Shown piece after piece: positions 1 to 64,000 of a DNA stretch of 64,000 nt. Position numbers and translations under genes: made by a program. Location of the stretch: contig NZ_SJPY01000002.1 of the NCBI RefSeq assembly GCF_007860185.1, positions 252,374-316,373 on the forward strand, in the 5' to 3' direction. This DNA comes from Novipirellula aureliae (GTDB lineage: Bacteria; Planctomycetota; Planctomycetia; Pirellulales; Pirellulaceae). Every line of letters starts with the position of its first letter. Position 1 is the stretch's first letter. The notes below the pieces were generated by a model that made no database searches, had not been told where the DNA came from, and saw nothing but the letters and a program-made list of their open reading frames with translations.

Positions 1-2
1 TC

Positions 3-548
3 TTGCGAGCTGCAGGTACGCTCCATTGGGCACTGATGATCACCGTCTTTAGTCTGTCGCATGCGGCTTACCTGCTTGTCTTCGAGGCTGGTCCCGCTCC
101 ACGAGTTGATGGTAGTTATCCTTCGGAGTTGGGAGCGAGTTATCCAGGTGCCGGGTTACTGCTATTCCTGATTCTGATAACGGAGCTCAACGACATTTTT
201 CAATACATGTGGGGAAAAACACTTGGCCGTCACAAAGTGGCTCCCAACATCAGCCCAGGAAAAACCTACGAAGGCTTGCTTGGTGGTGTGGGAACGACGA
301 TCTTATTTGCCAGTTTGCTGGGCCCACGCTTAACCCTGATGGATGTTAGCCACTCACTTGTCGCGGGGCTGATCATTGCCGTCGCCGGTTTTGCAGGTGA
401 CTTGAGCATGTCGGCATTGAAACGCGACTTGAAAATCAAGGATTTCGGTGCCACCTTGCCTGGTCATGGCGGTGTTTTGGATCGCGTGGATTCTCTTGTG
501 TTTACCGCGCCACTTTTCTTCCATTTCATTTACTACACTTATGGTTAG
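3..548 (+). CDS. cdsA: phosphatidate cytidylyltransferase (CDP-diacylglycerol synthase), 5'-truncated at window start
   Basis: Translation ends with KTYEGLLGGVGTT...LKRDLKIKDFGATLPGHGGVLDRVDSLVF, the conserved C-terminal CdsA/CTP-transferase signature. Multiple TM helices. Followed directly by a plsC homolog (phospholipid operon context). Confidence 0.85.
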   Translation: MRAAGTLHWALMITVFSLSHAAYLLVFEAGPAPRVDGSYPSELGASYPGAGLLLFLILITELNDIFQYMWGKTLGRHKVAPNISPGKTYEGLLGGVGTTILFASLLGPRLTLMDVSHSLVAGLIIAVAGFAGDLSMSALKRDLKIKDFGATLPGHGGVLDRVDSLVFTAPLFFHFIYYTYG

Positions 549-682
549 GCTTTGCCTGAAAAGGGGTCGTGCCTGAAAAGGGGTCGGACCCTCTCCAGAC
601 GAGCCGAAAACAACAAAAAAAGAGTGTCCTCCAAAGGGTCAGCCCCCTTTTTCAGACAAAGCCTAATCGAGGCGATTGACCA

Positions 683-1333
683 ATGAACTCAGTTCTACGC
701 CCCCTGTTTTTTGCAATTGTCGTTCGTCCATTGATGATCATCCTCTTAGGAACGAACGTTCGTCGGCATGAGTTACTACCTGATCATGGCCCCGCTTTGA
801 TTGTCGCGAATCACAACAGTCATTTGGACGTGTTTGCGCTCATGAACATTTTGGGATTAAGACGCTTGTCATCGGTGCGTCCGGTTGCAGCAGCGGACTA
901 TTTTATGACGCGTCCTCTCCGGCGTTGGTTTGCGACACGCATCGTTGGTATCATTCCAATTGATCGCAACAATGTTCGGCGTGATCGAAACAGCAAGCAT
1001 CCGCTCGAACCGATTTCCGAAGTCCTGCGGCAAGGAGGCATTGTCTTGCTTTTCCCCGAAGGAACACGCGGAGAGCCAGAGCGATTGGAGGCATTTCAAG
1101 CTGGCGTCGCCCACCTTGCCCGACGGCATCCCGAGGTTCCCATCACCCCCGTTTTTATGCATGGACTCGGAAAAGCGTTGCCCAAAGGCGAGGCGATTCT
1201 CGTACCATTTTTCTGTGACGTATTCATCGGCCAACCGCTCGATTCTAGCTTGCCCAAAAAAGCGTTCATGGAACAATTGTGTGATCGGTTTGATCGTTTA
1301 TCGAAGGAGCAACCGCCGAAAGAATGGATCTAG
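683..1333 (+). CDS. plsC: 1-acyl-sn-glycerol-3-phosphate acyltransferase (lysophospholipid acyltransferase)
   Basis: HX4D motif (ANHNSHLDVFAL) and FPEGTRG motif, typical of the PlsC family. N-terminal TM helix. Sits downstream of cdsA. Confidence 0.8.
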   Translation: MNSVLRPLFFAIVVRPLMIILLGTNVRRHELLPDHGPALIVANHNSHLDVFALMNILGLRRLSSVRPVAAADYFMTRPLRRWFATRIVGIIPIDRNNVRRDRNSKHPLEPISEVLRQGGIVLLFPEGTRGEPERLEAFQAGVAHLARRHPEVPITPVFMHGLGKALPKGEAILVPFFCDVFIGQPLDSSLPKKAFMEQLCDRFDRLSKEQPPKEWI

Positions 1334-1348
1334 AGCATTTTGATTTTT

Positions 1349-1552
1349 GACGTGGCTGGGGCTTCCAGCCCCAGTTGAGAAGAACGCTGCGACTGGAAGC
1401 CACAGCCACTAAATATGACGTGGCTGGGGCTTCCAGCCCCAGTTGAGAAGAACGCTGCGACTGGAAGCCACAGCCACTAAATATGACGTGGCTGGGGCTT
1501 CCAGCCCCAGTTGAGAAGAACGCTGCGGCTGGAAGCCACAGCCACTAAATAA
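1349..1552. repeat. 68-bp tandem repeat x3, each unit containing the hairpin CTGGGGC-ttcca-GCCCCAG and the CTGGAAGCCACAGCCAC motif
   Basis: Unit gacgtggctggggcttccagccccagttgagaagaacgctgcgactggaagccacagccactaaatat starts at 1349, 1417 and 1485 (third copy has a->g variant). Lies between convergent plsC and DoxX ends. Related solo copies at 25055-25120, 44432-44490 and 63380-63420. Confidence 0.9.
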
Positions 1553-1665
1553 GCAGCCTACGGCTTTTTGCAAAATGCTCTAGGCTGATTCGTTGGAGTC
1601 CAGCCTTGAGGCGATTCTTTTCAGGTAATTGGCTAAAGCCTAAACTCCAACTCACCTGCCCTTGA

Positions 1666-2094
1666 TTACAACCACCAGCCCTTGCCTTGTCGGACGGCGT
1701 AATTCCCAGGGCCGATCAATGCGATTACGAGGGAACCCAACAGGTAAAGCATCGGCAACTCGATCGCCCAGCCACCGTGAGGTCCGATGCTAAGGATGTC
1801 CGCCGAGTGGGCAAGCAAGATGGCGACCAGCATATTGAAGGCAAACACCAAAGAGGAAATTCTTGTAAAAACGCCCGCCAGCATGAGCAGTGGCACGACA
1901 AGCTCCCCCACATAGACTCCATACGCCAACAACGTCGGCACCCCCTTGGCGGCCAACATTCCCTCGATGCCGCCAACCCCACCAATCATCTTGGCGATTC
2001 CATGAAAGAGCATCAAGCCAGCGATCGTGACTCTCAGCAGAAGCTTTCCGTAATCTTCAAGCTTCGCTTGCGAAGCGTTTTTCCAAGTGAGCAT
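1666..2094 (-). CDS. DoxX family membrane protein
   Basis: 142 aa, four predicted TM helices, LLLRVTIAGLMLFHGIAKM... pattern typical of DoxX (COG2259). Confidence 0.65.
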   Translation of the reverse strand: MLTWKNASQAKLEDYGKLLLRVTIAGLMLFHGIAKMIGGVGGIEGMLAAKGVPTLLAYGVYVGELVVPLLMLAGVFTRISSLVFAFNMLVAILLAHSADILSIGPHGGWAIELPMLYLLGSLVIALIGPGNYAVRQGKGWWL

Positions 2095-2126
2095 GCGATC
2101 GATTCTCGATAGAGCGTAGAGAGGAA

Positions 2127-3341
2127 TTAGTAAGTTCTTGGTCGAACCGACGCCTGGACGCGGCTTGGTAGGCCTTGGATTCGCAGGAACCCTTCCGCAT
2201 CGTCTTGGTTGTAGGAACCGCCTCCTTCCATCGTGGCAATTTCGGCATCATACAAACTGTTCGGGCTCGTCCGCGATTCGACGCTAATGTTCCCTTTGTA
2301 TAGTTTCAACGTGACTTCGCCCGTTACCGGTTTTTGAGCCTCTTGAATAAACGCCATCAAGGCATCCATCTTGGGCGTATACCAGAATCCGTAGTACACC
2401 ATCTCGGCGACTTCGGGTGCCAAGCGATCACGCAAGTGCATCAAGTCACGGTCCATCGTCAGTTGCTCTACATACATGACGGCATCGTACAGTACCGTCA
2501 TGCCTGGTGACTCATAAACGCCCCGGCTCTTCATACCGACAAAGCGGTTTTCGACCATGTCGATGCGTCCGATACCGTTGCGGCCAGCGATCTCGTTGAG
2601 CGATTCGACCATCTCCAGTGCATTGACCGACTTGCCGTTAAGCTTGACCGGCACGCCAGACTCGATACCGATCGTAACCGATTCGGATTTATCCGGTGCT
2701 TCTTGTGGACTGACGCCCATTCCGAAATCAACGAGTTCAACCCCGTTAACGTCTAGCTCCTCGAGCTGGCCCGCTTCATAGCTGATGTGCAACACATTTT
2801 CGTCGCTACTGTAGGGTTTTGACGTGGATGCTTTAACGGGGATGTTTTTCTCAGCACAGTAGGCGATCAATTCGGTCCGTCCAGGAAATGCGTCACGAAA
2901 TTCCTTGATCCGCCAAGGAGCAATCGTTTCGACGCTCGGGTCGAGGGCTTCGGCGGCGAGTTGGAATCGGCATTGGTCGTTTCCTTTACCCGTTGCTCCG
3001 TGAGCGTAAGCGGTCGCTCCGACTTCACGAGCGACTTCGAGGCAAACCTTGCTGATCAGCGGGCGGGCAATCGAGGTGCCGAGCAGGTAGATTTGCTCGT
3101 ACTTGGCCTGCCAAGCCAAAACGGGGAAAGCAAAGTCGCGGCACAGTTCTTCGCGAACGTCGATGAGACGAGCGGATTTCGCTCCGCAGTCGCGAGCCTT
3201 TTTCATAGTCGCTTCGCGATCTTCGCCCGGTTGCCCGAGATCGACGTAGACCGCATGCACCTCATAACCCTTGTCTTGAAGCCATCCAAGAATGACCGAA
3301 GTATCCAATCCACCCGAATAGGCAAGTACACAGCTTTTCAT
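2127..3341 (-). CDS. argG: argininosuccinate synthase
   Basis: MKSCVLAYSGGLDTSVILGWL (PP-loop), ...GATGKGNDQCRFQL..., full-length ArgG homology. The ORF track extends to 3428, but the ATG at 3339-3341 (MKSCVLAYSGGLDTS) gives a canonical N-terminus. Confidence 0.93.
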   Translation of the reverse strand: MKSCVLAYSGGLDTSVILGWLQDKGYEVHAVYVDLGQPGEDREATMKKARDCGAKSARLIDVREELCRDFAFPVLAWQAKYEQIYLLGTSIARPLISKVCLEVAREVGATAYAHGATGKGNDQCRFQLAAEALDPSVETIAPWRIKEFRDAFPGRTELIAYCAEKNIPVKASTSKPYSSDENVLHISYEAGQLEELDVNGVELVDFGMGVSPQEAPDKSESVTIGIESGVPVKLNGKSVNALEMVESLNEIAGRNGIGRIDMVENRFVGMKSRGVYESPGMTVLYDAVMYVEQLTMDRDLMHLRDRLAPEVAEMVYYGFWYTPKMDALMAFIQEAQKPVTGEVTLKLYKGNISVESRTSPNSLYDAEIATMEGGGSYNQDDAEGFLRIQGLPSRVQASVRPRTY

Positions 3342-3369
3342 AACGACGCCAACTACCAACAATAAGAGG

Positions 3370-4290
3370 TTGAAACAAGATTCACTGCCCAATTTGAATT
3401 TCGAAACCCTCTTCGTGCAACCGCCCATGCCCAGTCAGCCACCCGATGCGAGAGAAATAATTGCCCAGGTCGCTACGGGAGCAATATCGATTGACGACGC
3501 CCTAGCACGTCTCGGAATCGCTACCGCAGCATCGACAGGGCTTGAAAATCTGCCCAAGAATCGAGCGGAAATGCAATCGATCGGCGGTGCGACCGTCGAT
3601 TTGGGGCGTCGAGAACGTTGTGGATTCAGCGAAGTAATCTACGGTGAGGGAAAAAACGTATCCCTTATCGCCGATATCATTGAAACGCAGCAGCGGGCTG
3701 GGCAGAGTTCTTTGGCTACTCGGCTTGCCCCATCGGCCGCCGAATGGCTACAACAAAAATTCCCTTCGGGCCACTACAATTCATTGGCCAGAACGTTTCG
3801 CACCACAGCCAAAAATCCTCAGCCCCCCTGCCCTGCTGAGCAAAAATCTTTCTCTGCTACCTATCATGCCGCCGTCGTCACCGCGGGAAGCACCGATACT
3901 CCGGTCGCCGAAGAAGCGATCGAAACCCTCATCTGGATGGAGATTCCCTACCAGCGTTTCGATGACATCGGTGTCGCCGGGCCGCAAAGATTACTTGCGG
4001 CCGTGCCCCAGCTTCGCCAGGCATCGGCGGTCGTGGTGATTGCGGGCATGGAAGGCGCGCTGCCAGCGGCCATCGCAGGCCATTTGTCGGCCCCCATTTT
4101 CGCAGTCCCGACCAGCGTTGGCTACGGCGCAACACTGGGCGGCTTGACTCCACTTCTGGGCATGTTGAGTAGTTGTGCTTCGAATGTCGCCACCGTCAAC
4201 ATCGACGCCGGTTTCAAAGGCGGATATTTAGCAGGAATCGTGGTCCAGCAATTGCTCGCTAGTCATTCGCCATTTGGAAAGATAAAGTAG
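3370..4290 (+). CDS. larB: nickel-pincer cofactor biosynthesis protein LarB (PurE-like pyridinium-3,5-biscarboxylic acid mononucleotide synthase)
   Basis: N-terminal REIIAQVATGAISIDDALARL helix domain followed by a PurE-like fold: VVTAGSTDTPVAEEA ... IAGMEGALPAAIAGHLSAPIFAVPTSVGYGATLGG ... TVNIDAGFKGGYLA. This matches the COG1691/LarB architecture. Confidence 0.65.
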   Translation: MKQDSLPNLNFETLFVQPPMPSQPPDAREIIAQVATGAISIDDALARLGIATAASTGLENLPKNRAEMQSIGGATVDLGRRERCGFSEVIYGEGKNVSLIADIIETQQRAGQSSLATRLAPSAAEWLQQKFPSGHYNSLARTFRTTAKNPQPPCPAEQKSFSATYHAAVVTAGSTDTPVAEEAIETLIWMEIPYQRFDDIGVAGPQRLLAAVPQLRQASAVVVIAGMEGALPAAIAGHLSAPIFAVPTSVGYGATLGGLTPLLGMLSSCASNVATVNIDAGFKGGYLAGIVVQQLLASHSPFGKIK

Positions 4291-4341
4291 CCTCCCGTTG
4301 GCCGCCCCCAGCCTACCCGAATCACAAAGGACCACGGACGA

Positions 4342-5208
4342 ATGACAAATCCTCCCCTGCCCTTCCCTTCGCGAAAGACGGACGCTCACAAAGGCGATGT
4401 GGGGAGGGTTTTGCTTGTCGGTGGTTCGCGTGGGATGGCTGGATCGATCTCGCTATCATCCATGGCGGCATTGCACACTGGATCGGGGCTCGTCAGTGCG
4501 GCGGTTCCCGATCGCTGTCTCGAAACGGTGGCCTCGTTTCATCCGTGTTTGATGACCATCCCGCTGGCGGATGATGCAGCAGGCCATTTTGCGAGCGCTG
4601 CGGTAACGGAGATTGCTCAGCAAGTGGACGCCTACGATGCAATCGGTTGTGGACCTGGGATGGGGACAAGTGATGCTGCGATCGAGCTGGTCGAGTTGCT
4701 ACTGCAAAAGAGCGATATCGCACGCGTCTTGGATGCGGATGCCTTGAACGCTTTGTCGAAAACCAATTGGGGCCATCGTCAATCTTCCAAATCGGGGCCA
4801 CTGATCTTGACTCCGCACCCTGGCGAATTACAACGGCTGTCAGGGGTTCGTTCTTCGGACCGCGAACAGCAAATCAAAGCGGCCCATCGATTGGCGGCTC
4901 TTCATGATGTCGTGGTTGTCGTCAAAGGGGGCCCGACGGTGGTCGTCGATGCCGAGCGAAAATGGACCAATACGACCGGTAATCCTGGCATGGCTACGGG
5001 CGGAAGCGGCGATGTCTTGACGGGAGTCGTCACATCGCTGCTCGGACAAGGCATGACGCCATGGGACGCCTCTCGACTCGGTGTTTGGCTGCATGGTGCC
5101 GCAGGCGATCGGGCTGCCGTGAAGCATGGTCAAGCAGGCATGACCGCACGGGAGCTGCTCGACGAGATCCCTGGCGTAATGGCAGCCTATGAAAATCGCT
5201 GCATTTGA
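4342..5208 (+). CDS. nnrD: ADP-dependent NAD(P)H-hydrate dehydratase (YjeF C-terminal domain)
   Basis: HKGDVGRVLLVGGSRGMAGSISLSSMAALHTGSGLV, LTPHPGE and GNPGMATGGSGDVLTGV motifs of the carbohydrate-kinase-like NnrD family. Confidence 0.8.
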   Translation: MTNPPLPFPSRKTDAHKGDVGRVLLVGGSRGMAGSISLSSMAALHTGSGLVSAAVPDRCLETVASFHPCLMTIPLADDAAGHFASAAVTEIAQQVDAYDAIGCGPGMGTSDAAIELVELLLQKSDIARVLDADALNALSKTNWGHRQSSKSGPLILTPHPGELQRLSGVRSSDREQQIKAAHRLAALHDVVVVVKGGPTVVVDAERKWTNTTGNPGMATGGSGDVLTGVVTSLLGQGMTPWDASRLGVWLHGAAGDRAAVKHGQAGMTARELLDEIPGVMAAYENRCI

Positions 5209-5411
5209 TGTTGTTTCGTGGTGTTTTCAACCTAGTCTACGCTTACCGCCCGGGTTTTATTGTGTCCCCCAAGCTAGAAGCCTGGGCCACGTTCTCGGGG
5301 CCAAGCGGCCTTTACAAATTTTGTCCGGTACCAGGTCTACGAAAATGGAACGTTTTGAGTCATACTGTTCCCCCCTGCCCTGCCCCGCTTTTCTGAACTC
5401 GACTTTTATAC

Positions 5412-6332
5412 GTGACGAAACTACTACGCTTAAGCGAAATTACCGATGCGGTTCGTTATGGCGTGATCAGTATCGGCAACTTTGACGGAGTTCACCGCGG
5501 GCACGCGGTCTTGATCGGCGCGGCTCGTCGATTGGCGGATCGTCTCCACGGGCCTGTCGTCGCGGTCGCCTTTGATCCTCATCCTGCCGAAATCCTACGT
5601 CCCGACCGAGCTCCCGCGCAATTGACTTGGTTGGAAAGGCGAGCCGAACTGCTGGGGGAACAGGGGGCGGATTTCCTAGTCATCATCCCCATCGGTCAAG
5701 CCTTCCTAAATTTGTCGGCAACCGAGTTCTTTGTCTCCTTGGTCCGTGACCAATTCGCTAGTAAAGGAATCGTCGAAGGTCCGAATTTCTTTTTCGGCCG
5801 CTCGCGACAAGGAAATATCGAAACGCTCCGATCGCTTTGTGAACAACACAGCATCGAATTGTCCGTCGCCGAATCCTCGAAGGACGCCGAGTCGATGATC
5901 AGTAGCACGCGGGTTCGCGATTTCATTCGAAGTGGCGACATCGACGCCGCCAATGGGCTGATGGGGCATCCACATCGGCTGCGTGGAACCGTTGGGCATG
6001 GGGCCGGTCGGGGGAAAAGCATTGGATTTCCCACGGCGAACCTCACCGACATTGATGTCCTAGTCCCTGGTGTCGGTGTCTACGGCGGGCATGCGATCGT
6101 GGACGGCAACCGACACACGGCTGCGATTCATATCGGGCCGAATCCAACCTTCGACGATTCTGAAAAACGGAAGGTCGAAGTACACCTGCTCGATTACAAT
6201 GGCGATTTGTACCAGCGTCCGATGATGGTTGACGTCGACACTCGAGTGCGTGACATTGTTCGCTTTGATTCGCCTGAAAAACTTGTCGAGCAGCTCAACA
6301 AAGATATCTCATCGATCCGCGAGAATCAGTGA
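5412..6332 (+). CDS. ribF: bifunctional riboflavin kinase / FAD synthetase
   Basis: ISIGNFDGVHRGH nucleotidyltransferase motif at the N-terminus, C-terminal riboflavin kinase domain (GFPTANL, PNPTFDD), 306 aa. Confidence 0.9.
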   Translation: MTKLLRLSEITDAVRYGVISIGNFDGVHRGHAVLIGAARRLADRLHGPVVAVAFDPHPAEILRPDRAPAQLTWLERRAELLGEQGADFLVIIPIGQAFLNLSATEFFVSLVRDQFASKGIVEGPNFFFGRSRQGNIETLRSLCEQHSIELSVAESSKDAESMISSTRVRDFIRSGDIDAANGLMGHPHRLRGTVGHGAGRGKSIGFPTANLTDIDVLVPGVGVYGGHAIVDGNRHTAAIHIGPNPTFDDSEKRKVEVHLLDYNGDLYQRPMMVDVDTRVRDIVRFDSPEKLVEQLNKDISSIRENQ

Positions 6333-6649
6333 GGGACGTCGACTTGAAGACCATGGTAGCGAAAAAGCGTTTAGGGATTCGTCCATGCTTGTTGAAATTG
6401 CTTTATGTTATCGTCGCGAAGCGATGATAGGCGAAGGCCTCAGACACAAGTCTGGGGGGCACAAGCCTGGAGGCTTGCCGCAAACGACGATCGGAGAGTC
6501 CCGTCGGGACTTCCGATTCCAATGAAAACCGAAACCATAGACGAACGTCCGTGGCGATAACCTGCCGTGCCTTCGGCACTCAAAAACGCAACGTTAATTC
6601 TTGCGCTTCGGGTTATGATGAAATGCTAAGTGGCATTGTCCTATAACGT

Positions 6650-7684
6650 ATGAACAAATTTATTTCTCCTTCGAAAGCGAAAAGCCTAATGGGTGTCAAT
6701 TGGAAAGCCTTTGTCGATCAAATCAGCCACTATGAATCGTTTGTTCTCGTCAGCCACATTCGGCCCGACTGTGATGCGCTCGGCAGCGAGCTAGGAATGG
6801 CGGAGGTGCTGCGGTCGGTTGGCAAGAAGGTACGAATCATCAATTCACATCGCACACCCACCGCCTTGCAGTTTCTCGATCCGGCTGGCAATATCGAAGT
6901 TCTCGGCGACCATGTCGAGGCGGAAGATATCACGGCGGATTGCATCATGATCCTAGACACATCTGCATGGGCCCAACTTGGTGACATGGGCGACTTTATC
7001 CGAGCGTCGCGGATCGATAAGATCATTGTCGATCATCATGTCGGCGAAGATGACATCGGCGCAACGTTGTACAAAGACTACCAGGCCGAAGCGACGGGAC
7101 ACTTGGTCGTACAAGCAGCCGATGCGCTCGGCGTACCGCTAACGCGAACCATGGCGGCTCCGCTGTTTGCTGCCATCGCTACCGACACCGGATGGTTCCG
7201 GTTCGGCAGTGTCACACCAGAAACCTACCGCGTGGTAGCCCGGTTAGTTGACGCCGGTGTCGTCCCAAGTGAAATCTATAGTGATCTGTACGAGCGAGAT
7301 ACTCTCGGGCGACTTAAACTGCGAGGCCTGATTCTGTCGCGAACCGAATCGGAAGTCGACGGGGCTTTAATGCATACCTACGTCGAGAAAGAAGACTTTG
7401 CCAAAGTCGGTGCCGAAGCGAGTGACACCGAAGATGCAATCAACTTGACGTTGGCGGTGCAAGGCACCAAGGCGGCGGTCATTTTTGTTGGTCAACTTCG
7501 CGGCGGATTCAAGTTGAGTTTTCGCAGTCGGTGTGCAATGGATTGCAATGAGATCGCACAGCAATTTGGGGGCGGCGGTCACAAAGCCGCGGCTGGAGCT
7601 TTTCAAGAAGGAACCCTCGACGACGTGAAAGCCAAAGTGTTGCCCGTCGTTATCGACGCAGTCCGAAAAGCGATCGAGACTTAA
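6650..7684 (+). CDS. nrnA: DHH/DHHA1 family phosphoesterase (NrnA-like bifunctional oligoribonuclease / pAp phosphatase)
   Basis: VLVSHIRPDCDALGS (DHH motif I), DHHVGED, C-terminal DHHA1 GGGHKAAAGA motif. Confidence 0.7.
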   Translation: MNKFISPSKAKSLMGVNWKAFVDQISHYESFVLVSHIRPDCDALGSELGMAEVLRSVGKKVRIINSHRTPTALQFLDPAGNIEVLGDHVEAEDITADCIMILDTSAWAQLGDMGDFIRASRIDKIIVDHHVGEDDIGATLYKDYQAEATGHLVVQAADALGVPLTRTMAAPLFAAIATDTGWFRFGSVTPETYRVVARLVDAGVVPSEIYSDLYERDTLGRLKLRGLILSRTESEVDGALMHTYVEKEDFAKVGAEASDTEDAINLTLAVQGTKAAVIFVGQLRGGFKLSFRSRCAMDCNEIAQQFGGGGHKAAAGAFQEGTLDDVKAKVLPVVIDAVRKAIET

Positions 7685-7730
7685 TCGAGACTTCGTCGCT
7701 ACCTAGCCTCGGCTTCATGACCTGCGTGTG

Positions 7731-7755
7731 CCCTGCCCTGCCCTGCCCTGCCCTC
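7731..7755. repeat. (CCCTG)5 pentanucleotide microsatellite
   Basis: ccctgccctgccctgccctgccct immediately downstream of the nrnA-like stop codon. Confidence 0.9.
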
Positions 7756-8097
7756 GCTGTTCTACCCAATCGCTACCCAGCCGGTAGGGTTGGACCAAGC
7801 AATCGGATGGACCGTTGGGCTGAAATCGTTGCATGCGCCGCGTGGAAAACAACCGGGGCTCTTCCCCCCAAGGCTGGGAGCCTCGGCATCACTCCTTCCA
7901 GACTGGAAGCCGAGCCGCGGGCAAGATCCCAAGATCCGCTGTCAACCGAGTCACGTTGTGCCGGTTATACAGGTTGGCTTTGTCTGAACTCGTTTTCCTC
8001 GGCCAGATGGTCGAATCCTTACAACTAGAACGAGTGTTTTTGCACTCGTTTCGTTAGCGAAACGGATTATAGCGATCAACCTTCGGAGAAGCGTAGC

Positions 8098-8973
8098 ATG
8101 GATGCGGCTAAACGAAACCAACGATTTACTCTGAGTTGCGAACCGCAAACGGTACGTCCCGCTCTGTGGGTGTTTACGATTGCCACTGCCGTATGCTGCG
8201 TTTCGGCAGCCAAGGCCGCTGGCGGTATCGAGCTTGTTGCGAGTGACTCACGGAAATCTGAAGTGCTGATCGAAGGACCGGTGCGAATTTCCCCGGCCTC
8301 CTTTCCCCATTCCTTGTCTTCTATCAACAAGTCTCACTTCGTCGTGTCGCTGAATGAAGAAGCCCAAGAGGAGTTAGGCTTTGATTCGTTGCCAAAAGAC
8401 CCGAGCGAAACGGATGACGAGGAATTCCGCGATCATCTGAAGAGCCGCGAACAGCGCAACTTGATGGACCAAGATGAATCTCAAGGCCGCCAACCTGAAG
8501 TTGTCAGTGGACGATTCATTTTGCCCGATTTGTCGGCTGCGACAACAAACACTACCGATATCGGCAATGGTAAAACGCCGGACGGTTTCCGTGGTGACTC
8601 ACCTGCTCCACTCGAACCGCTACCGGAATCCGGCGTCGATCGCCCCGGCAGTTGGACATGGTCGATGCGGACCTGGGCCGCCCCCAACACGTTTTCTTAC
8701 CCGCGATATTTCGAAGACCGAATGCTGGAGCGACATGGACATGAACGATGTCCCCATTGGACCCCACTGCTCGCCGGTGCTCGTTTCTTTGGAACCGTCC
8801 CGTTGTTGCCCTATCTAGCCACGGTACAACATCCGTGCGAATGCGAGTATACGCTAGGGTATTACCGAAGCGGCAACTGCGTACCTGCATACCTGCAACG
8901 TCCGCCGTATGAGCGAAAAGCGGTCATTGCGGAAGCTGCCGCCATCACCGCGGGTGTGCTGATCATTCCGTGA
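8098..8973 (+). CDS. hypothetical secreted protein with Cys-rich C-terminus
   Basis: 291-aa ORF in an otherwise empty 1.4-kb interval. Hydrophobic signal-like segment WVFTIATAVCCVSAAKAAGG, acidic middle, C-terminal CPHW...CECEY...C pattern. No recognisable family; the true start is uncertain. Confidence 0.35.
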   Translation: MDAAKRNQRFTLSCEPQTVRPALWVFTIATAVCCVSAAKAAGGIELVASDSRKSEVLIEGPVRISPASFPHSLSSINKSHFVVSLNEEAQEELGFDSLPKDPSETDDEEFRDHLKSREQRNLMDQDESQGRQPEVVSGRFILPDLSAATTNTTDIGNGKTPDGFRGDSPAPLEPLPESGVDRPGSWTWSMRTWAAPNTFSYPRYFEDRMLERHGHERCPHWTPLLAGARFFGTVPLLPYLATVQHPCECEYTLGYYRSGNCVPAYLQRPPYERKAVIAEAAAITAGVLIIP

Positions 8974-9172
8974 TAGAAAGGTCGTTGGGGTCCAAGCTTT
9001 AACCGATTTCGTACTCCGGATCATTTTCCCTGTTGAAAATCGCCGAAAGGCTAGACTCCAACGGTATCGGTATTGACGACTAGGCAATCAACCGGTCATT
9101 CTTTCTTTCTTGTGCTCATGCCTCCGTATCGCATGGGCTTCAGAAACCTCCGCAACTTGAGCGAATTTTGTC

Positions 9173-11404
9173 ATGTCGACTGCATCGTCTGCCTCCCCGT
9201 CCCTACCGAGTCAAATTCAAATCCAGCTTCCTGACGGAACGATCGCCAAACATCCTGGCGATACCACGGCGATGGACATCGCCAAAGGGATCAGCGAGGG
9301 GTTAGCCCGCAGCGTGATGGCAGCCGAGGTTTCGGGAAAGATTGTCGACGCCAATCGCCCACTCGGTGAATTGGCTCAGGATGATTCGCCCATGCCACTT
9401 CGGCTACTGACCAACCGAGACAGCGAATCACTCGATGTGCTCCGTCACTCCGCCGCCCACGTGATGGCTCGTGCCGTGATGCGTCTTTACAAAGGTGTTT
9501 CGCTAGCATTCGGACCGACCACATCTGGCGGTTTCTACTATGATTTCGACATCCCCGAGAAGATTAGCGAAGACGATTTCCCGAAGATCGAAGCCGAAAT
9601 CAAAAAAATCATCAAAGAGAAAGAACCATTCGAGCGGTTTATTCTCGACCGTGACGAAGCAAGAAAGTTGTGCAACGATCTTGAGCAAGATTTGAAGGTC
9701 GAGCATATCGAAACCGGACTCGGCGACCAGCCGACGGTCAGTTTTTATCGCCAAGGCGAATTCGTCGATTTGTGCCGCGGTCCTCATATCCCCGATGCGG
9801 GAAAGATCAAAGCGATCAAATTGATGAGTATCGCGGGTGCGTATTGGAAGGGCGACGCTTCGGGCCGACAACTGCAACGACTTTATGGAACCGCTTTCTT
9901 CGACAAAAAGGAATTGGCGGCCTATTTAGAGCGACTCGAAGAAGCACGCCGACGCGACCATCGTGTGCTCGGTAAACAACACGGCCTGTTCGCGATCAAC
10001 CCCGAAGTGGGTCAAGGTCTATGCCTGTGGCTACCCAAGGGCGCTAGGGTACGTAGTACGCTCGAGGATTTCCTACGAAAAGAATTGCTGTCGCGAGGCT
10101 ACGACCCTGTCTATAGCCCTCATATCGGGCGAGTGGAATTGTATGAAACCAGCGGCCACTTTCCGTACTATCGCGACAGCCAATTCTCGCCATTGTTCGG
10201 TAGTGAAGCAGGTGGCATGATCGACGCCTGGACCCAGCGACTCGAAGCTGGCACGCTCGGCAAAGATGACGAAGAAAAGTTGATGGAAGCGGCCAAAGTG
10301 CTCGGAGCCGATATCCCCGATTACAAACCATCGGCATCGAACGAAGAGAAACGAGCGGTGCTGCATCGTTGGCAATCTGTTCATGAACGGTACTTGGTTA
10401 AACCGATGAATTGCCCGCATCATTGCCACATGTTCAAGGCTCAACCGCGATCGTATCGCCAATTGCCACTCCGGTTATTCGAGTTTGGAACGGTCTACCG
10501 TCACGAGCAAACGGGGGAACTGAACGGCATGCTACGTGTTCGCGGTTTGACTCAAGACGATGCCCATATCTTCTGCACTGCTGAACAAGTGGAAGCGGAA
10601 TTCAAAGCGACAATCGATTTGACCAAGTTTGTCTTGGAAGCGGTGGGACTACGCGACTATCGAGTTCAATTGTCGCTGCGTGATCCCAAGAGCGATAAGT
10701 ATGTCGGCAGCGAAGAGAATTGGACCCATGCCGAAAATGCGCTGCGAGAAGTGATGCAACATTCGGGGCTTCAATTCAACGAGGAACAAGGCGAGGCGGC
10801 CTTCTATGGACCGAAGGCCGACTTCATGGTCCGCGATTGTATCGGTCGATCTTGGCAGCTTGGTACCGTCCAACTCGACTACAATTTGCCTGAGCGTTTC
10901 AAACTCGAATACACAGGCACGGACAACGCGACGCACCGTCCCGTCATGATTCACCGTGCCCCGTTCGGTTCAATGGAACGGTTCACGGGAATGTTGATCG
11001 AGCACTTTGCCGGTGCATTCCCAATGTGGCTATCGCCCGAGCAAGTTCGCGTATTACCGCTTAGTGACAAGTCGATTGACTATGCCGTCGCGGTCGCAAA
11101 GCAGTTTGATGAAGCCGGGCTAAAGGTCACGATCGATAACAACGATGGCAAAGTCCAAGCCAAGATTCGCAATGCCCAGCTCGACCTCGTCAACTACATG
11201 GCCGTCGTCGGACCCAAGGAAGCGGAAGCGGGTCACGTTGCCCTGCGAGACCGGATTGAAGGCGATTTGGGATCGATGCCAATCGCCGAGGCGATTGCAA
11301 AATTGACGAAGGAAACCGACGAGCGAATCGTCCGCCAAGCGGTTCAAGGAACAGTCGACGGCGCCGCCGCCGTCGACTCCGGTGCCACCGGTCACGAGTA
11401 CTAA
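9173..11404 (+). CDS. thrS: threonine--tRNA ligase
   Basis: TGS domain at the N-terminus, [11 protein letters not shown] editing motif, class II core ([34 protein letters not shown]), anticodon-binding domain. 743 aa with extensions at both ends relative to the ~640-aa canonical enzyme. Confidence 0.95.
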
Positions 11405-11512
11405 ACACTCCAACCCCTAGTGCCCCAAGCTTTAGCCTCTACACGAGTGTTCAGAGGACCGGAAGGCTTGCGCCCGGTCGTTAATTTGTTAGCGGAACGG
11501 CGCAAGCGGACT

Positions 11513-11930
11513 GTCGAGTCAATCGTTTAACGCTTAGCCGAAGGCGCCAGCTTTCCCATAAGCGGTCGCCTTTGGCTTGGCGTTAAACAATAAGTCGAGT
11601 CAATCGTTTAACGCTTAGCCGAAGGCGCCAGCTTTCCCATAAGCGGTCGCCTTTGGCTTGGCGTTAAACAATAAGTCGAGTCAATCGTTTAACGCTTAGC
11701 CGAAGGCGCCAGCTTTCCCATAAGCGGTCGCCTTTGGCTTGGCGTTAAACAATAAGTCGAGTCAATCGTTTAACGCTTAGCCGAAGGCGCCAGCTTTCCC
11801 ATAAGCGGTCGCCTTTGGCTTGGCGTTAAACAATAAGTCGAGTCAATCGTTTAACGCTTAGCCGAAGGCGCCAGCTTTCCCATAAGCGGTCGCCTTTGGC
11901 TTGGCGTTAAACAATAAGTCGAGTCAAACC
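11513..11930. repeat. 81-bp tandem repeat x5 (plus partial sixth), each unit a long imperfect hairpin
   Basis: Unit gtcgagtcaatcgtttaacgcttagccgaaggcgccagctttcccataagcggtcgcctttggcttggcgttaaacaataa starts at 11513, 11594, 11675, 11756 and 11837. The stem GTTTAACGC...GCGTTAAAC has a secondary arm CCGAAGGCG/CGCCTTTGG. Lies between convergent thrS and glycosyltransferase 3' ends. Confidence 0.9.
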
Positions 11931-11991
11931 GATTAAATCAACAGCCTGCAAGCCGTCCGGTTTCACCGTAATGTTCAACCTGGACCAAGCA

Positions 11992-13290
11992 CTAGGATTG
12001 AGCAAACAATGTTGCCAAGGCTCGGCTGGCATTTTCGATCGAGTGTTTTTCGTGTACTGATCTGTGCCCGTTTTTGCTCAGTTCTTTTCGCAGTAACGGA
12101 TCGTTCTTTAATCGCAGGATCGCCTCGGCTAATGCGTGATGGTCGTTCGGTGGCACGAGGATGCCGCCGCCTGTCGATGCGATGAGCTCCGAAAACCCAC
12201 CGTGGTCTGGCAACACGACGGGAACCCCCGACGCCATGGCTTCAAGTGCAAACAATCCCTTTGGGTCTTCGTACTCGGTTGGCACGGACAACAAATCAAG
12301 AGACTGTAAAAACGCAACCTTCTCGGCCAATTCAGGGCTGCCGTGATACGTGAAACGGTCTTCCAAACCGGCTTCACGGACTCGCGTTTGGATCGTCTTC
12401 AAATAGGGACGATTGACTTCGCCGAGCCAACCAGCGACCTCGAGTGTGACGTCGTGATGCTCGTTTGCAAGGTGCAGAAACGCGTCAACCAGACGATGCA
12501 GTCCCTTTTCGGGTGATATTCTGGCCAAGTATCCAATGCGAAAGGTTTTGGTTTTGCCGTGCGATCGATCGGGCACGGATGTTAGAGACGCGGAGTAGGC
12601 GGCAGCATCGATCGACAAAGGCGTTTGAAAGAGTTTCTCCGGGGGGATGTTCAAAAGCGTGCCCATTCTATCAGCGTAAAAACGGCTGTTAACGACAAAT
12701 CGATCGACCGAACTGACCAGTTTGCTGCACAAGGCGATCGCTTCAGCACGGGCTTCGGTCGGAAGGTGGTCGAGAAAGATATCATCGCCTTGCAACATCA
12801 CAATAACCTGAGTCTCTGGAAGCCGACGATGGACGAGCGGAAGCGAACCACCAATGAGCAGATTGCTCAAAATAAGTACGTCGGGTTGAATTTTGTTCTC
12901 TAACCAATCAACCAGCCGGATAACTTCTTCGGACTGCCGCCCGTCGGTTCCTTGGAGCATCGAGATTGCCAAGTCGCCGAGTTTCGCGGGATCGGTCGAT
13001 GCGGCTTTACGAGTTGCCACTCGGATCAACGGCGGCCAATCGAGAAATCGGCGTGCGGATTGAGGGACAAACCGCAGCCACGGCATCTGTTGGAGCAAAT
13101 AAACGTGAATGCCGCCAAAGAAGATTTTCTCACTCGCAACGCTGATCGAATCGGTCCGAATCGGCGTATAGATTGGTTGCAGCAAACAATCGTAGCCATC
13201 AGCGATGAGCGTTCGAGCCAACGCGTTGTCGTGCATGCAACTGCCGCAGTACATGCCAGCAGCACCGGCGGTCAAGAAGACAACTTTCAT
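11992..13290 (-). CDS. glycosyltransferase family 4 (GT-B, GT1-type C-terminal domain)
   Basis: MKVVFLTAGAAGMYCGSCMHDN N-terminal domain and C-terminal E..GLFALEAMASGVPVV motif characteristic of GT4 retaining glycosyltransferases. Start set to the ATG at 13288-13290 (MKVVFLT) rather than the longer track ORF. Confidence 0.75.
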   Translation of the reverse strand: MKVVFLTAGAAGMYCGSCMHDNALARTLIADGYDCLLQPIYTPIRTDSISVASEKIFFGGIHVYLLQQMPWLRFVPQSARRFLDWPPLIRVATRKAASTDPAKLGDLAISMLQGTDGRQSEEVIRLVDWLENKIQPDVLILSNLLIGGSLPLVHRRLPETQVIVMLQGDDIFLDHLPTEARAEAIALCSKLVSSVDRFVVNSRFYADRMGTLLNIPPEKLFQTPLSIDAAAYSASLTSVPDRSHGKTKTFRIGYLARISPEKGLHRLVDAFLHLANEHHDVTLEVAGWLGEVNRPYLKTIQTRVREAGLEDRFTYHGSPELAEKVAFLQSLDLLSVPTEYEDPKGLFALEAMASGVPVVLPDHGGFSELIASTGGGILVPPNDHHALAEAILRLKNDPLLRKELSKNGHRSVHEKHSIENASRALATLFAQS

Positions 13291-13539
13291 GTTTGTTTTC
13301 AGCGATCGGATGGTTGATTGTGGTTGTTCCATGCGGATTCTATACTCTCGGTACGGTTGTCCGACGACCGCACCGCCGCATTTCCCCCACACACCTTAAT
13401 GCCTTCAAAGCCAGGAGGCAATTCGCCCCCTTATAACGCCGCGAGCGGTGTCCTGGACAGCAGAACACCCAATCGTCGCACTTAGGCGAGAATAAGAGAT
13501 GTCGAAATTCGCTTTTCGAGTATCCTCACAAGAAACAAT

Positions 13540-15351
13540 ATGTCAGCAAATAATACAGCATCAAACATCCGCAATTTTGCCATCATTGCCCATATCGACC
13601 ACGGCAAGAGCACGTTGGCCGACCGATTGTTGGAATTTACCGAGACGGTGACCCTGCGGCAAATGAAAGAGCAATTGCTCGACGATTTAGAACTTGAACG
13701 GTCGCGAGGGATCACGATCAAGGCCCACGCGGTTTCCATGCGATTTAACCGCAAGGGCAAGGATTACGAGCTAAATCTAATCGACACGCCCGGACACGTT
13801 GACTTTCATTACGAGGTTTCCCGATCGTTAGCATGTTGCGAAGGCGTGCTACTGCTCGTTGATGCGTTTCAAGGTGTCGAAGCACAAACGGTCGCCAATG
13901 CGTATGCCGCGATGGAGCACGATCTGAAAATCATTCCGGTCATCAACAAAATTGACTTGACTCACGCCCGGCCAGATGAAGTTGCCGAAGAGATGATGAA
14001 TTCACTCGGCACCGACCCGGATGAATGCGTCCGGGTCAGTGCGAAGACAGGCGAAGGGGTTCCCGATCTACTCGACGCGATCATCGAACACATACCCGCG
14101 CCAACGGGTGACGCCCAAGCGACGTTGCAAGCGATGGTGTTCGATTCGAATTATGACGATTTCCGAGGTGCGATCACCTATGTGCGGATCATGAACGGAA
14201 CCGTCCGCAAAGGTCAAAAAATCCGTTTTTTGAGAGCGGGTTCTGTCCATGAAGTGGTCGAACTAGGGCGATTCTCTCCACAACGCGTTGCTTGCAACGA
14301 ACTAAAGGCGGGACAAGTCGGCTATTTGATTTGTAACATCAAAAGTCTCAGTGACGTTCACATTGGCGACACGATTAGTATCCCAGGTGATAAACCGGCA
14401 CCAGCGTTGCCTGGCTACTCACTGCCCAAACGAATGGTTTACTGTGGTTTGTTCCCAAGCGATGGCCAAGATTTTTCGGAATTGCGTGATGCACTCGAGC
14501 GATTGTCGATCAATGACCCAAGCTTCGAATTCGAACCGGAAACCAGCGACGCATTGGGCTTCGGTTTCCGCTGTGGTTTCCTAGGGCTTTTGCACATGGA
14601 GATCATCCAACAGCGATTGGAGAATGAATCCGACATTGACTTGGTTCAAACCGCCCCGAATGTGACCTACGAGATTGTGACGAAACGCAATCAGCTTCTA
14701 ACGATTCACAAGCCGCAAGACGTCCCCGATCCAGGTGATATCGAAGAGTTCCGCCAACCGATCGTCAGGTGTAGCATCGTTGTTCCTGACGAATACATCG
14801 GATCGGTGATCCAATTGTGCCAAGAACGTCGAGGGATTCTCAAAACGCAAGAGTACATTGGCGCTGGGCGAGCGATGTTGGTTTATAACATTCCATTAGC
14901 GGAAGTCGTTTACGATTTGCATGATAAAATAAAGAGCTGCACGCGAGGCTACGGGACGCTCGATTACGAGATGGTGGGCTACGAGCCAGCGGACTTGTGC
15001 CGATTGGACATTATGGTCAATGGGAATCGAGTCGATGCATTGAGTATCGTTTGCAACAAAGCGGATGCCGATCGCCGCGGCCGAGCGGTCGCAAAGAAAT
15101 TAAAAGCGGAAATTGATCGGCACATGTTTGAAGTTGCCGTTCAGGCCGCGATCGGCAGTCGGGTGATCGCCCGAGAAACGGTTCCCGCAATGCGAAAAAA
15201 CGTGACGGCGAAGTGTTACGGAGGCGATATCACTCGCAAACGCAAGTTACTACAAAAGCAGAAGGAAGGAAAAAAACGCATGAAGGCGATTGGCAACGTC
15301 GAGATCAGCCAAAAAGCATTCATGGCCGTGCTAAGCGATGGTGAAGGCTAA
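13540..15351 (+). CDS. lepA: elongation factor 4 (translational GTPase LepA)
   Basis: IRNFAIIAHIDHGKSTLADRLL G1 motif, DTPGHVDF, NKID, full-length LepA including the unique C-terminal domain. Confidence 0.95.
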   Translation: MSANNTASNIRNFAIIAHIDHGKSTLADRLLEFTETVTLRQMKEQLLDDLELERSRGITIKAHAVSMRFNRKGKDYELNLIDTPGHVDFHYEVSRSLACCEGVLLLVDAFQGVEAQTVANAYAAMEHDLKIIPVINKIDLTHARPDEVAEEMMNSLGTDPDECVRVSAKTGEGVPDLLDAIIEHIPAPTGDAQATLQAMVFDSNYDDFRGAITYVRIMNGTVRKGQKIRFLRAGSVHEVVELGRFSPQRVACNELKAGQVGYLICNIKSLSDVHIGDTISIPGDKPAPALPGYSLPKRMVYCGLFPSDGQDFSELRDALERLSINDPSFEFEPETSDALGFGFRCGFLGLLHMEIIQQRLENESDIDLVQTAPNVTYEIVTKRNQLLTIHKPQDVPDPGDIEEFRQPIVRCSIVVPDEYIGSVIQLCQERRGILKTQEYIGAGRAMLVYNIPLAEVVYDLHDKIKSCTRGYGTLDYEMVGYEPADLCRLDIMVNGNRVDALSIVCNKADADRRGRAVAKKLKAEIDRHMFEVAVQAAIGSRVIARETVPAMRKNVTAKCYGGDITRKRKLLQKQKEGKKRMKAIGNVEISQKAFMAVLSDGEG

Positions 15352-15411
15352 GGCTGTTCCGCGATTTTCGAGAAACACTGCAAAACCGCCTTCTGGGCCA
15401 TCACGAACAAA

Positions 15412-16995
15412 CTACAACGTCAATCCTAACTGAGAACGCGTTTTTTCGGGTACGACTCGGTCGAAAATGATGGCGGCACTGGAGTTGGTTTTATGCAATT
15501 CTTTGTAGGCGGCTTGCAGTTGAGCTTGAGTCTCCTGCAATAGCTCGGGGCGGTCCAACTGTTTGAGCCCCTCGCAGCGACTCACCAAGGCTAAAGTCCG
15601 ATAGAGCCGATCAATTTTTGGATCTGCGGACAATCGCCGCAGCACTTCCTCGGCCGCGCGCCATTGATTATCACTTTGCATTTGCCGCGCCATTTGCAAT
15701 TGGCTCTTTGCATAGTAACGGATATGGAGGGATTGGTTTTCAACGGGTGGGAAGTAGTCCGATACCGCGGACCACCCTGCTTCGTCGTTGCGAACGACAG
15801 CGATCAGGTATTGCTCTTCAACGCTTGTTGCCTGCGGAACTTGGTCAGGACGAAGTATTTGCGTGACACTTTTTGGTGGCCTCGACAGCATCGCGGCGCA
15901 AGTCCCGATGATTCCGATCATGACCGCCGCGACAGCCCCGGTCCATTTCAAAGCCTTGCGTCGGTTTCGCTGGCGGGACTCATCTACGATTCGTTGCAGC
16001 CGGACCGTCGCGGCAGCGGTTCCAATCGTTACAGCCGAAGTGCCACCGGAGATGGTTTGAGCATGAATCGCCGCGAGCACTTCGCTAGGTGATTGAAAAC
16101 GATCTTCGGGTCGTTTGCGAATCAATTTCGCCACGATCGCGATCAGCCATTCGGGAACATCGCTTGATCCACGCGCCAAATCCAAGGGAGCTGGAATCTC
16201 GTGTAGATGCATGACCGCCAAGGCCAGCGGATCTTCCGCTTCGAACGGTGGACGGCCTGCGATCAAATGGTACATCGAAATGCCGAGCGAATACAAATCG
16301 CTGCGAACATCGACAACATGCCCTTGAATCTGTTCGGGGCTCATGTACCGCGGCGTGCCGAGTGTCAACCCAACTTGCGTCAGGTCGCTTCGAGTGGCAT
16401 CGACGGAGTCGGTTGCCACTCGAGCCAATCCAAAGTCGGCAACTTTAATGATCCCGCGACTCGAACGCATGATGTTTTCGGGTTTGATATCCCGGTGCGT
16501 AATCCTTGCCTCGGCCGCAACTTCCAAAGCCGAACCGACTGCCATCAAAACCTCAATCGCTTCGTCCGCACTGACAGCCCCGGACCGAGTGATCACCTGC
16601 CGTAAATTGTCGCCATCGACCAATTCTTGAGCAATGTAGTGAAAGGAATCGACGTTTCCAACTTCGTAAATTTGAATAATATTGGGGTGGTTTAACTTTG
16701 CGGCCGCCTTGGCTTCTCGGCGAAATCGATTGACGTACGTTTCATCACTGGCAAAATCGCTTCGCAGTACTTTGATCGCGACTTCACGTCCTAGAATCAG
16801 ATCGCGTGCGGCATAGACATCCGCCATTCCGCCCCGGCCAAGTTTCCGTAAGATTTGATAGTTGCCTAACCGCGATCCCATCAACTGAGACGAGGACACG
16901 ATACCTTTTCGTTCCGAAACCGAATCCATTGCTTCGCCCATTGCTTCGGTACGCTCAGCCAACGGATCGCTTAGATCAGAGTCGTCGTGAATCAA
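15412..16995 (-). CDS. serine/threonine protein kinase with single TM helix and C-terminal extracytoplasmic domain
   Basis: Hanks kinase motifs LGRGGMADVYAARD, AIKVL, HRDIKPENIM, DFGLA, SPEQ. One hydrophobic helix (AVAAVMIGIIGTCAAML) followed by ~150 aa. Confidence 0.9.
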   Translation of the reverse strand: MIHDDSDLSDPLAERTEAMGEAMDSVSERKGIVSSSQLMGSRLGNYQILRKLGRGGMADVYAARDLILGREVAIKVLRSDFASDETYVNRFRREAKAAAKLNHPNIIQIYEVGNVDSFHYIAQELVDGDNLRQVITRSGAVSADEAIEVLMAVGSALEVAAEARITHRDIKPENIMRSSRGIIKVADFGLARVATDSVDATRSDLTQVGLTLGTPRYMSPEQIQGHVVDVRSDLYSLGISMYHLIAGRPPFEAEDPLALAVMHLHEIPAPLDLARGSSDVPEWLIAIVAKLIRKRPEDRFQSPSEVLAAIHAQTISGGTSAVTIGTAAATVRLQRIVDESRQRNRRKALKWTGAVAAVMIGIIGTCAAMLSRPPKSVTQILRPDQVPQATSVEEQYLIAVVRNDEAGWSAVSDYFPPVENQSLHIRYYAKSQLQMARQMQSDNQWRAAEEVLRRLSADPKIDRLYRTLALVSRCEGLKQLDRPELLQETQAQLQAAYKELHKTNSSAAIIFDRVVPEKTRSQLGLTL

Positions 16996-17855
16996 CGCGC
17001 GGTTCCCGTAGAAGTGGAGGTGGATGGACGAGTGAGATCGAAACCGACCAATACTTGGTTCAAGCTTCCTGATCGCAAACCTTCGACATCAACGGTAACA
17101 AACTGAAACCCAAGTGAGCGGAAGAATTGGTTCATCCGCTCCGCCAATCGGTTTTCACGGAGGCGATCTTGCTCGCTAGGTAGCAATTCCACACGAGCCA
17201 ATTCGTCAGCGTGGAGGCGAACGCGAAGGTCACTAAAACCTTGACCTCGCAGCCAAGCTTCCGCTCGTTCGATGCGGTCAAGACGGTCTGGGGTGACCGC
17301 CACTCCGTAAGAAATTCGACTGGCCAAGCAAGGGGATGCGGGCAATTCGGCATTGTCAAGCTTGAAATGGCGTGCCAGTTCCCGAACGTCCTGTTTCCCC
17401 AACCCTAAATCGGCGAGCGGTGTTTTGACCGAAGCAAGGTTTCCTGCTTCGATGCCAGGACGGTAATCGCCAAGATCGTCCGCATTGGTGCCACTGAGGA
17501 TCACCGCTCCATCGTACCGGACGGCCAACGTTGCCAACGTTTGATAGAGCGTTTGTTTGCAGTAAAAGCACCGCTTCGAATCGTTGCGCACATAGGAAGC
17601 ACGTTCGCCCTCGCGAGTGTCAACGATTTGGTGGTCGATTCCAATTTGGCTAGCAATCCGCTTCGCCCAATCAATTTGCCACTCAGGGACACTGGCCGAA
17701 TGCCCCGTTACCGCGATCGCCGAATCGAGACCAGCGAGGGCAGCAGCGGCAGCAACGACGCTACTATCGACGCCGCCCGAAAATGCGATCACGACCCGAC
17801 CGAGTGGACGGAGGTGATCGATCAGCAAATTTGCATTTTCAGAAACGGAAGACAT
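16992..17855 (-). CDS. larE: ATP-dependent sacrificial sulfur transferase LarE (PP-loop ATP pyrophosphatase family)
   Basis: Aligns along its whole length with LarE: PP-loop VVIAFSGGVDSS, DYRPGIEAG, conserved sacrificial-Cys region ASPCLASRISYG, LRVRLHADELARVELLP and LGFQFVTVDVEGLRSG. Its start overlaps the kinase stop by 4 bp. Confidence 0.8.
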   Translation of the reverse strand: MSSVSENANLLIDHLRPLGRVVIAFSGGVDSSVVAAAAALAGLDSAIAVTGHSASVPEWQIDWAKRIASQIGIDHQIVDTREGERASYVRNDSKRCFYCKQTLYQTLATLAVRYDGAVILSGTNADDLGDYRPGIEAGNLASVKTPLADLGLGKQDVRELARHFKLDNAELPASPCLASRISYGVAVTPDRLDRIERAEAWLRGQGFSDLRVRLHADELARVELLPSEQDRLRENRLAERMNQFFRSLGFQFVTVDVEGLRSGSLNQVLVGFDLTRPSTSTSTGTAR

Positions 17856-18095
17856 AAGTACTTGCGATTATAGCAAAAAAACGGGTTATAACGTCAACCA
17901 GTGCGTTGCAGGCGTACATTGTAAGCGAAAGCGGTGATTCATGCTGCGAGGCCTTCATTGAAAAAGCTAGGTTTCAAAGCCACAGTCTGAAAACGTAGCG
18001 AACATTGATGGTTTTCAGGCAGAGCCTCGTGCCTTTCTCGTGCCTTTACCGTAATTTTTTGCATTTTTACAATACAGCGACCTACTGGACTATCT

Positions 18096-19262
18096 ATGTT
18101 TTCCATTGAACGAACGGATCATTTGGCGACAATCGTTTCGGGGGCTGATTCGTCACGCGAACTTTGGAATTCGCTCGCCGATGGCGTCCCGTTTCGCGAA
18201 CCGAGTTGGTTGGAATCTTGGTGGGAATCGTTTTCAAATGGACAAGAACCCTACATTCTAATCGCACGCGACGCGTCGCGGCAAATTTGTGGCCTGTTGC
18301 CACTCTATCGAAAATCGGGTTCGCCCCGAGTATTGTGCTCCTTTGGCAATAATAATGTCTGCAGCGACTTCGTGTCCGTCATCGCCAAGCCTGAGAATGC
18401 AAAGGAAATCGCAAAGGCAATGGCAAATTTCCTAATCGATCAAATGAACGATTCGAACGATAGTTGGGATCTGATTGAAATGGATGGAATCAGTGAAAAC
18501 GATGAAGTCATGAAAACCTTTGCCGCAGAACTGGGAAAACGTAGTGCGATCGTTCACGCTCAGTCTCGGATGCACACTTGGCTGTTCGAATGTCAAGCAA
18601 CATGGGACGATTGGCTGCAAAAACTAAGTCGCCGAACTCGCCGAAAACACCATTTATTGGAATCTCGGGTCGAGGATACCGACGGCATGGAACTCGTCGT
18701 TGCATCAAATCACGACGAAGTAACCGCGCTCATCGACGGCTTGATCGATCTACATCAACGCCGCTGGAACGCGGTCGGGGAACCCGGCAGCTATGCGGAT
18801 CCGAAAATGCGAAGCTTTATCCAACAAGTCGCCAAGCATTGGCACGACCGAAACCGACTGCACCTCGTTGCGATTCTGATGGATGGAAAAACGATCGGTA
18901 ATGCGCTAAATTACCGAAGTGACGATGGATGCCTCTACGTCTATAGCACTGGCTATGACATCGAGGCGTCAAAACTCGAGCCAGGCCGAGTTTTGACGAC
19001 CAAGACGTTGAAATATGCTCACGAGCAGAAGATGAAAGGCGTTGAGTTTTTGCGTGGTGACGAAGCCTACAAAAAGATGCTCGGAGCCGTTCCAACGCGA
19101 TTGTTGGAATACCGAATCGTCGCACCTCGACTCTGGGCAAAGCTCAGTCATGCCGCCTGGGCTACCCAGTTCGAGCTAAAACAATGGGTACGTCGGCGCA
19201 CAGGCCGCGAAACCCTCGAGGTCGTCGATATCGCCAGTAGCAGCGTCTCTCCGAGACGCTGA
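18096..19262 (+). CDS. GNAT-fold acyltransferase, FemAB/BioF2-like (Acetyltransf_6) family
   Basis: 388 aa; N-terminal ~150 aa plus a C-terminal acyltransferase-like region (YVYSTGYD...GVEFLRGDEAYKKMLGA) resemble the FemAB/CelD-like GNAT family. The 3' end runs into the 60-bp repeat array. Confidence 0.5.
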   Translation: MFSIERTDHLATIVSGADSSRELWNSLADGVPFREPSWLESWWESFSNGQEPYILIARDASRQICGLLPLYRKSGSPRVLCSFGNNNVCSDFVSVIAKPENAKEIAKAMANFLIDQMNDSNDSWDLIEMDGISENDEVMKTFAAELGKRSAIVHAQSRMHTWLFECQATWDDWLQKLSRRTRRKHHLLESRVEDTDGMELVVASNHDEVTALIDGLIDLHQRRWNAVGEPGSYADPKMRSFIQQVAKHWHDRNRLHLVAILMDGKTIGNALNYRSDDGCLYVYSTGYDIEASKLEPGRVLTTKTLKYAHEQKMKGVEFLRGDEAYKKMLGAVPTRLLEYRIVAPRLWAKLSHAAWATQFELKQWVRRRTGRETLEVVDIASSSVSPRR

Positions 19263-19416
19263 ACACACCAAATCTCGGAGTGAATCGGCAACATACGTAG
19301 CAGCGTCTCTCCGAGACGCTGAACGCACCGAATCTCGAAGTGAATCGGCAACATACGTAGCAGCGTCTCTCCGAGACGCTAAACACACCAAATCTCGGAG
19401 TGAATCGTCAACATCT
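19237..19416. repeat. 60-bp tandem repeat x3 carrying the palindrome AGCGTCTCTCCGAGACGCT
   Basis: Unit gtagcagcgtctctccgagacgctgaacacaccaaatctcggagtgaatcggcaacatac starts at 19237, 19297 and 19357. First copy overlaps the last codons of the upstream CDS. Member of the GTCTC/GAGAC palindrome family also seen at 39712, 59143 and 61593. Confidence 0.9.
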
Positions 19417-19499
19417 TGCCAAAAACGATTTTTCGCGATATCGTCCTACGATCCGTCGTCTAACCGTTCTTTCAATGTCGATTTGCCTTTTATCTACCT

Positions 19500-20129
19500 A
19501 TGATCACTATCGTTGATTACCAAATGGGGAATCTCCGCAGCGTCCAGAAAGGGATCGAGCGGATTGGCGGTTCGGCAACCATTAGCTCGGATCCGAAGGA
19601 AATCGCAAAGGCTTCCCAGTTGATCTTGCCGGGCGTTGGTGCATTTGGTGATGCGATGGCTGAAATCAATCGCCGCGATCTGGCGAAACCTATTCTCGAT
19701 TTCATCGCATCAGGACGCCCCTTTTTGGGGATTTGTCTCGGCCTGCAATTGCTGTTTGAACGAGGATTTGAGCACGGCGAACATGAGGGACTCGGGGTGC
19801 TTGCCGGTGATGTGGTTCGCTTTGACCTGCCAAACAACTACAAAGTTCCGCACATGGGATGGAACACCGTTTCCACCCGGAAACCCTGCCGAATCGTTAA
19901 TAAACTCAATGACGAAACACACTTTTACTTCGTGCATTCCTATTTTGTTCGTCCAACCGACCCATCCGTGATTGCACTGGAGTGTGATTATGGCGGTCCG
20001 TTTTGTGCAATGGTCAGCCGTGACAACCTATTTGCGACTCAATTTCATCCCGAAAAGAGTCAAGAAGTAGGGCTAAAACTATTGGCCGAATTCTCGAAGT
20101 TAGGCGACGCAAACGGAGTCGATGAGTGA
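19500..20129 (+). CDS. hisH: imidazole glycerol phosphate synthase glutamine amidotransferase subunit
   Basis: MITIVDYQMGNLRSV, GVGAF, catalytic Cys in LGICLGLQ, HPEKS at the C-terminus. Class I glutamine amidotransferase, 209 aa. Confidence 0.9.
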   Translation: MITIVDYQMGNLRSVQKGIERIGGSATISSDPKEIAKASQLILPGVGAFGDAMAEINRRDLAKPILDFIASGRPFLGICLGLQLLFERGFEHGEHEGLGVLAGDVVRFDLPNNYKVPHMGWNTVSTRKPCRIVNKLNDETHFYFVHSYFVRPTDPSVIALECDYGGPFCAMVSRDNLFATQFHPEKSQEVGLKLLAEFSKLGDANGVDE

Positions 20130-20623
20130 TCACCTCGCCTCCTGATTTGAATCTTGCTTCGCAGGATGGATCGATTCAAGTTTGCTTCCGATGGCACCAA
20201 GACCGATACCAACACCACTTTGGCACGGCAGCGGAAATGCCGCTAATGACAAGCATCGAAGACAACGGCGGTCTCGCTTGGCCCTGCTCACCGCCAATCC
20301 AACAATTGTCGCTCGAGGCGATTCCCCTGGGGGACGCGTTACTCGGCGTTGGTGGTGCGGGGACGAGTCATTGGAGCATCAGTGTTCACCACGTCGCCTC
20401 GGCCAACCAACCAACATTACAATTCGAATTGGCTTGTCGCTATAAGATAGCACCCGGCTTTTTGGGGAGTCGTTACGACCACCATCCGGATCTGATCGTC
20501 ACAGCGGGTGATGACGCGACGCTCGATCTTGACGGGGATGTTTTGACCGTCAAACCGAAGAGGATTGCCAATCAGGGCACGAGCCGATGGAGTTATCAGG
20601 TTTCTAAGCCACTGGGGCGATAG
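20126..20623 (+). CDS. hypothetical protein (overlaps hisH stop by 4 bp)
   Basis: 165-aa ORF in an ATGA overlap with hisH where hisA is usually found. It is not HisA-like and has no recognisable motifs. Confidence 0.35.
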   Translation: MITSPPDLNLASQDGSIQVCFRWHQDRYQHHFGTAAEMPLMTSIEDNGGLAWPCSPPIQQLSLEAIPLGDALLGVGGAGTSHWSISVHHVASANQPTLQFELACRYKIAPGFLGSRYDHHPDLIVTAGDDATLDLDGDVLTVKPKRIANQGTSRWSYQVSKPLGR

Positions 20624-20785
20624 CCTCGGTCTGAAAACGAGAACTCCAGCCTAGGACCGCAACAAACCCCAGGCCGTCGCGTTAATAATGAACTTGGCTT
20701 GTTGATAATTCACATCTCAACAGTCATAATCTATTTTGCTTCCCCATACCCAATCCCCACGTTCTTCACCTTCGGAGTGTTAACC

Positions 20786-21526
20786 ATGCTACGTCTTTCG
20801 CTTGCTATGCTGATTGGTTCATTTGTTACCCATTTAATCGCCGATGACGTATGGCAACCATCCGCTGCGGATTCGACCGAATGGAAATCTTTGTTCAATG
20901 GCGAAAACTTGGATGGCTGGGACGGTGACTCTCGACTTTGGTCGGTCGTCGATGGAGTCATCCATGGTGAAACAACCACCGAAAATCCAGCGAAAGGTAA
21001 CACCTTCCTGATTTGGAAAGGTGGCAATGTCAATGACTTTGAAATGAGCCTTTCGTTCCGTTGCAATGCAGTGAACAATTCGGGGATCATGTATCGATCT
21101 GAACAGATCACGAATCAAAACCCATGGTCGATGAAAGGTTATCAACACGAAATTCGAAACGAAGAGATTTTCCCAAACGTATCGAGCTTTATCTACGAAG
21201 AGAAAGGCAAACGAGGCCGCATTTGTCTGGTCGGCGAAAAAGCGGTTTGGACGGCAGATGGAAAAAAGGTGCTCGACGATTCATTGATCAGCGAACCAGC
21301 CTTCAAGGAATTGATGAAGGTCGATGATTGGAATCATGTGACGATTATTGCCAAGGGAAACCGCATCCAACACTACCTGAACGGCAAATTGGTTGTCGAC
21401 TTTACTGACGAACACCCTGAATTGGCTCGTTCGGAAGGCAAAGTCGGACTGCAACTTCACGCCGGAAAACCAATGTGGGCCGAGTTCAAAGACATACGCC
21501 TGCGTGAATTGAACAGCGAAGAGTAG
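20786..21526 (+). CDS. DUF1080 domain protein (3-keto-disaccharide hydrolase-like), secreted
   Basis: Signal peptide MLRLSLAMLIGSFVTHLIA, then LFNGENLDGWDGDSRLWSVVDGVIHG ... GNTFLIWKG ... SGIMYRSE ... GYQHEI ... VGLQLHAG, the conserved blocks of the DUF1080 jelly-roll family. ATG at 20786 chosen over the upstream in-frame codon. Confidence 0.7.
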   Translation: MLRLSLAMLIGSFVTHLIADDVWQPSAADSTEWKSLFNGENLDGWDGDSRLWSVVDGVIHGETTTENPAKGNTFLIWKGGNVNDFEMSLSFRCNAVNNSGIMYRSEQITNQNPWSMKGYQHEIRNEEIFPNVSSFIYEEKGKRGRICLVGEKAVWTADGKKVLDDSLISEPAFKELMKVDDWNHVTIIAKGNRIQHYLNGKLVVDFTDEHPELARSEGKVGLQLHAGKPMWAEFKDIRLRELNSEE

Positions 21527-21540
21527 TACTTTTTTAAAGT

Positions 21541-21588
21541 AGTGGATCTTGTTAAAGATCCTACGCACGGGATCTTTAACAAGATCCA
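21541..21588. terminator. perfect 20-bp inverted repeat with 8-nt loop between convergent genes (putative bidirectional terminator hairpin)
   Basis: GTGGATCTTGTTAAAGATCC-tacgcacg-GGATCTTTAACAAGATCCAC, 15 bp after the DUF1080 stop and 62 bp before the pfk stop on the other strand. No flanking U-tract on either side. Confidence 0.5.
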
Positions 21589-21649
21589 CTACCGCCAACC
21601 CTCGTTCTTATCCAGGCCGTCGTCCCAGGCTACTGCCCTGCCCTGCGGC

Positions 21650-22774
21650 CTACGGACGGCCGAGGCAAACGCCGGTGAGTTCGGCGGTTCGGACCCAGGG
21701 GTGATCCTCCGTCACCAGCTTTTTTTTGCCGGCGATATCCGCTAGCGGTAGCGCTTCGAATCCGTCACCGCGAGCTGCGACCATGACACCATAGGTCTGG
21801 TTGTGCAGCAGTTCTGCACAGGATGCACCGAGCCGAGTCGCCAGAATGCGGTCGGTAGCCGATGGCGTGCCGCCACGTTGCAAGTGACCGAGAATGGTCA
21901 AGCGTGATTCGATTCCTGTCAACTCTTCCAATTTCTTCGTTAACTTGAGCGTATTACCAACATGGTTTTCATGGAATTCGGCCAGTTCTTCTGACGCTTG
22001 CTTGCGTTCTTTCTTTGAATCGGCTTCTTTTTTCTGGCGAGCTAATTCTTCGATCTTTTCCGATTCGATCGCCGTCATTGCTCCTTCGGCAACGGCCACG
22101 ATGCTGAATCGACGTCCGCGCCGAGCACGTTCTCTGATCGCGCCTGCGACCGATTCGATCGAGTAAGGGATTTCAGGGATCAGAATCGCATCGGCTCCAC
22201 CCGCGATCCCAGCTCCAAGGGCCAACCATCCGGCGCGATGCCCCATTGTTTCGACCACGATGATGCGATGATGGCTCGTTGCGGTCGAATGCAATCGATC
22301 GATGGCTTCGGTGACAATTTCCAATGCGGTATCAAAACCGAACGAAACATCGGTACCAAAGATGTCGTTATCAATCGTCTTGGGGAGGGTGATCACATTG
22401 AGCCCCGCGTCGGCCATACGTAGCGCATTTTTCTGAGTACCGCCGCCCCCGATGCAAACGACGGCATCGAGCCCATGTTTACGGTAGGTATCGACGGCGG
22501 CCTGAGTCATATCCTCGGTTCGATCACCGATCGGCATTTTGTGCGGTTTATCGCGACTCGTTCCGAGTATGGTGCCTCCATCGGTCAGGATCCCAGCGAG
22601 TTGTTCCCCATCGATACGTAAAATCCGATCTTGGGTCAGCCCTCGAAAACCGTCGCGAAAACCGATGACGGCCATGTCAAATTCATCCATCGCCGCCTTG
22701 CCGACTCCTCGAATCGCTGCATTAAGGCCAGGACAATCACCGCCGCTCGTTAAAATTCCAATTGATCTTCTCAC
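21650..22774 (-). CDS. pfk: 6-phosphofructokinase (PFK-A family; phosphoryl donor not resolved)
   Basis: [19 protein letters not shown], ...[11 protein letters not shown]..., [20 protein letters not shown]. The GGDGS box is GGGGT here, so PPi-dependence cannot be excluded. Confidence 0.85.
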
Positions 22775-23034
22775 GTATTAGATTCCTGCTGTTGAAGAGT
22801 TAAAGTTCATGCGATTCGTTCATGCGATTCAAGGTTGAAGTGAATAGTTTACCACACGACAAGCTTCCTTCGAAATCACCGCAATTTTTGCCTCCTGGCG
22901 AATTCTGCGTTAAGCTCGGGGAATCCCCCCGAGCACAATTTTGACACGATCGGTCGATTGATACCGAGACGGGTATTGTTTGCGAGTCAGCGATGTGGGG
23001 ATGCGGAACAAACCGTGGCCATCCCCAAAACCGC

Positions 23035-24939
23035 TCAGCGTCTGCGGCGTCCCTGCTTTGCTTTGCGTTTGATCATTGCTTTGCGTTTTCGGACCCATTC
23101 GGGTTGCACGCTGGCAAGATCAATTCCAGCAGCGAGGAGTGCCTTGTCCCAGTCGCCATAGAATTTTTCAGCCGTCAATATCAGAGCACTATCGCGAATA
23201 TCATCGTCGCCATGCGAAACCGCTCGATGGTTGAGTGGTATCCCCTCCTTGTGCCGACGTTGTAACTCCGCGATGACTTCGTCGCGGCTTTCATAGGTGC
23301 GATAAGTACGCTTCTTCATCGCTTCGTAGTCTTGCTGCTTGTGAACCACCGAATCGTACTCGATTCCAGCGGCTTCGATCGCCGCTTGCCAACTGCCAAA
23401 CAATTTACGAGCACTGTAGAGCAGTGGCTGATCGGTGGCATCGCCGTGGGTAAGGCCACGTACGTTAATCGGCTGGTCCTTCTTTTGCCGTTTGCGAATT
23501 TCGTCGACGACTTGCTTTTCCGTAACGTATTTCCGAATCGGTTCGAGGTTGAATTGATGGTAAGCTTTCGGATCTTGTCCCGACGCCCTGACGGCAGCCT
23601 GCCAGGTGCCAAAGAAACCGCTAGCCATACAATAAAGTTGCTTGTCGATCTCGTTTTGGCAAAGTTGCTCTCTTGCCAACGACCGACCGCCGCGGTTCCG
23701 TTTCTTCAGCTCAGCGGTCACTTTTGCAGTCGTTGAAAATGGGGTTTGACTGGCCTCGCGAATTTGTCGCGAATTGCCACCCGCCTTTTTGACGGCGTTT
23801 CGCCAACTGCCGAAGAGCTCGAACGCTTTCTTCCATAACCGCAAATCAGAGCGAGAACCGTAGTAGAGATCGAGAGGTGCTAGGCTATACTGATGATCCA
23901 ATCGATAGCGGATCGCTTCAAGCACATCCTGTTCGGTTTCATAGTTCACACGTCGGACACGCAACTTTTGCGGAACCCGAGCGGCATCGAGACAGGCGGT
24001 CCAATTACCAAAAAAACGAGCTGCTGCGTCGGTTAGCTGCGTGCCATTCGGCCACAAACTTACTGCCGTATGAGACAAATCCGCCTTTTCTCGGCTCTTT
24101 CGCCGCACCTCCTTTAACACCGATTCCTTCGTCAGATAGTGATGACCTCCAAAAACGGCTTTGCCAAAATCAACCTTCGCTGCTTCTAACGCGGCGGTCC
24201 AGTTGCCGTAACGGCGCATCGCCCAAACAAATTGCCGCGGTCGCCGATGCCACGTGTCATACTCTCCGAGTAACGTGACTTGCGTGCAATCGACTCCTCG
24301 ACTTTCACGGTCCTCAAGCCATTGCTTGAAATCGGCGAGCGTAAAGTCACTGTCTCGCGTGAACCCTCGATACTCCACAGGGTCAATATCGATTCGCCGC
24401 AGCACATCATCCCAGCTCATCGGATCGAGGAAGATTTTGAACACACCAACCAAGGAGCAATCGATCGTCGTCATCGTTTCATAGTCCATCCAAAAGCCCC
24501 GCATGGCATATTCGTTGATACGGTCCAATATGTATTCGGCGGTGTAAATGGGTTCCCAATGTGGAATGAACTCGGGATGAGGGGGGCGTTTTGAATTGCC
24601 TGTCAATTTTTCGCGTAAACGCTCGCTGACGAGTTCCGCATCGGGATACTCCTCGCGATAATCTTCGGTCGACATCTCGTGAGCCGACCGCAGATGTACC
24701 GTCAAATTCTGAAAACGACGGCCACAAACACGACACTCCGTCGTTTCACGCACATAAATGCGGATTTTATCATACGTCAAACCGGCATCCGCCAGGGCCG
24801 CTTTCCATCCCCAATACGGAGTTTCCGCATAGACAGCCGAAACCAATTCCGGATGGTCTCGTTTGACAGCAGAAAGGTTCAACGGTTCACATCGCCGATG
24901 TAGACGGCGAATGGTTTGGATTACTTGTTTACGGTTCAT
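23035..24939 (-). CDS. MucR/Ros-type C2H2 zinc-finger protein fused to ~7 homing-endonuclease-associated (HNH_repeat-like) repeats
   Basis: Near N-terminus: CRVCGRRFQNLTVHLRSAHEMSTEDYREEY (C-X2-C-X9-H-X4-H plus the E-YR-W/Y tail of the Ros/MucR domain). Then repeated ~60-aa modules each ending in an aromatic-G-x-W-x-x-A-h-x-x-A-G motif: YGNWTAALEAAK, FGNWTACLDAAR, FGSWRNAVKKAG, FGTWQAAVRASG, FGSWQAAIEAAG, YGDWDKALLAAG. Basic C-terminal tail. Confidence 0.6.
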   Translation of the reverse strand: MNRKQVIQTIRRLHRRCEPLNLSAVKRDHPELVSAVYAETPYWGWKAALADAGLTYDKIRIYVRETTECRVCGRRFQNLTVHLRSAHEMSTEDYREEYPDAELVSERLREKLTGNSKRPPHPEFIPHWEPIYTAEYILDRINEYAMRGFWMDYETMTTIDCSLVGVFKIFLDPMSWDDVLRRIDIDPVEYRGFTRDSDFTLADFKQWLEDRESRGVDCTQVTLLGEYDTWHRRPRQFVWAMRRYGNWTAALEAAKVDFGKAVFGGHHYLTKESVLKEVRRKSREKADLSHTAVSLWPNGTQLTDAAARFFGNWTACLDAARVPQKLRVRRVNYETEQDVLEAIRYRLDHQYSLAPLDLYYGSRSDLRLWKKAFELFGSWRNAVKKAGGNSRQIREASQTPFSTTAKVTAELKKRNRGGRSLAREQLCQNEIDKQLYCMASGFFGTWQAAVRASGQDPKAYHQFNLEPIRKYVTEKQVVDEIRKRQKKDQPINVRGLTHGDATDQPLLYSARKLFGSWQAAIEAAGIEYDSVVHKQQDYEAMKKRTYRTYESRDEVIAELQRRHKEGIPLNHRAVSHGDDDIRDSALILTAEKFYGDWDKALLAAGIDLASVQPEWVRKRKAMIKRKAKQGRRRR

Positions 24940-25054
24940 CAGAATGCTGGCAGAAAGTGATTGGCGATCGACAATTCATTTTACCAGAATCGACGCCTCA
25001 CTGCGGCCTCCGCTAGCCAAGTGTTCGAGCCTGCCTATTGCTTTGTCACCGCTT

Positions 25055-25120
25055 GATTTTTAGGCTTGGCAAAAGTCTCGCCCCAGAAAACGGCGGCTAG
25101 AAGCCACAGCCACGAAAGAG
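25055..25120. repeat. solo copy of the GGCTTGGCAAAAG...GCCCCAG...AGAAGCCACAGCCACGAAAGA hairpin element
   Basis: aggcttggcaaaagtctcgccccagaaaacggcggctagaagccacagccacgaaagagg. Related to the 1349-1552 array and to 44432-44490 and 63380-63420. Confidence 0.6.
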
Positions 25121-25691
25121 GCTTCATTTTCGATCCGCTCACGTTTCCAATCTTGGCCTGTACAGCACATTGCCATGCAAAAAAGGTGTATTGAAATCCT
25201 TTAGGGAGAGTCGGACATGCCGGAAACGAAGCATGACGCACGATTGAATGTTCGAATCAACAGCGTATGGAAGAAAACCATAGAAGACGCCGCTGCTCAA
25301 ACACTTCACATCGCTTAACTCGTTGGAATTCGAGCGGTAGAAGTTGACGCTATCGATAATGCGGCTCAACCATTCTATCTCATGTTTGGATTCGGAAAAT
25401 CGCTCAAATTGAACTGGTTGACGCCGCGTAGTGGGGAGCTTGGCAAAATCATATAAACCCATCTTTTCACCGCTTATCCTCGAACCTTATCCGGGCTAGC
25501 TCGGATGATTCATGGGCTTGCAAATTGTTTTGCTAACGTCTACGCCTTCAAGCGTTTACGTTCTTTGCTCGAAAAACAGTCTGCGTATCATCCGGGCTAG
25601 CTGGTTTTAGGTTTGACCGTCAATATCGCCGACGATTTTGTTTTTCCGAAAGCTGGGGAGAAGCGGCGAAAGCCTGGACTCCAACGAGTGG

Positions 25692-28600
25692 TTATCGATC
25701 CGGTGGGGGGGTGCGTGGTTCGAACGATGCCTCGGCTTCGTCGTACTGTTGGAGCATTTTTTCGAGTTGTTTTTTCAGACCTTCTAGGTCGCGGCTGTTG
25801 TCTAAGGATTCATTCAATAGCGGACGAAGCCATTCTTGCATTAAATGAAATTGGCCTTTGACTAATTCGGCAATCTCTCGAGGCACGCGGTACTGGACCA
25901 CCACCTTTTGCTCGGGCGGCGACAGTGCTTGCTGGGTGCTGATCTGTTCCAGATTCTTACTCGTTGCCGTTAACGTATCGGATAACTGTGATGCGGATGT
26001 CGATAGACTTTGCCGCAGCAGATCGAGCCGTGTGTCCATCCGCTCTTCCGCTCCTTCGCGGCCGATCGCGATGGCTTTGGAGATAACTTGCCGAATCGAT
26101 TCGAGTCCATCTCGCATCGATGCTAATTGTCGCATCAACTGGCCCGCCTGATCTTCACTATCCATTCCCTGCATCCGTACACTTTCGACATAAGCGTACT
26201 TGATCGCATCCCAACGCTCTTTCTCTTCCGCCGTCAAAATCCCCATAATCTCTTTGAACTTTAAAACGTTCGCTTCGTTGTCGGTCGTCAGTGTTTGTGC
26301 ATCCTGCTCGTACGTACTGACGATCAAGGTTTGCAACTCTCGCTCGTTCATCACGCCCGCCACCCGCTCGGCGATGCGGTTCATGTTTCGGTAACTACCC
26401 TGCAATTTGAACGCTGGCTCCGTTCGATAGGCATCCGCTTGCGCCGCACTTCGGATGTAGGCACGATTGACCTTCAACACGACGTCGCGAACCCGCAGCA
26501 GTTTACGGATAACTTCGAACATTTCGCGAACTTGATCGACCGATAGATTACTTTCAAGCTCAATCCCCTCGAGTGAATCTCGCCCTGCGGCGCGGATAAT
26601 CGCTCTCGCATCCTCGGGCGGTGCGGTCGCCAACGGCGAGAGCGTACGATTGCTGGTCAAGCAATTCTCTAGATAGCTCATTTCGAATGCGTCAGCCGAA
26701 TCGCCGATGATTTCACCGAGGTTATAGACATCGGCACGGTTGCTGAGCATATCGGGAACTTGGAATCGCTCACCACTTTCGGTATACGGATTACCCGCCA
26801 TGACGACGGCGACACGGCGTCCTCGCAAATCGTACGTCCGCGTTTTCCCATTGCGCACCCCTTCGATCTTGCGAGTCGCATCGCAGAGCGAAATAAACTT
26901 TTGCAGTAACTCGGGATGGGTGTGTTGGATGTCATCCAAGTACAGCATCACGTTGTCACCCATTTCCAAAGCCAAGTTCAAACGCTCGACCTCTTCGCGG
27001 GCCGCCGCGTTGGGTGCTTCAGCTGGATCGAGTGACGTGACGCCATGACCGATCGCAGGTCCGTTGATCTTCATGAACACCACGCCGAGACGGTTTGCAA
27101 TATACTCCATCAACGTGGTTTTCCCGTAACCAGGCGGTGAAATCAACAGTAGCAACCCCATGCGATCGGTCCGTTTGTCCGCGCCGGCGACTCCCATTTG
27201 TTTTGCCAAGTTATCGCCGATCAGCGGCAGATAGACTTCATCGAGCAGTTGGTTGCGTACGAAACTGGTTAGCACTCGCGGCTTGAACTCCTCTAACCGC
27301 ATCGAGTCGCGTGCGTCGTCCACCAACCGACTTTTCGTTTCATGAAGCTTTCGATAGCGTGGAACAACGTCCGAGCGATAGTGTCGGACTCGGTCAAGAA
27401 TTTCATGGTAGTTCAAACTCATCACGCCGCGAGTAATCCGCGAATGGCTACCCGCCATCGACTCCAGCTTCTTGGCAACCGCCGCCTTGACGACCTTCAT
27501 CGAAGTAGGTCCTGCGTTATAGATTAGCCATGCCAATTCATCGAGATAGGAGGCCGCAGGGTCAAGATCATCGCTGTCACTGTGCTTACTTAAAAACGCA
27601 TCGGCCCAATTGCGTGACAAGATGAATGCGGATGTAGGTGACGACTCGTTCGCTTTGATCGAAGCGGCAACCAGCTTTTCGCGAGTCTCTTCGGGAAGTG
27701 ATTCAGCGAACGAGTGATGTAGATCGGCTGCTCGACTGCTGACGACTCCACGCCGTGGCGATTCGACGAATTGTTCGAACAAGTAGTCTGCCATCAGCTC
27801 GGGGGTAACGTTTTGCGAAAAGATTGGTTTCCACAACAATCCATCCGCTTCGGCAAGCTCGCTCAAACGGTGACGAAACTCCACGGCAGGTTTTGCCTCC
27901 GGAAATGCTTTTGCCAATTTCGCGAATCCCGCGATCCAATCGGTCATCGCTTTGCGTTGTTTCGAGTCGAGTAACTTATTAAACCACAGCAGCGACGCGG
28001 TGCGAACCGACGGAGAATGTCGGAGCAGCCCAATCGATCGGCTAAATTCTAGAAGCGACTTCAAGATCTGCATCGCGTCGAGATCGTGAACCCCTTTGGA
28101 ATAACCTTCACGAAACCGGTCTTGCAATTGTGAATTCATCCAGGCGGGTGTGACCGCTTCCGAATCGGTAAACACAGACGACTCAAATAAATCGACGGCC
28201 AGAAATTCGCTCCGATAGACGTCTCCGTTTTCACTGATCAGCTCTTGGTCCCACAAGTCCTTTGCGTTCGAGAGGTCCTCGTTTTGCAGCGGTTCGAAAA
28301 ACTGGGTGCCAGTCAGATGCAAACAAATCTCACCATCTCGCAGCACCGTTGTTAAATCGAGTGTTTGAGTGTTTACTGCGAAGCGGTGCCGTCCGAGGCG
28401 GATCACATCGCCACCGTCTTCGTAGAGGTCTTGTCGATCCTTTAGCTGCCGCGACGCGTCTTCTCGAATCGTCTTGAGGCGGCTTTCCAGGTCACCGACA
28501 CGAACCGCATCCCCAAGTTCGCCTAGTTGGCGGATGATGTCGCGGACCTTTTCGACCATCAAATCGCCAGCGAAATAGGCAGCGATTTCTTCGCTCGACT

Positions 28601-30929
28601 CCATCGCTCGCGCACGTGAATCGATCCCCTTGATGATTCGACTGGCGGCCGATGCCAACGATTCAGCTCGGCGGTTTTGCTTTTCAATCAGCTGAACCTT
28701 ACAAGACTCGAAGGCCGCATAAACCTCTTCACGTCGCTCAGCCAATTGGACGACGAATTGATCAAACTCGGCAAACCGGCCTTCCAACTCTTCTAGCTGG
28801 ACCATGATTTTGGTCAGATACTCTTCGCATTTCGCTGGCGTATCCGAAACATCAAGATAACCAGCCGTGGTTTGCTGAAGCAACTTGAGCTGCGACGCGA
28901 ATTCTGCTTTTCCTTCGACGCTTACCAGTTCGCTGACTCGTGCCTTGAGCGAACTGCGTACTCGATTGAGTGATGCGAAAACGGTCCCGATCGCGTCAAT
29001 AATCTCCGTTCGTTTCGTGGCGTCATCAATGCGAAGATTACTGACCGTTTCGGTTAGTAGTTCCAACTGGGAAGCACTTTCGTCGATCGATTCGCCTAAT
29101 TTTTTCGCTTCGGTAACCGACTCAACCGCCGTGACGTTTTCGCCCGCTTCCTCCACACGTGTTTGGTAGAGATCGAGCGAACCAGGGGTCAGTAGAAAAT
29201 CGACACAACGTCGACTGATCCGCTCGGCTTTTTCAGCAGCATCCTTTTCCAGGCTATCGACAATCGCCTCGTCAACATAGCGAAGGTCTTTGAGAGCCAA
29301 GGCTGCGCCCCGTACATGCCGTAGTTTCGCTAGTGCGTCGACAAAATCATCGATCGAAGTGAATCGTCCCCGCTCGATCGTCTTCATCAAATCGGCGACG
29401 TCTTGCTGTACCTTCTTGGTTGCCGACTCCGTTTCGCGGCGAACGCGAACCACTTTTTCGAATTCGTCGACCGCTGCCGAAGCCGCATCGCGAATCTTAC
29501 CGATCGGCTCAGCAAGATGCTCGGTTTCAGCCTTGTCGATCCAAAAATAGTTATCCAGAATACTGGCCGAATTCTTGACCAAATCGACGTAAAGTCCATC
29601 GTAGTTGTCATCCTTGTCGATCAGGTTCAATAGCTCGCTGCATTCGGCCATGCCGCGAACGATTTCCTTATTGCCGATTTTGTAGAGCATCGAGTCGGTT
29701 TGATTGTCCGACACAAAATCAGCGGTCGTAAACGGTGTCTGCCAAACTTGAATCGCATGATGCTTTTGCGGTTCATTGTTCGTCTTGAAGCAAACCATCT
29801 CTCCTGCTTCGAAAAACGTTTGTCCGTTGCAAATCATCGGTGTTTCCACCGTTTGGCGAATCAGGTTATAGGCGAGTTGGACGTAGGTTCCCGATTCTGG
29901 GTTGTAGAACAGGTACAAGAAATCCTCGCCGTTGCTTGATGCGATCGTGCGTTGGTATTGCATATCGCTCAGCCCGTGATCAAACCGCTTGCATTGGCCT
30001 GTTTGTAGGTAATAGCCGCCTGGGAAGATCAGTCCTTGATCGCTCGGCAGCATCACGCAGGCGTGTGCAATTTCATCCAGTCGAATGGCGCTTTGGATCT
30101 TTCCGTTGTAGACCAAATAGCGGGTCGTCGTCTCTTGATAGGGACGGACCTTCATCAGAATCAAATTGCCAACGATCGCATAGTGGATCTCAGCATCGTC
30201 AAGTTTTTGGTCGGCGTGGTCGACGGGTTCGGCGTAAATCCCTTCGCCCGAGTCCGTATTGTTTTCGATCTTGACCGTCAAATCGCCACCAACCGTTTCG
30301 ATGAATACTCGGTCGTCGATCGAAATATGCGGATGTGTTCCGTAGTGATGTTGATCGCGAGTCGTCCGTTCCCAGCGAAACTCGTGCTGCGGCGGCACCT
30401 TCACTTCTTGTTCACTGCGGTTATCGATGTACTCGATCGAATCGGCTGTCATCCGCCATTTGAAACTCTTGATGTCTCGCGATGTTTTGCCGACGCGGAA
30501 TACCATGTGTAACATCGGGCCGGCACGAAAGAAGCGGGCGAACTTCGTGTCTTTATAAAACCGATACAGCTCGTGGAAATCGTTTCGAAAACGCTTGTCC
30601 CCGATCAGATCGAGCGGTTGTTCGTGAAATCGATTCTCACTGAATTGATAAACGGAAAAGACATCCTGCAGTTCAATCTCGTTTTTCAATCCAAATTGGA
30701 CGTTGTAGCCAAAGATAAATCGATCACCGATCGAAATCAGATCGCGAGGAATGCAATTGTGCTCCGTTGTCACCCGTTCGGTTGTGAGCAAACGTGTATC
30801 GATATTTCCAAAGACCGAGGCACGTTGCTCATTGAGCCTCTTCAATCGTCCGCGCAAATCGGTTGCCGCCTCGCGCAGACGATTGCGAAGGACCTCATAG
30901 GTGCCAGCCGCTAAAGGGGTATCCGGCAT
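25692..30929 (-). CDS. giant (1,745 aa) protein with a single MoxR/AAA_5-type AAA+ ATPase module and long coiled-coil regions
   Basis: Uninterrupted 5.2-kb ORF. Walker A LLLISPPGYGKTTLMEYIA, Walker B NVMLYLDDIQHTHPE, sensor-1-like RRVAVVMAGNPYTE (MoxR/dynein-type). The rest has no recognisable domains, with many predicted coiled coils in the central ~600 aa. Last gene of the NfeD-flotillin operon. Confidence 0.65.
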   Translation of the reverse strand: MPDTPLAAGTYEVLRNRLREAATDLRGRLKRLNEQRASVFGNIDTRLLTTERVTTEHNCIPRDLISIGDRFIFGYNVQFGLKNEIELQDVFSVYQFSENRFHEQPLDLIGDKRFRNDFHELYRFYKDTKFARFFRAGPMLHMVFRVGKTSRDIKSFKWRMTADSIEYIDNRSEQEVKVPPQHEFRWERTTRDQHHYGTHPHISIDDRVFIETVGGDLTVKIENNTDSGEGIYAEPVDHADQKLDDAEIHYAIVGNLILMKVRPYQETTTRYLVYNGKIQSAIRLDEIAHACVMLPSDQGLIFPGGYYLQTGQCKRFDHGLSDMQYQRTIASSNGEDFLYLFYNPESGTYVQLAYNLIRQTVETPMICNGQTFFEAGEMVCFKTNNEPQKHHAIQVWQTPFTTADFVSDNQTDSMLYKIGNKEIVRGMAECSELLNLIDKDDNYDGLYVDLVKNSASILDNYFWIDKAETEHLAEPIGKIRDAASAAVDEFEKVVRVRRETESATKKVQQDVADLMKTIERGRFTSIDDFVDALAKLRHVRGAALALKDLRYVDEAIVDSLEKDAAEKAERISRRCVDFLLTPGSLDLYQTRVEEAGENVTAVESVTEAKKLGESIDESASQLELLTETVSNLRIDDATKRTEIIDAIGTVFASLNRVRSSLKARVSELVSVEGKAEFASQLKLLQQTTAGYLDVSDTPAKCEEYLTKIMVQLEELEGRFAEFDQFVVQLAERREEVYAAFESCKVQLIEKQNRRAESLASAASRIIKGIDSRARAMESSEEIAAYFAGDLMVEKVRDIIRQLGELGDAVRVGDLESRLKTIREDASRQLKDRQDLYEDGGDVIRLGRHRFAVNTQTLDLTTVLRDGEICLHLTGTQFFEPLQNEDLSNAKDLWDQELISENGDVYRSEFLAVDLFESSVFTDSEAVTPAWMNSQLQDRFREGYSKGVHDLDAMQILKSLLEFSRSIGLLRHSPSVRTASLLWFNKLLDSKQRKAMTDWIAGFAKLAKAFPEAKPAVEFRHRLSELAEADGLLWKPIFSQNVTPELMADYLFEQFVESPRRGVVSSRAADLHHSFAESLPEETREKLVAASIKANESSPTSAFILSRNWADAFLSKHSDSDDLDPAASYLDELAWLIYNAGPTSMKVVKAAVAKKLESMAGSHSRITRGVMSLNYHEILDRVRHYRSDVVPRYRKLHETKSRLVDDARDSMRLEEFKPRVLTSFVRNQLLDEVYLPLIGDNLAKQMGVAGADKRTDRMGLLLLISPPGYGKTTLMEYIANRLGVVFMKINGPAIGHGVTSLDPAEAPNAAAREEVERLNLALEMGDNVMLYLDDIQHTHPELLQKFISLCDATRKIEGVRNGKTRTYDLRGRRVAVVMAGNPYTESGERFQVPDMLSNRADVYNLGEIIGDSADAFEMSYLENCLTSNRTLSPLATAPPEDARAIIRAAGRDSLEGIELESNLSVDQVREMFEVIRKLLRVRDVVLKVNRAYIRSAAQADAYRTEPAFKLQGSYRNMNRIAERVAGVMNERELQTLIVSTYEQDAQTLTTDNEANVLKFKEIMGILTAEEKERWDAIKYAYVESVRMQGMDSEDQAGQLMRQLASMRDGLESIRQVISKAIAIGREGAEERMDTRLDLLRQSLSTSASQLSDTLTATSKNLEQISTQQALSPPEQKVVVQYRVPREIAELVKGQFHLMQEWLRPLLNESLDNSRDLEGLKKQLEKMLQQYDEAEASFEPRTPPPDR

Positions 30930-30935
30930 GTTGGA

Positions 30936-33065
30936 CTACCCTTTCTTGCCATTTGACTTCGCCACTTTGGCCTCCAACATCGTACTGGCCTTCCGGTCGG
31001 CAATCGCAGCCGTTCCGGCCACGCCGAGCAAGCTAGTCAATTGGCTACGGACATCCTCGCTCTTAGCCATGCCCATCATCTTGGCAATCAGGGCGGCGAT
31101 CGAGAGGTCTTTGACGCCGTCTGTATCCAGGTTAAAACTGGAAACCATCTCGTTCAGCTGGCCACGGAAATAGTCGGCATTTCCATCAAAGAAGGTGTCC
31201 TTGATATCGGTTGCCACTCGGCTGTTGTAAACGAAGCGGTCGATTGCCTTTCCACCTTTGACCGCAGAAGTGATTTGGTCGAAGAATTCGCCATCGCCAC
31301 CAACGATATCGATTCTTGCCGCACGCAGTGCTTCACCAACGACACCCGCTTGGCTTTCGGCAATCCCGCGTTGAGCATCGATCGCCGCGATTTCGACGGC
31401 TTTTTCTTTGTCGAGTTTGAGTTTGAACTCTTCGTGTTCTTTGCCGACACCGTCGAGTTGTTTCATCGCTTCGGCCTTCTCGGTAATTCCGATTGCTTCG
31501 CTGCGATACTTCTCCAGGTCGACGTTCGCTTCGGCCAGCCCTTGTTTCTGGTTCGCCGCGGCGCGAGCTTCGATCCCCTTTGCTTCGGCCATCGCTTTCT
31601 TCTCTAAAATGCTTGCTTCGGCGGTCCCTTCCTTTTCCAAACTGACCGATTTGGCTTCTTGCACTTTCGCTTCGGCCAATCCAGCGGCAGCGGCCCTTGC
31701 AGCTTCCGCTTCGGCGAGCATTTTGGTAGCGGCCGTTTCTTTTTCCGCCGCGTCGCGTTTTGCTTCCGCTTCGATGCGGACTTTTTCGGCCAACAAGGTA
31801 CTCGCATCCTTTTCGGATTGAGCTTGTTTGGTGACGCGAATCAGTTCCTCTTCCGCTCGCATCTCTGCTGCGGTCACTTGTACCTTCTTCAGCCGGTCGG
31901 CTGCCGCGTGTTCCTGCGTGTCTTTGATCCGTTCTTGTTCTTCGACGACCGCCCGTTCGACGGCGACTCGTTCGCGGATCACTTCTTGGATGTTACGTTT
32001 TTCGACCTCGATCGCCTTTTCTTTTTCGACTTCGGCAACGCCGACGACTCGTAGTCGTTCGGTCATTTCTAAGTCGCGATCGCGGTTGACTCGTTCTAAT
32101 TCGACGGCGTCGGTCTTTTCCTTGTTTCGCTGTGCGACCAAGACTTGTCGAGCTTTGTTTTCTTCGGCAATCCCCAATTCCTCTTCGGTCGCAATCCGTG
32201 CTCGCTCAGCTTCGAGCCGTTGTTCTTCACGAACCTTTGCAGCGGACGCTTGTTCGCGTGACGTGATCTCGGCGATTTCTCGTGTTTGTTTCTCGACCGC
32301 TTCGACACGTTGGCGTTCGAGTTCGAGGATGGTTTCTTCCGCTTCGACGTCTTGCTTTTTAAGTATCTTCTCTTTATCGCGAGTGAATTGGTTTTCCTTG
32401 ACCTTTTCGCCAGCCGTCAATTCGGTAATCTTCTTGATACCTTCAGCATCGAGAATGTTGTTCGGGCTGAGTTTTTCGATCGGCGTTTGTTCCAAGTAGT
32501 CGATCGCCGCATCATCCAATTGGTAACCGTTCAAATCGGTACCGATAACCTTCAAAATCTCTTCTTTGAACTTGTCTCGCTGGTCGTAAAGATCGACGAA
32601 GTCAAATTGTTTTCCGACCGTCTTGAGTGCTTCACTGAATTTTGCATCAAACAATTCGCGAAGCGTGTCGATCTCGCTACATCGTTTCGCGCCGATCGAC
32701 TGGGCAACCTCTTTGATTTGTTCGTTCGAACTGTCGACGCGGATAAAGAAGGCGACCTTGATGTCCGCTCGGATGTTGTCTTTACAAATCAAGCCCTCAC
32801 TGCCTTGCCGGGCGATCTCGAAGCTCTTCAGCGTCAAGTCCATGAACTCGTAGCGGTGCAACAGCGGGATGATGAATGCCCCATTATTCGTCGAGACATT
32901 CAAGCCGCCAGCACCCGATTTGACGATCGCACGGTCGGGCCCGACGATGACAAAACATTTCTTAAAGGTAATCATCGCCGCAAAGATCGCGACAACACCA
33001 ATCACCACGACCACAATCCAAAATTGTGTCCAGCTTATCTCGGCAAGAAAAAACAGTGAGTTCAC
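30936..33065 (-). CDS. flotillin / SPFH (band-7) domain protein, YqiK/FloT-like
   Basis: N-terminal TM helix, SPFH core (FVIVGPDRAIVKSGAGG...DLTLKSFEI...KDNIRADIKVAFFIRV), long E/A/K/R-rich coiled-coil flotillin region (AEAEAARAAAAGLAEAKVQEAK), C-terminal GG-rich tail. 709 aa. Confidence 0.8.
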   Translation of the reverse strand: MNSLFFLAEISWTQFWIVVVVIGVVAIFAAMITFKKCFVIVGPDRAIVKSGAGGLNVSTNNGAFIIPLLHRYEFMDLTLKSFEIARQGSEGLICKDNIRADIKVAFFIRVDSSNEQIKEVAQSIGAKRCSEIDTLRELFDAKFSEALKTVGKQFDFVDLYDQRDKFKEEILKVIGTDLNGYQLDDAAIDYLEQTPIEKLSPNNILDAEGIKKITELTAGEKVKENQFTRDKEKILKKQDVEAEETILELERQRVEAVEKQTREIAEITSREQASAAKVREEQRLEAERARIATEEELGIAEENKARQVLVAQRNKEKTDAVELERVNRDRDLEMTERLRVVGVAEVEKEKAIEVEKRNIQEVIRERVAVERAVVEEQERIKDTQEHAAADRLKKVQVTAAEMRAEEELIRVTKQAQSEKDASTLLAEKVRIEAEAKRDAAEKETAATKMLAEAEAARAAAAGLAEAKVQEAKSVSLEKEGTAEASILEKKAMAEAKGIEARAAANQKQGLAEANVDLEKYRSEAIGITEKAEAMKQLDGVGKEHEEFKLKLDKEKAVEIAAIDAQRGIAESQAGVVGEALRAARIDIVGGDGEFFDQITSAVKGGKAIDRFVYNSRVATDIKDTFFDGNADYFRGQLNEMVSSFNLDTDGVKDLSIAALIAKMMGMAKSEDVRSQLTSLLGVAGTAAIADRKASTMLEAKVAKSNGKKG

Positions 33066-33808
33066 GATGATTGCTCCGAAGGTTGAAGAGAGACTTTGTA
33101 GATGCGTTTCCGTTTGTCAAATCCGATGATCCAAACCTCGGTCCCCTTGGGGATCGTCGGACCATCAGTACGAATGTTTAAAAGTAGTGGTGCGGCCTCG
33201 GCGCGAAACTTCGCTTGGCCGAATTCAGGGGTTGCTTCCGTGGTCGTCACCTCACACGTGGCACCCATTAAATGGTTCTCGTCGTATGCTGGACCTTTGG
33301 CAAATGTTCCGACAAGCGGCCCGGTGGCTAATTTCGTTCCCGCAACCGCAATCACGACGTTGCGAATGGAAAGCAGGACACTGGCCCCTACCGCCGGCTC
33401 ATAGCGATTTGAATCGAAGCCATGCCACAACAGGAAAGACACCGACCAAAATATCGTTGCAAAGATGCCGCCCCAAACGATAACCGGAACGCGGCCAAAG
33501 TTGGTCCAGCGAGCTGAAACCGCTCCGATACCGTGCCAAAAATCCCATTCGACCACCGAATCAAGATCCAAACCAGGATCCAAACCAGGATCGAGATCGA
33601 CCTCGGGGACATCAAACCCGAAATCCAACAAACCTATCATCGCCAATGCGGTGTAGGCGATCAACAAGCACACCAAGATCGATGCGGGCCAAATCGGACC
33701 GACGAACATGTTGTTGACCGGATCGGTAATCGAATCCGCGAAGTTCATGGATGCATTGACAAATGAATGGAAAACGAGCCCCGCCACGCAGAGGGGTGTA
33801 CTCAGCAT
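33062..33808 (-). CDS. NfeD/YqiJ-like membrane protein (flotillin partner)
   Basis: 248 aa, 4-5 TM helices, then a soluble C-terminal ~80 aa (GATCEVTTTEATPEFGQAKFRAEAAPLLLNIRTDGPTIPKGTEVWIIG) resembling the NfeD OB-fold. Overlaps the flotillin start by 4 bp, as in yqiJ-yqiK / yuaF-floT pairs. Confidence 0.5.
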   Translation of the reverse strand: MLSTPLCVAGLVFHSFVNASMNFADSITDPVNNMFVGPIWPASILVCLLIAYTALAMIGLLDFGFDVPEVDLDPGLDPGLDLDSVVEWDFWHGIGAVSARWTNFGRVPVIVWGGIFATIFWSVSFLLWHGFDSNRYEPAVGASVLLSIRNVVIAVAGTKLATGPLVGTFAKGPAYDENHLMGATCEVTTTEATPEFGQAKFRAEAAPLLLNIRTDGPTIPKGTEVWIIGFDKRKRIYKVSLQPSEQSS

Positions 33809-34109
33809 AATAGCAAGGCCTGCAGAGAACCAATCCAGGGCGCAAAAGCGGTATGGATTTTGAAGAATAGTGTGGGGGTCAGTGCGCGCAGGCTGATTCC
33901 ATTAGTTTTTACGACGCCGAACCGCCCTAAGTTACTCCAACACGGCTAAAGAGATCGCTCGACGACCGGTAACAAAGGCAGCCGTTCGAATCAATCCTCG
34001 GCATCGATCGTTCCATCGAATAGCAAATCGAATAGCAAACGGTCCGCCGTCATCGTCGATGGCTGCGGAGGATTGGAAGGCCGATAGGGATTGATGGGCG
34101 AGTCCCGAT

Positions 34110-34685
34110 TCACTTTAGCGGTTTCATGCCCTGATGATCGCGGAGGCGATTGAGCCATGCGAATGCGGCAGGGACCGAACGGACAAAGTTAACGAGTGAT
34201 GTCGTGCTCGTCCCCCACTCTTTTGCCACGAAACGGGTCTGTCCGCCCGCAGTATACAAGTCGTTTAACAACAATGCTAAAACCGCGGGTTTGTCCTCGT
34301 TGTTATCATTCATTCGTTTCAGAATTTGACGATACCGATCGCGGAGACTAGCCTCGATCGGATCAGTCGGCGTATCCAATTTTGGCTGACTGCGAATTTC
34401 GATTGCCAGTCGGAAACGAAGCCGCTTTAACGCGATGCGACGATTGTCCGCTTGACTACGTCGCTCGGTCGCCTCGCCAACGATTTGCGAGGGACGGTGT
34501 ATCAAAAACACGCCAGAGCTGGTTTTGTTTCGATGTTGCCCGCCTGGTCCGCTACGCCGCTGAGTTCTCAGTTCACACTGCTCAAGTAAATCCTTTGGCG
34601 ATTGTACCGCCGGATGCACGCCAGCTATCGTGAGAACGTCCATTGGCAACGTCTTCTTCGGTTCGCTCGATTCGCTATCCACCAC
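34110..34685 (-). CDS. arfB: ArfB-like peptidyl-tRNA hydrolase (class I release-factor GGQ domain protein)
   Basis: GGQ motif in RRSGPGGQHRNKTSSGVFLIHRP followed by a basic C-terminal tail (RRIALKRLRFRLAIE). 191 aa, longer than typical ArfB at the C-terminus. Confidence 0.6.
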   Translation of the reverse strand: MVDSESSEPKKTLPMDVLTIAGVHPAVQSPKDLLEQCELRTQRRSGPGGQHRNKTSSGVFLIHRPSQIVGEATERRSQADNRRIALKRLRFRLAIEIRSQPKLDTPTDPIEASLRDRYRQILKRMNDNNEDKPAVLALLLNDLYTAGGQTRFVAKEWGTSTTSLVNFVRSVPAAFAWLNRLRDHQGMKPLK

Positions 34686-36708
34686 TCACAAACTCGCTTA
34701 GCATATTCACGAAATCGGCTGCCAAACTGCGTGAAGGCAATTTCACCACTCCAACGCAAGAACGCCCGATCGAATCGAGCAATGGTTCATGCGGAAGAGT
34801 TGGCAGCGGACATATCACTCGATAGACGGCATCGCGAGTGACGCTCGTTCGATCCTCGCTCATTTGGGAAACCGATTCGATTTTCGTATCGACCCATTCA
34901 CGTTGACCGTAATCGATTCTCACTCGAATCGCGGTACCGCGCGTCACCCAGCGTTGGTCTTTGGCATCGAGCCAAAACATCGCTTGACGCTCTTCGTTCG
35001 TTGCGATTCGGCAAAACGGTTGGCGTGAATCATAGACCGTACCTGCGAAACTGGCCAACCATACGCTCTGATTCGGTTCGTCAACCGGTGTGGTTGCTTG
35101 AGGCGGTATGACGACTCCAGATACCGGCGAATGCACCTGAGTTTCTGCCAATCGTTTTTTCGCTTTGTCGAGTAACGCCCCGACGGACTCTTCGGCAGCT
35201 TGTAGTGTCTTCCACTGTTCGGCGACCTTGGGCCGATCGAGTGCATCGCGACGTGCCAGCTCGCCCCGCATATTCGCCAATCGCAATTCGCCCTCGAGTC
35301 GAGTAATCTCGATTCGCGACGTTTCATCGGTTAGTAGCGCCAATCGGTCTCCGGCGGCTACATGGTCACCGTATTCCGCTTTGATTTTTGAAATTTGGCT
35401 TGAGGGTGGTAAAAAGACGCTCGAGGAGTTTGCCGCATCAATGATTCCTGCTACTTCGCGATAACGCGGTAATGGTAGAAACAAAATCAACAATAGCAAA
35501 ACGGCGGGGGTCGATACGATCGCAAAACGGCGCCACTTCGATACACCCATCCAACTCCCCTTTCCTTGCAAGACACTAATAGAAGCCTTTGTTTTTGCCG
35601 CCATCAACCGTACCGCTACGATACAAACCAAGCCGATTCCTAATACGCTCAAATGAAGCAAATTGGCGACATGAACGATCAACGCGGCAATAGCGAATAG
35701 AACGGTCGTTCGATAGATCGTCGATGCGATGTGATAGCTCGACAACCCAATCGCTATTTTATCTGAGCGGCGGATTTTCTGGTACTGTTTTCCCGCAATC
35801 CTCGCAATGATCGTCGACTCGAACGCTTCACGCGCTTCGCGACGCAAATTCGTACTACCGACGGCATCCAACAACACATAGTAACCGTCATATCGCATGA
35901 GCGGATTGGCATTGAACAGCACGGTGCTGATGCCACAAACCAAGATTAGATTCATCGCATACATTCGTGCCGCCGGATCATCCGCTAATACCCAAACCCA
36001 GGTTGCGGAAGCCGCAATAATCAATTCGACATAGATGCCAGCCAACATGACTGCCGCACGCCGCACCGGGTTCGCAATTCGCCAAACATCGGTCACGTCG
36101 CAATAGGGGCATGGAACGCCGCAAAACAGATAGACACCTACCGATTTACTCTCCGCACCCATCCGTCGACACATGACCGCATGCGCCAATTCGTGGAGGA
36201 CTTTTGTGATCAAAAAAGTGATGCCGATCCCAAACGCATTTGCACTGCGAAGGTACACAGGCAACAAGCGAAGAGACGCGACCCACGCTTCCGATCGACT
36301 TACCAGTACCGCTATCGAAGCGACAATGATTGACATCCAAAATAGAATCGCGACCGGTGAGAAAAGGAATCCGCTAACCGGAGCGAGTCGTCTTGCGATG
36401 CCGTCAATACTGCCTAGCGGAATCTGAATCGCTAAAAAGTTAAACGGCTTGGATGGATTGGATGGAGACTCGAGTCGCTCGCAGGTCCAATCCGCCACTT
36501 TGGCTTGAGTCGACAAGGACGGGTCGACGCGGTCACCGTGAAGTTGTTGCCATGCGTGCTCGCTTATCCTGGAAAATTTCCCGCTAACGTCATCGATTAC
36601 CATTCGATAAGCTCGGGCGTAGCCTTGAACGGATACGCTACGCAGATCCCTTCGAATGAGAACGGAGGGAACGGAGCGAATCTCGTTTGGTAAAATCGAA
36701 TCGGCCAT
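34675..36708 (-). CDS. membrane-embedded M50-like zinc metalloprotease domain fused to a HlyD-type periplasmic adaptor domain
   Basis: HEXXH inside a TM segment (LITKVLHELAHAVMCRRMG), several further TM helices. C-terminal ~300 aa has coiled-coil plus beta-barrel-like HlyD features (AEYGDHVAAGDRLALL ... VHSPVSGVV). 677 aa. Confidence 0.55.
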   Translation of the reverse strand: MADSILPNEIRSVPSVLIRRDLRSVSVQGYARAYRMVIDDVSGKFSRISEHAWQQLHGDRVDPSLSTQAKVADWTCERLESPSNPSKPFNFLAIQIPLGSIDGIARRLAPVSGFLFSPVAILFWMSIIVASIAVLVSRSEAWVASLRLLPVYLRSANAFGIGITFLITKVLHELAHAVMCRRMGAESKSVGVYLFCGVPCPYCDVTDVWRIANPVRRAAVMLAGIYVELIIAASATWVWVLADDPAARMYAMNLILVCGISTVLFNANPLMRYDGYYVLLDAVGSTNLRREAREAFESTIIARIAGKQYQKIRRSDKIAIGLSSYHIASTIYRTTVLFAIAALIVHVANLLHLSVLGIGLVCIVAVRLMAAKTKASISVLQGKGSWMGVSKWRRFAIVSTPAVLLLLILFLPLPRYREVAGIIDAANSSSVFLPPSSQISKIKAEYGDHVAAGDRLALLTDETSRIEITRLEGELRLANMRGELARRDALDRPKVAEQWKTLQAAEESVGALLDKAKKRLAETQVHSPVSGVVIPPQATTPVDEPNQSVWLASFAGTVYDSRQPFCRIATNEERQAMFWLDAKDQRWVTRGTAIRVRIDYGQREWVDTKIESVSQMSEDRTSVTRDAVYRVICPLPTLPHEPLLDSIGRSCVGVVKLPSRSLAADFVNMLSEFVSGG

Positions 36709-36711
36709 CGT

Positions 36712-37689
36712 TTATCGCCAATCGGTCATTCGAATTTTCGCCGACTTGATCGCCGCATCACTGGCGTCAATCCTCATACGAACACTTGTTCCTGGCACCA
36801 ACATCCATTGTGTCATCGGCGAATCGGCGTTCCCATCGATTTGATTGATGACCTCCGCGTGTAATCGATACCGGCCACCCGGTAACCGCTGTGGATCGGA
36901 AGACAGAACGTTGCCCCGGAGCACTTTTTCGTTTCCATTGCTTGAATCGGTAAAGTGGACACTGACGGGCAATCCAGCACAATGTTTGGGCGACAATTGG
37001 TCTTCGCGAACGAGGGCATGAACATGCAATCGATCCATTTTGGCGACCGTCGCAATCGGCTGCCCCTTTTCGATCCATTCACCACTCGACCGAGCGATTT
37101 CGACGACGGTGCCCGCGAGGGGTGAGCTGATTCCAAGATTCTCGATTTGGTCGTCAAGCATGGCCAGATCCGCTTCGCGGAGTTGGACTTCGACAAACAA
37201 TTCACGTCGACGTTTTTCGGCTTGGGCAACCTCAAGTTCGCCACGTTCGACCGCCAATCGCAAACGGCGAAGGTGGCTCATAGGAACCGCACCATTCACA
37301 TCGTTATAAATCGAGCGGTTGGAGTCGAGCTCCGCCTTGGCTTCGGCGAGTGCCGTTTCGGCATACTTTTGTTCAACGTCGTCACCGGCAGCTTGGCGAG
37401 CATGCTCGAGACGCAATGACGAAGCACGGCGACGAATTTTAAGTGTTCGATCGTCAAGTCGTGCAAGTGTCTCATTTTCATTGACTCGCTGGTTAAGTTT
37501 CACTGCGATTTCGGCAATGCGACCCGACTCCAAACTCGGCACTTCAACCTCATCCGCAAAACGCACCACACAATCGGTTACTTCGACGATGCTGCTTTGG
37601 GCGCAGAGGATCGTTGGTGATGCGGCGAGCACGAGCGAAACGATCAAGCGAACTCGCAGAGCTTGTCTTGTTAGCAGCAGTCTGTTCAT
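36712..37689 (-). CDS. HlyD family secretion / efflux adaptor protein
   Basis: Signal-anchor N-terminus, biotinyl-lipoyl-like hairpin (RIAEIAVKLNQRVNENETLARLD ... SSPLAGTVVEI), central coiled coil. 325 aa. 3 bp from the downstream M50-HlyD gene. Confidence 0.55.
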   Translation of the reverse strand: MNRLLLTRQALRVRLIVSLVLAASPTILCAQSSIVEVTDCVVRFADEVEVPSLESGRIAEIAVKLNQRVNENETLARLDDRTLKIRRRASSLRLEHARQAAGDDVEQKYAETALAEAKAELDSNRSIYNDVNGAVPMSHLRRLRLAVERGELEVAQAEKRRRELFVEVQLREADLAMLDDQIENLGISSPLAGTVVEIARSSGEWIEKGQPIATVAKMDRLHVHALVREDQLSPKHCAGLPVSVHFTDSSNGNEKVLRGNVLSSDPQRLPGGRYRLHAEVINQIDGNADSPMTQWMLVPGTSVRMRIDASDAAIKSAKIRMTDWR

Positions 37690-37723
37690 ATTTGGATTTC
37701 TGGTTCAATTTGATCGTAGCTTA

Positions 37724-37900
37724 GGTTTCCAGCCTGGACTCCAATTTTTCCCAGGCTGGAAGCCTAGGCTACGTGAATCGGTTAATGCCTGAACGCCAAT
37801 TTCCCCCAGGCTGGAAGCCTAGGCTACGTGAATCGGTTAATGCCTGGACTCCAATTTTCCCAGGCTGGAAGCCTAGGCTACGTGAATCGGTTATTGCCTG
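37724..37900. repeat. ~54-bp tandem repeat x3 carrying the GCCTGGACTCCAATTTT and CCAGGCTGGAAGCCTAGG motifs
   Basis: ccagcctggactccaatttttcccaggctggaagcctaggctacgtgaatcggttaatgcc repeated three times with variants, in the 223-bp gap between two co-directional HlyD genes. The GCCTGGACTCCAA core recurs at 1594-1624 (reverse), 9043-9060 and 25668-25690. Confidence 0.85.
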
Positions 37901-37912
37901 GACTCTAACGGT

Positions 37913-40147
37913 CTAAAAATACATCTTCAAGTTTGCTCGAATCATTTCGATGGCATCGTAAAACACCACGTTAACCAGTGGCAGATCCTCACATTGGAAC
38001 ATGACCCGAATTGGAGTCCCGTTCACGGAACCACGGTTTTGAAGCGAGCGGCATAGCTCCATCGACTTCTCGGATGATTCGATTTGCAGCACGACTGCTT
38101 TTGCATCGGTTCCGTCCTTGGTGTTGCGGATCACCGGACCGATCGATTGCATCGTCAATGGCAACGGTTGGTCTTTTGCATCGTTCATCGTTGCGACTGC
38201 GGACAGGACGCCTTTTTGGTTTGCATGATGGACGGGATCGATTCGGGACAGTGGCACACGCGCGTCAACGAACCATCGAGTCTCATTGCCAATAACTTCC
38301 AATAAAGCATCTCCGCGATTGACGGGTCGACCTTGTAAACGCTGCTCGATTTGCCACGCATCCACGACACCATCGTTTGTCGCTCGTATGACCAGCGATT
38401 GTTTCACTTCTTCGAGATCGGCTAATTGTTGATCAATGGTTTGCAGCTCTTCCGCCAACAAACTTCGCTCACTTTGCAATTGTTCGCTACGGTCGGTTCG
38501 GTTGGAAGCCGTATCGACGAGAGCGGTCATGAAAGCTGATTGCTTCTGAATCAGAATCGATCGCCGGCCGATCAACGCGGTCATTTGTTGCTCAAGCGTA
38601 GGATCGCTCATCGACAACAGTTTCTGACCGCTTGTAACCGATTCCCCATTTGCGACATGGATCGATTCGATGACGGCCGACCTTGGCGCAAAAACTCGTT
38701 GCACGTCTGCTGGCCGAAGTACCGCCGGTGCAGTCACTCGCATCGGAACGGGGTAGAGTGCTGCAACCGCCACAAGAGCCATGAAGAGGATGCCAACGAC
38801 GGGGTTGAACCACTTCGCACGACGTCGCGAATGGATTTGGTTCGCCAATGCCCCGATCACGCGCCCCATGGGAATCGCTTCGAGCATTCGACGATGCCGA
38901 ATCGCTAACCCCGTGTGCAATGCGATGCGGCAGAGCGGTTCGCTTAGCAAATCGTCGAGCGGTTCCGAACCGCTGCGGACGAATCCTACCAAGCAAACGG
39001 CATCGCATTCTTCTGAACTGGCAACGAAACGAACTTCTAAATCGGAAGATCCTCCCTCTTGTTCGTCCGGAAGCATAATACACGAGGTTGCGGGACAATA
39101 GTACTCGTTGGCGACCGCTTCGATCTGTTTCGCTGCACTGCCGTTCCGGTCGATCGTACCAACATGACTCACCGCAACCAATTTGCAATCGTTTGCTTCG
39201 ACGTAGCACAATGCAACCCGGTCAAGGGGAAAAATCTTGGCGACCGAGTCGACCGCGAGCATTTCGATAGAACGGCTGTTGGTTTGGGCATGAAGCGAAG
39301 CAATGATCGCATCGACTTGGTCGTTTACACGTGCTTTGTGATCGAGACAGCGAAGTTGATCGTTGCGCAAAAACTCGCCAGCTAAATCTGCCATTTGAGC
39401 GACGAAACGCAGGTAGCCACGCTGGGTCGCGATCCCGCAATCGGGTTCAAGAAAGACTTCGAGGACATACGAAGGATGCGGCGAGATCGGATTGGACTCG
39501 ATCGGTACGACCGCCGCAGCCACATGGGTTGGATTGGCTGGAAGAGCGGAATCGGTAGCCCCGGGAGTTGCCGGAACAACGACCGGCTGTCCCGAGGCAA
39601 TCACTTCCGCAATCATTTGCAGGTGAGTGTTTGCCGATTCAGACGGAATCGTTTGGTCTGTCACCTTGCCAATCCGATGAGCAACCGAAAACGTCCATTC
39701 ATCAGTAGATCCGTCTCTCCGAGACGGACAGCCCGGCACCGTGGTTTCGTCTCTCCGAGACGGACAGCCCGGCACCGTAGGTTCGTCTCTCCGAGACGGA
39801 CAGCCCGGCACCGTAGGTTCGTCTCTCCGAGACGGACAGCCCGGCACCGTAGGAGCGTCTCTCCGAGACGGACACTCCCTCGTATCAACATTCCAAATCA
39901 CAACGCCTTCTGCTGCCATAGCCACCAGAATACGGTTGGCTAGCATTCCTAGAAATTGGTGACGCGAGGCATGACTGCGAGCCGCCAGTGCCACTTCGCG
40001 AACAATGTCGGCGATTTCACGCCGCGTTTCTTGGACGAGTGGGTTATTTTCGCCCGTCGACCGCTGCGGATGCGGCGCAGCGTTACCACCTGGAGCAGGT
40101 CCAGAAGGAGAAAAGACGAACGGTTGGTCGTGAACATCCGCTTGCAC
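37913..40147 (-). CDS. HlyD family adaptor protein with large N-terminal cytoplasmic GAF-like region and an in-frame 12-aa x5 repeat
   Basis: 744 aa. N-terminal ~450 aa is soluble with GAF-like blocks, then a TM helix (VVGILFMALVAVAALY), then a HlyD-like periplasmic domain (coiled coil LAEELQTIDQQLADLEEVK; beta-strands). Residues ~90-150 are CPSRRD(A/E)PTVPG x5, encoded by the palindromic 36-bp repeat. Confidence 0.5.
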   Translation of the reverse strand: MQADVHDQPFVFSPSGPAPGGNAAPHPQRSTGENNPLVQETRREIADIVREVALAARSHASRHQFLGMLANRILVAMAAEGVVIWNVDTRECPSRRDAPTVPGCPSRRDEPTVPGCPSRRDEPTVPGCPSRRDETTVPGCPSRRDGSTDEWTFSVAHRIGKVTDQTIPSESANTHLQMIAEVIASGQPVVVPATPGATDSALPANPTHVAAAVVPIESNPISPHPSYVLEVFLEPDCGIATQRGYLRFVAQMADLAGEFLRNDQLRCLDHKARVNDQVDAIIASLHAQTNSRSIEMLAVDSVAKIFPLDRVALCYVEANDCKLVAVSHVGTIDRNGSAAKQIEAVANEYYCPATSCIMLPDEQEGGSSDLEVRFVASSEECDAVCLVGFVRSGSEPLDDLLSEPLCRIALHTGLAIRHRRMLEAIPMGRVIGALANQIHSRRRAKWFNPVVGILFMALVAVAALYPVPMRVTAPAVLRPADVQRVFAPRSAVIESIHVANGESVTSGQKLLSMSDPTLEQQMTALIGRRSILIQKQSAFMTALVDTASNRTDRSEQLQSERSLLAEELQTIDQQLADLEEVKQSLVIRATNDGVVDAWQIEQRLQGRPVNRGDALLEVIGNETRWFVDARVPLSRIDPVHHANQKGVLSAVATMNDAKDQPLPLTMQSIGPVIRNTKDGTDAKAVVLQIESSEKSMELCRSLQNRGSVNGTPIRVMFQCEDLPLVNVVFYDAIEMIRANLKMYF
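39712..39885. repeat. 36-bp tandem repeat x5 (CGTCTCTCCGAGACGGACAGCCCGGCACCGTRGKTT) lying in-frame inside the GAF-HlyD CDS
   Basis: Copies start at 39712, 39748, 39784, 39820 and 39856 (last degenerate). The core CGTCTCTCCGAGACG is the same palindrome as in the intergenic arrays at 19237, 59143 and 61593. Confidence 0.9.
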
Positions 40148-40601
40148 GAATTGGTTGGCCTAAGCGAAACAGAAGAGAACAGGAAAACAACTCACGTTTT
40201 CCATAGCAAAACGGTCTGCTCACTCGCAACCCTCAAATACGCGGGAATTTAGGGACTCCCGGACGAACGCGACCACGGGGGCGTCTACAGAGAAATTTGC
40301 TCGAAGACGAGAAGAATGGTGGGTGAAAGCTGAATGTGCAGCCCTTGTTCGCTCATGAACGCGAATCGGCGGTTTGAGACCGGCTTGCCGCACATGCTCT
40401 GGCAATCTTCATTGACTAAGCTGGTAATCTGATGAAGCGTGCCGGTTATGCGGCGTGTTCCATCAAAGCGGGGTGCTAGCAATTCGGGTTTTGCTGATTT
40501 TGCTAGGTAGGAATCTCGGCTACGCCGATCATTTTAAGAGTAGCCGATTGGTAGGCACTTACGCTTTAGACACCTAGAATCTCGAAACGAATTTCGAAAC
40601 C

Positions 40602-41474
40602 GTGGCAAACGCTCGCGAACGACCGACGCTATTTCGCTGGTTCTTTTTGATCGGTCCAGCGCGGACGAGTGAGTTTTTGGGTGAGCAATTCCTAAGCCGA
40701 CTTGGCACGATCGTTTCGATCTTGGCAATGCTTTGGGCAACGGTTCGATTGGCGATTCGCCCCGCTTCCTGGACTCCCCCGATCCGCAGTATTTTTGCCC
40801 GTCAACTCTTGTTTAGCAGCGTTGACGGGGTCATCGTCGCGGTGCGGTTCGGAGCCGCGGTCGGTGTATTGATTATTGTCCAAGCTGCGCTTTGGGTCGA
40901 CGCGTTCGGCGTCACGACGGACGCGATTGCCCCGATTCTATGGCGTGCAATCGTTCGCGAATTGGCACCATTACTAGCGTGTCTGGTTGTGATCGGGCGC
41001 AGCGGGATCGCGATTTCGACCGAACTGGCCACGATGCTCGTCAACCACGAAGTCGACGTCCTCGACGCACAGGGGATCGATCCGATGACAGCGTTAGTGA
41101 TGCCGCGGATTCTCAGTATGGTGATCAGTGTCTTTTGTTTGGCAATCATCACTGCCACATCGATGATTGTGACGGGCTATGTGATTGGTTGGTCTGTGGG
41201 TGCGATCCATATCCCCTGGACCACCTTTCTCGATGGTATCTTTCGTGAATTCAATTCACTCGACTTGCTATTTTTCGTCTCCAAAACGATCATTGCTGGC
41301 GGCTTTGCTGGAGCCATTTGTTGCATCGATGGACTGAGTGTTGGCAGTAGTGTCACCGACGTTCCGCGGGTGTCGAGCCGGAGTGGAATCCGGGCGTTAA
41401 CGGCCGTCTTTGTTGTCTCTGCCGTGTTGTCCATATTGATTTATGGACGCATCCTCGTATTCAAAGTATTGTAA
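40602..41474 (+). CDS. mlaE: MlaE-family ABC transporter permease
   Basis: 290 aa, five TM helices, conserved MlaE/YrbE blocks (LFRWFFLIG ... VIGRSGIAISTELATM ... DAQGIDP). Confidence 0.8.
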   Translation: MANARERPTLFRWFFLIGPARTSEFLGEQFLSRLGTIVSILAMLWATVRLAIRPASWTPPIRSIFARQLLFSSVDGVIVAVRFGAAVGVLIIVQAALWVDAFGVTTDAIAPILWRAIVRELAPLLACLVVIGRSGIAISTELATMLVNHEVDVLDAQGIDPMTALVMPRILSMVISVFCLAIITATSMIVTGYVIGWSVGAIHIPWTTFLDGIFREFNSLDLLFFVSKTIIAGGFAGAICCIDGLSVGSSVTDVPRVSSRSGIRALTAVFVVSAVLSILIYGRILVFKVL

Positions 41475-41487
41475 CGAGCCGCACAGC

Positions 41488-42216
41488 ATGACAACCATCC
41501 AAACAACGATTCCAAACGAAAAGCCGATCGTACTGAGGTTATCGGATGTTTCTTTTCGTGCAAGTCGCGAAAGCGACATTCATTTCAATCGATTGACGAT
41601 GACGGTACGTCAAGGCGACTTGGCAATGATCCATCTTGACCGCTCCCAAAAGGTCCGCGAAACGGTTTCCGTTTTAGAGGGATTGATTCAGCCCCATGAA
41701 GGCACGGTGCTATTCGAGCAAAACGATTGGCTTGGTGACGATTACGACCGCCATTTTAGAATGAGAAGTCGGATTGGCCGCGTCTTTGAGAATAATGCAT
41801 GGATCCAAAATCTGAACATTGCCGAAAACGTCACACTGGCGCGGCGTCATCACCAAATGGAGCCGAAATCGATTGATACCGATCTGACCGTTTGGCGAAC
41901 ACGGTTCGACGTGGCAAACGTTCTGAATCAGCGTCCCGCCTTTGTTGAGCCATCGACACTACAAGTCTACCAGTGGATTCGTTCTCTGATATCAAAGCCT
42001 CGACTACTCTTGCTCGAACGCCCAATGCAATCGGTTTCACCATCCCGATTGACGGCACTTGTTAACGTATTGAATGAGGTTCGAATGGCGGGAACTGCCG
42101 TGGTCTGGTTCACGAGTAATCCGGAGGACGCAAGCGGCAAATTCGCTGATCCGCAGAGTCACTACACGCTAGCGGATGGAAAACTTGTGCAAACCGAAGG
42201 AGCATCGAGTCCATGA
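41488..42216 (+). CDS. ABC-ATPase-fold protein with degenerate catalytic motifs (MlaF-like pseudo-ATPase)
   Basis: Position, length and overall pattern match an MlaF-type nucleotide-binding subunit, but every catalytic motif is changed. Walker A is HLDRSQKV instead of GxSGxGKS/T. The Q-loop Gln is Glu (VFENNAW). The signature is PSTLQVYQ instead of LSGGQ. Walker B is LLLLERP instead of hhhhDEP. There is no H-loop His. ATG at 41488 chosen. Confidence 0.55.
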   Translation: MTTIQTTIPNEKPIVLRLSDVSFRASRESDIHFNRLTMTVRQGDLAMIHLDRSQKVRETVSVLEGLIQPHEGTVLFEQNDWLGDDYDRHFRMRSRIGRVFENNAWIQNLNIAENVTLARRHHQMEPKSIDTDLTVWRTRFDVANVLNQRPAFVEPSTLQVYQWIRSLISKPRLLLLERPMQSVSPSRLTALVNVLNEVRMAGTAVVWFTSNPEDASGKFADPQSHYTLADGKLVQTEGASSP

Positions 42217-43322
42217 ATGAACCTTTGCGTTTGCGATACACCAACCAAATCGTTGGCGTATTCTTGCTGATCTTGCTGCTATTCGTGATCGGTCTGTCCG
42301 TGCTACTGTTGCAGGCGACCGACTATTTCGTAGAGCAGGATTTGTACTGGATTGAAATCGCGCAAGAGGACGTCGACGATCTCTATAAGGGAGCGGATGT
42401 GATGATTCTCGGCGAACGAGCTGGTGCGGTCGACAGTATTCGCTACATCGACGGCAGCGACCGAATTCGGGTAAACCTAAGAATCGATCCGACGAAAAGC
42501 GCTGATATCTTTACCGATTCGGTCGTCTTGCTACAGCGGAGGTTTGGACTGGGAAACCCGATACTTGTCATCCGCCGCGCTCATCGCGATGGGGCTAGCG
42601 AAGCACAATCGCTACCTGCGGGAAGCCGACTAGAAAACTTTCATGGTGAGGACGACCGAATCGACCAAATGGCTCGCGAGGTCGCGACGGTCAGCGATTC
42701 GGTTAGAAAAATCCAACAAAAACTCGACCCCACATTGACAGGGATTGAACAGTCAGCGAAGCGTTTCACAAGCTCGCTTGACGATTCCGTGGATCCCGCT
42801 CTAGCCAGTACTCGTCGTGCATCCGATTCCGTTCGAGTAACGAGCGAAGCGGTTCGCCCAGAGGTGGTCGACACGATGCAAACGGTCCGCACGGCCACCG
42901 AAAATCTAGAATCACGCATCGAAACTCTAACGGGAAAAATTGAACAACTGGTCGAAAAGGATGTACGCCGAACGCTCGCCGATGTTCGTGAATCAACCGA
43001 CGACATTAGCGAGGCCGCTAAAGGTGTCAACCAGAGCACTGAAACCGTTAGCGAAGATATCGCCGAGACGCTCGCCGCACTGCGAGTTGCCGCCGAACAG
43101 GTGCAACAGCTTGCTACCGAGACACGCGAAGTGGTACGAATGGTTCGAAAGGAAGCGAACGATCTACCGGGTACAACACAGCGAGTTAACGATACCGTCA
43201 GCGACACACAAGAATTGGTCGGCGAAGTTCGTAGCCACTGGCTGCTACGTCGATACCGAGATCAATCGACTGCGTCAGAGCAATTGTCACCATCGAGTGT
43301 GCGCGGAGGTTCCGCCAGATGA
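42213..43322 (+). CDS. MCE/MlaD-family periplasmic substrate-binding protein with long helical C-terminal extension
   Basis: N-terminal TM anchor (IVGVFLLILLLFVIGLSVLLL), MCE beta-barrel region (GADVMILGERAGAVDSIRYIDGSDRIRVNLRID), then ~200 aa of helical heptad-like sequence. Overlaps the upstream gene by 4 bp. Confidence 0.7.
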   Translation: MNEPLRLRYTNQIVGVFLLILLLFVIGLSVLLLQATDYFVEQDLYWIEIAQEDVDDLYKGADVMILGERAGAVDSIRYIDGSDRIRVNLRIDPTKSADIFTDSVVLLQRRFGLGNPILVIRRAHRDGASEAQSLPAGSRLENFHGEDDRIDQMAREVATVSDSVRKIQQKLDPTLTGIEQSAKRFTSSLDDSVDPALASTRRASDSVRVTSEAVRPEVVDTMQTVRTATENLESRIETLTGKIEQLVEKDVRRTLADVRESTDDISEAAKGVNQSTETVSEDIAETLAALRVAAEQVQQLATETREVVRMVRKEANDLPGTTQRVNDTVSDTQELVGEVRSHWLLRRYRDQSTASEQLSPSSVRGGSAR

Positions 43323-44395
43323 ATGCAGCTACAAGGGTCCATGCCGTTGCCGTCTCGGTTGTATTGGCCATCTTGCTTGTGCAGTCGGGATGCCGCACCC
43401 CCTCGCTCTCACCGATCAAGGAGGTTGACAGCACACTCGTGCGACATTCAAAGTCAGCCAAGGAAGCCTATGCGGAAGGCGATATCGACGCTGCAATTCG
43501 CGAATACCGAAAAGCAATCCGGCGAGCCTGGGCGATCGACAATCCCTATGAATCGGGCACCGCTGCATACAATTTGGCCGCTTGCATGACCAGCCTCGAC
43601 AAGAATGCAGAAGCAAAGGACTGGTTGGTCGATGCCAGGATTGAGTTGTGTCGTGCAGGAAGTTCGACAGGCAACACGTGGCTGCTCGAAGCTAAAATCG
43701 CCTTGCAAGAATGCCGCTTTGATGAGGCTCAGCAAATGCTGGATCGCGCTGCGTGTTGCACCCCGCCCTGTAGCCAAAATGGACACGATTCCTGTTGCCG
43801 TCCACACGATCCTTGTCAAGGATCTTGCGTGACACAAATTCCTTGCGTGGGGAAAAAGCTCAAACAAAAGAAACAAACCGAACAGTGTGAGGATGATTAC
43901 CAGGCTCAAATCCATTTGGCACGCGCACGATTGGCTGCCGAGAAGTACGACATTCTCTGCGCCGAACAATCGTTCGAAAGTGCTTGCAAATTGGCGGCCG
44001 ACGTTTGTAGTGAAGAACTACAAGCCGAACTGCAAAACGTCGCGGCGATGATCCATTTAGCGAAAGGCGAATATTTCCAAGCCGCATGCCATTTCGACAA
44101 AGAAGCCGAACATCTACGTTTGGCAGGCAATTTCCGAGAAGTACCGATCGCACTTGAATTTGCATCGGCGGCCTACGAACAGTCGGGGCGAATGGATTTG
44201 GCCACCACTCGGATGTGCCGGGTTGCCAGAATCTGGTTCGGTCGCGGAGAGACGAAGAAGTCATGGGACTACGTCCAAACCGCTTCCGAGTTGGCCGAGT
44301 TCTGCGAGTCGCAAACCGCCCGCATCCGACTGGCACTTTTAGTCAACGAAATTGAACGAGCACTCGCTGATGGAGAGGTGGTGGCTACTCGCTAA
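43319..44395 (+). CDS. lipoprotein with TPR-like helical repeats (Mla-operon accessory protein)
   Basis: Lipobox LLVQSGC after the signal peptide. Alanine-rich helical repeat pairs (AYAEGDIDAAIREYRKAIRRA, FEAQQMLDRAA ...). 4-bp overlap with the MCE gene. Confidence 0.5.
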   Translation: MNAATRVHAVAVSVVLAILLVQSGCRTPSLSPIKEVDSTLVRHSKSAKEAYAEGDIDAAIREYRKAIRRAWAIDNPYESGTAAYNLAACMTSLDKNAEAKDWLVDARIELCRAGSSTGNTWLLEAKIALQECRFDEAQQMLDRAACCTPPCSQNGHDSCCRPHDPCQGSCVTQIPCVGKKLKQKKQTEQCEDDYQAQIHLARARLAAEKYDILCAEQSFESACKLAADVCSEELQAELQNVAAMIHLAKGEYFQAACHFDKEAEHLRLAGNFREVPIALEFASAAYEQSGRMDLATTRMCRVARIWFGRGETKKSWDYVQTASELAEFCESQTARIRLALLVNEIERALADGEVVATR

Positions 44396-44431
44396 TGCTT
44401 CGGCACAATTGGATGTTCGACTTGGCAATAG

Positions 44432-44490
44432 AGTGGCTGGGGCCTCTTGCCCCAGCAAGCTGCGTTTGGAAGCCACAGCGACGAAAGAAA
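44432..44490. repeat. solo copy of the GTGGCTGGGGC...GCCCCAG...GGAAGCCACAGCGACGAAAGA hairpin element
   Basis: gagtggctggggcctcttgccccagcaagctgcgtttggaagccacagcgacgaaagaaac, 37 bp after the lipoprotein stop. Same family as the 1349-1552 array. Confidence 0.7.
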
Positions 44491-44726
44491 CTTACCCTCA
44501 TTCCTCGTTGTGACAACGCACTAGAATCCGATTGTTTGGAACAATCGTTAAAGTCCTGTTTCGAGTCGTGAGCGGACTCGTAGGAGACGATAGATCGTTA
44601 GGAAGAGACGTTGGGGAGCCGAACTCTCTGCGCGTCGTGCTGCGCTGTCGCGACGATCCGTGATTTGATCACTTTCATTGACGCGAAAACCGTGTCCGAA
44701 TTCCTCGGTTTTGAAGGCCATACGGC

Positions 44727-45950
44727 ATGAACTTTCCTCTACTATCCGTCTTTGCGGTTGTGACGGTAGTGTGCCTGTTCGGTTTCCCGAAAGCAGGTGT
44801 GTATTTGGGTGACATCCCGATCACGTTCGGCTACCTTCTGCTCGGCGTGACGGGTGGAATCCAACTGATTCGTTTGGCGGCGAACTCAAAGCGGCGAATA
44901 CGCCCCGAGTACGCTGCGTTGGGTCTGCTATTTTTCCTGCTCTCTACCGTCGAGTTGGCTGGTTTTTCCCAGTACGGCTACGCATCCAAAGGCGCATTGA
45001 TTTCGATCGTTGTCAGTACCATTATCGTGCCGGTTTTGTCATTGCTAAGCATCCACTACTTCATCGACATTCTCGGCACACCACGATTCTTGAAGCTGCT
45101 ACGAATTTCATTGCTGATCGTCTTCGGCTTTGGGGTACTGTCATTCGTTGTTTACAATACAACTCACATCGTCATCGGCATACCGTTTCTAACGACGACG
45201 GGCGCAGACATCCATTTGGTAGCCGAGCGTCACAATCTTCGCGGCAGCATGATTAAGATGTTTTCCACGTACAACAATGGAAACATTCTAGGAGTCAACT
45301 TACTGATTTGGGGGCCGATCGCAGCGATTGGCGCAGCGGGAGCCCGATTTCAGTTTCGTTCCATTTGCATACTCACTCTTTCGAGAAGCGTTTGGATAGG
45401 CTTTGCCGCCTATGAATTTGTTAACGCGGTCGTCCAGAGAAAGATTGCCAGGATTTTCTACGCGGGCGCCTTTGTCCTTGTACTGTTCGCCATTTTTGTC
45501 GGGGCTTCTTACGTAATGGGCCGCGAGCCGTTCGCATTTCTCCTCGACTCAAACCTCGGAGGCCGCGTCTCGAACTTTCGAGATGAGCTGCATGGAATGG
45601 GCACGCAAAAGCTGGCCTGGACAAGTGAAAGTCTATACCTAGCCGCCTACTTAACATTCGGCTGGATGGGCGTCGCGCTCATCACCCTGATCTGGCTGCT
45701 CCCAATCGTCTTTGGCGGTCGCAGCCCGATCGAAATCCAAAGTCGGATCGTTCTGGCAATCTATTTGTTTATTGCCAGTTCTGAAGCTGCTTTTAACCTG
45801 ATTCCCACGCAGGCGGTTTATTGGATGGTTGCTGGATTGGCGCTTGGTGCGGCTGGGACAAAGCCGGATGAAATTGACGACGAATGGACTAATCTGCCAA
45901 ACATTCCGCATAGAGACCCAAGTGCTGATCGACCACACGTTTTCGAGTAA
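44727..45950 (+). CDS. polytopic membrane protein, O-antigen ligase / Wzy-like polymerase candidate
   Basis: 407 aa, ~10-11 TM helices, one larger loop. Sits within a cluster of GT4 transferases, a flippase and methyltransferases. No strong motif, so the call is by topology and context. Confidence 0.4.
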   Translation: MNFPLLSVFAVVTVVCLFGFPKAGVYLGDIPITFGYLLLGVTGGIQLIRLAANSKRRIRPEYAALGLLFFLLSTVELAGFSQYGYASKGALISIVVSTIIVPVLSLLSIHYFIDILGTPRFLKLLRISLLIVFGFGVLSFVVYNTTHIVIGIPFLTTTGADIHLVAERHNLRGSMIKMFSTYNNGNILGVNLLIWGPIAAIGAAGARFQFRSICILTLSRSVWIGFAAYEFVNAVVQRKIARIFYAGAFVLVLFAIFVGASYVMGREPFAFLLDSNLGGRVSNFRDELHGMGTQKLAWTSESLYLAAYLTFGWMGVALITLIWLLPIVFGGRSPIEIQSRIVLAIYLFIASSEAAFNLIPTQAVYWMVAGLALGAAGTKPDEIDDEWTNLPNIPHRDPSADRPHVFE

Positions 45951-46995
45951 ACTCGGACGCAACTCGCTCTTTGCCGCTTTCGATCATTTGCTGAGTCTTA
46001 CTTGGCTCCGCAACAACCGCCCTTAGTGCCGCTACAAAAGCAGCTCGATTCTCGCTTGGTGCAACACGCCCATCCACTTGATCACGGACCACTTCGGTGC
46101 ATCCGTTCACGTCACTGATGACAACGGCCAATCCCATCGCCATCGCTTCGACCGGTGCGATCGGTAGCCCTTCCCACAAGCTCGCCATCAAAAAGGTGCC
46201 ACACTCAGACATTCGAAAAAGTCCATCGCGACGTGATTGGTCACCATGAAAGATCACGTTGTGAATCTGCTGCGTTTGCGCTCTTGATCGAATTTCGGCC
46301 TCCATGTCGCCACCGCCTATGAAGTGAAACACAAAACCTTCGTTGGCCAAATCGGCGGCGATATCGAGAACGAGATGCGGGTTTTTCTGAATGGTCAGTC
46401 GCCCGAGAACAGCAACATTTAACCGGCGAGCTTCGTCATCGGCGCTTGATCGATTTGGAGATGGGATGTCCGCCAAACGAATGCCGTTGCGAATAACGAC
46501 GCTGTCGTGATTGTCGACAACAAAGCGGCGGTCAATTGCAACCTGTTGATCACTTTGGCTGACATGAACCGTTCGGAAAATGGATTGGCTAATTTTCCGT
46601 TCGACTCGTTCAGCCAAAAAACGCATCAAAAACGTCTTTCGCCAAAAATGGTAACCCCGTACGGTATAAAGCATCTTTTGCAACTGTGGTGGCGTAGCCC
46701 CGCGAACCATCGCAAACGCAGCCCGCCCGCCATGCGCATGCACGATGTCTGCAGATGCCTCTTTAACGGCTGCACGTAGCTCATTTACGATCCGCGTATC
46801 AATTCGACTGCGGAAAAAGTGAAGTCCATCATATACTTCGGCACCAAGTTTCCGAGCTTCCTCGGTCGCATACGAATGCCCTTCACTGCAAAAGACAACC
46901 TCGACACCTTGATCGATTAAGTCTTCCGTCAAAGCCAATACATTGGTGGTTCCGCCGCCTGGGCTTCCGTCGGCAACAATTTGCATTACTCTCAT
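45889..46995 (-). CDS. glycosyltransferase family 4
   Basis: MRVMQIVADGSPGGGTTNV N-terminal GT-B domain and C-terminal EGLPIAPVEAMAMGLAVVISDVNG motif. ATG at 46993-46995 chosen, because the longer track ORF would overlap the upstream GT gene by 140 bp. Confidence 0.7.
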   Translation of the reverse strand: MRVMQIVADGSPGGGTTNVLALTEDLIDQGVEVVFCSEGHSYATEEARKLGAEVYDGLHFFRSRIDTRIVNELRAAVKEASADIVHAHGGRAAFAMVRGATPPQLQKMLYTVRGYHFWRKTFLMRFLAERVERKISQSIFRTVHVSQSDQQVAIDRRFVVDNHDSVVIRNGIRLADIPSPNRSSADDEARRLNVAVLGRLTIQKNPHLVLDIAADLANEGFVFHFIGGGDMEAEIRSRAQTQQIHNVIFHGDQSRRDGLFRMSECGTFLMASLWEGLPIAPVEAMAMGLAVVISDVNGCTEVVRDQVDGRVAPSENRAAFVAALRAVVAEPSKTQQMIESGKERVASEFTRKRVVDQHLGLYAECLAD

Positions 46996-47005
46996 GATCG
47001 TGGCT

Positions 47006-48166
47006 TCACACCTCTCTCGATGCAATCGATTGATCTTGGCAAGGCTCAACCATCCGATCAATGAATCGTTGCCATGTGAATTGCCTTCCATGTTGGCGAA
47101 TACGATCGCTATCAAAGATCCGTCGATGGTTGAGAATTTCTTCAATGGTATTGGTCAATGGACCGATATCCGCATTATTTAGTAAAACACCAGAAACACC
47201 GTCTGCGATCGCCTCCCCGACGCCGCCATTGTCAACACCGATGCTGGCAACACCTCTCGTCGCGGCTTCGGCAAATGAAATACCAAATCCTTCGACGGTA
47301 TTGTTTTTTAATAGCCGATTGGGCATCACATATAGATTCAACAGGTCGTAGTGACAGACATGTTCACTCTCCGAAACACGACCAGCGAATACAACGTGAT
47401 CGGAGACACCGAGTTCCTTGACTCTATTTTCCAAGAAAGCACGTTGCGGTCCCGTGCCACCGATCAAGTACTTAAGATTCGGATACTTGGTTGCTAGTGC
47501 TGCAACCGCGTCGATGACGAGATCGTTTCCTTTACGCTCATCAAGTCGGCTGATCGTTCCAATAACAAAATCATTGGCATCAAAACCGTAGCGACTTCGG
47601 AGCTCGCGTTGTTTTTCAGGATCTGCGTGATTTTGAATGAAGTTGTCGCCAACACCGCAGGAGGTTCGAATACTATCGTGACCGTACTTTGACTTTAGTT
47701 GAGATTCAACAAAACGCGTCGTACTAAAAATACGTTTGGCGTTTCCGAGCGCCAAACGCATGAGACGGTCCGTCGTTGCGTTGCGTGAATAGCGAATCAA
47801 TTCCGAGCCATGAAGCAAAACCTCGTACTCGATCGCTCCCATCTTTGTCATGATTGGAAATGGAAGGGCATTCGATGCATCGATGACAAGTATTCGGTCA
47901 AATCGCTGTCGACGAATCCAGCGCCCGTTCACCATTGGCCAGAGAGAGCATAGATATACTTTTCCTAATGCCGCATTCCGAGGCCGATGATAGTATTCCA
48001 TTTTGGCTTTTTCATCGCCAAAATCGTTGATCGCTTTTCGTGATCCGTTGGTCAAAACCGTCACATCGTGGTTGCGTTCGACTAAGCCATCGGCCAATGC
48101 GCAGGCAACACGGGCGATTCCGCCGATCGTGGGTCGATATTCGTCGCTAATCAGCAAATATTTCAT
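47006..48166 (-). CDS. glycosyltransferase family 4
   Basis: MKYLLISDEYRPTIGGIARVACALADGLVERNHDVTVLT, C-terminal EGFGISFAEAATRGVASIG E-x7-E-type motif. Confidence 0.75.
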   Translation of the reverse strand: MKYLLISDEYRPTIGGIARVACALADGLVERNHDVTVLTNGSRKAINDFGDEKAKMEYYHRPRNAALGKVYLCSLWPMVNGRWIRRQRFDRILVIDASNALPFPIMTKMGAIEYEVLLHGSELIRYSRNATTDRLMRLALGNAKRIFSTTRFVESQLKSKYGHDSIRTSCGVGDNFIQNHADPEKQRELRSRYGFDANDFVIGTISRLDERKGNDLVIDAVAALATKYPNLKYLIGGTGPQRAFLENRVKELGVSDHVVFAGRVSESEHVCHYDLLNLYVMPNRLLKNNTVEGFGISFAEAATRGVASIGVDNGGVGEAIADGVSGVLLNNADIGPLTNTIEEILNHRRIFDSDRIRQHGRQFTWQRFIDRMVEPCQDQSIASREV

Positions 48167-49533
48167 GGGCTGAACGTTTCGGGTTCCGGATTCACTTTCG
48201 TTGCTTCCTTGCGGATCAAGAAGTCAGGAGAGAACGAAAGGTAAACGCAAACAATTGCAAACAGTATGGCTAGCAACGCTTCGCACGCTAAACTCGTCCA
48301 GATCGCTCCATACCATGAATAGAGTGGAATAAACACAATCCCTGCGATAACATAGGTTACAAGGACAACAATTTGAAGAAAAGTGCGGATCCATTGATAG
48401 CCAGTAGCCGTTAAAAAATTACCACATGTGTAGTGGATCGCTTGGATAACCGGTAACAGAAATCCAATGCGAAGGATTGCGATGGAGCCTTCGAACTCGG
48501 CTCCGAACAAGTAGATTGCATACGGAGCGAGGACATAGAGCGTCAAGGCTATCAGACCGCCTAACACGACATTCACTAACAACACGGCACCCGAAAACCG
48601 AACGCAGGCAGATCGATCTTTATCAGCCAATTCGACCGTGCGTGGAAAGGTCGCTTCTAAAATGGCCCGCATCGGCATGAACGACAAGGCTAGAATTTTG
48701 TAGCCTGCCGAATAGGTTCCGACAATCGCAGCGTTGGACCATCGTGTCAAGAACAGCTTGTCAAGATCGGTGTACACCACCTTGCACATGACGCTCAAAC
48801 CAAATGAAATTGACAGCCGAAAATTCTCCCTTAGTTCAAACCATGATACTCGGGAGATTCGAACGAGACGAGCAAACGAGGAAAGAAAGAGGAACAGCGT
48901 AATCGACAGACCGAGATTCAAGAACAAGACCAGAAGCAGAATCGAGCGATAACCGGCCATGAACAAGATAAACGCAACCAATGCCTTTGTCGCAGCGACA
49001 AGCGTATTGATGGCCGCCGTTCGCGTGATGTCACGTCGAGCTTGATGAATGCGTCCAATCGCCAAACAGCATCGCACCAGAACCAACTCACTGATCGCCA
49101 AGCCAAATATCAAATGCCAAGGCAGCCAGCGGTCCGTACCGATGGCTGCAGAAGCGAGCGCTAAGAGAACCGCGAAAACACCCCCCATGGCGAATGTTGT
49201 CGCCATCGTGTTGGCGACCCAAATCCCCGTTGTTTTTCGATCGCTGCTGACTCGCAATAAGGCGACTTCGGCGTAGCCAATTCCGGATAACGGTGCAAGC
49301 ATTGCAATGGCAGCCAAGGCAGCAGCGAATTGACCAAACCGTTCAACGCCCAACATCCGTGTCAACAGAACAAAGTAGCCCATTTGAAAAGCGAGTTGAG
49401 CGACATATCCGATCCCCAACGTGGCAGATGCCGTCAGATGGGTCCGTGCATGACGAACCTTTTCAACCGAAAAAGCCACGCTACGAATAAGCAACGATGC
49501 TAGACTAGGAGCTGTTCCTCGATGCTTGCTCAC
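48163..49533 (-). CDS. polysaccharide biosynthesis protein / Wzx-like oligosaccharide flippase (MOP superfamily)
   Basis: 456 aa, ~12-14 TM helices with the internal duplication typical of MOP flippases. 4-bp overlap with the downstream GT gene. Confidence 0.6.
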   Translation of the reverse strand: MSKHRGTAPSLASLLIRSVAFSVEKVRHARTHLTASATLGIGYVAQLAFQMGYFVLLTRMLGVERFGQFAAALAAIAMLAPLSGIGYAEVALLRVSSDRKTTGIWVANTMATTFAMGGVFAVLLALASAAIGTDRWLPWHLIFGLAISELVLVRCCLAIGRIHQARRDITRTAAINTLVAATKALVAFILFMAGYRSILLLVLFLNLGLSITLFLFLSSFARLVRISRVSWFELRENFRLSISFGLSVMCKVVYTDLDKLFLTRWSNAAIVGTYSAGYKILALSFMPMRAILEATFPRTVELADKDRSACVRFSGAVLLVNVVLGGLIALTLYVLAPYAIYLFGAEFEGSIAILRIGFLLPVIQAIHYTCGNFLTATGYQWIRTFLQIVVLVTYVIAGIVFIPLYSWYGAIWTSLACEALLAILFAIVCVYLSFSPDFLIRKEATKVNPEPETFSP

Positions 49534-49555
49534 ACTATCGCTTTTTCATGGCGGG

Positions 49556-50143
49556 TCACTTGGTTGCTTCGATTCGCATATCTCGTCCCGGATAATGCGT
49601 TTCGGTGCGATGGGTAATTCTCACCTTCGAAAACCCGATGGAACGCAACTCTCGCTTGATCTCTCGTGCGGACCAAACGTAGCGATGCGTTTCGAATTCA
49701 ATGCGGTCCCATTGGTTTCCATAAAACTGGTTTTTCGCGACTTGGCGTCGCCTTGCAAGCGGATGAAACAACCACAACACACAACGAGTGAAGTCAGCCA
49801 CTTCGATTACTAATCGCCCGCCGTTTCGAAGCATGCGATGCCAATCGGTAAACATGTCGAGCCCAGCCCATCGAGTGAAATGATCAATGGTGTGATAGGT
49901 TTGAATCTCGTCGACGGTGCAATCGTCGAGCCCCAACTTAGTCATGTCCGCAAACACATCCGCATCACATCCATCACGCGAGGAATCTTGGATCTCAGGA
50001 TCATGGGGATGCAGATCCACATTGAGAAACCCTTCAAGACGGACACCGCCGCAACCAAGATGCAAGCGGATCGGTTGCCCTGAAAGCTGCGCAATGCGTG
50101 TCTTCAGATCGGACGATTCAGAGGATTGCGTGGGGGTTTGCAT
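49556..50143 (-). CDS. class I SAM-dependent methyltransferase
   Basis: LHLGCGGVRLEGFLNVDL glycine-rich SAM motif I, followed by an acidic motif II region. 195 aa. Confidence 0.6.
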   Translation of the reverse strand: MQTPTQSSESSDLKTRIAQLSGQPIRLHLGCGGVRLEGFLNVDLHPHDPEIQDSSRDGCDADVFADMTKLGLDDCTVDEIQTYHTIDHFTRWAGLDMFTDWHRMLRNGGRLVIEVADFTRCVLWLFHPLARRRQVAKNQFYGNQWDRIEFETHRYVWSAREIKRELRSIGFSKVRITHRTETHYPGRDMRIEATK

Positions 50144-50622
50144 GGGATAATCTGGTCGAAAGCAAGGTTCCGCGTCAACTCAGCAGCAGACGGACAAAAG
50201 ACAACGGACTGATGGTTACCGTCATGACCATACGATAGATTACTCATTCTCGGAAAGTGCAATTTCACGACTCCTGCGACCTGCGACCTGGGGTGCATGC
50301 CTGAATTTGCAGTGATCCCCCACCGCTGCCGTGAATGGACACTGCCCCACGACCATCATTAGAGGTCCTGCAAGCAACGCAACTCTTTTCTTAAACCACC
50401 TTTTCTGATTTCGTGCAAAAATGAAGATTAATCGTTTTCCAGCGACGATTAGGACTAGCTGAAATTGGCCAGGTATCGTAAGAACGTCTACGCGAAGTCG
50501 AAATCGCCTCTCCTCGAAATCGCTCGCCTTCGCTGGTACAAATCCGAAACAATTGTTGCCTCCGATCGTTTTGTCCGCCAAGCTGCCAAGGCAAAACTCG
50601 GTCTCTGGCCCATCCCTAAGAA

Positions 50623-51276
50623 ATGTCCAAAGCCATGAATCGTCAATCCAAATTCGCAAGCATTTACGACGAACACGAATGGGGAAGCACGTCTCGCAGC
50701 GGCCCTGGATCGGAGCTTTTCCGATTGAAAGAATACGTTGACTGCTTAGAAAAAGTGATTGCACGCGATGACATCCAATCGGTTGTCGACATTGGCTGCG
50801 GCGACTGGAGTTTTTCAAAAAACCTGGATTGGTCTCAAGTGGACTACACCGGCGTCGACATCGTTCCGTCGCTATCGGAGCAACTCAATCGCGAACACGG
50901 AAGCGAAAACATGAGATTCGCTTGTGCGGATCTGACCAGCGATGAACTGCCAACCGCTGATCTGTGCATCTGCAAAGACGTGCTACAGCACCTCTCGAAC
51001 CACTCTGTGCAAAAGTTTTTGTCCGGCAATCTGAAACGTTATCGTTATGCCTTACTAACCAATGATTGGCGGAAGACGAAACGAAACCGTTTTAGCATTT
51101 TTGGAAAGATGCGAGAATTTCAAGTGCCAAACTCAGAGACAGTTGACGGCGGGTCCAGACCAATCCGACTGACCGAGCCACCGTTCAATTTACCAGCAGA
51201 ACAGTTGGCCCTTTTTGATATGCGAATTGGACGAACTCTATTCACGAAAGAAACGCTGCTTTGGACGCGTACTTGA
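50623..51276 (+). CDS. class I SAM-dependent methyltransferase
   Basis: VVDIGCGDWSFSKN (motif I), DYTGVDIV (motif II acidic residue), CKDVLQHL (motif III). 217 aa. Confidence 0.55.
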   Translation: MSKAMNRQSKFASIYDEHEWGSTSRSGPGSELFRLKEYVDCLEKVIARDDIQSVVDIGCGDWSFSKNLDWSQVDYTGVDIVPSLSEQLNREHGSENMRFACADLTSDELPTADLCICKDVLQHLSNHSVQKFLSGNLKRYRYALLTNDWRKTKRNRFSIFGKMREFQVPNSETVDGGSRPIRLTEPPFNLPAEQLALFDMRIGRTLFTKETLLWTRT

Positions 51277-51340
51277 TACCAACCATCGATTTGCCGAAAA
51301 AACATTAGCGTGGCTGAATCCCCCAGGCTTACCCAACCTG

Positions 51341-53218
51341 TCACTTCGTTGTGTCGACGACTTCCTCTTCGGCTGGCTGCTCTTCTTCCGCTGGCAATCG
51401 CCCGCCGTTTTCTCGTGCTTGGATGATGTCAGCATCAATCTCGCGTAGTCTTGCGGGACTGATATGCTTCGACAACAATCGCCTTGTCATCGTGAACATT
51501 TCATCGATCTTTTTCCGCTGACGTAAATTTTGGGGGCCAGCCAATGCTTTTAAAAACGCCGCTTGCTTTCGCCCCATGTCATCGCTAAGTCGCTCACTGG
51601 TTGGTTGTTTCGAAAGTGCATTGAACAGTTCTTCCGCTCGGTCCAACTCACCACTTTGAAGATGATTTTTAATACGCGCGGCGAACAATTCGCGAATGGC
51701 AACGAGATCAACAATCGCATTTTGGACGCCGCGAATATAGGCCTCCGCTTGTAGCCGCATATCGTCACCACTTAAGTCGGCTACCTCTCGCTCGGTTAAC
51801 CCAGGCACCATCGGCAAACGGGCTAGAATAGCACCGCCGTTCTTGACATACATCAATCGCAGTGGACTTCGATCGATGCGGCCAACTTCCAAACGCCCGT
51901 TCCAATCCGTTCGTCCGACAAACGTCATGTCGCCGGTCTCGAGATTTTTATCGTGAATTTCGTAGCCAATGAGCGGAAAGTCCTTGTCGCCTTGGGCGTG
52001 CAACCGCAGCATCGTCGATTCGTTGACGGGCCGAACCCGAAGTGCCATGCGGAAGGTGCGATTGTTTTTGCGGCCCTGTAACCCACCCGCTCGGCCAGCG
52101 TGGTAGTCCATTTCGACCTTAGAGCCGTCCTTTTCTTTTACGACCAAGAATGCCCACTCCAGTGGCCCAATCGTGGTGGGATTCCCGTTGCGATCATTCT
52201 TGCGAATCATCGGTTCAAGCACGTCGCCAACGTTGATCATCGCTGGTGATTTTGGGTCCAAGGCCAAACCACCGGCGCGGATAAGCGCTTTCGCACTGCG
52301 GACGCCTGACTCTTCGATTCGGACCATTGGAGCAAACGAATCGGTGACTGCCAAACCTATCGTACTGGGAATCTCGGACAAATTCAGGCAGGATTCCTCC
52401 GCAACGGTTCCAAAATGTCGCATCAAAGAATCGAGTTCGATGGAACTAACATGCGTCAGCAACGAACGGCGATCGACGCGAACAATAAAAATCTTGTCGT
52501 AATTTCTGGCTGCATCAATGATCAATCCGTTTTGTGGGACGGTAATGATTTTGGCAGCCGGCTCAAGCGTATCCGCCATGCCCCGAGCAACCAAAATCGC
52601 CTCGGTATCCTTTTTCTTCCAGTGCTCAAGCAGCGATAACGTATCACCTTCAATCGCTTTGAGCTTCGGTTTGACACCATCGATTGTTTCGTTATCGATT
52701 TCGGCGGCGGCTTGCTCGACTTGCTCGATCAATGCAGTTGTTCCATAAACGGTCGAAACGTATTGACCGACATTCTCGGCAACTCGAAGTCGAACGGAAT
52801 CGGGATGATCCCGCTTGACGGCTACCACCGGGTCAGTCGATGCGATTTCTTCAAAACTGATATCGGCCAGATGACGCTGAGCTGCCGTCGCAACCGCAGG
52901 CGGTGCATCGGCGATGTCGACTTTCCAAAGTGCGGCAAAATCGCGGTCCAAATAAGTTCTCAACTCATCTTCGACGTCGGCGGCATCTACCAATGGATCG
53001 TTCGACGCGATCCAAATCAGCACACGGTAAGGTGCGAAATCCCAAGGCTGGTCAATTTGCAATGGGTCTTCGACCGATGCCCACGTTGAAGCTTTCTCGG
53101 AACCAGACTCGGAATCTTGAGCCGCCGAAAAGCGGGTGAAACAAACGCACAATACGAGCAGCAAAGATCCTACAAGCGATTGATATGTCATGGAACGATT
53201 CACTATTGCCACCGCCAT
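51341..53218 (-). CDS. hypothetical secreted protein
   Basis: 625-aa ORF with an N-terminal signal peptide (LVGSLLLVLCVCFTRFSAAQD), acidic C-terminus and no recognisable catalytic motifs. 16-bp overlap with the upstream gene. Confidence 0.45.
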   Translation of the reverse strand: MAVAIVNRSMTYQSLVGSLLLVLCVCFTRFSAAQDSESGSEKASTWASVEDPLQIDQPWDFAPYRVLIWIASNDPLVDAADVEDELRTYLDRDFAALWKVDIADAPPAVATAAQRHLADISFEEIASTDPVVAVKRDHPDSVRLRVAENVGQYVSTVYGTTALIEQVEQAAAEIDNETIDGVKPKLKAIEGDTLSLLEHWKKKDTEAILVARGMADTLEPAAKIITVPQNGLIIDAARNYDKIFIVRVDRRSLLTHVSSIELDSLMRHFGTVAEESCLNLSEIPSTIGLAVTDSFAPMVRIEESGVRSAKALIRAGGLALDPKSPAMINVGDVLEPMIRKNDRNGNPTTIGPLEWAFLVVKEKDGSKVEMDYHAGRAGGLQGRKNNRTFRMALRVRPVNESTMLRLHAQGDKDFPLIGYEIHDKNLETGDMTFVGRTDWNGRLEVGRIDRSPLRLMYVKNGGAILARLPMVPGLTEREVADLSGDDMRLQAEAYIRGVQNAIVDLVAIRELFAARIKNHLQSGELDRAEELFNALSKQPTSERLSDDMGRKQAAFLKALAGPQNLRQRKKIDEMFTMTRRLLSKHISPARLREIDADIIQARENGGRLPAEEEQPAEEEVVDTTK

Positions 53219-55641
53219 TTGTCTGCGTCCTGATAAAGCGAAACGATATCGCGACCGACTCCGCGAAGACTACGCCGGTATGCATAGGAATCGACCATCT
53301 GCCATAGCGGGATGACCGGTAGTTCATGGTGCGTGATACCGTGCAGAACCAATAACTGATCGCGAACTTCGCGCCAATTCCGAGCCTCTTCCAACCGCCG
53401 CAGGCCCAGCCCGACGAGTTGATCGGTACTGCCCGCCAATCCGCTCGGGCCAAGCAAGCGGCGGGCATCAATGATCGGTTCCCAAATCGCGGCTGCTACA
53501 TAAACGAGATCGGCGGTGTCAGCGTCGGGGAAGGTACGACCGACGGGAAGTTCGACCAGTTCAACTTCCAATCCAACGAGTTTCCACTGAGTCGAAATTG
53601 CTTCACATGCGACTCGTGACAAGTTATCCGATGGAAACGCCAACCGAATCGGTTTCATCTCAGGCACCTCGTCCTTCTTGCGTTCCGCTTCCGACTTCAT
53701 TTGATTTTCGTTCATCGTCATCAAAAGCTGGGACAACCTCGGTTCGTAACCACGGGCTAAAATCTCTTGATCGTAGGCGTAGCCGAGTGGATCGTTTGGG
53801 TCCATCCCAGCTGGAAATGGTCCCGATACGACTTGGCAGCCCGGGAACTCCATCCCTTGAAGCAACTCACCCTGCAAAATATCTTGCCGGTTGATTGCAT
53901 ACAGCAGTGCTCGCCGGAACGTACTTTCGGCCACAAAGGGATGATCCGAACAAGGGATCAACATATGCACCGTCGGCAAGGGATACTTTTCGACTCGGAT
54001 ATCGTCGCTACGACTAAGTTGGATCGCATCGGCTGGGAACAATTGATCGAGCATATCAAGTTCACCCTTTAGCAACATGGTCACCCCATCGCTAGCCGAT
54101 TCCGTTCGCACCTCGACAATTTCCTTGATCTGTTGGGGGCTGTCGGGCTCGCGGGCCAACACATAGCGAACGGTATCATCGGTGACGACGTCGCGCCGAT
54201 AGGTCCCCGTCGGCTCGCCAGGTTTTCCACCGAACCATTCTCCGTCGATCGGTACTTGCAATAGGCAAGTCGGCAACACGTGCGGACGCCGCAGTAGACA
54301 TTCGATCCGCTGAGGACCACTCAGTCCGATCGCATCCACGGCTGCAGCCCAGGCAGGAAAATAGGTTGGCGATGTACGTTGAGCACGCGCCGCCAAGACA
54401 TCCGCCAGGTAAAAGCCACGAACTTGATCGAGCGGAGGCGGCAATTTCTCGGGTTGTAGATCGAGATCCAATTGCATGCGATCCGGAGTCATCTCGGTAT
54501 CGCCGAAGACGAAGTCGTACTCGCCACCTTCGGGACCCGCTCCCTTCATTTCGAACAGTGTTCGGTAGACCAACCGTCCCGATCGACGTGACGCCCAATT
54601 ATCGATACGTGTCGGATCAAGCACCGTTGCCGTTTGCAGAACACCAACACGCACGAGTGGATAGATGGTATCGATTTCGCGAACAAGTAGCTGGCCCCCC
54701 TCAATTCCCGGGCTCAACTCCACGCTCTCACGAGCGAGCAAACGGGCGGCCCGATAATCCTCTCGATCTTTGGCTGCCAACGCCTCTTTGCGTTTTTCCA
54801 TCGCCATTGCCAAAAAGCTGTCGTTCCATTTCGTGATCGATGTTAATTGCCGTGCACCATATTCCTTTTCCAACCGCGCCAACATTTGCTGAGCTAACGT
54901 GAATTGTTCATCGTCCACCAACTTTTTCATCAACCGATCCGTCACGCCACTGAGTGCGCGAAGGACAACGTCCTTCTTGTACTCTGGTGCAAACCGATGC
55001 AACTCTTCGAGTGTCGCCAGCGTCGCTTTGAAATCTCCTTGGCGAGCGCGGTACACCGAATCTTGAAGCAAATACTCGGCCCGTAGCTCTTTTATCCCAG
55101 GTCGCTCAGGGTAGTCGCGAATCAAGACAGCCAGAAACGGGTAGGCTCCCTTAAAGTCTTGTTTCGCAATCAGATCGGCCGTTTCACGCTCAAGTCGCTT
55201 TTCCCAAAAATCGATTCGTTCGATGTCTTCCCATTTCGCGGTGAGTTTTTGGGTTTCAATCCCCAGCACCTCAAAGAGAAGTCCACCCTCGGGGTTCGAC
55301 GGCATCCGTCGGCCGGGCAGATCGAGTAGCGGCGTTTTGACCCAACCACCGCCTGACTCTTCGGTAAAGAAGATCAAGTCGTGCGGCTCTTCTTGCAAAA
55401 GCTCTAAACCAACCGGATCCGGCACACCCGAATCGGCGTAGTTGACGATTTGAGCCTGAAGCGGCGTCGTAAAAAGGGCCAGACAAAAGAGCGACCATGC
55501 ATTCGCGGCGATCCACTTCTTCCTGGTGGGCAAACCAGAAACGCGGATCGGTCGAGCATCGAAAATTAACTGCATAAGTAAAACCATGATTATGCCCAAG
55601 GGGCGTCGATTGTATTTTTTGGAGGCAGCGGAAGTCGTCAA
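53203..55641 (-). CDS. large extracytoplasmic protein with TPR-like N-terminal half and solute-binding-protein family 5-like C-terminal half
   Basis: 812 aa, signal or TM segment near the N-terminus (WSLFCLALFTTPLQAQI). The C-terminal ~450 aa resemble ABC peptide/nickel SBP family 5, but no partner permease or ATPase is nearby. Confidence 0.45.
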   Translation of the reverse strand: MTTSAASKKYNRRPLGIIMVLLMQLIFDARPIRVSGLPTRKKWIAANAWSLFCLALFTTPLQAQIVNYADSGVPDPVGLELLQEEPHDLIFFTEESGGGWVKTPLLDLPGRRMPSNPEGGLLFEVLGIETQKLTAKWEDIERIDFWEKRLERETADLIAKQDFKGAYPFLAVLIRDYPERPGIKELRAEYLLQDSVYRARQGDFKATLATLEELHRFAPEYKKDVVLRALSGVTDRLMKKLVDDEQFTLAQQMLARLEKEYGARQLTSITKWNDSFLAMAMEKRKEALAAKDREDYRAARLLARESVELSPGIEGGQLLVREIDTIYPLVRVGVLQTATVLDPTRIDNWASRRSGRLVYRTLFEMKGAGPEGGEYDFVFGDTEMTPDRMQLDLDLQPEKLPPPLDQVRGFYLADVLAARAQRTSPTYFPAWAAAVDAIGLSGPQRIECLLRRPHVLPTCLLQVPIDGEWFGGKPGEPTGTYRRDVVTDDTVRYVLAREPDSPQQIKEIVEVRTESASDGVTMLLKGELDMLDQLFPADAIQLSRSDDIRVEKYPLPTVHMLIPCSDHPFVAESTFRRALLYAINRQDILQGELLQGMEFPGCQVVSGPFPAGMDPNDPLGYAYDQEILARGYEPRLSQLLMTMNENQMKSEAERKKDEVPEMKPIRLAFPSDNLSRVACEAISTQWKLVGLEVELVELPVGRTFPDADTADLVYVAAAIWEPIIDARRLLGPSGLAGSTDQLVGLGLRRLEEARNWREVRDQLLVLHGITHHELPVIPLWQMVDSYAYRRSLRGVGRDIVSLYQDADKWRWQ

Positions 55642-55715
55642 GACTTTCGTTTTCCAGCATGGACGAAAGTTTTAACGATTTCCGCTACGACCAAAGGCGA
55701 CTCTGTTTCAAGCCG

Positions 55716-58700
55716 CTAACGGGTTGCCGGAACGTCGGTGATGTAAATCAAACCTTCAGCGCCGGGGACAAGCAAACGATTACCAACCGCAACCGGGGCG
55801 GCTGACAACGGCTGACCGATATCGGATTGCCCTATCAATTCACCACTTGCCGGGTCGTAAGCGATGATCCATCCCGGTTTGCCGGCCAACACCATCACGT
55901 CACCTACCCGAACCGGAGCCGCAACGGGATCGCCCGCGGGAGCGTCAAGTTCAAAGCGTTGTTTACCCTTGGAATCGTAGGCACGAAGTTTGCCATCACT
56001 TGTGCGGAGCAAACATTCATCGCCCGCCTGGACAGGCCCCCAAACGGCTCGGCCATCCAACAGGATTCGGAACGCTTCGTTTAGACTACTCAGATCATAA
56101 CCGACCAAAAAGTCAGCCGCTGGGCCGCTCGTCGTCCCGACGTACACGCCACCGACAACAGCGGCAGGCCCCAGTAACGGCGTTTGTATGTCTTTACTGG
56201 CCAATTCGTTGACCTGTTCGCCAGCCCGTAACCGATAAATCTTTTTGCGGCTATCGGCAATCACGACCTGGTCCGGATCATTTGGCAATGTCACCGGAAC
56301 GGACCATACCACGGTCGATTCGGGGGCTGCGGCTGGTTGGAACGGACTGCCTAACATGATGCCGGTTTCATAATCCATCAACACAACGCGGCCGGTACTC
56401 AGTGGAACGAGTAATCCGCCCCCTGATATGATGGCGCCACCACCGACATCCTTCCCGCCGGGATCACTTCCGCCTACGTGTGCGGTCGGTTTGCCGGCAC
56501 CGAGCCCGAGTTGCAAACGTCTTAGCTTCTCTCTTCTACGGTCAGGATCGTAGACAATGATCTCGCCCGAACCGTTCTGATTCAGCATCACGTAGACGTT
56601 CTCGTCAACCTTGATCGGGTTTTCAAATCGCATTGCAACGCCCGAACCGCCTGGATTTTCGATCGGCCCCTTGGTCGAACCGGTTTGCAACGATTCACGA
56701 TTGATTTCGAACAATGTCGCTTGAGTCGTGATCGCATGATAACTCTGGTTCGCCGGATAAGGCGTAATCATCGCAACCGGGACACCGACATCGGTTTGCC
56801 AAATCTCTTTTCCCGTTTTCGCATCAGCGGCGGTCATACGGATTGCCGACGTTCCACGAAGCACACGAGCGTGTACGAGCGTATCATCGCTAGCGAACGG
56901 TTCGCCGATAAAGTTATCGGCTTCATGCTTGAACCAATCTTGCACAACGCGCCCTGTATTGATCTGCAGCTCATAGCGTCCGATGCGAGTTCCGGTCACC
57001 CACATTTGACTCTTGCTGACGGCCATTTGAGTATTTGTCGGACGATCATACGTGGCAACCTGTTCCGCCACGATACTGACCTTTTCACGTTCAGCCGTGG
57101 GCTCGACTTCGATGACGACCACCTGACCAAGGTCGGTCAAGACGATCACACGGCGACCTTGAACGAGTGGTTTGATTTTCACATTTCCGGTCAAACGAAT
57201 GGGTGCCTGTGCCGGCTTGAGCGATTCGCCACTTTCGTCCAGCGCAAGGATATGCACGCGAGCGAAGTCGGTCCCCGCGTTTTCAAAGACAAACAGATGC
57301 TCCATCAGTGGCACGGGTGCAACCGCAATCGCGCCTTCGGCATGTCCCACGTAGTAGCTTTCCAAGCAAGAACCATCACGTGTGTTGAGCACATACAAGT
57401 TGCTGTGGTTCCCCGGTTGGTAAGCGCGTGCGGTTCGAGGATCGACACCAGGGCCTGCGTCGAGCGGTTGTGGGATCATGGTCGCCCAATTGGTTTCACC
57501 CGAATCGGCATCAAGAACCGCCAACCGCCCCGAAACGCTGGCAACATAGACATCATCACGAACCGCATTGGGTTCACTGAATGGCTCACCGATTCTCGTA
57601 CGCCACCGGAGAACGCCATCTTCGCCATTAAAACGTTGGACTTCGAGTTTCTTTGATTCGCTAAGCAGCACTCCTGATCCGCCTTCAACACGCACCGGTA
57701 AATGACCTTGACCATAGCCAACGAATTTCCGCCACTTCAAATTGCCGGTTTCGCCATCGAACGCTAACACGGCACCGCCTGCGTCGAGATACAGAATCTG
57801 ATCGGACAAGTCGAGTGCTTTGCCCCCAGTGACGGTCGTCAGCACGATCGACTCGGTCGAATCATCGACCTCCGACGCATCGACGACTTGCGGCAAATCG
57901 GTTGCTGGCTTGACCAAGGTTTTCTGGATTTGGCTCGCCGATTGAATCAATTGACTGAGCCGCTTGTCATCACCGAGTTCGGGGAATTCGCGTAGCAGTT
58001 CAAACCGGACATCGTAGGCTTCCTTGGTGTTCTTGGCATCGAGAGCGGATTGCATCGCAGCGACCGATTCGTCGAGCCGGACGTTGCGGTTGATGTCACG
58101 GCGAACACGGTCGCGAGTTTCTTCGACCGTCTGAATCCTCGCTGCCAAGCTCGTTCTCAAACTGCCGGTAATGTAGTTCGGGTTGTCCATCAACTCCATC
58201 TGCTCCGCCAATCGTCCGAGCAATTGTTCCTTCTCGGGGGTATCCTCTGCTTCGCTTGCAGCGTTCGCGATATTCTCGGCAATGTCGACAAGCAATGCGG
58301 CCAAGTTAGCTCGCTCGTCGTTCAAGCCAAGTTCATTCTCAATCGTTGGCAATTTTTCTTTTGCCAAATCAAGTGCCACGGTCGGATCCGTCATCGTCTC
58401 AGCACGATACAGTTCGATCATTACCAAGCGGGTTTTCGCAATCGATGAAAATTGGTGCGTATCGCCATAGGCTTCCAAGAATCCGTTGTAACGCTCTTGT
58501 GCAGGCACGAAGTTCTGTTGATCGTACAACGTGTTCGCTTCGCCGATGTATTCGTCGGCACTTTGACGCGTCAGTAGCGAATACAGACCATAGCCGGAAA
58601 GCAGCAAAAGAATGATGATGCCGGCAAAACCGTAGATTTTAAACGAGTCCCAAACCGATTTGTGTTCGGGTGGCTTTGGCCGCGAACGAACCGGACGCGA

Positions 58701-59111
58701 ACCGCCCGATCCAACGCCGTCACCAACCGCTTCGACCGGGACCGCTTCGACCGGCTCCGCGTCGACGGCAACCGCTTCGACCGGAACCGCTTCGGCAAAC
58801 GGCTCAGCCTCGACCGCTTCGGCTTCGGCAAACACATCGTCACCACTACCGTCAGAGGCGATCGCTAGATCGTCCATACCACCTGCAACGGCCACCGCCC
58901 CGTCCGCTTCCTCGTATTCACCTTCGCGAATTTCGCTGATCAGTTTCGTAGCTTGAAAACGTGTCAATTGACCATTGTCGACCAACAACTTGGCAACCGC
59001 CTCGGGGGTCACGCGAGTTCCTTGGTCCAACTGCTCTCGAAGAGCTTCGATAATTTCCTGATCGAGCAACCCACGGCGTTCGAGCCGATCGATCAATTCG
59101 TTAGCAAGCAT
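55716..59111 (-). CDS. giant PQQ-like beta-propeller repeat protein with N-terminal cytoplasmic domain and TM anchor
   Basis: 1131 aa. Acidic low-complexity stretch (EAVPVEAVAVDAEPVEAVPVEAV), one TM helix (IYGFAGIIILLLLSGYGLYSLL), TPR-like helical region. Then more than 10 PQQ/BamB-type blades, each with an A-x-D-x-x-T/S-G-x-x-x-W signature (DGETGNLKWRKFVG; DADSGETNWATMIP; DAKTGKEIWQTDVG; DPASGELIGQSDIG). Confidence 0.6.
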   Translation of the reverse strand: MLANELIDRLERRGLLDQEIIEALREQLDQGTRVTPEAVAKLLVDNGQLTRFQATKLISEIREGEYEEADGAVAVAGGMDDLAIASDGSGDDVFAEAEAVEAEPFAEAVPVEAVAVDAEPVEAVPVEAVGDGVGSGGSRPVRSRPKPPEHKSVWDSFKIYGFAGIIILLLLSGYGLYSLLTRQSADEYIGEANTLYDQQNFVPAQERYNGFLEAYGDTHQFSSIAKTRLVMIELYRAETMTDPTVALDLAKEKLPTIENELGLNDERANLAALLVDIAENIANAASEAEDTPEKEQLLGRLAEQMELMDNPNYITGSLRTSLAARIQTVEETRDRVRRDINRNVRLDESVAAMQSALDAKNTKEAYDVRFELLREFPELGDDKRLSQLIQSASQIQKTLVKPATDLPQVVDASEVDDSTESIVLTTVTGGKALDLSDQILYLDAGGAVLAFDGETGNLKWRKFVGYGQGHLPVRVEGGSGVLLSESKKLEVQRFNGEDGVLRWRTRIGEPFSEPNAVRDDVYVASVSGRLAVLDADSGETNWATMIPQPLDAGPGVDPRTARAYQPGNHSNLYVLNTRDGSCLESYYVGHAEGAIAVAPVPLMEHLFVFENAGTDFARVHILALDESGESLKPAQAPIRLTGNVKIKPLVQGRRVIVLTDLGQVVVIEVEPTAEREKVSIVAEQVATYDRPTNTQMAVSKSQMWVTGTRIGRYELQINTGRVVQDWFKHEADNFIGEPFASDDTLVHARVLRGTSAIRMTAADAKTGKEIWQTDVGVPVAMITPYPANQSYHAITTQATLFEINRESLQTGSTKGPIENPGGSGVAMRFENPIKVDENVYVMLNQNGSGEIIVYDPDRRREKLRRLQLGLGAGKPTAHVGGSDPGGKDVGGGAIISGGGLLVPLSTGRVVLMDYETGIMLGSPFQPAAAPESTVVWSVPVTLPNDPDQVVIADSRKKIYRLRAGEQVNELASKDIQTPLLGPAAVVGGVYVGTTSGPAADFLVGYDLSSLNEAFRILLDGRAVWGPVQAGDECLLRTSDGKLRAYDSKGKQRFELDAPAGDPVAAPVRVGDVMVLAGKPGWIIAYDPASGELIGQSDIGQPLSAAPVAVGNRLLVPGAEGLIYITDVPATR

Positions 59112-59142
59112 GTTTTGTATTAGTTAGTATTGGATGAAAAGG

Positions 59143-59380
59143 TGTAGTAGGCGAGTCTCTCCGAGACTCGTAATGTATCGTAGTAGGCGAGTCTCTCCGA
59201 GACTCGCAATTTCAGCGTCTCAATTTCAGCGTCTCAGTTTCAGCGTCTCAATTTCAGCGTCTCAATTTCAGCGTCTCAATTTCAGCGTCTCGGAGAGACG
59301 CTGCTACTGTTCAGCGTCTCGATTTCAGCGTCTCGGAGAGACGCTGCTACTGTTCAGCGTCTTGGAGGGACGCTGCGACG
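59143..59380. repeat. composite repeat block: 35-bp unit x2 (GTAGTAGGCGAGTCTCTCCGAGACTCG), 14-bp microsatellite (AATTTCAGCGTCTC) x6, and two copies of CAGCGTCTCGGAGAGACGCTGCTACTGTT
   Basis: Read directly. The last element is the reverse complement of the GTAGCAGCGTCTCTCCGAGACGCTG core of the 19237 array. Lies between the PQQ-protein start and the ExbD stop. Confidence 0.9.
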
Positions 59381-59386
59381 GATTGG

Positions 59387-60163
59387 CTAATCAAAACCGT
59401 CGACTTGGGTGACGGAGATGTCGACAAACCCGGCGATCGTGCCCGCGTCCATCGCGTCCACGAGGAATTGCAGCTTGGCCATTTCGTGAACCTTAATGGC
59501 CAACTTCATGCCCTCCGAGCCATTGGTCATCGCCTGTTTCAGGGCAATCGTCAAATTCTGTTTTCCTGGTGTCTCCCTTTCCCAATCATTTGCCATAACC
59601 AAGAAGGAACCTCGTTCATCGATTTGCACATCGACCTTGTCAAGATCTTCGTCTTCATTGGAAACGTTAAAGCTTGCCTCATCACTTTGTTGACGCGGCA
59701 CTTCGATCGACTTTTGCAAACTAAAACTGGCCGTCACCATAAAGAAGATCAATAACAAGAACGTCACGTCGACCATCGGTGTCATGTCGAGTTCATCGTC
59801 ATCGCGAGGCTTCCGCTTGGGAATCGCATCGCTATCGTCGTCTTCCCAGACCGCTGGGGAGATGGGTTCTGGCATGATCTCGGCTTTTCCCGATGCCGAG
59901 CCCGATGAGGACATTGAAGCTTGCTCAAGCGGAACGGCTTCGACTGCGATTGCTTCGGCGGGCATGACATCGACAGGCAAAGCTTCAAAGTACTCCGTTT
60001 CGATCATATCGTCACTCGAGTCGACTTCGATGACGGCATCGTCCGCTTCGGGGACGTGGATCGCTGTTTCACAATTCGAGCATCGGACACGCCGACCAGC
60101 CAAGCGGGCATTGACACGAAGTAGGCTTCCGCACTGAATACATTTGACTTCGATCGCCGACAT
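59387..60163 (-). CDS. exbD: ExbD/TolR-family biopolymer transport protein with N-terminal zinc-ribbon
   Basis: N-terminal C-x2-C...C-x2-C (CIQCGSLLRVNARLAGRRVRCSNC). Acidic linker, then the canonical ExbD TM plus periplasmic domain (DMTPMVDVTFLLLIFFMVTASF). Confidence 0.7.
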   Translation of the reverse strand: MSAIEVKCIQCGSLLRVNARLAGRRVRCSNCETAIHVPEADDAVIEVDSSDDMIETEYFEALPVDVMPAEAIAVEAVPLEQASMSSSGSASGKAEIMPEPISPAVWEDDDSDAIPKRKPRDDDELDMTPMVDVTFLLLIFFMVTASFSLQKSIEVPRQQSDEASFNVSNEDEDLDKVDVQIDERGSFLVMANDWERETPGKQNLTIALKQAMTNGSEGMKLAIKVHEMAKLQFLVDAMDAGTIAGFVDISVTQVDGFD

Positions 60164-60165
60164 CG

Positions 60166-60672
60166 TTATTGCTCCTTGACTGCCACGTAGGTGGATTCAA
60201 TATCTTCAAAGGAATCGCCGATTATTTTCTGCACTCGTGTTACCTGGCCAACTTTCACATCTTTGTCTCCCATAATCATCACATGGTTTTTATTACGTCC
60301 TTGAGACTTCTCGAGTTCACTGGTGACGTATTCGACGATCTCGGACGCTTGCGTTGCTTCGTCGCGACTGAATTCGGTCCCATCGAGCCGTTCGACAATC
60401 GCGTCCTCACCCGCCCCTGGCTTGATGAAGATTACGGCCGAGTCTTTTGCTGAAATGGCCAATGCGTTATCCGCTTCAGGAATCGAGCCAATTTGTGTGG
60501 GGTCCATTTTCGAGGCGACGACAAAGAAGATGAGCAGCAAGAATGTGATGTCGATCATCGGCGTGATGTCCATTTCCTCGTCATCACGCTTCTTGCGAGG
60601 CAGCATCACCTCCTCTTCTTCTTCTACGTCCACATCGACTGCGTCATTGTTGGTCGGATTTGCGGTACTCAT
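60166..60672 (-). CDS. exbD: ExbD/TolR-family biopolymer transport protein
   Basis: MDITPMIDITFLLLIFFVVASK signature. 168 aa. 2-bp gap to the downstream exbD. Confidence 0.8.
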   Translation of the reverse strand: MSTANPTNNDAVDVDVEEEEEVMLPRKKRDDEEMDITPMIDITFLLLIFFVVASKMDPTQIGSIPEADNALAISAKDSAVIFIKPGAGEDAIVERLDGTEFSRDEATQASEIVEYVTSELEKSQGRNKNHVMIMGDKDVKVGQVTRVQKIIGDSFEDIESTYVAVKEQ

Positions 60673-60683
60673 GTCAGGCTCCC

Positions 60684-61415
60684 TTATCGTTGGGGCGATT
60701 GCATTGCTGACGCCATTTGCGGGTCGGTCGCCGCAGCAGCAGGCCGAGCGGACACCGCTTGACCACCGACCGCACCGCCAGCCAAAGCTTCACGATAAAT
60801 CGACATAAACCGACCAAGCCCCGAGCCGACCAAGTCTTCCATCTTGGCGATTTTGATATTCACATTGGCGGTCAAAATCATCAATGGAATCGCGATCGCC
60901 AAACCGCAGGCGGTCGTTCGAAGAGCGATATTAATGTCACCAGCCAAGTCGGATGGGTTGACGGACGCCGAAGACGCCAACGTGTTGAACGCCCCCATCA
61001 TCCCAAACACCGTCCCGAACAGCCCGATCATCGGTGCCGCCTTGATGACCGTACTGACCCAGCTCAACCGATACTCGAGATCGCTCATCACGTCACGCTG
61101 GAAGCGGTCCATGACAAATTGGCGAGCCCGCTTGTAGCCGAGGTCGCGATGGTGCATCGACATTTCGACAATTTGTGGGATCGCCCGCGCGTCGCCTTCA
61201 CAGTACTCCGCAACCCCCTCAAAATCGCGGTCGGTGACCATTTGTTCAACGTCATCCATGAAGACATCCTGCTCGTCCTCACTCTTGAACCGTTTCTGAC
61301 TCACGCGAGTCCAGACGACAACAATACAGTAAAGTCCCCACAACGCAGCCCCGGCCAACGCACCGTAGGTGGCTTGTGAGATGATATCGAAAACAGAAAT
61401 TTCAGCGAACAGCAT
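60684..61415 (-). CDS. exbB: MotA/TolQ/ExbB proton-channel family protein
   Basis: Three TM helices with the conserved APMIGLFGTVFGMMGAF segment and C-terminal TM. 243 aa. Confidence 0.8.
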   Translation of the reverse strand: MLFAEISVFDIISQATYGALAGAALWGLYCIVVVWTRVSQKRFKSEDEQDVFMDDVEQMVTDRDFEGVAEYCEGDARAIPQIVEMSMHHRDLGYKRARQFVMDRFQRDVMSDLEYRLSWVSTVIKAAPMIGLFGTVFGMMGAFNTLASSASVNPSDLAGDINIALRTTACGLAIAIPLMILTANVNIKIAKMEDLVGSGLGRFMSIYREALAGGAVGGQAVSARPAAAATDPQMASAMQSPQR

Positions 61416-61592
61416 CGGTTACTCGTGTGGATTAGGTCCGTAAGAATGGTCATGGTGGAGGTAGTGTAGTATCTTTCTACCTAGAATCACCAAAAGCGGG
61501 CATGATTTCCAGCACTATCCTAACCGATTACGAATATTTATGGGGTGAGGGTGCGACAAGATTTCACGCCGTATCGAAAAAAAGGTTTAGCC

Positions 61593-62043
61593 TAGTAGCG
61601 GCGTCTCTCCGAGACGCCGAACACAGGCCAGCCCAGTAGCGGCGCCTCTCCGAGACGCCGAACACAGGTCAGCCCAGTAGCGGCGTCTCGCCGAGACGCC
61701 GAACACAGGTCAGCCCAGTAGCGGCGTCTCGCCGAGACGCCGAACAAAAGGTCAACCCAGTAGCGGCGCCTCTCCGAGACGCCGAACACAGGCCAACCCA
61801 GTAGCGGCGTCTCGCCGAGACGCCGAACAAAAGGCCAACCCAGTAGCGGCGTCTCGCCGAGACGCCGAACACAGGTCAGCCCAGTAGCGGCGTCTCGCCG
61901 AGACGCCGAACAAAAGGTCAGCCCAGTAGCGGCGCCTCGCCGAGACGCCGAACACAGGTCAGCCCAGTAGCGGCGTCTCGCCGAGACGCCGAACACAGGC
62001 CAACCCAGTAGCGGCGTCTCGCCGAGACGCCGAACAAAAGGTG
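61593..62043. repeat. 41/42-bp tandem repeat x~11 (AGTAGCGGCGTCTCGCCGAGACGCCGAACA[C/A]A[G/A]G[T/C]CA[G/A]CCC)
   Basis: Eleven head-to-tail copies with 3-4 variant positions per unit. Each carries the GCGTCTC(G/T)CCGAGACGC palindrome. There are no unique spacers, so this is a minisatellite, not a CRISPR array. Confidence 0.9.
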
Positions 62044-62292
62044 CAATAGGCCCCCCGTCTGTCGTACCTAAACCGACAGGCTCGAAGCCTATCCCACACT
62101 CTTATCCTACGCTCTTATCCTACGTTGAGGTTCATTTAGCAAAACCCCATCCTGGCTTGGGCCTTCATCAGACCCAACGGACGATTGCAAAATGCAAAAG
62201 GGGAATTTGCAAAATGCGAAAGGGAAGACGCGAGGTCTGGAGAGCATTGTTCAAATTGCAATGTTCAAATTGCCATTTGCAATCCTCTATCC

Positions 62293-63234
62293 TTAGCGTC
62301 TTGGTTTTCGGTAGCGTTGGCTGGTGACCACGAATTTAAAACCGCTTCCATCCGGCTCGCTTTCAAAGATGGTCTTGGCGATTTCTTTTACCGTATCGTG
62401 TCCATTGGCCTTGGCGTATTGCATTTCGGTCTGCTCGAGCAATCCTTCCAAGTTCTCAGGGATAAACTTCAGGATTTGCCGGCCAGGCAGAGGGATCCCC
62501 GCTTTTTGTAGCAATTGGCGGTCATATTGCAATAGCGGTCCTGGCGTGGTCCACATGAAATAGAGACGCTTCTCATTCTCGGTATCGACAATACGGTACT
62601 TCTGAGGGCTTCCCGCCAAATTTTTTGCCGTATCAACGCCCTGGATCGATCCGCCGAGCGCTCCGAGTTCAATCTTGTAAAAATCAAGCTGGGTTGCATA
62701 CCCATTGATATTCTTGGCACTAAACTTCAGTTGCCAGCGTTCGGCACGCGGAATGATGTCCTCACCCTCTCCCAACGGTCCCGGAGGTCGACTATCCCCT
62801 TTTCCGTCCGTTGCCGAAAAGTTGGTAGCACTGACCGTCGCCGCCACGCTACTGACCGCATTGGTGACCGCCATAATGTTTTCTTCGAGTGTCGGTTCCA
62901 GCAATTCCTCGACCTCTTCGGCGGCAGGCGGATCGAAGTCTCGCTCGGTTCCCTCGGCATTCGGGCCTCGGCCCGCCGCATTCTCGATCGACGGTTTGAT
63001 CGGCTTAGGCGGGAATTCAAAACGCGTAAACAACCAAACCAGGAACAACATCAAAACGAAGGTCCCGATGAACAAAATCAACGACAGGAACAGACTGGTG
63101 ACAATATCAAAACGGCTTGTACGCAGTTTTTGACGCTCTTGGAGCCGCTCAAGCCGCCGCTGTTCGAGTTCAGCGGGTGTGGCTGAATCGGCTGGGACCG
63201 TATCAGACGATGATTTATCAGCGACCGACGACAT
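62293..63234 (-). CDS. hypothetical single-pass membrane protein (paralog 1 of a tandem pair)
   Basis: 313 aa. Polar N-terminus, one TM helix (IVTSLFLSLILFIGTFVLMLFLVWLF), proline-rich linker, conserved C-terminal ~160-aa domain (ERWQLKF...YFMWTTPGPLLQYD...QRYRKP). That domain is ~70% identical to the next gene. Confidence 0.5.
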   Translation of the reverse strand: MSSVADKSSSDTVPADSATPAELEQRRLERLQERQKLRTSRFDIVTSLFLSLILFIGTFVLMLFLVWLFTRFEFPPKPIKPSIENAAGRGPNAEGTERDFDPPAAEEVEELLEPTLEENIMAVTNAVSSVAATVSATNFSATDGKGDSRPPGPLGEGEDIIPRAERWQLKFSAKNINGYATQLDFYKIELGALGGSIQGVDTAKNLAGSPQKYRIVDTENEKRLYFMWTTPGPLLQYDRQLLQKAGIPLPGRQILKFIPENLEGLLEQTEMQYAKANGHDTVKEIAKTIFESEPDGSGFKFVVTSQRYRKPRR

Positions 63235-63443
63235 GGGGGAAGAACCTTCCGAACGAGAGACAATCCTATTAGCAAATGATGATTCTGTTCAATTGTAACG
63301 TATCGCAGAGGCCAACGCCAAGACTTTCGCAAGCAAAGGACGGTAAAAACCGTATCCTAGTGCTTGGTCACCGCTTAATTTCAGGCTTGGCAAAAGAGTG
63401 GCTGGGGCTGGAAACCAAATCATCGAATAACAGCTTCTCTCAA

Positions 63444-64000
63444 TCAACGGCTTGGTTTTCGATAGCGTTGATCAACGACTTCGAATTGATAACCGCCACC
63501 GTCGGGCTGGCTTTCAAAAACCGTCTTAGCAATCTCTTCAACGCTCGATCGCCCATTGGCTTTGGCATACTCCATCTCGGTCTGTGCCAACTGGGCCTCC
63601 AAGTTTTCTGGAACGAACTTTAGGATCATGCGTCCTGGCAGCGGAATGCCCGCTTTTTGTAGCAATTGTTTGTCGTACTGTAGAAGCGGCCCAGGAGTGG
63701 TCCACATGAAATACAAACGTTTTTCGTTTTCCGTATCAACGATTCGAGCTTTCTGCGGGCTTCCCGCCAGGCTCTTGACCGTATCGACGCCCTGGATCGA
63801 GCCTCCGATTGCCCCCAGTTCGATTTGAAAAAAATCGAGCTGGGAGGTATACCCGTCAATATTGTTGGCATTGAACTTCAGTTGCCATCGTTCAAAGCGA
63901 GGGACAATATCGTTCCACTCGCCCACGGGTCCGGACGGTCCGCTGTCGGTGTAGCCATCGATGGGTGAATCGTTTACCGCACCGACGGTCGCCTTGGTAC
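63444..64000 (-). CDS. hypothetical membrane-associated protein (paralog 2, truncated at the 5' end by the window edge)
   Basis: The C-terminal domain aligns with paralog 1 (RFERWQLKFNANNIDGYTSQLDFFQIELGAIGGSIQGVD ... YFMWTTPGPLLQYDKQLLQKAGIPLPGR). The reading frame stays open upstream to the window end; the track's start at 63926 is GTG and homology to paralog 1 continues before it. Confidence 0.5.
   Translation of the reverse strand, partial: TKATVGAVNDSPIDGYTDSGPSGPVGEWNDIVPRFERWQLKFNANNIDGYTSQLDFFQIELGAIGGSIQGVDTVKSLAGSPQKARIVDTENEKRLYFMWTTPGPLLQYDKQLLQKAGIPLPGRMILKFVPENLEAQLAQTEMEYAKANGRSSVEEIAKTVFESQPDGGGYQFEVVDQRYRKPSR

Follow-up and report, generated by a model that had tools for sequence, protein, structure and literature searches.

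The palindromes that recur in a 64-kb stretch of the genome of Novipirellula aureliae Q31b (hereafter the window) are REP elements of the GTAG-tagged superfamily, because they combine an unpaired 5′ GTAG head with a hairpin, which is the signature of such REPs. The best explanation of the locus, which we hold to be very probable, is that these REPs are putative single-stranded DNA (ssDNA) substrates of a RAYT, and that the arrays in which they stand in the window are the outcome of secondary local amplification. Throughout the phylum, the repeat is physically linked to genes of one Y1 HUH family. An initial annotation of this DNA, made from its letters, had proposed a REP-like reading, and that reading is supported; readings as a CRISPR array, as MITEs, as terminators or as assembly artefacts are rejected or unlikely.

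The repeat unit and its fold

With up to two mismatches allowed, GCGTCTCNCCGAGACGC has 38 strand-matches in the 64-kb window, against 0.06 expected from dinucleotide shuffles, and none of the shuffles reached 38. The strict inner core GTCTCNCCGAGAC is present in 18 copies on the + strand and 2 copies on the − strand, all within four array loci. In each REP unit, a GTAG head that stays unpaired at the 5′ side precedes a stem of 9 bp, which closes on a loop of 3 nt (TCC or GCC). A strict scan for a GT[AG]G head followed by the stem returned 24 copies in the window; GTAG opens every copy, with GTGG in one. The inner part of the stem, GTCTC/GAGAC, is almost invariant, and the loop is TCC, or GCC in the array at 61.6 kb. 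Folded as ssDNA, the units are predicted to reach −9.9 to −11.2 kcal/mol (z about −4), an intragenic variant with a G·T pair −6.0 kcal/mol, and the canonical doublet described below −24.4 kcal/mol (z −6.7).

The palindrome had been described as near-identical at all loci. This holds for the inner core GTCTC-NCC-GAGAC, which is common to all of them, but the outer parts of the stem differ by locus (GCGTCTC, CCGTCTC/TCGTCTC and GAGTCTC). A sibling REP family, absent from the initial annotation, is also present in the 64-kb window.

Four arrays and their gene surroundings

The count of four array loci in 64 kb was borne out by TRF and by the motif count, each locus lying at, or within a few bases of, its earlier position. 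Three of the loci are intergenic, between genes on the same strand, and the fourth lies inside a coding region. Their arrangement, with 15 head-to-tail pairs against one HH pair, is atypical both for the family and for REPs generally.

The array at 19237..19414 (+ strand) comprises three tandem 60-bp units (TRF: 60 bp ×3.0, 93% matches), each of which joins a REP (GTAGCAGCGTCTCTCCGAGACGCTG) to an inverted second arm that has decayed (AAATCTCGGAGTGAATCGGCAACATAC; TCTCGGAGTGA...CATAC). The 60-bp unit is thus an entire doublet, present in triplicate. On its 5′ side lies a GNAT/FemAB-like gene (18096-19262, +), whose stop codon falls within the first REP; the 3′ neighbour is a GATase class-I gene (19500-20129, +).

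The locus at 59143-59380 is built as one doublet with both arms duplicated (59146-59379). The left arm is formed by two REPs of the GAGTCTC stem variant, GTAGGCGAGTCTCTCCGAGACTCG[T/C], which stand head to tail and 36 bp apart at 59146..59206 (+ strand; copies at 59146 and 59182). Next comes a 14-bp unit, CAATTTCAGCGTCT, repeated 6.1 times (59207..59291, no strand assigned; TRF); it corresponds to the spacer of the doublet together with the left half of the reverse REP's stem, that is, to an amplified half hairpin. The right arm comprises three reverse REPs (59283..59379, − strand), of which two read CAGCGTCTCGGAGAGACGCTGCTAC (59283-59307 and 59326-59350) and the third, at 59355-59379, is decayed; TRF reports 43 bp ×2.2 at 59267-59362. 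The locus had been taken to carry the palindrome in reverse-complement orientation, which is correct for the three − copies at 59283-59379 but leaves out the two + copies. An exbD-like gene (59387-60163, −) faces the locus with its stop, and a PQQ beta-propeller gene (55716-59111, −) with its start.

As assembled, the largest array (61589..62036, +) contains eleven head-to-tail REPs, mostly of the loop variant GTAGCGGCGTCTCGCCGAGACGCCG, with a period of 41/42 bp (TRF: 41 bp ×10.9). It has 11 GTAG heads, and its unit is a single REP plus 16–17 nt of one flank; these 16–17-nt ‘spacers’ are all variants of one sequence, with 1–3 substitutions each. In three of the copies, the stem has a T>C change that is left uncompensated. 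The array begins ~175 bp upstream of an exbB-like gene (start 61415, −), and on its other side an uncharacterised ORF (62293-63234) has its stop ~255 bp away, with the array on the downstream side of that stop. With arrays both at 59143-59380 and upstream of the exbB-like gene, an exbB-exbD-exbD operon is bracketed by two arrays. The REP repeats also generate a spurious ORF at 61592-61996.

An intrinsic terminator was considered for these hairpins and rejected: there is no T-run, the hairpins being followed by GAACAC... or GGACAG..., and a scan of 58900-62500 found no terminator-like sites at the arrays. Rfam returned nothing at gathering thresholds for the whole window and, at E ≤ 1, two noise matches only for 58900-62400 (a nematode snoRNA and a miRNA). 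No tRNA or tmRNA was found in the window.

An in-frame array inside a HlyD-family gene

The ORF at 37913-40147 (−, HlyD-family) is Q31b_14510 of N. aureliae, with 100% identity. The array at 39705..39874 (heads on the + strand) lies in frame within this gene and consists of five tandem 36-bp units, each GTAGGTTCGTCTCTCCGAGACGGAC plus 11 nt (TRF: 36 bp ×4.7). The period of 36 bp is a multiple of three, and the array encodes CPSRRDEPTVPG ×5. The resulting insert of 58 aa is located in the N-terminal region, at a position where Novipirellula orthologs vary in length and sequence; a faint precomputed GAF_3 match on an ortholog is the sole hint to the domain type of the insert-bearing region.

In an ortholog with 82% identity, the 58 residues are absent and the DNA has no REP at that site: GATACC is followed directly by AGTGACGAGTGG, where the window has GATACG, 174 bp and then GATGAATGG. 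Because this ortholog lacks both the insert and the REP, insertion and expansion in Q31b_14510 are recent. This one amplification, in frame inside a gene, would have been tolerated.

The same element across Planctomycetota

When one genome of each species was scanned for GTAGCNGCGTCTCNCCGAGACGC, at least 120 stretches matched, where chance would give about 0.3 matches (21 specified bases, 596 Gb, both strands, uniform composition assumed). The matches listed come from at least about 50 other assemblies, counted by accession prefix, nearly all of which are labelled Planctomycetota; the labels among them include Pirellulaceae, Lacipirellulaceae, Thermoguttaceae, Planctomycetaceae, Fuerstiella and Mariniblastus, as well as one Phycisphaera bin and Rhodopirellula europaea 6C. 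A few bins with other labels either have flanks in common with Pirellulaceae contigs (L076 compared with L045) or lack the flanks of the family. Among the matches listed, copies in other assemblies are spread over up to 11 contigs at least, and the window alone has four loci. The proposal of a dispersed REP-like palindrome is therefore upheld by its GTAG head and hairpin and by its presence on many contigs of these assemblies. Among 2.9 million viral contigs there was one match, with flanks as in the Rhodopirellula copies, which argues against a phage vehicle.

Elsewhere, the 23-mer is usually one half of an inverted, REPIN-like doublet, CAC-GTAG-hairpin...hairpin-CTAC-GTG. Its left half reads CAC-GTAG-C-N-GCGTCTC-TCC-GAGACGC-N′ and is followed by a spacer of 3–10 nt; its right half reads N-GCGAGTCTC-GGA-GAGACTCGC-CTAC-GTG. 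Among the matches listed, heads-out inverted doublets account for 70 of the 82 adjacent pairs from other genomes, mostly with a core-to-core spacing of 22–27 nt, and 57 single arms were counted. Within the window, the doublet arrangement is seen only at 59146-59379 and in the decayed 60-bp units at 19237. That the inverted doublet is the canonical form elsewhere, and that the family is phylum-wide and not specific to one genome, goes beyond the initial annotation.

From 120 loci of other genomes among the matches listed, we collected 210 core-bearing hairpins. A GT[AG]G head occupies a fixed unpaired position in 189 of these, and CAC precedes the head in 118. Since the search pattern fixed part of stem positions 1–3 and left position 4 and the partner arms free, pairing at the individual stem positions is to be read with that in mind: position 2 is Watson–Crick in 96% of the hairpins (60% when shuffled) and position 4 in 86% (40% when shuffled). 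At the covarying outer stem positions, CG, AT, TA and GC pairs are all represented. The elements are mostly extragenic; among the matches listed, 21% of REP cores fall in stop-free stretches of at least 600 nt, against 82% of random positions.

The associated Y1 HUH transposase

The RAYT/TIRYT sequences in the supplement of PMC3733652 (E. coli b228, R. baltica RB11751 and RB2408, O. terrae 2468 and aba3477) served as tblastn queries against the window and the 120 listed loci. They found a Y1 gene at three of these 120 loci among the matches listed, L028, L052 and L108, as an ORF of 221–224 aa (interrupted by a stop in the L108 copy) with the motifs VVMPNH[AV]HF, FWQ and RRYIAxNP. Family REPs lie within a few tens of bases of the gene in all three. 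Doublets stand on both sides of it in L028 and L108; in L052, where a contig end lies 98 bp from the gene start and cuts off the upstream side, REPs are found downstream only. Four further homolog loci, in Roseimaritima multifibrata CP036262.1, two long ENA contigs and a Pirellulales MAG, all have family REPs on both sides, and in R. multifibrata, whose CP036262.1 is a single 7.2-Mb sequence, the flanking REPs form 108-bp tandem arrays.

REPs of the family thus adjoin the RAYT gene in 7 of 7 loci examined, all in other Planctomycetota, and do so on both sides in 6 of 7; in these six, a REP lies at most 272 bp upstream and at most 128 bp downstream. Next to the most divergent RAYT, the adjoining REP is correspondingly altered (GTAGCCCGCTCTCGCCGAGAGCGGG). 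A TnpA(REP)-like Y1 transposase had been named as something to look for, and the outcome is positive, both in this adjacency and in that the source genome encodes a member. In the 64-kb window itself, tblastn with the published sequences and with the new RAYT found none. With the L028 protein as query, a database search found 243 homologs; JGI names several of them RayT or REP-associated tyrosine transposase. The homolog in N. aureliae, Q31b_44130 (P0213), is 53% identical to the L028 protein and is encoded on a 598-kb contig, not that of the window. The flanks of its homologs suggest that its cognate REP is the present family.

Five residues are invariant in 25 sequences: H134 and H136 (HUH), W173 (the Trp before Q where Q is present, as in FWQ), and Y194 and N198 (Y---NP). 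Y---NP is a signature of class 2 TnpA-REP (PMC6006769), which the HUH, W(Q) and Y---NP of the family fit. The NCBIfam model REP_Tyr_transpos (NF047646) matches with E 1e-14 and 54.7 bits, under its cut-off of 80, and Pfam Y1_Tnp (cut-off 23 bits) has no match for P0213 and scores its relatives at 16–24 bits. A family profile searched against the PDB has 4ER8 as its sole significant match (E 5e-4). This entry is the complex of the E. coli RAYT with a REP hairpin. For the AF2 model of P0213 (pLDDT 86.7, pTM 0.85), the top Foldseek match in the PDB is likewise 4ER8_A (E 8.9e-6, probability 1.00), with global TM-scores of only 0.41 (query-normalised) and 0.52 (target-normalised), and the matches that follow are IS608, ISDra2 and IS200 TnpA structures. 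The clade carries an N-terminal extension of ~100 aa (LPHWxQAG...FITWR, then a helical insert). Because the motifs and a 4ER8-like predicted fold are present but the HMM scores lie below or around the curated cut-offs, the Q31b_44130 family is, as judged from its sequences, a divergent RAYT clade and not an equivalog.

A model for dispersal and amplification

We propose that each unit, (CAC)-GTAG plus stem and loop, would fold into a hairpin on ssDNA, and that the RAYT would bind this hairpin, read the unpaired GTAG foot, and cut and rejoin the strand, a scheme taken over from E. coli TnpA-REP and IS608 TnpA (PMC3479197, PMC6006769). RAYT recognition may extend to the conserved CAC that precedes the head. 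Such action would disperse REPs or REP doublets round the chromosome; in N. aureliae, the acting enzyme would be Q31b_44130, encoded on another contig. Slippage during replication, or unequal recombination among the hairpin-prone copies, would then amplify a newly arrived REP or doublet head to tail together with a few flanking bases, which would give rise to the units of 60, 36, 14/43 and 41/42 bp and, in one case, to an amplification in frame within a gene.

We infer slippage or unequal recombination as the amplifying mechanism from array anatomy only. The 14-bp half hairpin repeated six times fits slipped-strand mispairing, and not a transposase that moves whole hairpins, which points to slippage. 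That the amplification is local and secondary is indicated by the array at 61589-62036, whose ‘spacers’ are variants of one sequence; the same anatomy supports the earlier suggestion that the palindrome seeds local tandem amplification.

Alternative explanations

Genomes of different orders share an identical 13-nt core, and often the entire 23-mer, and their RAYTs are only about 45–55% identical. On sequence comparison, this depth of core conservation is the one unusual feature of the family, and two alternatives draw on it. The first would make the REP–RAYT pair an ancient, vertically kept and domesticated system of the whole Planctomycetota, in which the hairpins, and arrays such as those on either side of the exbBD operon, serve the host, for instance by insulating operons, stabilising transcript ends or organising the chromosome, and do not merely persist selfishly; this would be why the core was kept unchanged even as RAYT identity fell to about 45–55%. 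We regard this extended reading as doubtful.

The second alternative treats the hairpins as host-function sites in the first place, bound by a nucleoid or regulatory protein, insulating operons or stabilising mRNA as 3′ hairpins, with the link to the RAYT being secondary. It is compatible with the REP reading, and the core identity despite the divergence of the RAYTs speaks for it, as do the bracketing of the exbB-exbD-exbD operon by arrays and the precedent of E. coli, whose REPs bind IHF and gyrase and stabilise mRNA (background in PMC3733652 and PMC3479197). The arrays, however, lack a T-run or any terminator-like signature, their orientation relative to transcription varies by locus, array copies carry uncompensated stem mutations and one array lies within a coding region. 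Adjacency to a RAYT gene in 7 of 7 loci is, moreover, what is predicted for a transposase substrate. We therefore consider a primary host function unlikely.

Short, dispersed elements with inverted ends, as the doublets are, could also be MITEs, that is, non-autonomous derivatives of DDE-type insertion sequences that move by cut-and-paste through CACGTAG...CTACGTG terminal inverted repeats. Across 54 complete doublets, however, no 3–5-bp target-site duplication exceeded expectation at any tested boundary; the only signal in these doublets is weak and concerns dinucleotides, which are in excess at offsets 3 and 4 (counted from the outer ends of GTAG...CTAC). The gene that recurs beside the elements is the Y1 HUH gene, with no recurrent adjoining DDE transposase, and single arms are common (57 among the matches listed). 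MITEs are accordingly a very improbable explanation.

Equally hard to sustain is the idea that the arrays, or at any rate the numbers of copies in them, arose as artefacts when a short repeat was assembled. The assembly does consist of multiple contigs, the two N. aureliae proteins lying on contigs of 996 kb and 598 kb, and a 450-bp array with a 41-bp period would be hard to size if the reads were short. Against this, the arrays contain internal variants in higher-order patterns of 83 and 124 bp and have unique flanks, the intragenic array preserves the frame of a conserved gene, and the RAYT of R. multifibrata, in a single 7.2-Mb sequence (CP036262.1), has comparable tandem REP arrays at its sides.

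A degenerate or orphan CRISPR array is scarcely conceivable for the 41/42-bp array at 61589-62036, which has a CRISPR-like appearance in its 25-nt palindromic repeat, regular spacing and 11 copies but is refuted as one, in agreement with the initial annotation, by spacers that are 16–17 nt long (about 21–72 nt being usual in CRISPR) and are non-unique, 1–3-substitution variants of one sequence, and which further has exbB/exbD-like genes and an uncharacterised ORF as neighbours in place of cas genes and a repeat that is also found, in dozens of genomes, as doublets standing alone; the likeness ends with the regular spacing of a palindromic repeat.

Comparison with known REP–RAYT systems

The reading of the palindromes as GTAG-tagged REPs places them beside E. 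coli REP/BIME with the TnpA-REP YafM (PDB 4ER8) and the REPIN–RAYT system of P. fluorescens. Common to all are the 5′ GT[AG]G head and short hairpin, heads-out doublets that are mostly extragenic and have no target-site duplication, and a Y1 HUH gene that is flanked by its own elements and carries HUH, WQ and Y---NP; the predicted fold of the planctomycete RAYT is closest to that of YafM in 4ER8. The present system differs in its phylum and hairpin sequence, in the ~100-aa N-terminal extension of a RAYT that scores under the NCBIfam equivalog cut-off, and in a core that is conserved across orders and classes of the phylum and is not species-specific. The 64-kb window, in turn, has head-to-tail arrays instead of REPIN doublets. 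With the IS200/IS605 elements IS608 and ISDra2, the family shares a Y1 HUH enzyme and ssDNA hairpins, recognition of the hairpins being here assumed by analogy. Unlike those elements, it has no tnpB and its gene lacks distinct left and right IS ends, its hairpins are dispersed alone in many copies, and its Tyr motif is the RAYT-type Y---NP.

Much of this has precedents. According to Di Nocera et al. 2013 (PMC3733652), Rhodopirellula baltica has the REP families GTAG-20/21/22 and the RAYT RB11751, with several coexisting GTAG REP families and several tyrosine transposases, and in-frame intragenic REPs, tandem REP clusters with flanking DNA and REPs flanking RAYTs are known in other genomes. On that account, GTAG REPs with RAYTs, coexisting families, clusters and intragenic copies are already known from R. 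baltica. The same paper describes clustered REP arrays for GTAG-1 of Thauera sp. MZ1T, where they flank specific operons, and for GTAG-23 of Thermomicrobium roseum. Tandem REPs reiterated with flanking DNA segments are common to those clusters, as described there, and to the arrays of the window; here the sequences and hosts are others, and one array also amplifies a half hairpin.

The present family nevertheless appears to be undescribed. The listed peptides and RB11751 make it probably distinct from GTAG-20/21/22: the REP-encoded peptides listed for GTAG-20/21/22 fit no frame of GTCTCTCCGAGAC (PMC3733652), and tblastn with RB11751 had no match in the window or in the 120 listed loci, including the three that bear a RAYT. 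A full-text search for the core sequence found no paper among those covered, and a search on Novipirellula aureliae found nothing relevant.

Implications

The current view of how REPs work is unchanged by these results. They explain a conspicuous class of repeats in planctomycete genomes, one that gives rise to spurious ORFs, blurred gene ends, peptide repeats in real proteins and mimicry of CRISPR arrays. They also add a well-defined REP–RAYT pair outside Proteobacteria, with unusually deep sequence conservation, and this depth makes the family a useful test case for REPIN–RAYT systems as long-lived, vertically inherited partners of their hosts.

A second REP-like family in the window

The window carries a second REP-like family, with a GT[AG]G head, the core GGCT-TCC-AGCC and an 8-bp stem, which shares the TCC loop with the main, GTAG-headed REP family. 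It forms two arrays, one of three 68-bp units (1348–1551) and one of 3.2 55-bp units (37732–37905, within a family region at 37716–37905), and also occurs as single copies at 5268–5290 (minus strand), 44432–44454 and 62075–62097 (minus strand), the last immediately adjoining the largest main-family array (61589–62036). At two places, the family has ACGT[AG]G...C[TC]ACGT flanks, as in heads-out doublets, that is, inverted REP pairs with their heads at the outer ends. A related REP-associated tyrosine transposase (RAYT) probably uses this family as its substrate.

The 55-bp array lies in the intergenic region 3′ of an HlyD-family gene, where tandem repeats are found both in N. aureliae and in an 82%-identical relative. 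Comparison of the two regions (window 37690–37912 and L126, the relative's locus, 5483–5662) revealed unlike repeat units, 55 bp in the window versus 34 bp in L126, with only short pieces in common, such as GGAGTC[TC]AGGC...CCGATTCACG. This hotspot of repeats evolves rapidly.

REP arrays and neighbouring genes

Main-family arrays at 59143–59380 and 61589–62036 lie on both the downstream and upstream sides of an exbB-exbD-exbD-like operon (59387–61415, minus strand), an arrangement that recalls the REP arrays reported to flank EPS-gene operons in Thauera (PMC3733652). The second of these arrays accounts for the whole of a 134-amino acid ORF (61592–61996, minus strand), which is almost certainly not a genuine gene. 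The GNAT-like ORF at 18096–19262 (plus strand) has its stop codon within the first REP of the array starting at 19237, and the last few residues of the protein are therefore REP-encoded.

Other palindromic structures

A third palindromic array of the window, at 11513–11927, is unrelated to the GTAG-headed ones: its 81-bp unit, which lacks a GTAG head, is present in 5.1 copies with 100% identity between units and forms a long, imperfect inverted repeat (CGTTTAACGCTTAGCCGAAGGCG...CGCCTTTGGCTTGGCGTTAAACA). Between the convergent ORFs 20699–21526 and 21650–22774, GTAGTGGATCTTGTTAAAGATCC occurs as an inverted pair (plus strand at 21538, minus strand at 21592). The pair could represent either a further hairpin with a GTAG head or a structure resembling a bidirectional terminator.

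RAYT loci and longer units in other genomes

In a Mariniblastus MAG, the RAYT homologue (L108, 1940–2599) is interrupted by an in-frame TAG at about 2507, beyond which the same frame resumes; a pseudogene or a sequencing error is possible. In Roseimaritima multifibrata (CP036262.1, L121), 108-bp tandem arrays lie on either side of the RAYT gene (2500–3000 and 3690–3960), built from a heterodimeric doublet pairing GTAGCAGAGTCTCTCCGAGACTCG with CCGCCTCGGAGAGGCGGAGCTAC, and tandem amplification of the main family is thus not confined to N. aureliae. In some genomes, the REP doublet forms part of a longer repeat unit whose flanks are conserved, as in ...caataccgttcaacgaagcac-GTAGCC...gagtcctgagccttttggtgaaattcgcgagtctcgg and acgtgagcgggagtcattgggcttgatcac-GTAGC...ctacgtgaggt. 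Such units occur at loci of the MAG SJ293 (L003, L024, L037, L040, L056, L057, L072, L086, L094, L107 and L118) and of Rhodopirellula (L023, L025, L074, L109 and L125), indicating that these lineages propagate longer REPIN-like units.
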